Shown piece after piece: positions 1-64,000 of a stretch of DNA of 64,000 nt. Origin of the DNA: Squalus acanthias (Eukaryota). The notes under the pieces are model-generated. The model searched no databases. It was not told the origin of the DNA and saw nothing but the letters and a program-made list of their open reading frames with translations. Every line of letters starts with the position of its first letter. Within the stretch, counting starts at the first letter, position 1. Location of the stretch: assembly GCA_030390025.1 (NCBI GenBank), contig CM059434.1:79422001-79486000 (forward strand), in the 5' to 3' direction. A program made the position numbers and the translations under genes.

Positions 1-1
1 A

Positions 2-154
2 GACCTGGCCCCGGATCTCCCTTCTGTTTTGTCTTCCCTCCCTCCCTTGCTGCAACTCTCCACTTCTTGGCATTGCCGAGATCGAAAGTCCAGTGTAAGG
101 GTGTCTTGTGGGTGTCGATCGGCCTCTTGTTCATTGACGCACAACGCTACCTGA
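2..154 (+). CDS. Possible last coding exon fragment of an unidentified convergent gene (DLAPDLPSVLSSLPPLLQLSTSWHCRDRKSSVRVSCGCRSASCSLTHNAT*)
   Basis: Open frame from the window edge to TGA at 152-154, followed by ~900 bp of unique AU-rich, UTR-like sequence. Protein not recognised; could all be UTR. Confidence 0.25.
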   Translation, partial: DLAPDLPSVLSSLPPLLQLSTSWHCRDRKSSVRVSCGCRSASCSLTHNAT

Positions 155-1105
155 AATCCGCCTCGTGCTGCTTTCTCTGGGCTTTTCTCTTGTAGTTATT
201 ATCATGTTACAGGAGGCGATGCTGAAATTTAAAAACATAATCCAAATGCTGCCCGCTTTATATTTTCCTGTATATATTAACTGGCCTGCGCATGTTAATT
301 AATCCAATTATTTCTTTTACTGACTAGTATATCCCCCTCGCCCACCAATGCAAACTAGACTAACAATGTGAGGGGCCATTTCACTCGGACCTGATCAGCA
401 CATGTGGCCAAAGTAACCCTGTGCTAAATTGACATGTCCCTTCCACAGGGATAGTGTGTGTGATGGGGCCGTGAGTCAGACTGCTGTACACTGTCCAAAT
501 GCTGCAGCCACTCACTGGTTCAGTTCGCCGATTCCTCCATTATAAAACTCTTCTGCTAACGCTGGGTGTAAGTTTGAAAGGAATGTTGTGTCGAGGACCC
601 TGACGTTCAATGGTGAAAAGCAAGGACTGATATTCTCGGTTTTGATGGTGCCTGCATGAAACGTCAGTAACGGAAACTAGTTGCTTTCATGCTTATTGTT
701 TAAAAAAAAAAATGATGTGAATAATAGACAATTGTGTACAAAAATTGTATTAACTTCTGTATCATGTGAACCTGTGTATAGATATTCAAAGGTTTAATTC
801 TCGATACTGGATGAAGATCATGTAATCTGTTTATAGTAAAAATGATGTTAATTTGAACAGTGATGCTACTTCCACAATTAAATTTATTGTTTAGTAAAAC
901 CGCATTCCTAGTTACGTTTTTTCTTAAAATGCAAAGGATGTAAAATCCTGTCTAAAAGATGTTTTTATCCTCACGCAGTTTTTTTTTATGGCCATTTAGC
1001 GTGTATTAAGTTCCACAGGTTTTAGGACATGTGCCCCACACACAGTTTGAACTTTTCATCAAATACTGCCGAGTGTAATAGTGATGCAATATAGAAATTA
1101 TTCAT

Positions 1106-1338
1106 TAGTACGATAGCAAAATACTGCGGTTGCTGGAAATCCGAAATAACAACAGAAAACGCTGGAAAAACTCAGCAGGCCAGGCAGCATCCGTGGAGAG
1201 AGAAACAGAGTTAACGTTTCAGGTCGAAGACGTTTCGTCAGAACTGGCGAAAGGTCTTCGACCTGAAACGTTAACTCTGTTTCTCTCTCCACGGATGCTG
1301 CCTGGCCTGCTGAGTTTTTCCAGCGTTTTCTGTTATTT
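1106..1338. mobile_element. Penelope-like element end, palindromic, with hammerhead-like cores
   Basis: Long inverted repeat centred near 1243; 14-bp TSD TAGAAATTATTCAT at 1092-1105 and 1339-1352; CTGACGA...GAAACGTT motif on the minus strand. Confidence 0.8.
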
Positions 1339-1584
1339 TAGAAATTATTCATGGTAGCTCGCCACTCCTTCAAGGCTCGCACAGAGCTAAGTTGTGATCA
1401 CTAAACGCTATCGTGCCCTTTACTACAGCATTCTATACCAGCAATAAGTGTATTAGAAGTTACTTAAAACTGTCAACCAAAGCCACAAACCCAATTCTTT
1501 ACTTAACGTACAAGTTATTTGAAATGATTCAACGGTTGCATGTTGGTAAATCGACAACATTAATGGTTTTCAAAATTAGCATTT

Positions 1585-1890
1585 AGTAAGGCTTCTTCTA
1601 CAGCACCTCCCAAACCCATGACCTCCACCACCTAGAAGGACAAGGGCAGCAGGTGCATGGGAGCGCCACCACCTCCAGGTCACACACCATCCTGACTTGG
1701 AAATATATCGCTGTTCCTTCATAGTCAGTGGGTCAAAATCCTGGAACTCCCTAACCAGCAGCACTGTGGGAGCACCTTCACCACACGGCCTGAGTGGTTC
1801 AAGGAGAAGGCCCACCCACCACCACCTTCTCGAGGGCAACTGGGGATGGGCAATAAATGGTGGCCTTGCCAGTGACGCTGACATCTCAAA
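1585..1890 (+). mobile_element. 3' fragment of the LINE family seen at 55317-58595
   Basis: Matches 58280-58590 by eye, including the GGGATGGGCAATAAATG tail. Confidence 0.85.
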
Positions 1891-2154
1891 TTATTAATAA
1901 AAACAGGGGATTGAATCAATTCCAAGTTTAGTACGTACGTGTGTTGGGACTTATTGAAAATCACATTGATGCTCCTTTGCTCTCCTGTTTTATTGAAAAC
2001 CAAGTTATTAAAGCTTTTCTTTTCATGCAGAGATGGGCTTATGTCTTAAGTCCAAAGTGCTTCAGCTTCCAAAGTTTATAATTGAGAGGGGGCTTGGGTG
2101 ATGGACCTGAGGGGAAGGTATTTTAATTAGTGTGGGATTTTATTTATATTTGTT

Positions 2155-2560
2155 CTTTGGGTGTGGATGACACTGGCAAGGCTGCATTTATTGCCCATCC
2201 CTGTTTGTCCTGAGAAGATATTGGGGGCTTTCTTGAGTAGCAGTTGTTGAGTGGTTGTTTACTTAACCTACATGTCATATGAAATGATTTGAAATAGTTG
2301 TTGGCCACTTCAGGGGGCATTAAGATTCAACCTGTATAGTGTGGAATGGAGTCACATGTAGGCCAGATTGGGTAAGGACAGTAAGTTTCCCCTCCCTGAA
2401 GGACATTAGTGAACCAGTCAGGGTTTTTACAACAATCCGGCAGCTTTCATGCTCTTTTTTTCTGGTGCTATCCAAATTCACTAGATCTATTGAATTAATT
2501 TTTGCGATGGGATTTGAACTCACAACCTCTGAGTTGCTAGTCCACTATCAGAACCATTAT
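2155..2560 (-). mobile_element. tRNA-derived SINE sharing head, body and tail with the 55317 LINE
   Basis: Reverse complement contains GGTTCACTAATGTCCTTCAGGGAGGGG body and GGGATGGGCAATAAATGC tail. Confidence 0.8.
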
Positions 2561-2639
2561 CACGTACCTGACCGCACATGATGAACAAGACTCTGATATA
2601 TCTTGAGAGATGCTCTTTGCGATCGCTGGGAGAGAAGGG

Positions 2640-4127
2640 GCCATTAGAGATACTCGACGTGGATTCTGGAATAGAAGGCCGTGTCTGACAAACTTGTTTG
2701 AGTTTTTGATGAAGTTGCTAGGTTAGTGGATGAGGGTAATCCGGTTGACATGGTCTGCCTAGACTTTCAGAAAGCCTTGGATAAAGTACCTCACACTAGG
2801 TTACCTCAAGATAGAATCTTGTATCAGTGGGAATTTGATATACGAGATTAGGAATTGGTTCCAATCCCGCAGGCAAAAAGTTGCAGTCAGTGGTTGTGGA
2901 TCAGCCTGGAGGCAGGTTACTAGTGGTATTCCCCAAGGATTGATGTTAGGCCCATCACTGTTCACTGCTTTCATTGATGATCTGGATAGTGGTGTTGGGG
3001 GTATGGTCAGTAAGTTTGCAGATGATACTAAAATTTGTGCAAGAGTTAAGGCTGCAAAAAGATTTAGGTACACTAAGGGAACGGGCCAAGCAATGGCAAA
3101 TGGCATTAACCTAAACAAATGCAGTGTGATGCATGTAGACAGGACCAACACAGAGTATACTTATCATTTATAGGGAATAATACCGAAAGCAATTGAGAGA
3201 AAAGAATCTTGGGGTTACTGTGCACAGATCACTGAAGGTTCACAACCAATGCAGAGGGGTCATAGCCAAAGCTAACAGGGTGTTGGGTTGTATTAATAGA
3301 ACCATTCAGAGTCAAGGGTCACCATTCTGTCATTGTGCAGGTCCTTTGTCAGACCACATCTGGATTACTGAGTCCAGTTTCGGTCCCCTCACATGGTGGG
3401 TAATTTAGTGGCCTTGGCAAAGGTCCAGAGGAGAGCCACAAAAATGATTCCTCGCTTAAAAAGCCTGAGTTACACAGAGAGACTTAAAGAACCTGAGTTA
3501 CACAGAGAGACTTAAAGAGCCTGAGTTACACAGAGAGACTAAAGAGCCTGAGTTACACAGAGACTTAAAGAACCTGAGTTACACAGAGAGACTTGAGAGC
3601 TGGGTCTGTTTACTCTAGAGCAGCGAAGACTTGGAGGTGAGCTGATAGAGATTTATAAAATAATTGAAGGGCTGGATAGCGTGCCTATTGATAGATTATT
3701 CCAGTTTAGCAGGTTGGGGAGGACCAGGGGACACAGGTTTAAACTAATGTAAGAGTAGGAATAGACTGGATGTTGGGCAGTTCTTCTTTCCCCAGGGAGT
3801 AGTGAGCCTCTGGGATGTGTTGCCGGCTGGTGCAGTGGGTGCTGACTCTCTGCCTTCAAGAGGGAGCTGGACCGGTTCCTGACTCGGGGCAGAGATCACA
3901 TCATAGAGAAGGTCAGTGGATTAACATTTAACGTGCGTATGGTCAGTGTGACCTCTTGGGCTGGTTTCGATTGCCTGAGGGGGTCGGAGAGGAATTTCCC
4001 AGAGTTTTTCCCCCTTATTGGCCCTGGGTATTTTCTCTGCTTTTTTGTGTCTCGCAGGAGATTACATGGCTGTGGGGGGGAGGGAAAAGTCTAGTCACGA
4101 TGCTCCGGCCATCATGAGTGTGGGGCA
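2640..4127 (+). mobile_element. Degenerate CR1 LINE (RT and 3' region); 3'UTR interrupted by a SINE and resuming at ~4586-4640
   Basis: VTSGIPQG and KFADDTK motifs; frameshifts and stops. Confidence 0.85.
3460..3598 (+). repeat. ~28-bp tandem repeat, about 5 copies, inside the CR1
   Basis: Repeated AAGAGCCTGAGTTACACAGAGAGACTTA. Confidence 0.9.
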
Positions 4128-4585
4128 GAAAGAAAGACTTGCATTTCTATAGCGCCTTTCACGACCACCGGACGTCTCAAAGCGCTTTACAGCCAATGAA
4201 GTATTTTTGAAGTGGAGTCACTGTTGTAATGTGGGAAACGCGGCAGCCAATTTGCACACAGCAAGCTCCCACAAACAGCAATGTGATAATGACCAGATAA
4301 TCTGTTTTTTATGTTGATTGAGGGATAAATATTGGCCAGGACACCGGGAATAACTCCCCTGCTCTTCTTCGAAATAGTGGCATCTTTTACATCCACCTGA
4401 GAGAGCAGACAGGGGCTCAGTTTAACGTCTCATCCGAAAGACGGCACCTCCGACAGTGCAGCACTCCCTCAGCACTGCACTGGAGTGTCAGCCTAGATTT
4501 TTGTGCTCGAGTCCCTGGAGTGGGACTTGAACCCACAACCTTCTGACTCAGGCGAGAGTGCTGCCCACTGAGCCACAGCTGACAC
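4128..4585 (-). mobile_element. Deu-domain tRNA-derived SINE (SacSINE1-like), full length
   Basis: Reverse complement: GTGGCTCAGTGG A box, GGTTCAAGTCC B box, GATGAGACGTTAAA Deu motif, L2-like tail. Confidence 0.8.
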
Positions 4586-4822
4586 ATGGACTTGATGGAC
4601 GAGCTGGTCTTTTCCTGCCCAGCACTGTGATATGTTGCTGTACAGTTTGACCATGCACTCCATGTTCAGAGTCTTGAGCTGGAACCATTTGATAGAGAAA
4701 TCGATCACTGCCCTGCTCTCACACAATGCAGCAGTGGTCTAACTGGAGTGGGCAGTGGGATGTCCACAGCCTTGCTGATTTACAGGCAGCCTTAGTTTAA
4801 CATTTTATGCAGAAAAATATTA

Positions 4823-4828
4823 TTTATT
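4823..4828 (-). terminator. Candidate poly(A) signal of the PLEKHG7-like gene
   Basis: AATAAA on the minus strand ~225 nt past the stop codon. Confidence 0.4.
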
Positions 4829-5051
4829 TTTTGTATCACAGTGTGCCAATATTTTTGCTGAATAATAAAACAAATGCACGCTGCTTTGTTACAATACTTC
4901 TATTAGAAACCAGAGCTATTTTTAAATCGAATACAAGAGGTAGATTTCTTCAAAATGCACTGAACAGACTGAGGCGAATGAGCGGAGATTCTCGCTGACC
5001 CACTCAGCGGGAGAACAGGCCTTTTGTGAATTTTAACCGCGGTCGTGGGAG

Positions 5052-5162
5052 TTAAATTTCAGATGATTCGTTCAAGAACGAACTTTGAAGTGAGCGTCGT
5101 GCAGGGTTTAGAATGTTCCTGTAGGCAGTCGATGCTGTCTCTATGTGTGACATCCAGGTTTT
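5052..5162 (-). CDS. PLEKHG7: PLEKHG7-like last coding exon (KTWMSHIETA...NESSEI*)
   Basis: ttctttcag acceptor; 111 nt to TAA; matches the recalled PLEKHG7 C-terminus KTWMAQI...ESSEI. Confidence 0.9.
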   Translation of the reverse strand, partial: KTWMSHIETASTAYRNILNPARRSLQSSFLNESSEI

Positions 5163-5724
5163 CTGAAAGAAAAGAAGGTCATTCACTTTGGTGCATCTAC
5201 CTTTACTGTATTCCTTCACATTACTGGCTCATTCTATGAAAGCCATCTTTTGGAATGCCGAATGAATCTAATATTTGCCCTGCAGGTTTGTGTACTGGAG
5301 AGAGAAAAGGATGGATAACATTTGGAGGGAACATAGAACAGAGATTATATATTTTGTTAAGACCTAGAGTTGCCAAACAATGAGCTTTACTGTGCATCAT
5401 ATAATTGTTGTCCACTTTGAATTTTTTATTTTATTTGTAAGTCATTTCTGATCTTCGGTCCGCTTGGCCTCAGTGCCGAAGGCAGGAAGACGGGCTGCCA
5501 CCAATCAGCTGCTGGCGCTCCTTATGACAAACCAAGAGGTGCCAGGGACAACCCAGGTGTGCATGTGACGGCCCCCTTCAGAGAAAAGGAGCCCCTTGGT
5601 TCAGAGCCTCTCTGTTCACAGCTCACACCAGGAGCTCCACTCATGCCCAACACCATGTCTACAATCATACTCTGACCGTTTAACAGCACAGCGCCAGGCT
5701 TCAGTTTAATGGTGCTACCCCTCG

Positions 5725-6500
5725 GCTCCACATGTACGCTGATAACACCCAGCTCTACCTCACCACCACTTCTCGCGACCCCTCCACTGCCTCTGTGTTG
5801 TCGGACTACTTTACTGACACCCAGTCAGTCCTGGATGATCCACAATTTCCTCCAATTATACATTAGGAAGATCGAAGCCATTGTCTTCGATCCCCGCCAC
5901 AAACTCCGTTCCCTTGCCATCGCCTCCATCCCCCTCCACGGCCACTGTTTCAGGCTGAACTAGACTGTTCACAACCTCGCCATCCTAATTGACCCTGAGC
6001 TGAGCTTCTGACCCCCATATCCTCTCCATCACCAAGACCACCCACTTCCACCTCTAATACCACCCGTCTCTGCCCCTGCCTCAGCTCATCCGCTGCTGTA
6101 ACCCTCATCCATGCTTTTGTTACTGCCAGACTCAACTATTCCAACGCACTCCTGGCCGGCCTCCCATCTTCCACCTTCCATAAACTTCAGCTCATCCAAA
6201 ACTCTGCTGCCCCTGTCCTAACTCGCACTGAGTCCCGTTCACCCATCACCCCTGTGCTCGCTGAGCTACACTGGCTCCCAATCCGGCAACGCTTCGATTC
6301 AAAATTCAAAACTCAAAATTCTCATCTTCATGTTCGAATCCCTCTATGGCCTTGCCCCTCCCTATCTCTGTAACCCTCCTCCAGCCCCACACCGCTCCAA
6401 GAACTCTTCCTCCAACTCTGGCCTCCTGTGCATCCCCACTTCCTCCGTCCCACCATTGGTGGCCGTGCCTTCAGCCCTCTAGGCCCACAGCTTTGTAATC
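5725..6500 (+). mobile_element. L2 LINE 3' fragment
   Basis: Degenerate C-rich L2 ORF2 end (TQLYLTT, QLIQNSAA, HITPVL-like motifs). Confidence 0.8.
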
Positions 6501-6581
6501 TATAAGTCAGTACTCTTGCTTCAGCTTACAGACTTTCAAAGTACAAGTCAGTGTTCAGGTCTTGTTCACATGTAGTTTTAC

Positions 6582-6679
6582 CTTAACAGCCTCTGAATGT
6601 GCTTGAAGTGTGAAGATTCCTATACATTGCTGATATCTGTTTTGATGTATTACTAAAAAAGCATCGCGCACTCCACAGC
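6582..6679 (-). CDS. PLEKHG7: PLEKHG7-like exon, PH domain (CGVRDAFLVIHQNRYQQCIGIFTLQAHSEAVK)
   Basis: AG/GT flanks, 98 nt, phase 1 to 0; similar to recalled GLRNAFLIQHENRYRQCI. Confidence 0.9.
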
Positions 6680-7276
6680 CTGCAAGAGAAGGAGATGTGT
6701 CGTAGGTATACTGAATTTGATAAGTGAAACAAAACAATGCAAAAGACTAAATGATGTTGGGTCCCTAATCAACTATGGACAGACAAGAGATGCTTTTAGT
6801 AGACTTGCCGATCTTCCGTGGTGTTGCTCGTGAGTAATCTGGTGCACAGTTGGGGTGGAGATGTGTTCATCTGATCGGCCCTTTTAAACCCACTGTTCGC
6901 TGGTGGGAAAATCTCTAAATAGGCATGTGATCAGGTCAGTTTGTGATTGCTGAGAGATGTGTGTGTGTGTCTAGGTTGGCAGCTGCTTGTAAATTCTTGG
7001 CTCCTTCCCTCTGAGATCGGGAGGGTTATCCAGGTTAGCAAGAAATTACTGGCTTTTATTTCTACTCTTTTTTAAAAAGACAGCTGTGATTTGTTTTATG
7101 AATGATATTTAAGCCAATCAATTGCATATATGACACTATCCGGTTTGGCAGAGTGGCATGGATTATCAGTAAGTTAGGACAGTAGTGAAGGAAAGATCCC
7201 AATTCCTGAAGGATAAAACTGAGAACTATTTATTCTAGTTACTAGAAAGTTTGTCCCCTTGTTGAAGCCTTTAGCC

Positions 7277-7701
7277 CAGTGTTGTCCAATAGAATCGTTG
7301 CTAGCCACAGGTGAGGCTAAGGCGACACCGTTTTATCCACAGGCGCTAAGTTTAGTCGAAAACGCCTTGCACACACTCACACAATACAGTAAATGTGTTT
7401 CACACGTGTATATTAACTGAACAACCATCTCCCACCATTCAGTAACCAAGGAAGCGAAGCACTCACAACGATCACTAAACACTCGCACACACACTGCTTT
7501 TCCTCTCACCACTTTCTCAACAAACGCACAAAAAGGTTAAAGTTCACATGCATACATTGTGCGAATATGAGTATTGAGATCACAGGCCCAACGACTGTGT
7601 CTATTACTCATTTTTTATTCACTAATCATAAATGCAATTCGCCACATCTGGAGTCCCCATTAGCCACATGTGGCTGGTGGCTAGCGTAATGGACAACACT
7701 C
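7277..7701. mobile_element. Non-autonomous hAT (Charlie/MER3-like) DNA transposon
   Basis: TIRs CAGTGTTGTCCAATAG...TAATGGACAACACT with GCTAGCCAC/GTGGCTAG subterminal motifs; no clean 8-bp TSD. Confidence 0.6.
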
Positions 7702-7780
7702 TTCCAGTACAACTGTACTGGTGCAAGATTGCAAATAGTCTTTGCTCATACCGAGGTTAAAATAAAATAGCACAACGTAC

Positions 7781-7934
7781 CGGCTGAATGGAATGGATCA
7801 ATGTTCTTCAGTACTAATCTGTCCAGGGGAATCGGCTGATCAAGTACAGAATACACAGCTCCGTCTCTGCCCATGCCTTGTAATTCAGAATTGGGTGAAG
7901 GACTCTTGAGCCCAGTGTCTAAGGCTCCTGATTT
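7781..7934 (-). CDS. PLEKHG7: PLEKHG7-like exon, PH domain (KSGALDTG...VLDQPIPLDRLVLKNIDPFHSA)
   Basis: AG/GT flanks, 154 nt, phase 0 to 1; VLDQPIPLDRLV matches recalled PLEKHG7. Confidence 0.92.
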
Positions 7935-8134
7935 CTGCAGGTGTACAAATTTACCATCTGATCAGCCACAAAGTACCTTCATAATACAGAATCCATTTTA
8001 TCCTCCACTCCTATTTTGTAAGTCACGTTCTCTTCCACCTCCCTCTCCTACTCACATCCTTCCCGAACCAGAGAGCAGGCAGATATCCCATTGCTCGGCT
8101 TTCTGACGATGTCATTCTGAATTGGGGAATAATT

Positions 8135-8560
8135 CGGTTATGTGGAGAGACTGGAGAAGCTGGGCTCGTTCTCCTTAGAGCAGAGAATGTTAAGAGGAGA
8201 TTTGAGAGAGGTGTTCAAAATCATGAATGGTTTTGACAGAGTAAATAAGGAGAGACTGTTTCCAGTGGCAGAAGGGCACAGATTTAAGGTGATTGGCAAA
8301 AGAACCAGAGGCGACACGAGGAAACTTTTTTTCACACAGCGAGTTGTTGTGATCTGGAATGCGCTCCATGAAAGGGCGATGGAAGCAGATTCAATAGTAA
8401 ATTTCAAACAGGAATTGGATAAATACTTTGAGGCGAAAAAATTTACAGAGCTATGGGGAAAGAGCGGGGGAGTGGGACTAATTGAATAGCTCTACCAAAG
8501 AGCCAGCACAGGCACGATGGGCCGAATGGCCGCCTTCTGTGCTTTAAGATTCTATGATTC
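8135..8560 (+). mobile_element. CR1 LINE 3' fragment
   Basis: ERLEKLG..LEQR..RGDL and FFTQRVV motifs; ATTCTATG tail. Confidence 0.9.
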
Positions 8561-9947
8561 TAATCCAATGCCAAGGGGACTGTGCTTTGTGTGGATTGCC
8601 CTGTCTTTAAATTCTCCCTTCCCTTTAATAGAAGGACCTTGTTTCCACTCAATACTGCTACGGGCCAAACCACTCTACCAGCTGGCATAGAGATGGTTAC
8701 AGCCATGGAAGGAACCTTCGCGTCGCGCTCTGTCAGACTGTTAATCAGCCTGCGAATCCTCCTACCACTCCACACTATTCTCCAAGGGAAGAGTGTGAAG
8801 ATATGAAAACAACCACTGCGAGCAGACCAGCTGAGAAGGGGAACTCACAATGTAGGGAATTACATAGGCAGGTAGTCTGCCTATTCTGGGGCAGTCTGTC
8901 AGTGTACTGACACACATAGTACTGGACCCCACATCCCAGTATAGAATCTTTACATGATCTTTAAACCTGGTCAGCACACAGTGACCTAATCTTTCAGTAC
9001 ACCATCCCAGTTCAATATGCGTTTAACAAAATATAAGTAAATAAGTACATCGAAGTACTAATAAATATTTCTCTTTAATTGAAATGTACTTATGTAGAAA
9101 TACATAAAAGTTACAACATGGAATCAGGCCAATCGGCCCAACCAGTCCGTGTCGGTGTTTACCCTCCACGCGAGCAAATAATTCGAATCACATTTACCCG
9201 CCCTGTTCCCATATCCTTTTCCTTCATCCACCTCTCCAATCTAATCCTGAATGTTGACATAGTTTCTGCCTCAAACTCTAACTTCACAACCCTCTGTGTG
9301 ATGGAGATTCTCCTGCCCTCTGTTCTAAATCTTTTTACATTTAATCTTGTATCTGTGGCCCCTCGTTCTTGACCCCTCAGCTATTGAAAAATTGTTGTTT
9401 CAATGTCTTGTAATTATTTATACATTTCTGATATCTGGTGCATTAGCTTGTCCTTGTTCTCACTACTTTCACTTCTAAGACTTGTTCAAAAGGCCACAAA
9501 ATGATTCAATGTATCGGGGCTGAGTAATTTGATAGAAATATATGAGTAACTTGGGACGTGACATGGGGTGAGTGTAGCGTGGCTTGGGTGGAGCATGTGA
9601 CTTTGGACCTCTGGTTTCCAAAGCCCTCCACCACTGGGGTTTTCCTCGTGTCATGTCTGGGTCTGTTGTAGACTAACTGACTGAAAAGTAATTGCTATGG
9701 TTAGTCAACAGCTCCATTATTGTTGTATCATGGAGCGACTAACAGGATGGTAGAAGGTGAGCGAGATGGACCTTGATCTTTTTACGTCAAGTGATTCCTC
9801 TGTTCCTTTGGATGGTCAGCGGCCAGAGCTTTTCCTCACAATTAGAAGCGGGTAATACATTTGGATTGCCATCAGAACTGCTTTAATGATTTCAGGAACT
9901 CGTAATCTGTCACTGATGTTTTCTTTAATATGGAAATAATTTATTAC

Positions 9948-10027
9948 CTTTTTAGCATTTTTAATCTTTGTGATTAAAAGTAAATCATCAAAAAGAAACA
10001 AATGTACATCCAGGAATTTCGTTGTCT
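9948..10027 (-). CDS. PLEKHG7: PLEKHG7-like exon, PH domain (ETTKFLDVHLFLFDDLLLITKIKNAKK)
   Basis: AG/GT flanks, 80 nt, phase 1 to 0; typical RhoGEF PH motif LFLFxDxLLITK. Confidence 0.93.
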
Positions 10028-10095
10028 CTGTAAGAAAAGTACAATTAGAAACATTTTAGTTTCAAGTATTTGACACTATTGTAATTACATTACAT

Positions 10096-10640
10096 GCCTC
10101 CGCAAGATCCTGCAAATCCATTAGCAGGATAGGCGCACCAACGTCAGTGTTCTCGCTCAGGCCAACATCCCCAGCATCGAAGCTTTGACCACGCTCGATC
10201 AGCTCTGATGGACGGGTCACATCGTCCGCATGCCCGATACGAGACTCCCAAAACAAGCGCTCTACTCGGAGCTCCGACATGGCAAGAGAGCCCAGGTGGG
10301 CAGAGGAAACGCTTCAAGGACACCCTCAAAGCCTCCTTGAAAAAGTGCAACATCCCCACTGACACCTGGGAATCCCTGGCCCAAGACCGCACAAAGTGGA
10401 GGAGAAGCATCCGGGAAGGCGCCGAACACCTTGAGTCTCTTCGCCAGGAGCAAGCGGAAGCCAAGCGCAAGGAGCGCACGTCAACCCAAGCACCTCACCC
10501 ACCCGCCCCTTCAACCACCGTCTGCCCCACCTGTGACAGAGACTGTAGGTCCCGCATTGGACTCATCAATCACCTGAGAACTCATTTTTAATGTGGAAGC
10601 AAGTCATCCTCGGTTCCGAGGGACTGCCTAAGAAGAAGAA
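10096..10640 (+). mobile_element. RTE-clade LINE 3' fragment
   Basis: GHIVRMPDTRLPK, GGQRKRFKD and C2H2 finger CPTC..HLRTH; (AAG)n tail; AATTACATT on both flanks. Confidence 0.85.
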
Positions 10641-10673
10641 TTACATTTCCAATCTGGAATAAGTAACACTTAC

Positions 10674-10767
10674 CTGCGAGACTTAATCTTCCTTCATGTA
10701 AAAGGTGTCTGTTCGCAGGCGAAAGGAGTCCATCTGCACTGTTATCTTTGAGCAGATATCGAAGACT
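10674..10767 (-). CDS. PLEKHG7: PLEKHG7-like exon (SLRYLLKDNSADGLLSPANRHLLHEGRLSLA)
   Basis: Pyrimidine tract plus CAG, GTAAGT donor, 94 nt; matches recalled LSPTSRHLLYEGKL. Confidence 0.92.
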
Positions 10768-11103
10768 CTGGTGAGGATTGGGAAATGAAGTGAGAATGAC
10801 AAAATCAGACCATTATTTAAGATCTTAGACCTTCCGTAAAATTGAAAGATTTTACTCCGAGGGCACTGCGATTATAACTGGGGGTAATACAAATACCCAC
10901 TTGGCACGATCCGCACTCTCTCATAGTGTCCAACTCATTAACCCTGGTGCCAGTTTCATCGTGAACTCCTGTGGTGAGCAAAGCCGCCGCCACGGTGTTT
11001 GTCTGTCTGGGAGGGGATGATGAAAGAGTGGACAGGAAGTTCTGCTTCAAGCACTTCCTACACAAGGGGTAAGCCGATCCATAGTTTACTTTTTGTACAC
11101 AAT

Positions 11104-11238
11104 GGGGGTAAGATTTTGACTTTGTGCGATGGCGTGAAGTGGGTGATAAGAGAATCGGCAGCCCGTTTCACATCTCTCCCCATTTTTATTTCCATAGAAG
11201 AATTTCCATTGACTTCAATGGAAATAAAAATCTACCCC
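11104..11238. mobile_element. Short Harbinger-like MITE
   Basis: GGGGGTAAGATTTT...AAAATCTACCCC terminal inverted repeats. Confidence 0.55.
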
Positions 11239-11409
11239 ATTCTTTCTCCAGTGCCAGGTGCAATCCATTGTTTCCATTCATATGAATTATCCATCATGTG
11301 TTAAAATGGTGTCTGTGCAAAAGCTTCCAACCTAGCTTTCAAGTTACTATGCTAGTTTTCTTTCACTTTGTCAATTTTCTTGTCTTGTCTTGACTTCTTG
11401 GAGACGTTG

Positions 11410-11750
11410 GCTATGAAGGGTTACGATAAGGTTAACACCGATAGATTGTTTCCACTGGTCAAAGAGGCAATGGCCAGAGGGCGCAAACTGAAGATAATCA
11501 CAGGAAGAATTAAAGGGGAGGTGAGAAGAAATTGCCTTTACACAGGGGGAGGTTCGGGTGTGGAATTCTCTGCTGTTAACTGTTATTGACCTAGAGTCCA
11601 TAAAGTCTTTTAACAAGGCATTAGATAGTTAAAGAGGAGTATTGAAGAGTATGTGGGAAGCAAGCAGGACGGCGGAATTAGACCCGACACCTCATGAGGA
11701 AAAACCCTGGTGCGGAGTTGCTGGGCGAATGGCCCATGTCTGCTGGAGTA
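11410..11750 (+). mobile_element. Degenerate CR1 3' fragment
   Basis: MKGYDKV..LFPLV..RG.KL motif. Confidence 0.7.
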
Positions 11751-11772
11751 TTCTGTGGGCACCAGTCACATA

Positions 11773-12197
11773 CATAGAAACATAGAATCTAGGAGCAGGA
11801 GTAGGCCATTCGGCCCGTCGAGCCTGCTCCACCATTCAATACGATCATGGCTGATCATCCAAATCCAGTACCCTGTCCCTGCTTTAATCCCCACAGTACA
11901 CATATCCCACCCTACCCCCGTAACCCCACGTATTTAATTCCCCCTAACATATCCCATCCTATCCCCATAACCCCACATATTTAATACCCCCCTAACACTA
12001 AGGGTCAATTTATCATAGCCAAATCAACCTAACCCGCACATTTTTGGACTGTGGGAGGAAACCGGAGCACCCGGAGGAAACCCACGCAGACACGGGGAGA
12101 ATGTGCAAACTCCACACAGACAGTCACCCGAGGTCAGATTCGAACCCGGGTCCCTGGCGCTGTGAGGCACCAGTGCTAACCACTATGCCACCGTGTT
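11773..12197 (-). mobile_element. V-SINE (HE1-like) with CR1 tail, young copy
   Basis: tRNA head, V-domain GTGTGGAGTTTGCACATTCTCCCCGTG, TTCTATG tail; near identical to 29863-30291. Confidence 0.9.
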
Positions 12198-13579
12198 GTC
12201 ACCTTCTGCTGTTTCACCGAATTTTATTCATGTGTGAGCGTGGGCAGTGAACCTCAGCAAGCTATATGAACATGAGCAATCAAGCTGAACCCTATGTTCA
12301 CCACACACACTTCTAGTAGACTTCACTAGAAGATGACCCTGGAGGATTGTCCCCCCGCCCCCCCCCCTGCTCAATCCAGGCCAGTTGTACTCTTGCTGCT
12401 GTTCGCTACTGAGACCAACCAATCCAGCATGGAGCAGGGAATGAACCTGGGCTGACAACATTTAGATAGTGTCTTTAATGTGGCAAAAGGACCCAAAGTG
12501 CTTCATTCACGGAGGCGCAATCAAAATATGGACACCAAGTCAAAGTTGTAGATATTAGAAGGGGTGACCGAAAGCTTGGTCAAAGAGGTGGTTCTTAAGG
12601 AGGGTCTTAAAGGAGAAGTGGAGGGATTTCGGGAGGGAATTCCAAAGCATGGGACCTAGGCAGCTGAAGGTACGGGCACCAATGGTGAGTCGAAGGAAAG
12701 CAAGAACCAACAGTGTGTGTATAGCTCAGCTATTTACTCACAGTCAATTGTGCTAATCCACTGTATGTATAATATACTAATATACAAGCTATATGAATCT
12801 CTGCCCAGAAAGAGCTATTAGTAACTGAATATTTAGTGCAGTGTGACTCCCCTTTAAAAGTATTTATGCCTGTCTACAGTTCTTGTGGAAGGAAGTGGAG
12901 ATGACGTATCTGTGATCAACTTACTATCTTCCCACCTCAAGGGAGGTTTGTTCTTAGTGCAAGTGGAATGTTTTGTTTTTCACCATGTAAATTTGTATAT
13001 ATGTTGAATCTCAGTTCGGTATTTTGCATGGGGCTTTGTTATAGAACAATTAGCTCAATACCTATCTGCCGCAAAACGTAAATGCAAAAAGAATTTTTGC
13101 CTTAAACTGCGTCAATGACTGTCTCCATGGGAAGGAACAGTAAGGCCGGCTGAGTTTCAGAACTCCAGTGAGCCGAGGGCACTTTCCACCAGTGATGTTT
13201 ATTGGGCAAACGTACAACTCGATGGCAAGTGCCGTTCAGCCAGTACTTCGTTAGAATTGAGGTGCCATTGCCATTGAGATACATTATGTACATATATATA
13301 TACATACATGGGGGATAGATTATAAAAACCAGGGGCTGAGTGGCCGGGTCCTGCTCCTACTTCTTGTGTTCTTTAGATTTGAGGTGAGGATCAGATCAGC
13401 CATGATCTTATTGAATGGCGGAGCAGGCTCGAAGGGCCGATTGGCCTACTCCTGCTCCTATTTCTTATGTTCTTATGTTCTTATTATGGATCTCCTTCCA
13501 ATGCAACTTTTAGACCTTGTGCACTTGGGCAATTAAATCAGCTTTTTTTTGCTGTCGTATTAGTGCAAATTGAAATGGA

Positions 13580-13820
13580 ATAAAGAATGCATTTATATAA
13601 CGCCTTTCACGACATCAGGGTGTCCATTGGCTGTAAAGACGGGGCCTCGGTTTAACGTCTCATCCAAAAGACGGCACACTCTGACAGTGCAGCGCTCCCT
13701 CAGCACTTCATTGGAGTGTCAGCCTGGATTTTTGTGATCAAGTCCCTGGAGTGGGACTTGAACCCACAACCTTCTAGACTCAGAGGTGAGAGAGGTACCA
13801 CTGAGCCACGGCTGACATCT
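13580..13820 (-). mobile_element. Deu-domain SINE, internally deleted
   Basis: Same head and Deu motif as 4128-4585. Confidence 0.75.
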
Positions 13821-13874
13821 AAGTGCATTTCGGACAAATATAATTGCATCACAATTTTCTTAAGGATATGTAGC

Positions 13875-14465
13875 TAAGGAGCTGGGATACAAAGGGGTGG
13901 AAGTTAAGCTACAGTTATCTAAAGCTCTGGTTAAACCCCACCTGGAGCACTGCATTCAGTTCTGGGCACCGCACCTCAGGAAGGATATATTGGGCTTGGA
14001 GGGGGAGCAGCGCAAATTCACCAGAATGATACTGGGGCTAAAAGGGTTAAATTACGAGGACAGGTTGCACAGACTAGGCTTGTGCTCCCTCAAGTATAGA
14101 AGATTAAGCGGTGATCTAACTGAGGTGTTTAAGACGATCAATGGAGTTGATAAGGTAGAGCGAGAGAGAAACTATTTCCTGTGGTGGGAGAGTCCAGAAC
14201 AATTAGAGCTAGGCCGCTCAGGGGTGAGGTCAGGAAGCATTTCTTCACACAAAGGGTAGTGGAAATCTGGAACTCTCTGCTCCAAAAAGCTGTTGAGGCT
14301 GGGGGTCAATTGAAAATTTCAAAACTGAGATTGGTAGATTTTTGTTAGGCAAGGGTATTAAGGGTTACAGAACCAAGGTGATGGAATTACAGATCCGCCA
14401 TCATCTAATTGAATGGCGGAACAGGCTCGAAGGTTTGACTGGCCTACTCCGGTTCCTAAGTTCCT
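13875..14465 (+). mobile_element. CR1 LINE 3' fragment
   Basis: ALVKPHLEHCIQFWAP motif and CR1 tail. Confidence 0.85.
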
Positions 14466-14796
14466 TTTGCTGTTAATGTCCCAGTTGTGTCTCCGAACAA
14501 TTAACAAGAGTTATGCAATTATTTAAATGGTTTTGATTGATTTATTATTAAGGCTGGAATGCATTGTTTGCATTTGGAATATCACCAGAATGGTCCTGCT
14601 GGTTCTCATCCCACACACCATTTATAGTCATTTTATTTCATTCTCCCTTCATACCATCCTTGAGCTGAATGGGCAACTTGCTGCCAGACCTCTTTTTTGT
14701 TTTGGGACACGAGAAACTAGGAAAAACTCCCCTTCAGAGCTCCCCTCCATGCGAGAACCTTTATCTTCTGGCTAAAAGGTGGAAATTCCAACACTA

Positions 14797-15255
14797 AAGC
14801 TCAGTGGGCAGCACTCTCGTCTCTGAGTCAGAAGGTCGCGGGTTCAAGTCCCACTCCTGAGGCTTGAGCACAAAATCCAGGCTGACACTCCAGGGCAGTG
14901 CTGAGGGAGCGCTGCACAGTCGGAGGCGCCATCTTTCGGGTGAGACGTTAAACCGTCTCCTCTCTCAGGTGGACGTAAAAGATCCCACGGCACTATTTCT
15001 AAGAAGAGCAGGGGGAGTTATCCCCGGCGCGGCGTCCCGGACAATATTCATCCCTCAATCAACATCACTAAAACAGATTATCTGGTCATTATCACATTGC
15101 TGCTTGTGGGAGCTTGCTGTGCATGAATTGGCTGCCGCTTTTCCTACATTACAACAGTGACTACACTTCAAAAGTACGTCAATGGCCGTAAAACGCTTTG
15201 GGACATCCTGAGGTCGTGAAAGGCGCTACGTAAGTGCAAGAACTTTCTTTCTTTT
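14797..15255 (+). mobile_element. Deu-domain SINE, near full length
   Basis: GCTCAGTGG, GGTTCAAGTCC and GAGACGTTAAACCG motifs. Confidence 0.8.
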
Positions 15256-16679
15256 CTAAGGCGATGGCTCTCTCCCTGAAATAAGGTCAGCTGTTGCAAA
15301 AACAACACAGGAGGAAGCAGCAAAGCCACAGCAACAGGATATAGTCTCCCACACCTGTGTATTCCCACCAACCCAGAAGTGCCTGCAGGGGAAGGACTTT
15401 CAACGCCAGTTATTTATCTCCATGTATCCCACAAGTTTCTTTTTAATCTAACAGCTAACTGCTAAGAATGAACCATTGCTCGAGGCCCCCAGCTGACTGA
15501 CACTTGGCAACACTCCCCAGTGATAAATTATTTGCTAACAAGGACAGCCTGACTTCCTTCCATTCATTAGACGAGAGGCGCCTGTTCCATGAGACCGACG
15601 TGTCTCTCACGCATTTGCTGATGCCTTTTTCTGGCGACGTGCTGTTGCCCCTCCAGTGGGCAAGCACAATGAAGGAGAAACCCGGGCCAAGAAACATAAT
15701 CTGGAAACTGGAGAAGCTGCGCTAGACAACCGGCTTTGTGAAGGGGCTTCAAGGGCTTTCCTGTGTTCAGACTGAGCGTAACTTATCTGACAGGACAACA
15801 AATCTCCCAAAGTCATGGGGCTAAAACCAAATCACTCTTTGGGCCCTTCAGCTGAAACGCCGCTGACTTTATTTTGGAGATGAGAATCGTTGATTTATTT
15901 GGGATAAAAACCCAATGCTGTCTCAACTAGGTATGCATGGGCACAGCTGTGGGAAAATCACTTGAGAGATTGTGGTTGCCATGTCGACAAGTCAGAGTCT
16001 ATGAAGCTGCGAGGAGTTAATAGGAACTTCTGTCAGTTCCAGTGACGAATATCACACCAGAACCCTCTTGAACCACTTCAGATACGCAGTAATTCTGGGT
16101 ATTTATCCAGGAGAAAATGGCTTCAATTATGCTTCCCATCAGCCTGCGCTCTACACAGGGGAGCTTGATCATCTGCCATAATGGAGCAGAAAGCACTGGC
16201 GGCTATCGGAAGTGAGTGGATAATCAAGAGTCCCAAATCTCTTTCCAACGGCGTTTTGTTTTAAACTGAAGCAGTTGACCAGGCTGAACTCACGCTGGTC
16301 GTGAGGCATTTGCCCCAAACCGTATTCTACCCCTCCTCCCAAACTGAATTCCATAAAAATTCTGGCAGATAATCAAAGTTCCAATGTCTTGGCAAGTGAG
16401 TTTTAAACGATAGGAATTGTAATGGTGATGGAGTAATCCGTGGTAAATTTAATCATTACTTATGTCAGTGACATTCCATTCTGTCTCTAAGACAATGTTA
16501 TCCTTCCTAATAAGCTGAGTGACTCACAATTTGCTTGGCAATAGGAATATAAAATCAATCAGGGTGATAAGCGTCAAGCAATGCCAATATATGACCTGGT
16601 ACCGACTAGCATCTCCTTCAGTTCCTATCGCACAACAAGTGTTAAAAGGGTTCAAGTATTTGGGAGTCAATGTCACTCT

Positions 16680-17082
16680 GCCTCCAAGAACTCTGCATTC
16701 CTCCAACTCTGGCCTCTCGCACATCCCCACCTCCTTCACCCCACCATTGCCTTCAGCTGCCTAGGCCCCAAGCTCTGGAATTCCCGACCTAAACCTCTCC
16801 GCCTCTCTCTCCTCCTTTAAGATGCTCCTTAAAACCTACATTACAACAGTGACTACACTCCAAAAGTACTTAATTGGCTGTAAAGCGCTTTGAGACGTCT
16901 GGTGGTCGTGAAAGGCGCTATAGAAATGCAAGTCTTTCTTTTTTCTTGGGCCAAGCTTTTGGTCACCTGACATAATGTCTCTTTCTTTGGCTGGCTGTCA
17001 AACTTTGTCTGATTACGCTTCTGTGAAGCACCTTGGGACGCTTTACTACGTCAAAGTCACTATATAAATGCAAGTTGTTGTA
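16680..17082 (+). mobile_element. L2 3' end with a Deu-SINE tail (~16838-16945) inside
   Basis: L2 tail AAATGCAAGTTGTTG; SINE tail matches 4128-4230. Confidence 0.7.
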
Positions 17083-17649
17083 CCAATTGGTCCTGTAATC
17101 TCTAAGTATTATAAAGGAAGACATCTATATACTTACTGGTGTTTGAGTCAGCACTTGTTACTGTCTTTATGCTCAATCGCTCATTGGGACTAGCCTTGGA
17201 CAGACATTTTGCATCAAACTCCCACTGAGGTGACACCTTGAACAAGGACAGTAGATTTGGGTAACGTTTTCAAGATCACATCAGGGAATCCCTCGACACA
17301 GAACATGCTCCCTGGTCATCTGCAATCATCTAATCTAAAACTTAAGGTAAGGAAAGACTGAGACACAGATACAGGTAAGTGTGCCGATATCTTCCTTTGT
17401 AACTTGAAGATCATGAATGAATTCAGTAGAATATGCGTCCCCTTTAAATGAAATACTTCTTTTTTTTACAATTTTAGAACCTTCTCTTTCAGATGTGTTA
17501 CCGCAGTTTCCATCATCTGGCCTTGTCGCTATGAGTGAGAAACTGTGCTATCTCGATGCTCTGTGTGTACCCAAAGGGTTAACAATGATCCCATTTCCAG
17601 GAATGTTTTACTGAACTTAATATATTCTTGTGCTACGTTACTAATTATG

Positions 17650-18365
17650 GAATCATAGAATTTTTCAGCACAGAAGGAGGCCATTCGACCCATTGTGCCT
17701 GTACTGGCTCTCTGAAACCGCTATCCACTCAGTCCCACTCCTCTGCCCCATGGCCTTTTCACGTTGTTCTTTTTCAAATATTTATCAAATTCCCTTTTAA
17801 AAGTTATTATGGATTCTGCTTCCACCACTGTTTCTGGTCGGACATTCCATCCCTGAACAACCCTCTGTGTAAAAAAAAATCTCCTACATTCTCTCCTTGT
17901 TCCTTTGGTGATGTCCTGAAATTCATGCCCTTTCGTTACTGACTCACCAACCTGCGAATATAGGTTTTCCCAATTTACCTTCGCAAAACTCCTCAGAATT
18001 CTGAACACCTCTATCATATCTCCTCTTCATTGTCTCTGTTCTAATAAAAAAAAGCCCTAATTTCTCTAGGCTCTCCTCATAATTAAAGCCTCTCATCCCT
18101 GGCATCATCCCAGTAATTGTCTTCTGCACCCTCTACATGGCCTTGACATCCTTCCTAAAGTAAGGTGCCCAAAACTGGACACAATATTCTAACGGTGACC
18201 TAACCAATGATTTTGTACACTGTGCTCCTATTTATAAAACCTAGCATTCCATTGACTTTTTTTTTGCAGCTTTCTCAACTTGTCCTCCCACTTTTAAACA
18301 TTTGTGTATCTGAGCCCCTAAGTCTCTCTGCTCCTCTACACCATTTAAAGTTTACCCATTTCGTA
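17650..18365 (-). mobile_element. CR1 LINE 3' fragment
   Basis: FFTQRVV and ESLEKLGLF motifs on the minus strand. Confidence 0.85.
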
Positions 18366-18529
18366 TAAATTTCTCAACCCAGGATCTCCGGCTCCTGCTC
18401 CATCACCTTTACTCCTTATGGGAACACATCTGGACTGTGCCATAATCATCTCTTTGAACATTTCCCATTGCTTGCGCACTGTCTTATTTACCGCTGTGTC
18501 TGGGCTAGTTCCTTTTCTATCTCACTGAA

Positions 18530-18817
18530 ATTGACCAAGAAATCCAATAGGGAATTCAGAAGAAACCTCTTTACCCAGAGAGTGGTGAGAATGTGGAACT
18601 CACTACCACAGGGAGTGGTTGAAGCGAATAGTATAGATGCATTTAAGGGGAGGCTAGACAAGCATATGAGGGAGAAGGGAATAGAGGGTTGTGCTGATAG
18701 ATTTAGATGAAGAAAGACGGGAGGAGGCTCGAGTGGAGCATAAACGCCGGCATGGACTGGTTGGGCCGAATGGCCTGTTTCTGGGCTGCATATCCTATGT
18801 AATGTAATCCTATGTAA
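18530..18817 (+). mobile_element. CR1 3' end
   Basis: FRRNLFTQRVVRMWNSLP motif and tail. Confidence 0.85.
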
Positions 18818-19063
18818 ATTGGCTTTTTTTCCCCCAGCTAAGCATCTTTACCATTGGCTGCGGGATTTGGTGCGAGTTAGGATAGGGGCGGCAGAGTTTT
18901 GGATGAGCTCAAGTTTGTGGAGGGTGGGAGATGGGCGTAAACGTATAAAAATATAAATTGCACTAAAATAATCAAAACAAAGCATTTAAGACACAAGGCA
19001 GAGATGATAGTTGGCGGGTACTGGATGCAGGGCTCCAACAAACGGTACGGAGAACAGACCCAC

Positions 19064-19179
19064 CTCAGGTACAAAGGCTTTCTTATTTCTTTCCCAGATT
19101 GGAGGCCAAACAATCATCTCCTGGAGCTGCTGAAATTTCTGAAACCTTTCCAGCCACTTCACGTTCCCCTCGAGGTCAC
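19064..19179 (-). CDS. PLEKHG7: PLEKHG7-like exon (DLEGNVKWLERFQKFQQLQEMIVWPPIWERNKKAFVPE)
   Basis: AG/GT flanks, 116 nt, phase 1 to 0; matches recalled DLEGKVKWL..IVWPPLW. Confidence 0.95.
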
Positions 19180-19657
19180 CTGACACACATGGCCCCAAAA
19201 AAAATCTATTAACGACGGGGATTTTCACATTGAAACAGTTTTGCAAGATCCAGAAAGTACTGGAGCGACTGAATGTTTAGCTTGCCAAAGTTACTTATGA
19301 GGTCTGATTTTAAGTCCCGCCGGAGCAGACGGCAATCCTGAGCGGGAGGACTTGGAATGCCACCAGTCAGCTGATCGGCCACTTCGGGTGGAAAGAGGCA
19401 GCAGGCTGGCGGGGTGGGGGGCGGTGAAGATCGGGCGGCCTGGAGGTCTCTCGCCAGCACCAAGAGAAGGCTGGCGGCAGCACCGTATGTCCGGGGGGGG
19501 GGGGGGGGGGGTGAGGTGTGCTGCGAGACTCTTGTGGCAGCAGAGGCCCGGACTTTCCTTGTGGGGTCTGCAGCAATGTTCCTGCTCCTCCTGGCCCCGC
19601 ACTAACGAATTTATTTTTTTAACTTACCTCAGCAGGTAAAACTGTCGGGAGGGAACA

Positions 19658-20035
19658 TGGGTTGCCAACCTCCAGGATTGTCCTGGAGTCTCCAGGAACT
19701 GAAGATTAATCTCCAGGACACAACCGCGAGCAAACACCCGGGAGAAAAATCACAGGGGGCATTAAACAAAAAATAATTTTCTTTCAACACTTTTGTTTAT
19801 TAGTTACAAAAATGTTTGGAGTTGAGAAAGCAAAGGATGTTTGACTGACAGTCAAGAATCATCCATTCGGGAAATGAAGAGTTTGTTCGTTTTCCAAGGG
19901 GTGTGGGAAGGCGGGGCACTGCAAGGATCGATGTGTTGGCCGACCAATGGCGGGAGAGCGGGGGCAGGGCAGTTGGCGGGAGGAGATCATGTGATGAAAT
20001 CTCCAGGGTTACATCCAGCCAGGGTTGGCAACCCA
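19658..20035. mobile_element. hAT-like MITE nested in a GC-rich, probably Harbinger-like repeat (~19300-20260)
   Basis: TIRs GGGTTGCCAACC...GGTTGGCAACCC. Confidence 0.6.
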
Positions 20036-20928
20036 AGGCGGCCGCCGGTTAAAACGCCATCGGGGTCCCGTATGCACCATGGTACCCTGATTTTTATTTA
20101 CTTACAAGGCCCCCGCCGCAGTCTGGCAGGAGCCTCATTCGGTTCCCCCGCCACCACCCCAAAAAAACCCAGCAGCGTTAAAATGGGCAATTGGTGGGAA
20201 ATGGAGCCGCTCCATTTTAACTGCACCCCCGCTCCTTTCCTGCCAATTGGAGTGGGTTCAACATCATAAGAACATAGGAACTGTGAGACGAAAAGAGACC
20301 AAGGTTGCCTTCTACCATCCTGGTAGTCGCATGAAACAATGATAATGGAGTTGATGACCAATCAGAACAATCAATCTCTATCAATGAGTTTACAACAGAC
20401 CCAGACATGAGGCGAGGAAAACCCCAGTGGTGGAGAGCTTTGGGAACCATAGGTATAAAGTCGCCTGTTCTTCCCAAGCCTGCTACACTCACCGCACGTC
20501 ATGTCTCAAATTACTGATATACTGGACCCAAAATGGTATTTTCTGAACAGAAATCTAATTTGGATTTGAATGAACCAACACTATCAGCTTCCACCATCTC
20601 CCTAGGGTGCCTGTTCCATAGATTGTCCACTCGCTCACTGAAATAATGTTGCCGCAGATCAGTTTTGAATTTACCCCCCCTTCAATCTCAGGCCGTGTCC
20701 TCTGGGTCTACTGTTCTAGCTTGTCACAGTCTACTTTTCAGTTAAGTGATGTCTCCTCTCTATTACAATGTTCAGTAAAACTGAAGCTTTTAAAGAACCA
20801 AAAAGATTATGGATCTCCCTCTGTGGCAAAACTGGCAAGTACTGAGTGAGTCTGGCTCCACTCAGTTAGAAAAACACAGTCACGTCAATTGGAGATGAAA
20901 CCCCCTGCAGTTAGGAGTGTGCACTCAC

Positions 20929-21103
20929 AAATGGAACTGTCCACCTGTTTGATGATCGCTTGGATCCTCTGTTTCTCTGCTGCATCGGTGCTTCTCTTCC
21001 AAATGCTCCTCAGGAGTAGCGGGTACCTCGTGAACCTCTGCAGGGGTGAGACCAGCAGGTCGGACAAGTGCAGTCGCTTGCACTGCTCATTCTGTTCACA
21101 CCA
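20929..21103 (-). CDS. PLEKHG7: PLEKHG7-like exon, DH domain (WCEQNEQCKRL...PLQRFTRYPLLL...)
   Basis: 175 nt, phase 0 to 1, GTGAGT donor; DH CR3 motif PLQRxTRYPLLL. Confidence 0.96.
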
Positions 21104-21409
21104 CTGTCCCGTGCAAATAAAACAGAGGGAAGTGTCTGGAGGAGTAGCATGGCATGACAAGCAAGGCATGTAGAACAGCAAACAATGGGTTATGTGGGAG
21201 TGACTTTGTTACATGTAAAAGAAATATCAAGTCTTCATGACTTGTATCTCCTGCCCTTGGGTCTCGTTCCTGACACTCATTTTTTTAACATTCACAATTA
21301 CAGACGGTACAATGTAGTATTTGCAGACTTGCCCATCTTTTGATGGTTCCGCGGGCTTTTACGCCGGGAGGACGTTTTATTATTCTACTTTTTTTCAATT
21401 CATTCTCAG

Positions 21410-21748
21410 GATGCTGGCAAGGCGGGCATTTATTGCTCAACACCAGCTGCCCTGAGCTTTGATACAATCGAGTAGGTTGCTGGGCCACTTCAGAGGGCAG
21501 TGAAGAATCCAACCACCTCGACTGTGAACAGTCAACCGGGTAAGGAACATTAACTAAAGGGACATTAGTGAACCGGTTGGGTTTTTTAATGACTTTCACG
21601 GTCGCTTTTACTGATCCCAGCATTTTTAAACTGAATTCAAAATCTCAAACTTTGATGGGGGGAATTTCCACTCGCAATCTGTGAATTCTTAGTCTTGGCC
21701 TCTGGATTACTAGTCCAGTAACAGAACCACTACACTCCCGTACTCCCA
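21410..21748 (-). mobile_element. tRNA-derived SINE of the 55317-LINE-related family (another copy at ~22058-22330)
   Basis: GGACATTAGTGAACC body and CTGGATTACTAGTCCAGT head signature. Confidence 0.7.
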
Positions 21749-22394
21749 TCGGCAGTAGGTGGGATAAGGAGTATATATATATATATGTGTGTGTGTGAGT
21801 GGCTGTGGCAAGGCTGGATTTATTGCCCTGAATACAGTGGGGTATAAATGCGTCTCAAGCAGTAGCGCGACACGGGCAAGAGCGAAGAGGCCGCCCATTA
21901 AACTCCACGGCCGATATTCAGCCCCACTGACTTCAACAGAACTGAATATTAAGCGGGGCGTATAACAGACGACAAATGCGATACCATCCGTTCAGCCCCA
22001 CCGCCCATGCTGAATTTCTACCCCTATAATTCCTGTTACGATTGAATGACTGGTCACTTCAGTGGATATTCAGAATCAACCAGTGTGGGACTGGAGTCAC
22101 GTGTATGCCCAGACCGGGTAAGGCTGGCAGCTTCCCTTCCCTGAAGGATATCAGTGAACCAGTTGGGTTTTTAACGACAATCTGCCAAATTTCAAAGATC
22201 ATTTCTCTTTTACCCTTGGTGCCAAATCCACAAATTACACATTTATTGGATTCACAATTTGTCGTGGTGAGATTTGAACTCACGGACCCTTGGGTTGCCA
22301 GTCCAGTACCAGAGCCTTTGCATTACCATACCCTTTGTAAGAGTGTGCCTTTAATGTTCGTACACAATGGGCAATATCAGAATAGGTACCATAC

Positions 22395-22505
22395 TTTAAG
22401 AAAGATTCCAAAGTCCTCCCTCATCTTCAGGTTATTGAGGTAGAGGTTAGCCGAGGAATAATTCAGGCAATACTTCTGGTGACTGCAGCACACACTGTCC
22501 TGAAA
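22395..22505 (-). CDS. PLEKHG7: PLEKHG7-like exon, DH domain (FQDSVCCSHQKYCLNYSSANLYLNNLKMREDFGIFLK)
   Basis: AG/GT flanks, 111 nt, phase 0-0; matches recalled SHQTYCLNYS..DFGIYLK. Confidence 0.93.
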
Positions 22506-22984
22506 CTGATGGAAAATATTTTTGCATTAGAAAAATAATCCTTTCCATTGTAATAAAACAATAAATCTAAAAATATGAAAGCAGTGATCAAATCATAATG
22601 AAACAATACTACTGGTTCTCGGCACCAGGGTCTGAGACATCACTGAAGGGGAATGGATTATGTCTGTACTTTTGTTACCTGTCTCAGCATCAATAATCCC
22701 CGGTCAGGTATAGCACAGGAGGTTTGTAGGGCTGGAGGAGGTTACAGAGGTAGGGAGGGGCGAGGCTATGGAGGGATTTGAAAACAAGGATGAATAATAC
22801 AACAAAATGACTCGTGCTTATGTCAGTTCCAGTGTAAGTCTAGATTTTACAATACTGCACCAGGGTCAATTTTTCCAATTCCTAAAGCAGCCATCCTTAT
22901 GAACTCTCAGAACGAGACTGACTGTACAGTGAATAATTGCAACATTAAAGTCCAAATACATTTGTGTAGAACATTCACAGTTAT

Positions 22985-23575
22985 ATCCCACGGCACTATT
23001 CAAAGAAGAGCAGGGGGAGTTCTCCCCGGTGTCCTGCCCAATATTTATCCCTCAACCAACATCACTAAAACAGATTACCTGGTCATTATCTCATTGCTGT
23101 TTGTGGGAGCTTGCTGTGTGCAAATTGGTTGCCGCGTTTCCAACATTACATTTTAGGGCAACATGGTGGCATAGTGGTTAGCACTGTTGCCTCACAGCAC
23201 CAGGGACCCGGGTTCGAATCTGGCCCCGGGTTCGAATCTGGCCCCGGGTGACTGTCTGTGTGGAGTTTGCACATTGTCTGCGTGGGTTTCCTCCGGGTGC
23301 TCTGGTTTCCTCCCACAGTCCAAAGATGTGCGGGTTAGGTTGATTTGGCTATGATAAATTGACCCTTAGTGTTAGGGGGATTAAATACGTGGGGTTACGG
23401 GGATAGGGTGGGATATGTGTCGGTGCAGGCGCGATGGGCCGAAATGGCCTCTATCTGCACTGTGGGGATTCTGTGATTACAACAGTGACTACACTTCAAA
23501 AAGTACTTCATTGGCTGTGAAGCACTTTGAGACTTCCGGAGGTTGTGAAAGGTGCTATATAAATGTAATTAATTT
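22985..23575 (+). mobile_element. Deu-SINE 3' half with a V-SINE (~23156-23477) inserted
   Basis: ATTACA on both sides of the V-SINE; Deu-SINE sequence resumes at ACAGTGACTACAC; V-SINE has a 20-bp B-box duplication. Confidence 0.8.
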
Positions 23576-23646
23576 TTTTTTGCCACACAAGGTATGGAAC
23601 AACCCGGTATCTCAGCTCCCCTGACGGCTCCATTAGTAAATACAAT

Positions 23647-23790
23647 GGGGGTAATTTTGACTTTGGGCGATAGTGTAAATCGGACTTCCACGGCGGTCAG
23701 TGGAAGTGGAAATCAGGAGAGATGTAAAATGGGCTGCCGATTCGTCATTGCCCGCTTTACACCATCGCACAAAGCCACAATCTACCCCCC
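23647..23790. mobile_element. Short Harbinger-like MITE
   Basis: GGGGGTAATTTT...AATCTACCCCCC ends, similar to 11104-11238. Confidence 0.5.
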
Positions 23791-24190
23791 AATGTGTTGC
23801 TGAGCTATAAGCAGAAGATCCCAGGTCTGATTCCCAACCTGTTCTGAGTTCGCTGATCTTAGCCAAGTGGCATTAAGGGTGCTACAATTGGCTCGACAGC
23901 CCTAGGAGTGAAAAACCAGCCAGGCCTCCTGCTGCTGATTGCTATGCAGTGACCTTTCATGGTGTAAGGACCTGGGAACTGTTTGGTAACAGTCTGAAGA
24001 CCAAGTGCCTGAACTCCAGTGTTATATAGAACAGGGAACACTGGGTACGAGGAAGCTAAAGGCCGTAACACAACAATTGTTCAAGATTTATTACTTCGCA
24101 TTTCGGAGCTGGGTCGTTGCGTTACTTCCTCTTATTTATGTATCACTCGACATTAAAAGTCCTATATGGAAAATATTTAGTAGCAAGTAC

Positions 24191-24274
24191 CTTTGACAGC
24201 ACAGCAATGAGAGATGATAGCTTCCAAGAGCTCTGAATTGCATCCAGGAGACTGGTCAAGAAGTCCAAACTCAC
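24191..24274 (-). CDS. PLEKHG7: PLEKHG7-like exon, DH domain (VSLDFLTSLLDAIQSSWKLSSLIAVLSK)
   Basis: AG/GT flanks, 84 nt, phase 0-0; similar to recalled TSLGFVNSL...ISVLTK. Confidence 0.85.
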
Positions 24275-24569
24275 CTAATATGACCAAACAATGCACAGGA
24301 TTATGTCTATTGAAGTGTAAGACACATAACATGTTGTACTGTAGATGCTCACAACACAACTTGTGCCCCATTCAAAACGTAAATCCTACTTAAACTATTT
24401 TTGTAGAGTGAATCATGAGCACCATTAAGCAATGGCATCACAGCAACCTCTGTACTATTTACATTCGGCTTCAATGAGGTAAGTTTCTGGATGCACCATG
24501 GGTATCTTACTCACAATGGGACAACTCAACAACAACGTGTATTTATATAGCACCTTTAATGTAGAGAAA

Positions 24570-24820
24570 AACCCAACTGGTTCACACTAATGGCCTTCAG
24601 GGAAGGAAACCTGCCGTCCTTACCCAGTCTGGCCTGTATGCGGCTATAATCCCACACCAATGGGGCTGACTCTTAACGGCCCTCTGAAATGGCCTAGCAA
24701 GCCACTCAGTTGTAACAAACCGCTACCAACGGTTCAAGGAGAAGGCCCACCACCACCACCTTCTCAGGGCAACTAGGGATGGGCAATAAATGCTGGCCTT
24801 GCCAGCGACGCCCACATCCC
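24570..24820 (+). mobile_element. SINE (55317-LINE body joined to its tail), interrupted at its 3' end by a solo LTR
   Basis: Matches 55500-55657 and then 58501-58590; resumes as TCCCGAGAATGAAT after 26056. Confidence 0.85.
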
Positions 24821-26056
24821 TGTGAAGGAATCTACTATATAACCTTTTTAGAAAATCATACTACTGTATATAGCCTTTTTAGAAAAATACACTATCTTAT
24901 GAAAGAATTCTGGCCCTGTTGAGATAATACAGTGGTTGACCCTGAAGAGTACCTTGTAAGGAACTCTACCTTATAAATTCTTTAAAACATGACAAACTGG
25001 GTTTGGAAATTTAGAAACCTAACTATGAAATAGCTATGAAAGAATTCTGGCTATTGAAACAGGACAAGTTGTTGACCCTGAACAAATAACCTTATTGAAA
25101 CAGGAGAATGGGATGGCTCTGAGGGCCTGACCTTTTGGTAACAAAACAATGGTGAACCCTGGATATGTGATATAAATTAAACTTCGTAAATATAGCACAT
25201 AAGATAAGGAACATCTGCCCTCGTAAATATGACACATAAAATAAGGAACATCTGCCTTTCACACCTTTTATATGGTGAACCCAGAACACCTGGAGATGCG
25301 GCAGATTCTGGAATATTACAAGCTGATGTGTCAGTAAAGAATTGCAGAGGTCAGCAGAAAGATGAATAGTGATAATTGACTTGCATCAGCAGAAACCTTA
25401 AAGGAAATACAACTGAAAAAGGGTATAAATATTGAAGTCTCAAATGAGATAGCAGAGTCGCTTTAATCGGGCAAGGCGATTCACGACTACAGAGGCGGCT
25501 CTGTGGTCTTCCACTCTTTGTACCTCGGGGATCAATGGTATTTTGATATTGATGGATATCCTGTATAGAAAACTTTAAGAACTGTAATACTGTAGTGAAG
25601 TTAAGATTTAAAAGTAAGATTCTCTGTTAAAAATAAGATCGTATTTTTTCTCTTTTTAGAACTGTTAACATTGCGATTGACTGATTCACCAACTGTAAAT
25701 TGCATGTCGGTTCTTTTAATAAATCTCTATATATTTTTAGAATTGTCTCACATAAGTCTTCTGTATCAATAACTCGCGAACTCAATCTCTGTACACTCTT
25801 TGGTGAAGAGTTACATATCTGAAGGAGATCTCCGGACCCTCATGATATCCGGGACGTTACAGTCTGGCTAAACTTATTAAAAGCGCTATCTGGAGGACGG
25901 TAACATTCTCAGGTTGCTCCTTTCCTTTAGGGAGAGATAGCCTGGACCTTTAGACCCAGTTAAGCGTCTTTAGGATTCGGCTACCTCAAACTTTAGTTGA
26001 AAGTGAACATCTGAGAAATACGCCTGATCCGGGTAGGACTACTAAATATCCTTTCA
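24821..26056 (+). mobile_element. Solo LTR, 1236 bp
   Basis: TG...CA ends (TGTGAAGGA/TCCTTTCA), 4-bp TSD TCCC, TATAAA at 25424, AATAAA at 25718, direct repeats in the U3-like part. Confidence 0.88.
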
Positions 26057-27534
26057 TCCCGAGAATGAATTTTTAAAAAAGTCTCAAGGTGTTTCAGAGG
26101 ATTGAGGAAAATGGATGTCAAGCCAAATGAGATATTAAGAGGCGTGACCAAAGGCTTGGTCAAAGAGGTGGATTTTAAGGAGGGTCTTAAAAGAGAAGAG
26201 AGTGGTGGAGGGGCTTAGGGTGGGAATTCCAGAGAGTGGGACCCAGGCGGGCAAAGGCGGGTATATGGAGTTAGGTCACAGATCAGCCATGATCGCATTG
26301 AATCACGGGACAGGCTCGAGGAGCTAAATGGCCTCCTCCTGTTCCCATGTTCCTAAGGCACAGCTGCCAACGATGGGGCAAAGGAAAGAGAGGAATAAAC
26401 AAGCTCAGGTGAGTAATGCATTGCTAACAAGGCACATTAATTCATTGTATGAGATTTCCATTGTGATGCATGCAGTTATAGCAACATTACAGGACGTCAG
26501 GATTGTTCCTTAAACGTCGTCAGCATTTCAGTGTAAACTAAACCCAGAGTAAGTTTTGTGTCAGTTTTACACCAGAGTATCTTGTGCCACACAATGTACA
26601 CGGGCCCCCTTATTCCAAGACTAAATCGATACAGAGTGAGTCCCCAGTGTAACTGGGGCTACAACAAAACTTTGATAAAGGCAGAGGTGAATTAAGGTGT
26701 TGTAGTTTTGCAGCACAAGCTGAAACCATGAAATATTACTCTTTACTCAAAAATTTAAGAGGGTTTCATATTTTTCTGCTAGGTGCTTGGCCATTGCCCT
26801 GAGACGTTAACCCTACCTTCCACTCTCCACAGGTGCTGCCTGACCTGCGGAGTGTTTCCAGCATTTTCTGTTTTTATTTCTGATTTTCAGCATCTGCAGT
26901 ATTTTGCTGGTTGGCTTCATATTTTTATCCTGATATAAACGAGGGGTTTTACAATGCTGATTCAGTAATAATTTGAGGACTGACAGACAGACAACCCTTG
27001 GTCTTAGATGTTGTATAGTGAGGAGTTAGGCCTGGAGTCTTTCCAATTCCTTCTTACTGTGCTAACTCATACTCCATTTATACGTTGATATTTGCTCACA
27101 AATATATATTTTTGTAAACAGCTTGTGTGCGTTTCACAACAGTAGATGCTCATTACCCTTCACTACCACACCCTTTAGCAGCAGCCATTTTGAATGTGGC
27201 TATCTTTTGACTGGTTGCAAATCAATGAAAACTCTCCAAAATGGAGGGTGGGAGATGAGCAAACAAAACTGGCCGGGCCAGGGAGTGAGGAGATTCCCTG
27301 AACCTGCTGATGGTCAAATAATTAAATCACTGCAGACAAAAGGCTGTGGATGCTGGGGTCAATTGGAATTTTCAAGGCTGAGATGGATAGATTTTTTAGG
27401 GGGGGGGTTAAGGGTATCAAGGGACATGGAGCAATGGTGGGTAAATGGGGTTGAGGTGCAGATCAGCTGTGATCTAATTGAATGGCGGAGCAGGCTCGAG
27501 AGCCTGAACGGCCTTTTTGCAGTTCAGATTCTTA

Positions 27535-28158
27535 GGGGTAAAAATTGGGTTGGGGCGCTAAATGTTAGCGCCGCGGCGGCCGATTTTCGCAGGTAGCGCC
27601 TCGAGAGGGAGGAGGGGCACTACGGGAAGCGCCCCGCGTCCCTCTTGGGGTGCTGCGAGCCAATATCGCGGTACTGCAGGCCTTCCTCCCCTTATTAAAG
27701 GGGAGGGGCCTGGCGCAGCGCATCCCGGCGCCCAGCTGGGCCACCAGGGATCGGGAGTGCCGGGCTCACGGAGAGCAGCCGGCACCCTGCGGGGGGGCTT
27801 CACAGGGGCCGGGAACAGCAACGGGGGCAGGTGCTGGCAGCGGGCCAGCAACAAAAATGGCCGCCCGCCACCTCCCCTTTAACTAGCGCCGCCCCGGCCG
27901 CAGGTAGGACCTCCTGACCCCGGCGGACATAGCATCCGGCGGTAAGTCGGGGGGCGCCACCCAATATTACAGCCGGGGCGCGAGCGGGGCACTGCGCACG
28001 GCGATGACGTCATCGCCGGCGGTGCTAACAGTTAGCGCCTTCGCTAACCTCCCGCTGAATTTCGCGGGAGGCGTTAGCTACGCTGCGCCCACGCACTAGT
28101 TGATTTGCGCCCTAAGAGGGCGCTAACGGGAGGCGCAAATCAACTGAATTTAGCCCCC
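27535..28158. mobile_element. PIF/Harbinger-like MITE, 624 bp, CpG-rich
   Basis: TTA TSD on both sides; GGGGTAAAAATT...AATTTAGCCCCC ends; one end shared with the 904-bp family. Confidence 0.8.
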
Positions 28159-28304
28159 TTATAGTATAGCAGTAAATGCACAATATACGTGCAAACATTT
28201 ACTACACTTACGAACCCCTCCAATAATACTACTCAATATTCTTAGTTGAATTTTATCAATAATTTGGATATTGGGCAGAACTTTCAACTTCAGCACGGGC
28301 GGTA

Positions 28305-28700
28305 GAAGGATGTTAGGGCCTTGGAGAGGCTGCAGAGGAGATTTCACAGAATGATACCAGGAATGAGGGACTCCAGTTATGTGGAGAGCCTGGAGAAGTT
28401 GGGGTTGTTCTCCTTAGAGCAGAGAAGATTAAGGGGAGAGTTAATAGAGAGGTTCAAAATCATAAGGGGTTTTGATAGAGTAAATAAGGAGAAACTGTTT
28501 CTACTGACAGGAGTGTCGGTAACCAGAGGACACAGACTTAAGATGGAAAATTGTAAAGGAAAAATTTGCAGGGCTATGGGGCAAGAGCAGTGGAGTGGGA
28601 CTAATTGGAGAGCTCTTTCAAAGAGCCGGCACAGACACGATGGGCCAAATGGCCGCCATCTGTGCTGTATTGTTCTATAAAGATTCTATGATTCTATGAT
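28305..28700 (+). mobile_element. CR1 3' fragment
   Basis: LEKLGLFSLEQRRLRG motif; ATTCTATG tail. Confidence 0.85.
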
Positions 28701-28920
28701 TATACACCCCGCCCAATTTTGCTCCCCAGTGTAAAGGAAAATCAGGTGTTGCGGACACCGGGCAGCTAATCCACTACCGCCTGTTATAGGCCCCTACCGA
28801 AGTTGAAAGCTCCGCCCATTCTGTCTGCATGAGATAAAGTCACTTTATAACAGAAACCTCTAAATTTGTGCACATTGCTAGTGTAACACTCCCTATTCCC
28901 ATTACAGATGCTCTGGTTAC

Positions 28921-29016
28921 CTTGGACAATTCCTTGAGGTTTGCAAACAGTCTCCAAGAATCAATGTCCAGAAGCCATCCACTGCTCTGTAGACATTTCA
29001 ATGTGTTCAGGAAGAC
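28921..29016 (-). CDS. PLEKHG7: PLEKHG7-like exon, DH domain (VFLNTLKCLQSSGWLLDIDSWRLFANLKELSK)
   Basis: AG/GT flanks, 96 nt, phase 0-0; matches recalled LLDVDLWRLFANLEEL. Confidence 0.94.
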
Positions 29017-29634
29017 CTTTGAAAAAGAAACAAATAAGGAGAAACTTCTAAAAGCCAGGAGATCAAAGTCTGCATTCACAACTAATAAAATGGGGCTCCC
29101 GTTATAACTTTCAGTGGGCTGTGTGGGGCACTGCTGAACCAGGTAGGTCCCATTCTTCAGCACCCTTGCTCCTCCTGGCACCACGAATATAGAACCTGGA
29201 AACAAGTTTTGGAGCTGATTTTGGAGCGGGCAGCACCGCTGGTTAGGCCGCTCAGTGGCAGGACCCATGGGCGGACTGTGCACGGTGCACGCTCCAGCCA
29301 CAGGTCCCTTAAAGTTGCTATCGAGGCCCGAACTAGGTCATAGCACCCCAATTTTCAGAGTAAAGAGGCCTACCACCTGAAACAGGCCGTTGATCCGGCC
29401 GCCCGTGAGAAGGCCCCTTTAAAAATGGCGGCAGACTGAGCAACGGTGGTAACGGCGCGGTGAGTCACCCGACCCCAGTTTGAAGCTGTTACCGCCCCTT
29501 TGACGGCAACTTCAGCTCGTTAAAATTGGCCCGCACTGTCTAGCTCTGAACGTGAAGACTGAAATGGATTGTCTCCAAGGTTAGACGGCAAAGTGAGTCA
29601 CTACAGTCAGGCAAAAGGGGAGAGGCAAAGGGAT

Positions 29635-32284
29635 ACTGGGGAGGGGCAATGGGAAACTGTGGAGGGGCAATGGAAACTGGGGAGGGGCAATGGGAAACTG
29701 GGGAGGGGCAGTGGGAAACTGGGGAGGGGCAGTGGGAAACTGGGGAGGGACAATGGGGAAACTGGGGAGGGGCAATGGGAAACTGGGCAGTGGGAAATGG
29801 GGAGGGGCAATGGGAAACTGAGGGGAGGGGCAATGGGAAACTGAGGGAGGAGCAATGGGAAACACGGTGGCATAGTGGTTAGCACTGGTGCCTCACAGCG
29901 CCAGAGACCCGGGTTCGAATCTGACCTCGGGTGACTGTCTGTGTGGAGTTTGCACATTCTCCCCGTGTCTGCGTGGGTTTCCTCCGGGTGCTCCGGTTTC
30001 CTCCCACAGTCCAAAAATGTGTGGGTTAGGTTGATTTGGCTATGATAAATTGACCCTTAGTGTTAGGGGGGATTAAATATGTGGGGTTATGGGGATAGGA
30101 TGGGATATGTTAGGGGGAATTAAATACGTGGGGTTACGGGGGTAGGGTGGGATATGTGTACAGTGGGGATTAAAGCAGGGACAGGGTACTGGATTTGGAT
30201 GATCAGCCATGATCGTATTGAATGGCGGAGCAGGCTCGACGGGCCGAATGGCCTACTCCTGCTCCTAGATTCTATGTTTCTATGTTTCTATGAAACTGGG
30301 GAGGGGCAGTGGGGAAACTGAGGGAGGGGCAGTGGGAAACTGAGGAGGGGCAGTGGGAAACTAGGGAGGGGCAATGGGAAACTAGGGTGGGGCAATGGGA
30401 AACTGGGGAGGGGCAATGAGGAAACTGGGGAGGGGCAATGAGGAAACTGGGGAGGGGCAATGGGAAACTGGGGAGGGGCAATGGGAAACTGGGGAGGGGC
30501 AATGGGAAACTGGGGAGGGGCAATGGGAAACTGAGGGAGGGGCAACGGGAAACTGGGGAGGGGCAACGGGAAACTGGGGAGGGGCAACGGGAAACTGGGG
30601 AGGGGCAATGGGAAACTGGGGAGGGGCAATGGGAAACTGGGGAGGGGCAATGGGAAACTGGGGAGGGGCAATGGGAAACTGGGGAGGGGCAATGGGAAAC
30701 TGGGGAGGGGCAATGAGGAAACTGGGGAGGGGCAATGGGAAACTGGGGAGGGGCAGTGGGAAACTGGGGAGGGGCAGTGGGAAACTAGGGAGGGGCAATG
30801 GGAAACTGAGGGGAGGGGCAGTGGGAAACTGGGGAGGGGCAATGGGAAACTGGGGAGGGGCAGTGGAGAAACTGGGGAGAGGCAGTGGGGAAACTGGGGA
30901 GGGGCAGTGGGAAACTGGGGAGGGGCAGTGGGAAACTGGGGAGGGGCAGTGGGAAACTGGGGAGGGGCAATGGGAAACTGGGGAGGCAATGGGAAAGTGA
31001 GGGGGGCAATGGGAAACTGGGGAGGGGCAATGGGAAACTGGGGAGGGGCAATGAGGAAACTGGGGAGGGGCAATGGGAAACTGGGGCGGGGCAATGGGAA
31101 ACTGGGGAGGGGCAATGGGAAACTGGGGAGGGGCAATGGGAAACTGGGGAAGGGCAATGGGAAACTGAGGGAGGGGCAACGGGAAACTGGGGAGGGGCAA
31201 TGGGAAACTGGGGAGGGGCAATGGGAAACTGGGGAGGGGCAATGGGAAACTGGGGAGGGGCAATGGGAAACTGGGGAGGGGCAATGGGAAACTGGGGAGG
31301 GGCAGTGGGAAACTGGGGAGGGGCAGTGGGAAACTAGGGAGGGACAGTGGGAAACTGGGGAGGGGCAATGGGAAACTGGGGAGGGGCAATGGGAAACTGG
31401 GGAGGGGCAATGGGAAACTGAGGGAGGGGCAATGGGAAACTGAGGGAGGGGCAATGGGAAACTGGGGAGAGGCAATGGGAAACTGAGGGAGGGGCAACGG
31501 GAAACTGGGGAGGGGCAATGGGAAACTGAGGGAGGGGCAACGGGAAACTGGGGAGGGGCAATGGGAAACTGGGGAGGCAATGGGAAAGTGAGGGGGGCAA
31601 TGGGAAACTGGGGAGGGGCAATGGGAAACTGGGGAGGGGCAATGAGGAAACTGGGGAGGGGCAATGGGAAACTGGGGCGGGGCAATGGGAAACTGGGGAG
31701 GGGCAATGGGAAACTGGGGAGGGGCAATGGGAAACTGGGGAAGGGCAATGGGAAACTGAGGGAGGGGCAACGGGAAACTGGGGAGGGGCAATGGGAAACT
31801 GGGGAGGGGCAATGGGAAACTGGGGAGGGGCAATGGGAAACTGGGGAGGGGCAATGGGAAACTGGGGAGGGGCAATGGGAAACTGGGGAGGGGCAATGGG
31901 AAACTGGGGCGGGGCAATGAGAAACTGGGGAGGGGCAATGGGAAACTGGGGAGGGGCAGTGGGAAACTGGGGAGGGACAGTGGGAAACTGGGGAGGGGCA
32001 ATGGGAAACTGGGGAGGGGCAATGGGAAACTGGGGAGGGGCAATGGGAAACTGAGGGAGGGGCAATGGGAAACTGAGGGAGGGGCAATGGGAAACTGAGG
32101 GAGGGGCAATGGGAAACTGGGGAGAGGCAATGGGAAACTGAGGGAGGGGCAACGGGAAACTGGGGAGGGGCAATGGGAAACTGAGGGAGGGGCAACGGGA
32201 AACTGGGGAGGGGCAATGGGAAACTGGGGAGGGGCAATGGGAAACTGGGGAGGGGCAATGGGAAACTGAGGAGGGGCAATGGGA
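29635..32284 (+). repeat. 21-bp G-rich minisatellite (GGGGAGGGGCAATGGGAAACT)n, split by a V-SINE
   Basis: About 100 units over 29635-29862 and 30292-32284; explains the long PIAPPQF/MGNWGGA ORFs. Confidence 0.97.
29863..30291 (+). mobile_element. V-SINE (HE1-like) inserted in the minisatellite
   Basis: tRNA head, V-domain and CR1 tail; near identical to 11773-12197 in the opposite orientation. Confidence 0.9.
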
Positions 32285-32520
32285 TACAAACTGCCCACAT
32301 GAACTATTTGTACTCTTAAGCTGTAGGAAAATGCTTCAGTGTCTGAAATCTGTAAATACCGATCGTCCTCGATCCTCCCCTTCACTTCCAGCTGTGCAGA
32401 ATATTCTTGATGTCTGCCAGATTCACTGGACATTGAATCTGTTAGAGGTACCTTGGGCTTATTTTTAATAACACTTTGAACAGTTAAGATTGAAGCGATG
32501 GGCAAGATTGACAGACCCAC

Positions 32521-32670
32521 CTCCTCCATCACCAGTAACTGGTCCCCGAAGTAGGTGCATTCACTGGTGAAGATCTCCCACATGGCCTCCTGTAGCTTCT
32601 TATCCTTCTGCTCCGTCCAGGTCTCTGGGTTAAGGTTCTGGATCTTCATTACGTGTGTCCAGCTTTTACC
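32521..32670 (-). CDS. PLEKHG7: PLEKHG7-like exon, start of DH domain (GKSWTHV...KLQEAMWEIFTSECTYFGDQLLVMEE)
   Basis: AG/GT flanks, 150 nt, phase 0-0; DH CR1 motif QEAxWExFTSExTY. Confidence 0.95.
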
Positions 32671-32829
32671 CTGACAAGGTAAGTAAGTCTTAGATAAACT
32701 GATACCGAAAGGCCAGCACATTGGCACGAGGGAAACAGTTAAAATCTGCAGGCAGAGAAAGCATTTGACTGATCCCTAACATCGGAGGACCCAGTTATGA
32801 GGCAAACTTCAGCTCTTCAACTTTGAAAG

Positions 32830-33342
32830 ACCTCATCTGGAGCGCTGCGTTCAGTTCTGGGCACCGCACCTTGGAGGGGGTGCAGCGTAGAGTCACTGGA
32901 ATGATACCGGGGCTCAAAGGGTTAAATGATATTATCAAGTTGCATGAACTTGGCTTGTATTCCCTCGAATTTAGAAGTTGAGGGGTGATCTGATCGCGGT
33001 GTTTAAAATGATGAAAGGATTCAGCCGGGTAGATAGAGAGAAACTATTTCCCCTGGTGGGGGAATCAAGAACAAGGGGGCACAATCTTCAAATTAGAGCC
33101 AAGCCGTTCAGGAGCGAAATCAGGAAACACTTTCATACAAAGGGTGGTGGAAATCTGGAACTCTCTCCCCAAAAGGCTGTGGATGCTGTGGATCAATTGG
33201 AGCTTTCAGGACTGAGCTCGATTTTTGTTGGGTAAGGGTACCAAGGGAGATGTCGCAAAGGCAGGAAAATGGAGTCGAGGGACAGATCAGCTGACTGGCG
33301 GAACAGGCTCGAGGGGCTGAATGGCCTCCTCCTGTTCCTATG
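32830..33342 (+). mobile_element. CR1 3' fragment
   Basis: RGDLIAVFKMMKG..LFPLVGESRTRGH motif. Confidence 0.85.
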
Positions 33343-33389
33343 AAAGGTGACTGAGAGGGGAGCTGATAGCGATTTTTTTAAAGATAGTA

Positions 33390-33884
33390 CAGGAAACTCT
33401 TGTTTATCCGGCACCCAAATATCCGGAATTCTCGCTTAACCGGCAAAAATCATCCTCCGAAAACTCCTTTCAAATAACCGGCAATGTTGCCGATCCCGAG
33501 TCCGCGAACGCCGATTTAGTCAGTAGGGGTAGTTTTCAAAAGTGCCACTACTCGGCCTCCTGGCGCTGTCGGAAGTCCGAAACACTGCAGTAGCAGGAGT
33601 TGATTCTCCCGCACTGCCGGGAGTCTCACTTGCTGTTAAGTAATTAAAGAGTTATGGATTACTCTCAACTGGCAGTACTGTACTTAATCAAGCATCTTCC
33701 ACCATCCATTTAACACAACATTCTGTAGGTGAGTACCCAAATACTGTATATTGCACATTTCTTGATTTTTTTATTTTTCTTTGTTAAAAATAGCCTCGGT
33801 AGATATAATTCTCTGTTATCCGGAACTTTCGATCAACCGGCACCACGCCGGTCCCGTCGGTGCCGGATACCAAAGAGTTTCCTG
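33390..33884. mobile_element. Tc1/mariner (pogo/Tigger-like) MITE, 495 bp
   Basis: TA TSDs; TIRs CAGGAAACTCTT..ATCCGGCAC / GTGCCGGAT..AAGAGTTTCCTG. Confidence 0.85.
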
Positions 33885-34044
33885 TAAATACTACAGAGCT
33901 AGATCCAGAAAGACCTTCGGAGCACTGGTCGGAGGTCAGAGAGAGGTGAACTGCCAACTGCTTCACTCTTGTGACTGAGAGAGGGGGTGCGTGAAGGCAG
34001 GAGGGGCGTTTGGCCAGTGACACTGATGAGTCAGAACGAAATAC

Positions 34045-34140
34045 CTTGTACTGTTGGAAGCCGTGATCTGTGCAGTCCGCGATCTCGAGCGATGCCAGAA
34101 GGTTCTCTAGGTCGGATATTTGCTTTTGCTTCACCTTACT
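34045..34140 (-). CDS. PLEKHG7: PLEKHG7-like exon (SKVKQKQISDLENLLASLEIADCTDHGFQQYK)
   Basis: TTTCAG acceptor, GTATTT donor, 96 nt, phase 0-0, in frame with both neighbours. Confidence 0.85.
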
Positions 34141-34429
34141 CTGAAACTACAGACGTAAAACGATTGTGTAAAGTTAAGAGTGTGGAAAAATGCCATTATT
34201 GTGCAGAACTCTCTGGGGCGACGTCTGCCTGGTGGGGGTTTCTCGTGCAATGGTTCGGTTTTTTGGGGGGGAGCCCCTCGATAAAGCCGAGATCGATTTA
34301 CCTCAATCCTTAATTTTATCGCCGGCTCCGCTCGGGGTCCCCTGACCAGCTCGGCGACTCGTGCAACCCAGGCGATTTGCACTATTCTCGCGCCGCCACT
34401 ATGAAATCTGAATACAGGCAGAGGGCTTA

Positions 34430-34598
34430 GGGGTAGAAATTCGGATCAGAGGGAGCCGCAAAGTGGGCGGTATCGGATCGGTGGCCCGTTATCCGCAGCA
34501 CCCGATGTTCAGCTCCACCGCAGTCAATGGGATTAAACACCAGGCACTGCGTGTAACGGGCGCCCGCTCCGACACCGCCTAAGACCAATTTCTAGCCC
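34430..34598. mobile_element. Short Harbinger-like MITE, 169 bp
   Basis: TTA TSD on both sides; GGGGTAGAAATT...AATTTCTAGCCC. Confidence 0.75.
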
Positions 34599-34884
34599 TT
34601 AAAATATATCTGATTCTGATTCCTAGTTAAGTACGTCTAATATCTTTTGCGAACGTGACACGTCGAGGGTGATTTTAAGAGTCTGGGCTGTGCATGGGGG
34701 GCTCGTCCTCCTCCCGCCCCCCCCCCCCACCCCGCCCCCACCCTGTTGGAAACTCCGTGCACACCGAGCATGATTTACCGACCACCATCGGAAAATTGTA
34801 CCCAATCGTGTCCCGTATTTCGGAAATGCACTGCTAGTGGACAAGTCTCCCCACCGGCTGTATGGACTTTCTAAAAAATTAATT

Positions 34885-35215
34885 CTCGGGATGTGGGCGT
34901 CGCTGGCAAGGCTGGCATTTATTGGCCATCCCTAGTTGCCCTGTAAAGGTGGTGGTGGGCCTTCTTGAACTGAAACTCCCTGTAGCATTTTTGAAACGAC
35001 TGAGGGCTTTGCTGGGCCACTTCAAAGGGCAGTTAAGAGGCAAGCACGTTGGTGTGGGACTGGAGTCACATATAGGCCAGACCGGGTAAGGACGGCAGAT
35101 TTCCTTCCCTAAAGGACATTAGTGAATCAGTTGGGTTTTTACAACAATCTGACAGCTTCATGGTCACAATCTGACAGCTTCATGGTCATTTTTACTGATA
35201 CGAGCTCTTTATTTC
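34885..35215 (-). mobile_element. SINE of the 55317-LINE-related family
   Basis: Reverse complement of the body and tail seen at 24570-24820. Confidence 0.8.
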
Positions 35216-36347
35216 CGAATTTATATTTTTTAAACTAGGCCCTCTTGTATAATAGCGTGTTCTAATTTAGCTTTCATGGTAAGGAGCAAACACAAATGGA
35301 TTGCGATACAAACACTGCAACTCACAGCTTTCCTCCCCATGGTTCAACAGGGTTCAGTCAGTGAGCAGCTGAGCCACTCCAGACAAGGAAGGCCCGGTTC
35401 AATCCCTGGTCCAGCCCAAGTTAGTTGTTCTCCGCTTGGGGCAGAGGTCACAGAGTGCCACAGTTGACCTTTGCACCCTGAGTTAGGGAGCAAAAAAACT
35501 GACCCGGAGTTCCTGGTCCCAGTTGCTTTGCAATAACCCCTGCTCCTAACACATGTCAAATGGGGAAGGAACCAGACCCTTCCCTCCCCCACAGTTGGAC
35601 AGTCTGTAAACACTGACTGTCATGGCTTGCCCATGTAGAATGCTTGCTTGGGTAAGATGTTGGAGGGTGGCTGGAGTCATTGTTTGGGGAGAAGAAGGTA
35701 AATTGGGCTAAAAAAAAAGGGAAATTGATTATAACCGACAACAGGACTCTTCATCCAAACATAATGGCCTAGAAATTCAAGAGCGCCCATTTTTGGGGCG
35801 CATATGGAGAGGTCCGAGGAGCCTTGGATATTAGGCCTCCGACCTCACTTGACTGAAGACAGCGATGCAGGAGGAGCCCAAGGAAGAGGAGTGGATGAAG
35901 ATCGTGCTGGTCCACTCCCAGTTTAAAGCCCAGTGATGAAAGTTCTACGGGAGCATACTGGTTAATTATATATAACACAGGTATTTTACATCGGTATTCA
36001 TTGTGAGAAAGAAACTTTGTATCTTAGTTATTGGTGTCAGGGATATGTGAATAGACAGCTACTAACATCAGAGGTACAGCACATTAGGGTTAAGGTTCAG
36101 GATAGGTTAAACGACTTTGCACCTGCTAAGTTTATCGGGGTTTGGGAGAATCACTGGAACATAACCTGGCCAAATTCACGTGTAAGGAGGTGAGTGAGGT
36201 ACAACTTGCTGCTCTCTCGGGGAAATGTCTGATGCAAGTTGCTCAGTCTACACGCATTGATTGTTCAATCTGTACCGCATTCCACCGACAAAATCTGAGC
36301 GAGTGCTGGAATATTAAACGCTCTATTAAAACACGACAAAGTCTTAC

Positions 36348-36388
36348 CATTCCTCGTTTGGTGAAGGGCCATTTTAACTTCTTGGATT
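36348..36388 (-). CDS. PLEKHG7: PLEKHG7-like exon (ESKKLKWPFTKRGM)
   Basis: Strong acceptor, GTAAGA donor, 41 nt, phase 1 to 0; WPF motif as recalled for the long isoform. Confidence 0.85.
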
Positions 36389-36573
36389 CTGAAAGAGGAA
36401 ATTGGGATGGCTTCAGAATTTTGATATCCCATCTAACAGATGATGACAGTGCTCAGCCAACAGAATATTCAAACAACCAAGTTTCTGAAATATGACGCAT
36501 CTCCAAAGCAAAGGATCTGGAAGATCAAATATATACGGAGGCGAAAGACCTCCATACAGGTCTGTGAGCTTAC

Positions 36574-36707
36574 CCAGACTGAGAGTAGGTGTTGAAACTG
36601 TACGATAAAGATGCTCAGCGCCATTAGAAATTAATAAATCCCCAGGAACTATCTCAAGCCCAGGTAAACAAACAACCAACGAACTGCGCCTACGGTCGGA
36701 CAAGGAC
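36574..36707 (-). CDS. PLEKHG7: PLEKHG7-like exon (SLSDRRRSSLVVCLPGLEIVPGDLLISNGAEHLYRTVSTPTLSL)
   Basis: AG/GTAAG flanks, 134 nt, phase 2 to 1; RRRSS..LPGLE..PGDLL motif as recalled for long PLEKHG7. Confidence 0.88.
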
Positions 36708-36861
36708 CTGGAACGGAGAAAAAACAAACACAAGAGGGTAGATTTTCCAATGGGCATTATTTTTAACACTGGCAGATCAAGAGAGTCTTACATGGAGCAA
36801 GAGTAACATGAGATTAATACCCATTATTAACGATATCACCTTTGCTATAAAATAAACCAAC

Positions 36862-36981
36862 CTCTGATCTTTCAATCGCGCACATGCTGAACCCCAATTT
36901 CCTCTGCTCCGAGCAGTCATGACACCCAACTCTGCAACTTCCCCCTTCTGAAGAAAAACTGGGCTCATTATTTCTACTGAC
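36862..36981 (-). CDS. PLEKHG7: Probable PLEKHG7-like upstream exon (SVEIMSPVFLQK...RLKDQR)
   Basis: TTTGTTCAG acceptor, GTTGGT donor, 120 nt, phase 2-2, open and in frame with the next exon; no recognisable homology. Confidence 0.55.
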
Positions 36982-37039
36982 CTGAACAAAGTATTCGTGA
37001 AATTACTCCACGTGTAGAAAATTCCGAGCCGGACACAGC

Positions 37040-37545
37040 GTAACTCATTCAAAACTCTGCTGCCCGTATCCTGTCCCGCTCCAAGTCCCGCTCACCCATC
37101 ACCCCTGTGCTTGCTGACCTACTTTGGCTGCCGGTCCCCCAACCCCTCCAATTTTTCATTCTCATCGTCGCGTTCAAATCCCTTCATGGTTTTCCCCCCT
37201 CCCTATCTCTCTAACCTCCCTCTAGCCCTACAACCCTCCCCCCCCCGAACCCTTTGTTCCTCTGATTCTGGCCTCATGTGTATCCCCCCCACTCCCTTCG
37301 CCCCACTATTGGCGGCCGTGCCTTCAGCTGTCTCTGCTCCACGGTCTGAAATTCCCTCCCTAAACCTCACCTCTCCTCCTCTGAGCAGCTCCTTAATACT
37401 TGCCTCTTTGACCAAGCTACTGGTCACCCCTCCCCTCCCCCCGCTTCGGCTCAGCGTCCATTGTCCTCTGATAACGCTACTCTGAAGTGCCTTCAGATTT
37501 TTTTAGGGAGAAGGTGCTATATAAATGCAAGATGTTGTTGTTCAT
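37040..37545 (+). mobile_element. L2 3' fragment
   Basis: Same family as 6180-6500; AAATGCAAGATGTTGTTG tail. Confidence 0.8.
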
Positions 37546-37660
37546 TAATACTGATGATTCTGGTTCAACATCTGTACAAATGTGGAGAGAATTCTACTCA
37601 AATGGGGTAGATTTTAAACTTACCACCGGGTGCATAACTGGCATTAAGTTTAAAATCTTT

Positions 37661-38479
37661 GGGGGAAAAATTCAGTTGGTTGCGCCTCCCGTTAGCGCCT
37701 TAAGAGGGCGCTAATGGGGCGCAAAGCAACTAGCGCCCGGGCATGGTGATGTTTGCGCCGCTCGCGAAATTAACTAGACATTTGCGGCGGTGCTAAACAG
37801 TACCGCCACGATCTCCTGCGCCGGCAGATCGTGACGTCAGTCGAGTGAGCAACGCCCCGGTAGCGCCCCGGAGCGGATATTGAGTGGCGCCCCCTACCTT
37901 ACCGCCTGCCGCTAGCAACAACAGGTTGAGGGGAGCGTTTTGCAGTCAGGAAGGGACTGGGGGAGCGCTATTTAAAGGCAACCGCTTCCTGCCTTTTTTT
38001 TGTTGGCGACATTTTTGAACCACGCATTCTGAGAGAGAGAGAGAGACTTCTGGAGAGATTCAACGCTGTGTGAAGGAGTTTTGTGTACTGAGCAGCACTT
38101 TGCAGGTTCATTTCGATTTGCCCTTCCTTGTATCGATTTAGAAGAGACTGTGGGGGCTGCACTCTGAGCTCTTTCCCTGGGCCTCTCCATTGTTCTTTCC
38201 AGCAGATTTGATGTACAGGTCTTTCCAGGCCGTGATTCAAGGCTGCAATGAGCAGGATGTGGATGGAAAGCAAGATCAACCATCCCCTTTAAGAACTGAC
38301 CCGGGCCATTGTGTGTGTGTTCCATTGCTGACTGACATCACATGAGCTTCGCCAGCGCTCTGAGTTAGTGCCTCGCTCCTCGGCCTTTGCGCCTTATGAC
38401 AGATGTGTAGCGCCTGATTTAGAGCTCCAATCACCTACGGGGGCGATAATAGTCAAGTTTGCAGTCGGAGGCGATAATT
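37661..38479 (+). mobile_element. 904-bp Harbinger-like MITE family, copy A (right end lost)
   Basis: Starts GGGGGAAAAATTCAG; collinear with 52374-54720 minus its insert; ends against a Deu-SINE fragment. Confidence 0.85.
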
Positions 38480-38659
38480 GGTCATTATCACATTGCTGCT
38501 TGTGGGAGCTTGCTGAGCGCAAATTGGCTGCCGTGTTTCCTACATTACAACAATGACTACATTTCAAAAAGAACTTCATTGGCTGTAAAGTGCTTTGGGA
38601 CGTCCGGTGGTCGTGAAAGACGCTATAGAAATGCAGGTCTTTCTTTTTCTTCTTTTACT

Positions 38660-38915
38660 TTCACCTTGCACCGAATCACTTTTGTCATTTAATCTCTCCT
38701 GCCTTCCACCCTATCACAGACCTTCCCTTTAGTTCTCTCCTCACCCCTCCCCCCTTTCCCTGCCCCTGTACTTGCTTAAAAGCTGTTCATCTCTAACTTT
38801 TTCCCGTTCTGACGAAAGGTCATCGGCCTGAACCGTTAACTCTATTTCTCTCTCCACAGATGCTGCCTGACCTGCTGAGTATTTCCAGCATTCTCTGTTT
38901 TTCAGATTTCCAGCG
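38660..38915 (+). mobile_element. Penelope-like 3' fragment with a degenerate hammerhead
   Basis: CTGACGAAAGGTCATCGGCCTGAACCGTTAAC; same family as 1106-1338 (other bits at ~26800-26910 and ~40570-40620). Confidence 0.7.
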
Positions 38916-39114
38916 CTTGTAACACTGATGATGCGTCCGCCCGCCTGTTATAGAAACTGCCTGATCTTCAACTCCATTGATGTCGCTGGAAACGAAAACC
39001 GGCCGGTTTCTATCAAGGGCGGCCGATTTGCAACCCCTGTTTTACGCTGGGCTGGCAAGTCGAAATTGTCCCCCAAAATGCCTTTCGATGCTTTCTGCTT
39101 CTCTCATACTCTGA

Positions 39115-39991
39115 GGGGGAGAAATTCAGTATCGCCCCATTTAGGGCGCAATTATCAGCCGGGCGCAAAGTTTAGCACCTGGCGCTAATTATCGCCTCCG
39201 ACTGCAAACTTGGCTTCTATTGCCCCTGGAGGTGATTGGAGCACTAAATCAGGCACTACACACCTCTCTTAAGGCGCTAACGCCGAGGAGCGAGGCGCTA
39301 CCTCAGAGCGCTGGCGAAGCTCCTGTGATGTCAGTCAGCAATGGAACACAGACACACTGGTGCCGGCCAGTTCTTAAAGGGGAGGGTCGATCTTGCTCTC
39401 CATCCACACCCTGCTCATTGCAGCCTTGAATCTCGGCCTGGAGAGACCTGTACATCAAATCTGCTGGAAAGAACAATGGAGAGGCCCAGGGAAAGAGCTC
39501 AGAGTGCAGCCCCCACAGTCTCTTCTAAATCGATACAAGGAAGGGCAAATCGAAATGAACCTGCAAAGTGCTGCTCAGTACACAAAACTCCTTCACACAG
39601 CGTTGAATCTCTCCAGAAGTCTCTCTCTCTCTCAGAATGCGTGGTGCAAAAATGTCGCCGACAAAAAAAGACAGGACCCGGTCGCCTTTAAATAGCGCTC
39701 CCCCAGTCCCTTCCCGACTGCAAAACGCTCCCCTCAACCTGTCGTTGCTAGCGGCAGGCGGTAAGGCAGGGGGCACCACTCAATATCCGGTCCGGGGCGC
39801 TACCAGGGTGTTGCGCACTCGACTGACGTCACGATCTGCAGGCGCAGGAGATTGTGGCGGTAGTGTTTAGCACCGCCGCAAAACGTCTGGTCAATTTCGC
39901 AAGTGGTGCAAACATCGCCGCGCCCAGGCGCTAGTTGCTTTGCGCCCCATTAGCGCTAACGGGAGGTGCAAAGCAACCAAATTTTTACCCC
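39115..39991 (-). mobile_element. 904-bp Harbinger-like MITE family, copy B
   Basis: GGGGGAGAAATTCAG...AATTTTTACCCC ends; flanks TGA/TTA. Confidence 0.88.
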
Positions 39992-42165
39992 TTAGTCCCT
40001 GAAGGAAAGATGCAACTCTTTTAAATGGGAAAGAATCAGGGCGAAATATGATCAGATGTTTCATGCAAACATTGCTTTTGTTTGTGTTGCCCAGTTACTG
40101 TACTGGTTGCTCCTTCCGACCGATGATTGTTCGTCCTTCAATTAATCACTAGGGTGCCCAAGGCCCAATCGATTTGACAGATAGAAAGCTCAGGGTGTAA
40201 TCAAACTAGCTAATCCCTTATTATCTCAGAGTTACCACGATCTAATCACTTGATTCAACTAATCAGCGTGAGTTATTGCCTCTTACGAATTTTCAGTTTA
40301 CATTAAGTGTTTGGAATTTCTCCACCATTTGATTTTACTGCTTGCATGCTAGTTTTTCACGCTAAGTCTGCTTTGGGAATTGTAAATAGTTACACATTAT
40401 AAAGGTTCAGTTAATTCCGCATTGCAAACAGTTCAGTGTTCCACACTTCACTCCGGGCATAGCAATCACAATATTAGTGCAGTCAATTAAAATAAATGAT
40501 TGTTTGTTTGAGCACACGTGTATTTGCTGACACAGTTTACATAGCTCTAATCCGAGCAGCGTCAGGAGATGAAATAAAAACAGATAATGCTGGAAATACT
40601 CAGCAGGTCAGGCAGCATCGGTAGAAGATGAAACCTGGCTTGTTGAAGGGAGGCCTCTAACAGTTTGACTGAAATGGAATTTGGATCCATTTCGAAAGCT
40701 TCGTAATGAGGTGCGAGGCTTTCACCGAACAGGCATTAGAAGGGGTGGTCTTCAGAACCTGAGGAACCTTTCGAAAGGAATCGAGAAATCTTATTCCTCA
40801 CAGCCTCATTACGTGAGTGGTGTAGCTAAATCATGACCCTCCAGAAGTAGAAAGGGCTGCTTTACTTCACAAAGCAAAACAGCATCACTAGTGAGAAATA
40901 GCAAACCACTAACTATTCTTCAACAAATTTCTTCTGCCAGTTGTGAGGACAGTGATGGCGGGGGCTCGGGTGGTCTCTGAAAACACGGTGTCTGCAACGT
41001 CTGAATGTAACTAACGGAGTTTGCGTGCACAGTTGCACAAAGCGGGTAGATCGGAATTGGTTTCCTGTTAAACTAAGACCAAGATGATCACGGATGAGAG
41101 AGGCCATACATCGCATCTCAGCGCATCCATCCAGAAAACCCTAACGTCTCCCCATTCTAGCATCCAATTGGTTCTTTAATGATTCCAGGGCTTTTTCCTG
41201 CACGGCCCTATCTGGGAGTCCATTTCATGTGTTGACCACACGCTGGGGTGGACCTTGACTGTGCAATAGTGTAATACAGGCAACAGCGAGTCGGCGGCCC
41301 GCTTTACAACTCTCGCCAGTTTATTCCCATTGAAGTAAAACAAGTTGCCGACTACACAAAATCAAGACCTGCCCCATTGTCTGAAGAAAACCTCCACAAC
41401 TTGCAACTTGCATTTTTAATCTGTGACCCCTGGTTCTACTCTTACTGTTTAAAGTAATATTCCAGATTTAGAGGGCTGAATTTTCCGAGGTGGTAGCGGG
41501 CGCGATCGGTGGCGGGTCGGGTGGGAACATTTTTTTTTGACAGCAGGTCGGGAACCCGATGTCAACTCGCTCCCATGCGCCTTTCCCCCAGGCGCATCTG
41601 TCAGTGTGGAGCCGACCTGACCGGCAGTGGTGGGGGATCCTACTGAAATCATGATGAGGTACTTTATAGGCACTTAAGTTCCTTTTCCCCCTACTTTTCT
41701 AATTTCCCTGCATGGCCACGGGATTCACACAGCTCGGGAAGCACGTCTGTTAACCTGAGGCGGGAGTTCTGTGGCCATTGCTCCAGCTGATTACTTGACA
41801 GCATGGAAAACAAACCAAAATAAAAACATGTTGATTACATCAGCTAACAGATTGATGGAGATTCTGTTTTACTTGAAAAGCTACTGGTAAATGTTAATTT
41901 TTCACTGGCCATTCTCGGCTGTTGCCTTCCAACTCGACAGTAATTGCAGTGAATTGATCTGCACTGTAAAAAATGACATATACCATTGAAATAAATTTGT
42001 GTGTTGTTTCTGGTCAGGTTTTTCTCACAGTATACTGTGATTGTCCAGTTACAATTAAATCAAGTCATCAACCGTAACAATTTCATTCTCATCACTCATT
42101 CCACTGGTTCAATTTGCTTTCAGTCCCTGAATATGACTAATATAATTTTTCAGTCTGAGACTTTA

Positions 42166-42323
42166 GGGTGAATTTCTGCGGAGGTTCTCTCACTTGTCCA
42201 TTGTTAACTTCAACGGAAGTGCTGCAGAAATCCCAGAAACACATTGTGAGCACCACTTACACCGTTTGTCAGGGATTCCGCAGCTTTTCCACTGAGCTTG
42301 CATAAGATTGTAAATCCACCCCT
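42166..42323. mobile_element. Degenerate short Harbinger-like MITE
   Basis: TTA-GGGTGAATTT...AAATCCACCCC-TTT. Confidence 0.45.
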
Positions 42324-45300
42324 TTACAATTGCATTTAACATCTGCTTAATTTAATAAATTACCTATATACACACATCTTTTATTTGTAACAGTTACTGA
42401 TACAAAAGTCTACAGATTTGTGACTAAAGCACCAATAACTTCCCAATTAATGTACTTTTTTAATGATGTTCTTGATCGTATTTGTAGATGGAGTCATATT
42501 ACTTGATAATTTTATTTAAATATTTCTTTGTCACTCATATATAACTTTTATCATATGATTGTACAGTAAAGATTCAACACCCACTATGTTAGATTAAACT
42601 TAAAATTTAATGTGGCCATGGTCCCTTAAAGAATCCTGGCTTAAAACGCGTCATGAATGACGTCACCAGACTCGCTCCATCTAATTGGGCTGGGTAACAC
42701 GCTGGTTTAATAGGCCCCATTAAGGTAAGTTCATTCTGTACAGCGGGATGGAGCCAGCAGCAGGGTCGGGACCAGACATCGACACCGGCCACACCGGACC
42801 TAAACCTCTTCATCTCTCTACTTTTCTCTCCCCCTTTAAGACGCTCCTTAAAACCTACCTCTGACCAAGCTTTTGGTCATCTATCCTAATATCTCCTTAT
42901 GTGGGTCGTTGTCAAAGTGTATTTAACCTCCACGTGAGCAATTTTTCCTAATCACATTTACCCGCCCTGTTCCCATATCCCTTCAAATCCTTTTCCTTCA
43001 TCCACCTCTCCAATCTAATCTTCAATGTTGACACAGTTTCTGCCTCAGCCACTGACCCTGGAAGTGAATTCCACAACTCTCTGTGAAGGAGTTTCTCCTG
43101 CTCTCTTTAATCTTGGATCTGTGGCCCCTTGTTCCAGATCCTACTGGAAACAGAATCTACCCTGTCTGATCCTTTCATCATTTTAAACACTTCTATCATA
43201 TCACCTCGTAATCTGTGTTGTTGTAGTGAAAAAAGACCCAATTTTTCAAGCTACTCCTGGCTATCAATTAACCTCCCTGTAAACTACAAGCACAGAAAGC
43301 AGAATTGGCTGTTCACAGTTGGGTTGAAGTGTGGATGTAATGTTGCTTACCTTCCAGGCTCTGAATCCTGGACTGTCTGGGAAGAGAAAAGCAACAAAGT
43401 AAGTTGGGATTCAGGAAACAGTTGGGAAAATTTTTGAACCATACTTTTTAACAAAAGACTGAACTAGGTACACCATGGCAAATTATTACACAGTCAAATA
43501 CAACTCAATTAGTTTGTATAAAATATTTTGTATGATTTGGAGACAGCAGAGAAGCTGAGCTGCAATCAGATTCTCACGTGGGGACGTTCACTGTATCTAA
43601 CTGCTCGCCGTACCTTACTCTGTTTATCAAACCTGCCTGTTTTTAACTGGAGGACAAGTCCTACTGAGCAATGTTTCTCAATATTATTTTCAATAAAACA
43701 GGATGATATCTCTCCCCCACCCCCCGCCGTTGCAGGTCCCTCTCGCTCACCACGCGCTCGCCTCAGAGGCAGATGGCATTTCCCAATCACTGGGTCCGCA
43801 CTGGGCACTGATTCACTGCCGGGTCCTCCCTCCCTATGATGAGACACCTCACCCCTGGCCAGTACTGGCCAACGGGAAACTCAGCTTTGCACTCAAATGT
43901 GTGAGGTTAACGGGATTAATATTGTTCTCAATGTGATAAATTGCAGGCGAGAGCCCGAGCCCTAGAAATTCGTCTCGGGCAGGGGCACAAAACGGGCGGT
44001 ATCGGATCGGCCGCCCGTTATACGCAGTGTCTGATATTTAATTTGCAGCCAATAAAGCACTTCTAAAGCGTAATCGCTGTTGCAATGTAGGAAACACGGC
44101 AGCCAATTTGCGCACAGCAAGATCCGACAAACAGAAATAGGATAAATGTCCAGATCATCTGTTTTAGGTGTTGACTGAGGGACAAATGTTGGCGCACTTC
44201 CTGTCTGCACCACTTGAGTTCTTGTTGTCATGTTTATGTCACACTTGCCGTGTTACTTTTTTCCATTCTAAATTCCTATGCCCACATTCACAATGGAAAT
44301 GTCGATGTGAACTCATCGCCATGATTGTGCCATCTGGCCACTGGGTTCCCACAATTCCCTCAAAATGCTTTCTGAATTTTTTTTCTCTGTAACTAAAAAT
44401 TCTATTGTCCAAAATAAGGTTCCAACAACATTTTATAAATTCCAAAATATTGCATATTTTACCATAACATGATTAAATTTTCCTGTTGAATTGTCTTTTG
44501 TATCTTTTAATGCTTTCATTAAAGTTTACTTGATGACTTCAGCCTATCCCAAAATAACCTGGGCTTGGCTTTGATATTCTGCCCAGAGCTCTGATGATAT
44601 GAGCTGTATTTGGATTGTACAGTCTGAGCAGATACAGTGTACCTCATTTCCCAGGACGCATCAGTACCATTCAGTAAATTATACTGATGGAATATTTTTC
44701 TTCAGTTTGTAGCAATTATTTGACGAAAAGTTAGAAAACAGAGTGAGTACGTGTTTGTGTGAATGAGACAGAGAGAGCGCGAGAGAGAGACAGGGGACAA
44801 TGGCAGTGTTCTGATTACATACCCGTGTAGCTTTTATTTTGTGTTGTAAAACTCCAGAAAGTGAAAGAGACTGCGCTCAGAGAGAGGGGAAGAGAGAGAT
44901 TGCATGGGTGTGAGCGAATGGTGAGGGGAAGAAACAATGTGTATTTCTTCACATAATGTCACTTCAATCTATTATATATTAAAAATGGTGAGTGGTCTCA
45001 AGATTTCAACTGCACTCCACAAGCAGGTGAGGCTTTAAACGTAATGTTATGTGACAGATTGAAAACAATGGGATGTCACCTAACGTTACGTGACAGCCTT
45101 CAGCACCCTTCCTCCTAACTCCATACATTCAAAAATGACAGATATTGTCAAAAGGTTAACTTCCCAATTGTTTTGTGAGTTCTAAATGTTTATCCTTACC
45201 AAATCCCCGCACAATGGCAAGGTTGTTTAAATTCCTGATCTTTGCCGGAAACAGAAAGCCAGAAGTTGAAAGAATGCATCAACAGGCCCCTGTTTGAAGT

Positions 45301-45480
45301 GCCCCGAAGTGAACCCCTGACTCAGTTTGAGGTTCCTGACCTGGTAATGTGGAATGGATCTTGCAATGTGGAATCCCAGAGAGATCCACCTAAGAAAATC
45401 TTTTCAGATTTGCCTCCTCACTGAGTTGGTCAATTGCTGTTTAAGACCAGTGTCAGCTGTGGCTCAGTGGTAGCACTCTC

Positions 45481-47914
45481 ATAGAGTCATAGTCATAGAG
45501 TTATACAGCACAGAAAGAGGCCTTTCGTGTCCATGCCAGCCATCAAGCCCTGTCTATTCTAATCCTATTTTCCAGCACTTGGTCCGTAGCCTTGTATGCT
45601 ATGGCGTTTCAAGTGCTCATCTAAATGCTTCTTGAATGTTGTGAGGGTTCCTGCCTCTACCACCCTTTCAGGCAGTGAGTTCCAGATTCCAACCACCCTC
45701 TGGGTGAAAAAGTTTTTCCTCAAATCTCCTCTAAACCTCCTGCCCCTTACCTTGAAACTATGCCCCCTGGTTACTGACCCCTTTACTAAGGGGAAAAGTT
45801 CCTTTCTATCTACCCTATCTATGCCCCTCATAATTTTGTACACCTCAATCAGGTCCCCCCTCAGCCTTCTCTGCTCTAAGGAAAACAACCCCAGCCTGTC
45901 CAGTCTCTCTTCATAGCTGAAGCGCTCCAGCCCAGGTAACATCCTGGTGAATCTCCTCTGCACCCTCTCCAATGCAATCACATCCTTCCTATAGTGTGGC
46001 GACCAGAACTGCACACAGTATTCCAGCTGTGGCCTAACTAGCGTTTTGTACAGCTCCATCATAACCTCCCTGCTCTTATATTCTATGCCTCGGCTAATGA
46101 AGGCAAGTATACCATATGCCTTTTTAACCACCTTATCTACCTGTCCTGCTGCCTTCAGGGATCTATGTACATGCATACCAAGGTCCCTCTGATCCTCTGT
46201 CCTTCCTAGGGTCCTACCATTCATTGTGTATTCCCTTGCCTTGTTAGTCCTCCCAAAATGCATCATATCACACTTTTCAGGGTTAAATTCCATTTGCCAC
46301 TGTTCTGCCCATCTGACCAACCCGTCTATATCGTCCTGTAATCTAATCCTGTAGCCTGAGGCTTCCCTCCTCGCTATTTACCACCCCACCAATTTTCGTG
46401 TCATCTGCGAACTTACTGATCATACCTCCTACATTCATATCTAAATCATTAATGTACACTACAAACAACAAAGGACCCAGCACCGATCCCTGCGGTACAC
46501 CACTGGACACAGGCTTCCAGTCACAAAAACAAGCTTTGACCATCACCCTCTGCCTCCTGCCACTAAGCCAATTTTGGATCCAATGTGCCAAATTGCCCTG
46601 GATCCCATGGGCTCTTACCTTCTTGACCAGTCTCCCATGTGGGACGTTGTCAAAAGCCTTACTGAAGTCCATGTAGACTACATCAACTGCACTACCCTCA
46701 TCCACACACCTAGTCACCCCCTCAAAATTCAATCAAATTGGTCAGACATGATCTCCCCCTGACAAAGCCATGCTGACTATCCTTGATTAATCCTTGCCTC
46801 TCCAAGTGGAGACTAATTCTGTCCCTCAGAATTTTTTCCAATAATTTCCCTACCACTGATGTTAGGCTCACTGGCCTGTAATTCCCTGGTTTATCCCTAC
46901 TACCCTTCTTGAATAATGGTACTATGTTAGCTGTTCTCCAGTCCTCTGGCACCTCCCCTGTGGCCAGAGAGGTTCTGAAAATTTGTGTCAGAGCCCCTGC
47001 AATCTCCTCCCTTGCCTCACACAGCAGCCTGGGATACATCTCGTCTGGGACTGAGGATTTATCCACTTTTAAGACCGCTAAAACTGCTAGTACCTCCTCC
47101 CTCTCAATACTAATTTGTTCAAGTATATCACAATCCCCCTGCCTGATTTCTATGCCTACATCGTCCTTCTCCATAGTGAACACAGATGCAAAATATTCAT
47201 TTAAAACATCACCTACATCTTCTTGCTCTACACACAGATTGCCACTTTGGTCCCTAATGGGCCCTACTCTTTCCCCGGTTATCCTCTTGCCCTTAATATA
47301 CTTATAAAACACCTTGGGATTTTCCTTTATTTTGCCCGCCAGACTCCTTGCATTAAAATAAATGCCATCCAGCCTTGCCATACTCCCTTGTGCCGTTACA
47401 TATTTGCTCTGCCTTCCAGGCTGACTTGTTTTTTCCTCTATATTTGGCTGTGCATCACCCCCTACTATAGCTCCACTCCGTATCCCATCCCCCTGCCAAG
47501 TTAGTTTAAACCCCCCACAACAGTACTAGCAAACCTCCCCGCAAGGATGTTGGTCCCGTTCCGGTTCAGGTGCAACCCGTCCGACTTGTACAGGTCCCAC
47601 CTTCCCCAGCATCAGACCCAGTGATCCAGGAAACTAAAGCCCTCCCTCCTGCACCAACTCTTTAGCCACGCATTCATCTGCTCTATCCTCCTATTCCTAT
47701 ACTCACTAGCACGTGGCACCGGGAGTAATCCAGAGATTACAACCTTTGAGGTCCTGCTTTTTAATCTGCTACCTAGCTCCCTAAATTCTTGTTGCAGGAC
47801 TTCATCCCTCTTTCTACCCATGTCGTTGGTACTAATGTGAACCATGACCTCTGACTGTTCGCCCTCCCCCTTCAGAATGCCCTGCAGCCGTTCAGTGACA
47901 TCCTTGACCCTGGC
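45481..47914 (-). mobile_element. CR1 LINE with partial ORF1 (SGNH esterase-like) and ORF2 lacking nearly all of the endonuclease
   Basis: ORF1 VHISTND..VVISGLLP; ORF2 YFNARSL joined directly to IKENPK; RT YINDLD and FADDTK with frameshifts. Confidence 0.92.
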
Positions 47915-48176
47915 AAATTTTTTATTGTGTTTTTTTAAAAGGCTTATGTCTATGTGTGTGTGAGAGAGAAAGAGCAAGAGTTTGGGGAAATGACAGCAGC
48001 TTGTGTTTTGTGTTCGATGAATTTAAGAAAGTATATTAAGATGAGGAGGGCAAGAAAGAGTCTTCATGTTAATGTTAATTCAGTTTTAAAAAAAAGTTTA
48101 AGTTTGAAGCCAACTAATTATCTCACATGTTTTATTGACAGTTAGAAAAGGTCATTGCTTACACCTATGAGACAGA

Positions 48177-49080
48177 GGGGGAAAAATTCAGTATCGCCCC
48201 GTTTGGGACGCGATTATCGGCTGGGTGCAAAGTTTAGCGCCTGGCGCTAATTATCACCTCCGACTGCAAACTTGGCTTTTATCGCCCCTGGAGGTGATTG
48301 GAGCACTAAATCAGGTGCGTCACACCTGTCTTAAGGAGCAAAGGCCGAGGAGCGAGGCGCTACCTCAGAGCGCTGGCGAAGCTCATGTGATGTCAGTCAG
48401 CAATGGAACACAGACACACTGTCGCTGGCCAGTTCTTAAAGGGGATTGGGTCGATCTTACTCTCCATCCACACCCTGCTCATTGCAGCCTTGAATCTAGG
48501 CCTGGAGAGACCTGTATATCAAATCTGTTGGAAAGAACAATGGAGAGGCCCAGGGAAAGAGCTCAGAGTGCAGCCCCCACAGTCTCTTCTAAATCGATGT
48601 AAGGAAGATCAAATAAAAAAGAACCTGCAAAGTGCTGCTCAGTACCCAAAACTCCTCAACACTGCTTTGAATATCTCCTGCAGTCTCTCTCTCTCTCTCT
48701 CTCAGAATGCGTGGTGAAAAAATTTCGCAGACAAAAAAAAGCAGGAAGCGGTCGTCTTTAAATAGTGCTCCCCCAGTCCCTTCCCGACTGCAAAACGCTC
48801 CCCTCAACCTGTCGTTGCTAGCGGCAGGTGGTAAGACAGGGAGCGCCACTCAATATCCGGTCCGGGGTGCTACCGGGGCGTTGCACGTTCGACTGATGTC
48901 ACGATCTGCAGGCGCAGGAGATCATGGCGGTAGTGGTAGTGTTTAGCGCTGCCGCAAAATGTCTAGTCAATTTTGTGAGCGGCGCAAACATTGCCGCGCA
49001 TGGGCGCTAGTTGCTTTGCGCCACATTAGCACCCTCTTAAGGCGCTAACGGGAGGCGCAAACCAACCGAATTTTTCCCCC
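48177..49080 (-). mobile_element. 904-bp Harbinger-like MITE family, copy C (complete)
   Basis: Perfect TIR GGGGGAAAAATTC/GAATTTTTCCCCC; 3-bp TSD AGA. Confidence 0.92.
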
Positions 49081-50469
49081 AGAGATTCTAACACCTATCA
49101 GAGAGAGGGAGAGTGACGGGTGAGAGAAAAGCACGTATAGAGAGAACGGCTGAGAGCCAGTGTTTTTCCTCATTCTAAATTGATTTCTTTTTTAAAAACG
49201 GAGTTAAATTTTGAAAGTAAATAAAGTCTCCTTGAGAGAAACTGATTTGAATGGAGGGTATCAGGGGAATCAAAGGAGGAAAATTGGTTGAAGATGAGGA
49301 GACCTCTGGCTTCTAACCACACACAATTGGGTAGATTGAGTGGGAGTGGGCAGGATGGGTGGAAGTGAGAGTCAGCAGAGCAGGAGGAGTGGAAGATGAA
49401 AGGGGTTGAGTGAGTAGTTCAAACAGAGCGAGAGGACAGGGGTAAGTATGAGTGATGGGGGAGGGGATGGAAAGGGAACCATTGAGGGCCACATATTCCC
49501 TGCGACCTCTGTCCACCTCCCAGTTAAAAGGATAAAAAGAAAAGACAGAGCGAGAGAGCAAATAGAATTAAGAAGAGAAAAGCAGCGAAGAGAAAGAGGA
49601 GGTGAGACACAGAGAAAACCAGCAACATAAAGTCAGCAGTAAGGGAGCAACCATATTCTCCAACTTACTGTGTGCATTACGGGAGATCAATGAGTAATAT
49701 ATTAAAAATGCTACGTCTGCAGCACTTCCTATCAACTTTTTGGATTATAAATTCCTGTGTCCACATTTATAATGGAAACTGTCTGTGTAAACGCGTCAGG
49801 CTGTAATTGCACACTCTTGCCAGTTGAGGCACTGCAGCATCTCTACTGGTGGGAGGGTGTTATTACAGTGTGACAAGTTTACATAGGCAGTGTCCATTAT
49901 AACCATGGCTTTAGGAATTTATATATTAGAAATAAAATATAAGAATAAGTACAGAATGTATGGCTATTACATTTGGACAACCTGGTCCAATTATCCCCAT
50001 GCCCTATAATCCCCATGCCCTCTAACCTTGCCTCACCTGAAGACTACATTTGGTCTTGTCTCCCAGTTTGCAAACGTACCAGTATTGTATTAAAAATCAT
50101 GTGTGTTTTCATATCGTATGGTTGTAATATTCCCGGATGATCACTAATATTGTTAATTGGCCCACGCCAAGGGTTCTAGTTCTCAAATTTCAAGAGCAGG
50201 CCTCCCCTGAGCGAAACTTTGAAGCCTCCTGGTTGTTACCCAACAAAGCAAAGAAGGGGAAATCAATTGCTGCATTTTCCAACCACATCAGGCACAGCAA
50301 AAGCAAATGTTAAAATACAAAATATAAAAATGTGGACAGAAAAATACCACTGTTGCCCTCAGCAAAGGAAAAAGAAATGAAGTACCATTTGCGATTAACT
50401 GTGCAACGCTCTCAATGTCATCAGTGGTGTGGATGGGGCTTTTCTATTCAGGGTTGCTAGGACAGAAAG

Positions 50470-50790
50470 GTAATCTCCTCCAGCCCTACAGGCCTCCGAG
50501 ATCTCAGTGCTCCTCCAATTCTGGCCTCTTGCGCAACCCCCGATTTTAATCATTGGCGGCCGTGCCTTCAGCTGCCGAGGCCCCAAGCTCTGTAATTCTC
50601 TCCCTAACCGCCTCTCTACCTCTCTCTCTCCTCCTTTAAGGCGCTCCTTAAAACCTACCTCTTTGACCAAGCTTTTGGTCACCTGCCCTAATATCTCTTA
50701 TGTGGCTCGGTGTTAAATTTTGTTTGATAATGCCCTGTGGGATGTTTTACTATGCTAAAAGTGCTATAGAAATGCAAGTTGTTGTTGCCG
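50470..50790 (+). mobile_element. L2 3' end
   Basis: GGCGGCCGTGCCTTCAGC..AAATGCAAGTTGTTGTTG. Confidence 0.8.
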
Positions 50791-51339
50791 TTGTAAAATC
50801 TGAGGTCAGTCCCAAGCATGAGACGAGTTCTGTACTTTGTCCTGAGTCTGAGAATTCTGACTCGCCAGTAGTGGGCACAAAGGGAATGGGCAGCCAGAGG
50901 CCACAGTGCCAATTCAGGAAATTTCCACTGCAGGCTTGCCAAATAACAGCTGCCAGCTTCAGTACCCGATCACTTGTCAACTCAATGAGGCTTTCCTCTT
51001 TCCAAATTAGCTGCAAGTGTTGGCTTGGTAATGAAGGAGTTCCTGATCCAATTGTCGCCTTTGTTGTTGTCAGATTTCAAGTTCTGTTGCCGCTCAGTCA
51101 AGTGATGAACAATTGCAGCTTTTCATTCTTGCATTAGATCTTCCCGGGTACAAAGGAGCACAGAGATTCCTTCAGGGTTTGTGAAGGCATGTTTGTACAT
51201 TGAATGTCTCAGCCTGGTGTCTAACAGTGAAAACGCCTTTCTCTGAAGTAAAATGCTGAGTGAATTTGGCTGTTTAACTATGTCAAACAACAAGCTAACA
51301 AAGCAATCCAGTGAGAATGATCAGAATATTTAATAAGGG

Positions 51340-52373
51340 AAAATGAGAGGGTGTGGGATTGGAAATAGCCTTCTGACTTGGGTTGGAAATTGGTTGGGAG
51401 GTAGGAGACAGACAGTGGGGATAAAGGTTCTGGGCATCACACTTTAGGAAGGATGTCAAGACCTTAGAGAGGGCGCAGAAGATATTTACTAGAATGGTAC
51501 CAGGGATGAGGGACTTCAGTTATGTGGAGAGACTGGAGAAGCTGGGGTTGTTCTCCTTAGAGCAGAGAAGGAGAATTAATGGAAGCATTAAAAATCATGA
51601 GGCCTTTGAGTCTCTCTCGGCCTGTCTGCCTTCTCAGGTGGACATAAAATATCCCATGGCACTATTCAAAGAAGATCAACCTTAAGGAAATAAGGGCAGA
51701 AACTGCAACAACTGTGGCACAAATCTTCCAGAAATCACTGAATGCTGGAGAGGTGCCTGGGGACTGGAAAATCAGATGTTTGGATGTATTAAAAGAAAAT
51801 ATTGAGTGAAATAGTGAGGTAATCCTGCCACTTTATAAATCATTGGTGTGACCACACTTGGAATGCTGTGTACAGTTCTGGTCACCACAGTATGAAAAGG
51901 ATATTGCAGCTATTGAAAGGATACAGAAAAGAGCAACCAGAATGAATGAGGGGATGGAGGGATTAGATTACTAGGAAGGATTATGTAAATTGAGCATGTT
52001 CTCAGTGGAAAAGAGAAGGCTGGGAGGTGATATGATTGCTGTGTTTTGGATTCTAAAGGGACTAGATAATGTAGACCATGAGAAGCTGTTTCACCTTGTC
52101 CAAAACAGTAGAACCAAAGGACACGGCCTGCGCTTGAAGGACGGTAAATTCAAAACTAATCTGCGGAAACATTATTTCAGTGAGCGAGTGGTCAATCTAT
52201 GCAACAGGCGCCCTAGGGAGACGGTGCAAGCAGTTAATATTGATTCATTCAAATGGAAATAAGAGAGATTTCTTTCAGAAAATAATATTTTGTGATACAG
52301 TATATGAGTAATTTGAGACATGACGTGTGGTGAGTGTAGCAGGCTCGGAGGAACAGGTGACTTTAGACCCATG
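51340..52373 (+). mobile_element. Degenerate CR1 fragments; the 3'UTR of the last continues at 54721-54912
   Basis: EKRRLGGDMI..RTKGH..FSERVV motif; tail also present at 9560-9810 and, inverted, at 20265-20510. Confidence 0.75.
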
Positions 52374-54720
52374 GGGGGAAAAATTCAGTTGGTTGCGCCT
52401 CCCGTTAGTGCCTTAAGAGGGCGCTAATGGGACGCAAAGCAACTAGTGCCCGGGCGCGGTGATGTTTGCGCCGCTCGCGAAATTAACTAGACATTTTGCG
52501 GCGGCGCTAAACAGTTCCGCCACGATCTCCTGCGCCGGCAGATCGTGACGTCAGTCGATTGCGCAACGCCCCGGTAGCGCCCCGGAGCGGATATTGAGTG
52601 GCGCCCCCTGCCTTACCGCCTGCCGCTAGCAACGACAGGTTGAGGGGAGCGTTTTGCAGTCAGGAACGGACTGGGGGAGCGCTATTTAAAGGCGACCGCT
52701 TCCTGCCTTTTTTTGTTGGCGACATTTTTGAACCACGCATTCTGAGAGAGAGAGAGAGAGACTTCTGGAGAGATTCAACGCTGTGTGAAGGAGTTTTGGG
52801 TACTGAGCAGCACTTTGCAGGTTCATTTTGATTTGCCCTTCCTTGTATCGATTTAGAAGAGACTGTGGGGGCTGCACACTGAGCTCTTTCCCTGGGCCTC
52901 TCCATTGTTCTTTCCAGCAGATTTGATGTACAGGTCTCTCCAGGCCGAGATTCAAGGCTGCAATGAGCAGGATGCCAATGTAACCCCTCTTTTTAAAAAA
53001 GGAGGGAGGGAGAAAGCAGGGAATTATAGACCGGTCAGCCTGACATCGGTCGTGGGTAAAATGATGGAAGCAATTATTAAAGATGTCATAACAGACCATT
53101 TGGAAAGTGGCGACATGATAGGTCCAAGTCAGCATGGATTTGTGAAAGGGAAATCATGCTTGACAAATCTTCTGGAATTTTTTGAGGATGTTTCCAATAG
53201 GGTGGACAGGGGGGAACCAGTAGATGTGGTGTATTTGGACTTTCAGAAGGCCTTCGACAAGGTCCCACACAAGAGATTGGTGAGCAAAGTTAAAGCACAT
53301 GGGATTGGGGGTAATGTGTTGACGTGGATTGAGAACTGGTTGGCACACAGGAAACAAAGAGTAGGAGTAAATGGGTACTTTTCAGAATGGCAGGCAGTGA
53401 CCAGCGGGGTACCGCAGGGTTCGGTGCTGGGACCCCAGCTGTTTACATTATATATTAATGATTTGGACGAAGGGATTAAATGTAATATCTCCAAATTTGC
53501 GGATGACACTAAATTGGGAGGCAGTGTGAACAATGAGGAGGATGCTAGGAGGCTACAGAGTGACTTGGACAGGTTGGGTGAATGGGCAAATGTATGGCAG
53601 ATGAAGTACAATGTGGATAAATGTGAGGTTATCCACTTTGGTGTTAAAAATAGAGAGGCGGACTATTACCTGAATGGTGGCAGATTAGGGAAAGGGGACG
53701 TGCAACGAGACCTGGGCGTCATGGTACATCAGTCACTGAAGGTGGGAATGCAAGTGCAGCAGGCAGTCAAGAAAGCAAACGGAATGATGGCCTTCATAGC
53801 AAGGGGATTTGAGTACAGGAGTAGGGAGGTGATGCTGCAGTTGTACAGGGCCTTGGTGAGGCCACACCTGGAGTATTGTGCGCAGTTTTGGTCTCCTAAC
53901 TTAAGGAAGGACATTCTTGCTATTGAGGGAGTGCAGCGAAGGTTCACTAGATTGATTCCTGGGATGGCCGGACTGACATATCAAGAAAGATTGGGTCAAC
54001 TGAACTTGTATCCTCTGGAGTTCAGAAGAATGAGGGGGGATCTTATAGAGACATTTAAAATCCTGACTGGTTTAGACAAATTAGATGCGGGCAGAATGTT
54101 CCCAATGGTAGGGAAAACTAGAACCAGGGGTCACAGTCTAAGGATTAAGGGGAAGCCATTTAGGACTGAGCTGAGGAGGAACTTCTTCACCCAGAGAGTG
54201 GTGAATCTATGGAATTCTCTTCCACAGAAGGTTGTTGAGGCCAGTTCGCTAAATATATTCAAAAGGGAGTTAGATATAACACTCACAACTAAGGGGATCA
54301 AGGGGTATGGCGAGAAAGCAGGAATGGGGTACTGAGGTAGCATGTTCAGCCATGAACGCATTGAATGGCGGTGCAGGCTCGAAGGACCGAATGGTCTACT
54401 CCTGTACCTATTTTCTATGTTTCTATGTTTCTATGAAAGCAAGATCAACCCTCCCCTTTAAGAACTGGCCGGGGCCATTGTGTCTGTGTTCCATTGCTGA
54501 CTGACATCACATGAGCTTCGCCAGCGCTCTGAGGTAGCACCTCGCTCCTCGGCCTTTGTGCCTTAAGACAGATGTGTAGCGCCTGATTTAGCACTCCAAT
54601 CACCTCCAGGGGCGATAAAAGTCAAGTTTGCAGTCGGAGGCGATAATTAGCGCCAGGCGCTAATCTTTGCGCCCGGCCGATAATTGCGCCCCAAACGGGG
54701 CGATACTGAATTTTTCCCCC
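52374..54720 (+). mobile_element. 904-bp Harbinger-like MITE family, copy D, carrying a CR1 insertion
   Basis: TIRs GGGGGAAAAATTCAG/CTGAATTTTTCCCCC; 3-bp TSD ATG; splits a CR1 3'UTR. Confidence 0.92.
52975..54435 (+). mobile_element. Young 5'-truncated CR1 LINE with an uninterrupted RT and C-terminal ORF (stop at 54335)
   Basis: NYRPVSL, LDFQKAFD, GVPQGSVLGP, YINDLD and FADDTK all in one open frame; (TTTCTATG)n tail. Confidence 0.95.
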
Positions 54721-54925
54721 ATGATTTCCAAAGCTCTCCACCATTAGGGTTTTCCTCGCCTCATGTCTGGGTCTGTTGTATTTATTGATAGAGATTGATT
54801 GCTGTGATTAGTCAACAAATCCATTATTGTATCATGCAACTATCAGGATGGTAAAAGGTGGACTAGATGGACCTTGCTCTTTTTTCAGCTAGCAATTTCT
54901 ATGTTCCTATGTTCTGATCATTTAT

Positions 54926-55133
54926 TGAGAGGTCGCACAACACCAGGTTATAGTCCAACAGTTTTATTTGAAATCACAAGCTTTCGGAGCTATCGATCGC
55001 CCCTTCCTCAGGTGAAGGGGCGATCGATAGCTCCGAAAGCTTGTGATTTCAAATAAAACTGTTGGACTATAACCTGGTGTTGTGCGACCTCTCAATTTTG
55101 TCCACCCCAGTCCAACACCGGCATCTCCGCATC
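54926..55133. mobile_element. Penelope-like element end: 83-bp-arm perfect palindrome with a hammerhead core
   Basis: Arms 54924-55006 and 55014-55096, 7-nt loop; 12-bp TSD CTGATCATTTAT at 54914-54925 and 55134-55145. Confidence 0.85.
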
Positions 55134-55316
55134 CTGATCATTTATCTCATTGCTGTTTGTGGGACCTTGCTGTGTGCAAATTGTTTGCCACGTTTACTTA
55201 CATTACAAGGGTGACTACACTTCAAAATAATTAATTGACTGTGAAGCGCTTTGGGACGTCCTGAGGTCATGAAAGGCAGAACATTTATTGAAGCAACATA
55301 AAATATTGAGCATCTT

Positions 55317-58300
55317 GGGGAACGGTAGTGTAGTGGTAATGTCACTGGGCTAGTAATCCAGAGGCCTGGACTAATGATCCAGAGACGTGAGTTCAAATCC
55401 CACCACGGCAGCTGTGGAATTTAAATTCAGTTAATTAAATAAATCTGGAATAAAAAGCTAGTATCAGTAACGGTAACCATGAAACCATCAGATTGTCGTA
55501 AAAACCCATCTGGTTCACTAATGTCCTTTAGTGGAAGGAAATCTGTTGTCCTTACCCGGTCTGGCCTATATGTGACTCCAGACCTACAGCAATGTGATTG
55601 ACTCTTAACTGACTCTGAAATGGCCCAGCAAGTCACTCAGTTGTAACAAACCGCTACGAAACACAATAATAAGAATAAAACCAGACGGACCACCCGGCAT
55701 CGACCTCGGCCCCGGCTACGGACACGGCAATTACACACCCAGCCCAGTTGACCCTGCAAAGTCCTCCTCACCAACATCTGGAGACTTGTGCCAAAATTGG
55801 GAGAGCTGTCCTACAGACTAGTCAAGCAACAGCCTGACATAGTCATACTCACAGAATCATACCTTTCAGGCAATGTCCCAAAATCCTCCATCACCATCCC
55901 TGGGTATGTCCTGTCCCATCGGCAGGACAGACCCACCAGGGGTGGCTATACAGTCGGGAAGGAGTGGCCCTGGGAGTCCTCACCCTTGACTCCGGACCCC
56001 ATGAAGTCTCATGGCTTCAGGCCAAGCATGGGCAAGGAAACCTCCTGCTGATTACCACCTACTGTCCTCCCTCAGCTGATGAATCAGTACTCCGCCATGT
56101 TGAACACCACTTGGAAGAAGCAAGGGCACAGAATGTACTCTGGGTGGGGGACTTCAATGTCCATCACCAAGAGTGGCTCGGTAGCACCACTACTGACTGA
56201 GCTGGCCGAGTCCTGAAGGACATAACTGCCAGTCTGGGCCTGCGACAGGTGGTGAGAGAACCAACATGAGGGAAAAACCTACTTGACCTCGTCCTCACCA
56301 ATCTACCTGTCGCAGATGCATCTGTCCATGACAGTATTGGAAGCAGTGACCACCGCACAGTCCTTGTGGAGACCAAGTCCTGTTTTCGCACTGAGGACAC
56401 CCTCCATCGTGTTGTGTGGCACTACCACCGTGCTAAATGGGATAGATTCAGAACAGATCTAGCAGCTCAAAAATGGGCATCCATGAGGTGTTGTGGGTCA
56501 TCAGCAGCAGCAGAATTGTATTCCACCACAATCTGTAACCTCATGGCCCGGCATATCCCTCATTCTACCATTACTATCAAGCCAGGTAACCAACCCTGGT
56601 TCAATGAGGAGTGTAGAAGAGCATGCCAGGAGCAGCACCAGGTGTATCTAAAACTGAGGTGCCAACCTGGGGAAGCTGCAACACAGGACTGCATGCATGT
56701 AAAAAAGTGGAAGCAGCATGCTATAGACAGGGCTAAGCGATCCCACAATCAACAGATCAGATCAAAGCTCTGCAGTCCTGCCACATCCAATCGTGAATGG
56801 TGGTGGACCATTAAACAACTAACGGGAGAAGGAGACTCCATGAACATCCCCATCCTCAATGATGGTGGCGCCAAGCACGTGAGTGCAAAAGACAAGGCTG
56901 AAGCGTTTGCAACCATCTTCAGCCAGAAGTGCCGAGTGGATGATCCATATCGGCCTCCCCGAGGTCCCCACCGTCACAGAAGCCAGTGTTCAGCATATTT
57001 GATTCACTCCACGTGATATCAAGAAACAGCTCAGCGCACTGGATACAGCAAAGGCCATGGGCCCCAACAACATCCCAGCTATCGTGCTGAAGACCTGTGC
57101 TCCAGAACTAGCCGCGCCTCTAGCCAAGCTGTTCCAGTGCAGCTACAACACTGGCATCTATCCGACAATGTGGAAAACTGCCCGGGTATGTCCTGTCCCC
57201 AAAAAGCAGGATAAATTCAATCCGGCCAATTACCGCCCCATCAGTCTACTCTCAATCATCAGCAAAGTGATGGAAGGTGTCATCGACAGTGCTATCAAGC
57301 GGCACTTACTCACCAATAACCTGCTCACTGATGCCCAGTTTGGGTTGCACCAAGACCCCTCAGCTCCCGACCTCATTACAGCCTTGGTCCAAACATGGAC
57401 AAAGGAGCTGAATTCCAAAGGTGAGGTGAGAGTGACTGTCCTTGACATCAAGGCAGCATTTGACCGAGTGTGGCATCAAGGAGCTCCAGTAAAACTGAAG
57501 TCAATGGGAATCAAGGGGAAAACACTCCACTGGCTGGAGTCACACCTAACACAAAGGAAGATGGTTGTGGTGATTGAAGGTCAATCATCACAGCCCCAGG
57601 ACATCGCTGCAGGAGTTCCTCAGGGCAGTGAACTAGCCCAACCATCTTCAGCTGCTTCATCAATGATCTTCCCTCCAACATAAGGTCAGAAATGGGGATG
57701 TTTACTGATGACTGCACAGTGTTCAATGCCATTCACAGCTCCTCAGATAATGAAACAGTCTATGCCCGCATGCAACAAGATCTGGACGATGTTCAGGCTT
57801 GGGCTGATATGTGGCAGCTAACATTCGCGCCACAGAAGTGCCACGCAATGACTATATGCAACAAGTAAGAGTCTAACCACCGCCCCTTGACATTCAACGA
57901 CATTACCATCGCCTAATCCCCCACCATCAACATCCTGGGGGGGGTCATCATTGACCAGAAACTTAACTGGACCAGCCACATAAATACTGTGGCAACCAGA
58001 GCAGGTCACAGGCTAGGTATTCTGCAGTGAGTGTCTCACCTCCTGACTCCCCAAAACCTTTCCACCATCTACAAGACACAAGTAAGGAGTGTGATAGAAT
58101 AATCTCCACTTGCCTGGATGAGTGCAGCTCCAACAACACTCAAGAAGCTCGACACCATCCATGACAAAGCAGCCCACTTGATTGGTAACCCATCTACCAC
58201 CTTAAACATTCACTCCCTCCACCACCGGCGTACCGTGGCTGCAGTGTGTACCATCTACAAGATGCACTGCAGCAACTCGCCAAGGCTTCTTCGGCAGCAC

Positions 58301-58595
58301 CTCCCAAACCTGCGACCTCTTCCGCCTAGAAGGACAAGGGCAGCAGGCGCATGGGAACACCACCACCTCCAAGTTCCCCTCCAAGTCACACACCATCCTG
58401 ACTTAGAAATATATCGCCGATCCTTCATCGTCGCTGGGTCAAAATCCTGGAACTCACTCCCTAACAGCACTGTGGGAGTACCTTCACCACACGGACTGCA
58501 GCAGTTCAAGAAGGCAGCTCACCACCACCTTCTCAAGGGCAATTAGGGATGGGCAATAAATGCTGGCCTTGCCAGCGACGTCCACATCACAAACG
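55317..58595 (+). mobile_element. CR1/L2-group LINE with tRNA-derived head and a single, decayed APE+RT ORF
   Basis: A box 55326-55336, B box 55391-55400; APE motifs KVLLTNIW, DIVILTES, GDFN, SDH; RT motifs NYRPISL, LDIKAAFD, GVPQGS, FTDD; several stops and frameshifts. Confidence 0.88.
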
Positions 58596-59044
58596 ATTTT
58601 TAATTTTTTTTTACTGATATGAAAAGATAGAGACCTCATAGATATAATATTTGAAATACTACTCATTCGCCACTATCCAAAACTCGCTGAAGATACAAGT
58701 AATTTTCTTCTTCCTCCAAATCTTTATAGAATCATACAGCACAGGAGGCCATTTGGCCCATCATGCCCGTGCCGGCTCTTTGAAAGAGCGATCCAATTAG
58801 TCCCACTACCTCCTGCTCTTTCTCCACAGCCCTGCAATTATATTTCGCCTTCAAGTATTTATCCAATTCCCTTTTGAAAGTTACTATTGAATCTGCTTTC
58901 ACCGCCCTTTCAGGCAGTGAATTCCAGTTATTTATATTCTGTTTTAATTTTGTTGTTTTACCTCCCAGGGTGATTTGCAGTATTTGTGCCAGTGTTTCGT
59001 CTGTTTGTTCCCCTCGCTCCCTCCCCAAAACCTCTCTTCGTTTT

Positions 59045-60006
59045 AGAAACATAGAAAAATAGGAGCAGGAGTCGGCCATTCGGCCCTTCGAGCCTGCTCC
59101 GCCATTCAATATGATCATGGCTGATCCTCTATCTCAATACCATATTCCCGCGCTCTCCCCGTACCCCTTGATGCCTTTTGTGTCTAGAAATCTATCTATC
59201 TCCTTCTTAAATATATTCAGTGACTTGGCCTCCATATCCTTCTGTGGTAGAGAATTCCACAGGTTCACCACCCTCTGAGTAAAGAAATTTCTCCTCATCT
59301 CAGTCCTAAATGTCCTACCCCGTATCCTGAGACTGTGACCCCTCGTTCTAGACCCCCCAGCCAGGGGAAACATCCTCCCTGCATCCAGTCTGTCTAGCCC
59401 TGTCAGAATTTTATACGTTTCAATGAGATCCCCTCTCATTCTTCTAAACTCTAGTGAATACAGGCCTAGTCGACCCAATCTCTCCTCATACAACAGTCCT
59501 GCCATCCCAGGAATCAGTCTGGTGAACCTTCGCTGCACTCCCTCTATGGCAAGTATATCCTTTCTTGGGTAAGGAGACCAAAACTGCACACAGTACTCCA
59601 GGTGTGGTCTCACCAAGGCCCTGTATAACTGTAGTAAGACATCCTTGCTCCTGTATTCAAATCCTCTTGCAATGAAGGCCAACATACCATTTGCCTTCCT
59701 AACTGCTTGCTGTACCTGCATGTTTGCTTTCAGTGACTGGTGTACAAGGACACCCAGGTAACTTTGTACATCAACATTTCCCAATCTATCAACATTTAAA
59801 TAATACTCTGCCTTTCTGTTTTTCCTACCGAAGTGGATAACTTCACATTTATCCACGTTATACTGCGTCTGCCATGTATTTGCCCATTCACTCAACTTGT
59901 CTAAATCGCCTTGAAGCCTCTTTGCATCCTCCTCACAACTCTCAATCCCACCTAGTTTTGTGTCGTCAGCAAACTTGGAAATATTACATTTGGTTCCCTC
60001 ATCCAA
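59045..60006 (-). mobile_element. Young CR1 3' fragment (290-aa open frame)
   Basis: FADDTK to the C-terminal end uninterrupted; related to 52975-54435. Confidence 0.93.
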
Positions 60007-60414
60007 TTTTCTTAGTTATTTACATGTTTTTAAGTAAGATTGTTTCCTCCCCCCCACCCCCTTAACTCTTACGGTGGTTTTGCGGTACTTGCTGAAGTCA
60101 CTGTTTGTGTGACACTGGGCGGGGAGGTTTCATCCAGCACCTGATCAGCTGGTCACTTGGCACAATCTGGGCCTGGCTAGCTGACTGGCTCCAGGTGCAA
60201 TGTTGGAGATCAGCAACAAAATGCTCATTAACATTCTCCTCAGCAACGTAAATAAAAACGTATTCCAAACAACACTGTCAGCCCAGAATTTTTATTTACT
60301 GGCTTAAACTCACATTTATTTGTACGTTTTCTGCCTGGTTGTCAAAGTGCATTCTGGGTATTGTAGTTCTACAAGAGCAGGATGAGAATGAATACTCCCA
60401 TGATCTCAGTTTCT

Positions 60415-61191
60415 CTCTGACTCTTACATTCACTCTCATTCTCACACTCTCACTCACGCACTCAATCCTTCATTTTCTTTCACTCACACTCACTCTCTCA
60501 CTCAATCCTTCATTCTCACTCTCACACACTCGCCCTCACTCTCTCTTACTCACTCACTCACACTCAATTTTTTATTCTCACTCTCTCACACTCAATCTTT
60601 CATTCTCTTTCACTCATACTCACTCACATACTCAATCTTTCATTCTCTCCCACTCACACACTCAATCCTTCATTCTCACTCACACTCTCACGCACTTGCC
60701 CTCACTCTCTCGCTCACCCTCACATTTAATCTTTCATTCTCTCTACTTTTGCACTCACTCTCTCACTCAATCTTTCATTCTCACTNNNNNNNNNNNNNNN
60801 NNNNNNNNNNNNNNNNNNNNNNNNNNNNNNNNNNNNNNNNNNNNNNNNNNNNNNNNNNNNNNNNNNNNNNNNNNNNNNNNNNNNNNNNNNNNNNNNNNNN
60901 NNNNNNNNNNNNNNTCTCTCTCTCACATTCTCACTCTCACATTCTCCCTCTCACACGCTCACTCTCACACGCTCACTCTCACTCTCACGCTCACGCTCAC
61001 ACTCACACTCACACTCACTCTCACTCTCACTCTCACTCTGACACTCACTCTCTCACTCCATCCTTCATTCTCTCTCTCACATTCTCCCTCTCACATGCTC
61101 ACTCTCACACGCTCACTCTCACACGCTCACTCTCACTCTCACTCTCACACTCACACTCACACTCACACTCACACTCACACTCACTCTCACA

Positions 61192-61224
<33 letters not shown>

Positions 61225-63785
61225 TCACACTCACTCTCACTCCATCCTTCATTCTCTCTCACATTCTCACTCTCACACACTCACTCTCACACGCTCACTC
61301 TCACACGCTTACTCTCTCACGCTCACTCTCACATTCTCACTCACACTCACTCACACGCTTACTCTCACACTCATTCTCACACTCACTCTCACACGCTTAC
61401 TCTCACGTTCTCACTCTCACACTCACTCTCACATTCTCACTCACACACTCACTCTCACACGCTCACTCTCAAATTCTCACTCTCACACGCTCACTCTCAC
61501 ACGCTTACTCTCACATTCTCACTCTCACACGCTTACTCTCACATTCTTTCTCTCACACTCTCTCACACTCTCACGCTCACCCTCTCACTCTCAATTCTCA
61601 CACTCTCACATTCTCACTCACTCCATCCTTCATTCTCACTCTCACTCATTCTCACTCTCACACTCTCAATTCTCACTCTCACACGCTCACTCTCACATTC
61701 TCACTCTCATTCTCACTCTCATTCTCACTCTCATTCTCACTCTCACACTCACTCTCACATTCTCATTCTCACACGCTCACTCTCACACTCCATCCTTCAT
61801 TCTCACTCTCACACGCTCACTCTCTCACATTCTCACACTCACTCTCACACTCTCAAATTCTCACTCTCTCACTCTCACACACTCACTCTCACACACTCAC
61901 TCTCACTCTCACTCTCACGCTCACTCTCACGCTCACTCTCACACTCACTCTCACACTCACTCTCACACTCACTCTCACATTCTCATTCTCACACGCTCAC
62001 TCTCACACTCCATCCTTCATTCTCACTCTCACATGCTCACTCTCACATTCTCACACTCACTCTCACACTCTCAAATTCTCACTCTCNNNNNNNNNNNNNN
62101 NNNNNNNNNNNNNNNNNNNNNNNNNNNNNNNNNNNNNNNNNNNNNNNNNNNNNNNNNNNNNNNNNNNNNNNNNNNNNNNNNNNNNNNNNNNNNNNNNNNN
62201 NNNNNNNNNNNNNNNNNNNNNNNNNNNNNNNNNNNNNCTCACACTCATTCTCACTCTCACACTCACTCTCTCACTCCATCCTTCATTCTCTCTCTCACAT
62301 TCTAACTCTCACACGCTCACTCTCACACGTTTTCTCTCACACGCTTACTCTCACACACTTTCTCTCACATTCTCACTCTCACACACTTTCTCTCACATTC
62401 TCACTCTCACACGCTCACTCTCACACACTCACTCTCACACACTCACTCTCACATGCTTACTCTCACACACTTTCTCTCACATTCTCACTCTCACACGCTT
62501 ACTCTCACATTCTTTCTCTCACACTCTCTCACACTCTCACGCTCACTCTCTCACTCTTAATTCTCACACTCTCACTCACTCTCACATTCTTACTCTCTCA
62601 CACTCACTCCATCCTTCATTCTCACTCTCACACTCACTCTCACATTCTCACTCTCACACGCTCACTCTCACACGCTCACTCTCACACTCACTCACACTCA
62701 CACTCACTCACACTCACACTCACTCACTCTCACACTCACTCACTCTCTCACTCCATCCTTCATTCTCTCTCACATTCTCACACTCACACGCTCACTCTCA
62801 CATTCTCACTCACACGCTCACTCTCACATTCTCACTCTCACACGCTCACTCTCACATTCTTTCTCTCACACTCTCTCACACTCTCACGCTCACTCTCTCA
62901 CTCTCAATTCTCACACTCTCACTCACTCTCACATTCTCACTCTCTCACACTCACTCCATCCTTCATTCTCACTCTCACTCATTCTCACTCTCACACTCTC
63001 AATTCTCACTCTCACACGCTCACTCTCACACTCCATCCTTCATTCTGACTCTCACACGCTCACTCACTCACGCTCACTCTCACACACTCACTCTCACACT
63101 CCATCCTTCATTCTCACTCTCAATTCTCACTCTCACACGTTCACTCTCACACGCTCACTCTCACGCTCACTCTCACACGCTCTCTCACACGCTCTCTCAC
63201 ACGCTCTCTCACGCTCACTCTCACACGCTCACTCTCACACGCTCTCTCACACGCTCTCTCACACTCACTCTCACGCTCACTCTCACGCTCACTCACACGC
63301 TCACTCTCACACGCTAACTCTCACACGCTCACTTTCTCACTCTCACACGCTCACTCTCACACGCTCACTCTCACACGCTCTCTCACATGCTCTATCACGC
63401 TCACTCTCACGCTCACTCTCACGCTCACTCACACGCTCACTCTCTCACTCTCACATGCTCACTCTCACACGCTCACTCTCACACGCTCACTCTCACACGC
63501 TCACTCTCACACGCTCACTCTCACACTCTCACTCTTTCACTCCATCCTTCATTCTCACTCTCTCACACTCACTCTCACATGCTCACTCTCACACGCTCAC
63601 TCTCACATGCTCACTCTCACACTCACTCTCACACTCACTCTCACACTCACTCTCACACACTCACTCTCACACTCACACTCACTCTTTCACTCCGTCCTTC
63701 ATTCTCACTCTCTCACACTCACTCTCACACACTCACTCTCACACTCACACTCACATGCTCACTCTCACACGCTCACTCTCACACA
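60415..63785. repeat. Degenerate CA/CT microsatellite array (CTCACA/CTCACTCTCACA), with assembly gaps at 60786-60914 and 62087-62237
   Basis: Directly visible; explains the SH/LT low-complexity ORFs. Confidence 0.97.
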
Positions 63786-64000
63786 ATATGTTGACAAGAG
63801 CTGTAAATTCCTCCTGTTTTCCTACCCAGTTACTGTGGCATGGGTTGTTGTGACACCCTCCGTGTATTATCGAGGAGGGCAAACTATTGCTATTCTAGTT
63901 ACAATTGGAGGCTATGGTGGGAGAGTTAGAGTACAAGAGGGATGAGCTTTAATAGGCTGAATGATTTTCTCTTATCCCTGCCTTTTCTAAGAAAAATGTA

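Follow-up and report, generated by a model that had tools for sequence, protein, structure and literature searches.

LINE retrotransposons are generally taken to be transcribed by RNA polymerase II (Pol II), and SINEs to be non-coding elements made by RNA polymerase III (Pol III) (Kojima, 2018, PMC5786205). Zenon LINEs are described from coelacanth, hagfish and five elasmobranchs; every one of them lacks ORF1 and ends in a poly-A tail, which Zenons carry in all phyla according to the accessible part of that report (Stuart et al., 2026, PMC13343379). Some L2 elements also do without ORF1, as far as the available text goes (PMC3880073). The elasmobranch set (SquAca_Zenon-1/2/3, CarCar, RhiTyp, ScyCan and HypSab_Zenon-1) consists of elements of about 3.3 kb with a single ORF and an A tail; in six rows of Supplementary Table 3 the number of near-full-length copies per shark genome ranges from 59 to 2313 (Stuart et al., 2026, PMC13343379). 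Lepidopteran genomes hold single-ORF Zenons of 3.1-3.7 kb and their derivatives, Persaeus, in which the 5′ UTR and ORF start are joined to the ORF end and 3′ UTR; as far as the accessible portion of that paper goes, these derivatives have several origins and show neither homology to tRNA nor a Pol III promoter (Wang et al., 2019, PMC6740152). Other SINEs that share both 5′ and 3′ sequence with a LINE are Bov-tA, CoeSINE4 and SINE2_Gav; in these the tRNA head belongs to the SINE alone, the LINE being regarded as a Pol II element (Kojima, 2018, PMC5786205). RTE-1_DAn is a further comparable case, for which neither the position nor the role of the sequence is given (Kojima, 2018, PMC5786205). Pol III RNAs are known to retrotranspose without ORF1p, and translation of Pol III transcripts is not the rule, according to the part of that source at hand (PMC2666806). 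A literature search, with the repeat catalogues Repbase, Dfam and SINEBase lying outside it, returned no description of a tRNA-headed or Pol III-transcribed shark LINE.

The window analyzed here is a 64-kb stretch of the Squalus acanthias genome. Near its 3′ end lies an element that the first-pass annotation placed at 55317-58595 and read as possibly an autonomous, Pol III-transcribed "SINE-LINE", translated without cap or AUG and giving rise to a local SINE by internal deletion. The element is real, with an exact span of 55318-58590, and by sequence it is a decayed copy of an elasmobranch Zenon LINE of the CR1 group. It belongs to a known Zenon family, the 5′ module of which is surprising and had drawn no comment. 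Its parts, and a second copy of the same family, are as follows.

55318-58590, forward strand: full-length decayed copy of a Zenon-type LINE, 3273 bases, beginning at the first base of SquAca_Zenon-1 (3314 nt).
55318-55411, forward strand: tRNA-like head, with box A at 55326-55336, box B at 55390-55400 and a duplicated anticodon arm.
55412-55657, forward strand: body common to LINE and SINE, neither Deu nor Meta.
55615-55640, forward strand: hairpin, predicted with a loop of 7 bases; decayed in the LINE copy and intact in the SINE at 24570; it contains ATG 55620.
55653-55757, forward strand: spacer, an Arg/Lys-rich leader in the ORF frame from GCT 55653, with stop TGA 55749 and an out-of-frame ATG site at 55675.
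55758-58546, forward strand: APE endonuclease and reverse transcriptase (RT) frame, with frameshifts near 55947, 56955 and 57636 and seven stops.
56383-56386, forward strand: sole sense-strand TTTT of the element, read from the sequence.
58547-58590, forward strand: 3′ UTR, with AATAAA at 58555-58560; T5 and T9 runs lie beyond the copy at 58597-58612.
1588-1890, forward strand: 5′-truncated copy of the same LINE family, its last 310 bases, 82% identical.

The coding region matches the APE family PF14529 (E 1.6e-15) and the RT family PF00078 (E 5e-18 and 3e-6), and no space is left upstream for an ORF1, as had been noticed from the sequence. The ORF lies in four pieces, broken by three frameshifts and interrupted by seven stops, which agrees with the earlier description of the copy as decayed. 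This single-ORF architecture of APE and RT without ORF1 is that of a Zenon, and so is the tail: in all four contig runs the loose-end consensus at 58588 is A-rich, although the LINE copy itself runs into T-runs. Over the first 400 bases the element is about 95% identical to SquAca_Zenon-1, with about 19 differences counted by eye, and the motifs of its ORF are ones that we take to be reminiscent of Zenon. In trees of the RT half the element falls near amphioxus P0131 and beside moth P0129, apart from the CR1 of the window (support 99/96 and 87/96); the deep forks of these trees are weak and no row is a labelled Zenon. RT matches of at most 130 residues were to be dropped from these trees, and none fell out. 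The family is also found in gene models of Heterodontus, Heptranchias and Cetorhinus.

Nothing in the sequence differs from the elasmobranch Zenons already catalogued, which list the head as part of the element. The tRNA nature of that head goes unremarked there: the main text contains neither "tRNA" nor "polymerase III" and the supplement text does not contain "tRNA", and the accessible parts discuss neither the SINE nor the start codon (Stuart et al., 2026, PMC13343379). The first-pass annotation had named an existing catalogue entry as a ground for refutation, and to this extent the entry exists.

The tRNA-like A and B boxes reported at the start of the element are readable. Rfam was run on the LINE head and on the headless SINE copy at 24570, and its tRNA model matches 55324-55411 at E 0.097; the score, 21.7 bits, does not reach the gathering threshold of 29. 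ARAGORN found no tRNA gene in the 64-kb window. The anticodon arm of the head consists of two 21-base units, at 55345-55365 and 55366-55386, and the predicted fold of the head is not a clean cloverleaf (z -0.85).

The passage from head to ORF is a family trait across sharks and a ray, as judged from published consensuses, contigs and gene models. All seven elasmobranch Zenon consensuses, from five species, open with head, body and spacer when their first 400 bases are compared by eye (Stuart et al., 2026, PMC13343379). Contigs of four of the 24 runs (X7, X1, X6 and X17) were aligned to 55150-58750 at 80% likeness. Summed contig depth, which is not a copy number, reached 531k, 609k, 260k and 3.7k in the junction bin (55634-55754) of the respective runs; in the 3′ flank it was 389, 864, 168 and 12. 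Depth in the junction bin is close to that of the bins on either side and continuous across the junction, and in the three large runs it climbs about 15- to 20-fold toward the 3′ end, as expected from 5′ truncation. Two of the 32 contigs listed, which differ at 51 and 38 letters, span the junction, and none of the 24 loose ends listed, of about 16,600, indicates an alternative 5′ end. Run X17, which is RNA-like by guess only and consists of contigs only, covers the junction as well. Whale-shark gene models have peptides of the body or the spacer joined to the APE (P0034, E 5e-9; P0061, E 4e-8). Among six short homologues of the N-terminal piece, P0034 clearly has such body or spacer peptides, and P0030 and P0032 have them over few residues; in P0061, a whale-shark model that the RT search yielded, the spacer is present. 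A check suggested in the first-pass annotation was whether the junction recurs at independent loci with single flanking target-site duplications. The recurrence holds, and no such duplication was found at the LINE copy itself, where the best candidate is a 6-mer lying 56 bases beyond the end. That missing duplication and the repeat density of the window would suit a junction peculiar to this locus, formed when a 5′-truncated LINE inserted in or beside a SINE. The seven consensuses, the continuous depth, the diverged bridging contigs and the whale-shark models refute such an origin, the probability of which is negligible.

Outside the elasmobranchs the head has not been seen. None of the three hagfish and coelacanth Zenon consensuses (two hagfish, one coelacanth) has it in the first 400 bases by eye (Stuart et al., 2026, PMC13343379). 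Since these Zenons are headless and Pol III promoters are missing from the lepidopteran derivatives as well (Wang et al., 2019, PMC6740152), sharks and rays seem to have gained the head themselves, and on these comparisons it was likely acquired in their common ancestor. At 77 distant metagenome loci, few of which extend to the true 5′ end, blastn detected no similarity to head or tail; likewise, ARAGORN predicted a tRNA in none of the 29 such loci scanned, and the Rfam matches in 14 of them include no tRNA. Searches for shark DNA of the family gave 58 pattern matches in JGI metagenomes and 14 in viral contigs, and none of either was confirmed.

Runs of four or more T terminate Pol III transcripts. 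The sense strand of the element has one TTTT (56383) and 16 runs of at least four A, and the CR1 frame next door (52947-54332) has four TTTT, so that the counts first made by eye are confirmed. For this one copy, which gives little power, the single TTTT compares with 4.7 expected under base shuffling (P=0.05), 1.8 under dinucleotide shuffling (P=0.45) and 2.1 with codons permuted (P=0.34). T-runs of three or more number eight in the coding part, where permuting the codons gives 14.0 (P=0.012) and redrawing them gives 19.8 (P=0.0005). The comparison with shuffled codons suggested earlier therefore comes out in favor of depletion for T3+ runs and not significant for TTTT, on a LINE copy rather than a consensus. 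The observed-to-expected ratio of TT is 0.69 and that of AA 0.95 in the element, and TT stands at 1.14-1.23 in three CR1s of the window; likewise, TTTT occurs once in 2763 coding bases of the element and 14 times in 3625 CR1 bases (binomial P=0.0025). On four measures, the ratios for TT, T3 and T4 and the T4 count per kb, the element lies below all 52 related LINE loci, which are those with at least 1 kb of homologous span among the 77 distant relatives and are T-richer and not independent of one another. TTTT is absent by eye from the first 400 bases of the seven headed consensuses and present in all three headless ones (Stuart et al., 2026, PMC13343379). The TTTT at 56383 encodes Phe where all three homologous peptides have Leu, and so it likely arose after insertion.

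The window also holds five copies of the SINE that shares the ends of the LINE.

24567-24818, forward strand: 5′-truncated SINE copy, body up to 55660 fused to tail from 58504.
2155-2570, reverse strand: SINE copy with head (arm single), body and tail, the last two separated by about 66 unrelated bases; ends approximate.
21413-21741, reverse strand: SINE copy with head (arm duplicated), body and short tail, from window comparison.
22034-22333, reverse strand: SINE copy with head and body, tail absent; ends approximate.
34873-35167, reverse strand: 5′-truncated SINE copy with body and tail, from window comparison.

The body occurs in all five; the head is present in three, and the last 45-90 bases of the LINE in four. 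As in tRNA-headed SINEs (SINE2), a head with boxes A and B is present in those three copies, and the tail common to the partner LINE in those four. The tail derives from the Zenon LINE and not from the CR1s of the window. The copies announced at 2155, 21410, 22058 and 34885 were all found, but the one at 34885, like that at 24570, is headless and that at 22058 is tailless. The statement that the SINE joins the two ends of the element fits the copy at 24567-24818, which matches the LINE at 136 of 160 positions over 55500-55660 and at 78 of 84 over 58504-58588. Across copies, however, the junction varies, from 55625 to 55660 on its 5′ side and from 58483 to 58532 on its 3′ side. The four tails share a 1-base deletion relative to both LINE tails, which indicates a single SINE lineage, and by sequence the local SINE looks like one lineage. 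It resembles Persaeus in joining the two ends of a Zenon and differs from it in this shared indel and in a tRNA-like 5′ end held in common with the LINE. Persaeus provides a Zenon precedent for the proposed origin by internal deletion (Wang et al., 2019, PMC6740152). The direction is less certain than was first supposed, since the LINE may instead have taken the head of an older SINE; deletion and capture may both have occurred in turn.

How the ORF would be translated is a separate question. No obvious ATG had been seen before it; an in-frame ATG does exist in the LINE copy, at 55620, but is followed by stops that include TAA 55644, and the consensuses contain no uninterrupted in-frame AUG. 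In six of the seven published consensuses TAG stands as codon 3 of the frame that this upstream ATG opens (Stuart et al., 2026, PMC13343379), which rules out ATG 55620 as a simple start. The same number have a second ATG (55675; ATA in the LINE copy), which is out of frame. The GCT at 55653 lies in the ORF frame in the LINE copy and, by eye, in the CarCar, ScyCan, HypSab and RhiTyp consensuses (the last with a 3-base indel), the main ones of four of the five species, with the printed sequence of three of these stopping short of the APE; it is out of the ORF frame in SquAca_Zenon-1 (one base off) and SquAca_Zenon-2, also by eye. Read in the ORF frame, the spacer leader has 11 Lys or Arg and no Asp or Glu in 46 codons. 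Similarly basic leaders occur in the closest full-length relatives (P0123, P0001 and P0136), and less basic ones in other relatives. TGA 55749, the single stop in the leader frame of the LINE copy, is likely a CpG change.

In the intergenic-region (IGR) IRES of dicistroviruses, a hairpin loop pairs with a codon-like stretch to form pseudoknot I and sets the reading frame without an AUG; the paired codon is the one ahead of the first codon decoded, and pseudoknots II and III and factor-free binding of ribosomes are further features of this IRES type. The hairpin upstream of the leader, with its 7-base loop, is both the minimum-free-energy and the centroid fold in the intact SINE copy. The middle of its loop could pair with the GCT codon 12 bases downstream, much as in the viral IRES, and the SINE body stops two bases past this GCT. 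Unlike the IRES, the candidate pairing comprises three or four pairs only, has no Rfam match and lacks covariation support, which makes it a lead and not a case of membership. The hairpin does not exceed shuffles in stability (z 0.31 and -0.56), its pair covariation across six copies in the window was matched in 55 of 500 shuffles, and the loop-codon pairing was noticed post hoc and has a chance rate of 2-6%. The spacer folds no better than shuffles (z 0.70), and Rfam returned no IRES match at E up to 10 for the LINE head and the 24570 SINE copy. A non-AUG, IRES-like start near 55653 behind this hairpin is proposed here tentatively, from predicted folds, and the IRES-like mode is held less likely than not. 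Translation may instead begin at an AUG, either by UAG read-through from ATG 55620 or by a -1 shift from ATG 55675; this alternative, likewise less likely than not, would be compatible with either polymerase. By eye, a single UAG separates ATG 55620 from the ORF in three of the five species (CarCar, HypSab and ScyCan), and the widespread second ATG begins whale-shark model P0061. Such a start is opposed by the second stop (TAA 55644) in the Squalus consensuses and the LINE copy, by a whale-shark consensus that is one base short and by the absence of a canonical slippery heptamer common to all species; the second ATG itself may simply arise where an Asn and a Glu codon of the ORF frame meet. 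The substitution patterns of the two frames are about equal by eye and favor neither.

The following mechanism can be put forward. A Zenon LINE would have exchanged its 5′ UTR for a tRNA-headed module, whose boxes A and B would recruit Pol III, and selection would purge T-runs that end the transcript early. The uncapped RNA would acquire ribosomes through the structured body, perhaps with the anticodon-like AGC of the hairpin loop pairing GCT 55653 and setting the frame. The LINE protein would then copy its own RNA by target-primed reverse transcription, and one internal deletion, from about 55650 to 58500, would yield the SINE, copied in trans. We infer the 5′ UTR swap, the Pol III recruitment, the selection on T-runs, the IRES-like loading and the trans-copying of the SINE. 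The idea of a Pol III-transcribed SINE-LINE gains from a family-wide junction, depleted T-runs and the lack of an uninterrupted in-frame AUG. It loses its novelty as a family, which is already catalogued, and one of its original arguments: as ORF1 is missing from all Zenons, its absence needs no Pol III explanation. Transcription of the family by Pol III from the head is slightly favored on the sequence evidence, and the account as a whole, with gain of the head in the shark and ray ancestor, Pol III transcription and a non-AUG start near 55653, stands at an even balance. A more ambitious version would have a vertebrate LINE transcribed by Pol III since before the split of sharks and rays, purged of terminators and equipped with a tRNA-mimicking, IRES-like body, and a SINE that keeps this module, docks on ribosomes and captures the LINE protein; this is rather improbable.

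Other readings accept the head as fixed in the LINE and differ over what it does. Pol II may produce the coding transcript, either from a promoter that lies within head or body or by reading through from host genes, with the Pol III boxes serving only the SINE or riding as passengers and the scarcity of T reflecting strand composition or codon bias. This possibility, which we consider less probable, draws on AATAAA 58555 and the A-rich family tail, both of which fit Pol II. AATAAA can also direct polyadenylation of some Pol III SINE RNAs. The Pol II reading draws further on the nonsignificant TTTT count under the dinucleotide and codon-permuted nulls, on ATG 55620, whose context is good, and the further ATG that the consensuses have at 55675, and on the lepidopteran Zenon derivatives that have no Pol III promoter (Wang et al., 2019, PMC6740152). 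Opposed to it are the position of the boxes at the extreme 5′ end in sharks and a ray, a T3 depletion that persists with protein and codon usage fixed (P=0.012), A-runs that are not depleted, and the block of both ATGs from the ORF by a stop or a change of frame. A different use for the tRNA-like fold would be as a processing signal, at which a co-transcript from a host promoter is cut at its 5′ end in an RNase P-like manner, comparable to the self-cleaving ribozymes of R2, RTE and Ingi. The consensuses do share a sharp 5′ end, self-processing at the 5′ end occurs in six LINE clades (Kojima, 2018, PMC5786205), and an uncapped RNA would account for the missing AUG too. Yet cleavage does not predict T-run depletion and accords poorly with a head that gives no clean cloverleaf and no ARAGORN tRNA and has a duplicated arm in Squalus-type copies, which leaves it very unlikely.

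If Pol III transcription of the LINE is true, a protein-coding retrotransposon of 3.3 kb would break the division between Pol II-made LINEs and Pol III-made SINEs, and its RNA would be a natural Pol III-made mRNA with cap-independent, AUG-free translation. The internal deletion would be a one-step route from LINE to SINE. A possible function would also be at hand for the conserved SINE body, a long-open question.

Two conserved SINE domains were considered for the body and rejected. The 20-base Deu motif (Kojima, 2018, PMC5786205, supplement) matches the window only at 13635-13654, and for Meta, a 66-base domain that follows the tRNA head in MetaSINEs, a 17-base bivalve motif, the one motif tried, has a single window match outside the element, where 0.65 are expected. 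SacSINE1 and the Deu-SINEs are also tRNA-headed shark SINEs, of a different family from the local one by the accessible text (Luchetti et al., 2017, PMC5499810). The window does hold a family of about 455 bases with the Deu motif, at 14799-15252, 4127-4573 and 13579-13817, which does not align to the head of the LINE. The tail of this Deu-motif family lies directly upstream of the element, at 55134-55277.

The tRNA-like head of the decayed Zenon-type LINE carries a duplicated anticodon arm (55345-55386), a feature shared by the short SINE at 21410 and the Squalus consensuses; the SINEs at 2155 and 22058 lack it. This duplication is a marker with which the LINE and SINE subfamilies can be ordered. 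At the other end of the element, contig depth rises twofold or more within the last 400 bases (58175-58537), which may reflect numerous short, truncated copies or else a further short element whose Zenon tail is longer. T-runs close two copies, the LINE itself (58597-58612, T5 and T9) and the SINE at 34885 (T6); the family consensus past the 3′ end is instead A-rich. Copies of a T-ended subfamily might supply their own terminator for Pol III.

The remaining repeats of the window include the following, of which the LINE fragments served as controls for T-runs:

52857-54335, 45565-47525, 59134-60015 and 10133-10591: LINE fragments, three CR1-type and one that we take to be RTE-like from its appearance
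14799-15252, 4127-4573, 13579-13817, 22985-23150, 38479-38653, 44042-44191 and 55134-55277: second SINE family, with the Deu core motif
30272-32775 and 60252-63945: long simple-repeat arrays, both giving rise to spurious ORFs

The Deu-motif family, about 455 bases long, is probably the genuine SacSINE1-type element, and the tail of one copy ends 40 bases before the start of the Zenon element. Immediately upstream of the latter lies a near-perfect inverted repeat (54924-55096), in which 96 bases match themselves at 95%; it may be a MITE or have arisen as a fold-back in the assembly. The array at 60252-63945 contains N gaps, and the edge of that at 30272-32775 seems to enclose spliced coding pieces.

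L004, a distantly related locus, encodes a single AUG-led ORF of 998 codons (L004:897-3890). The DNA upstream of this ORF resembles part of a LINE nested there on the opposite strand, making the 5′ end of L004 unreadable. For SquAca_Zenon-1, a published Squalus consensus of the Zenon family, Supplementary Table 3 prints an intact-ORF proportion of 675852, apparently a spreadsheet conversion error; copy counts taken from this table exclude that row (PMC13343379).
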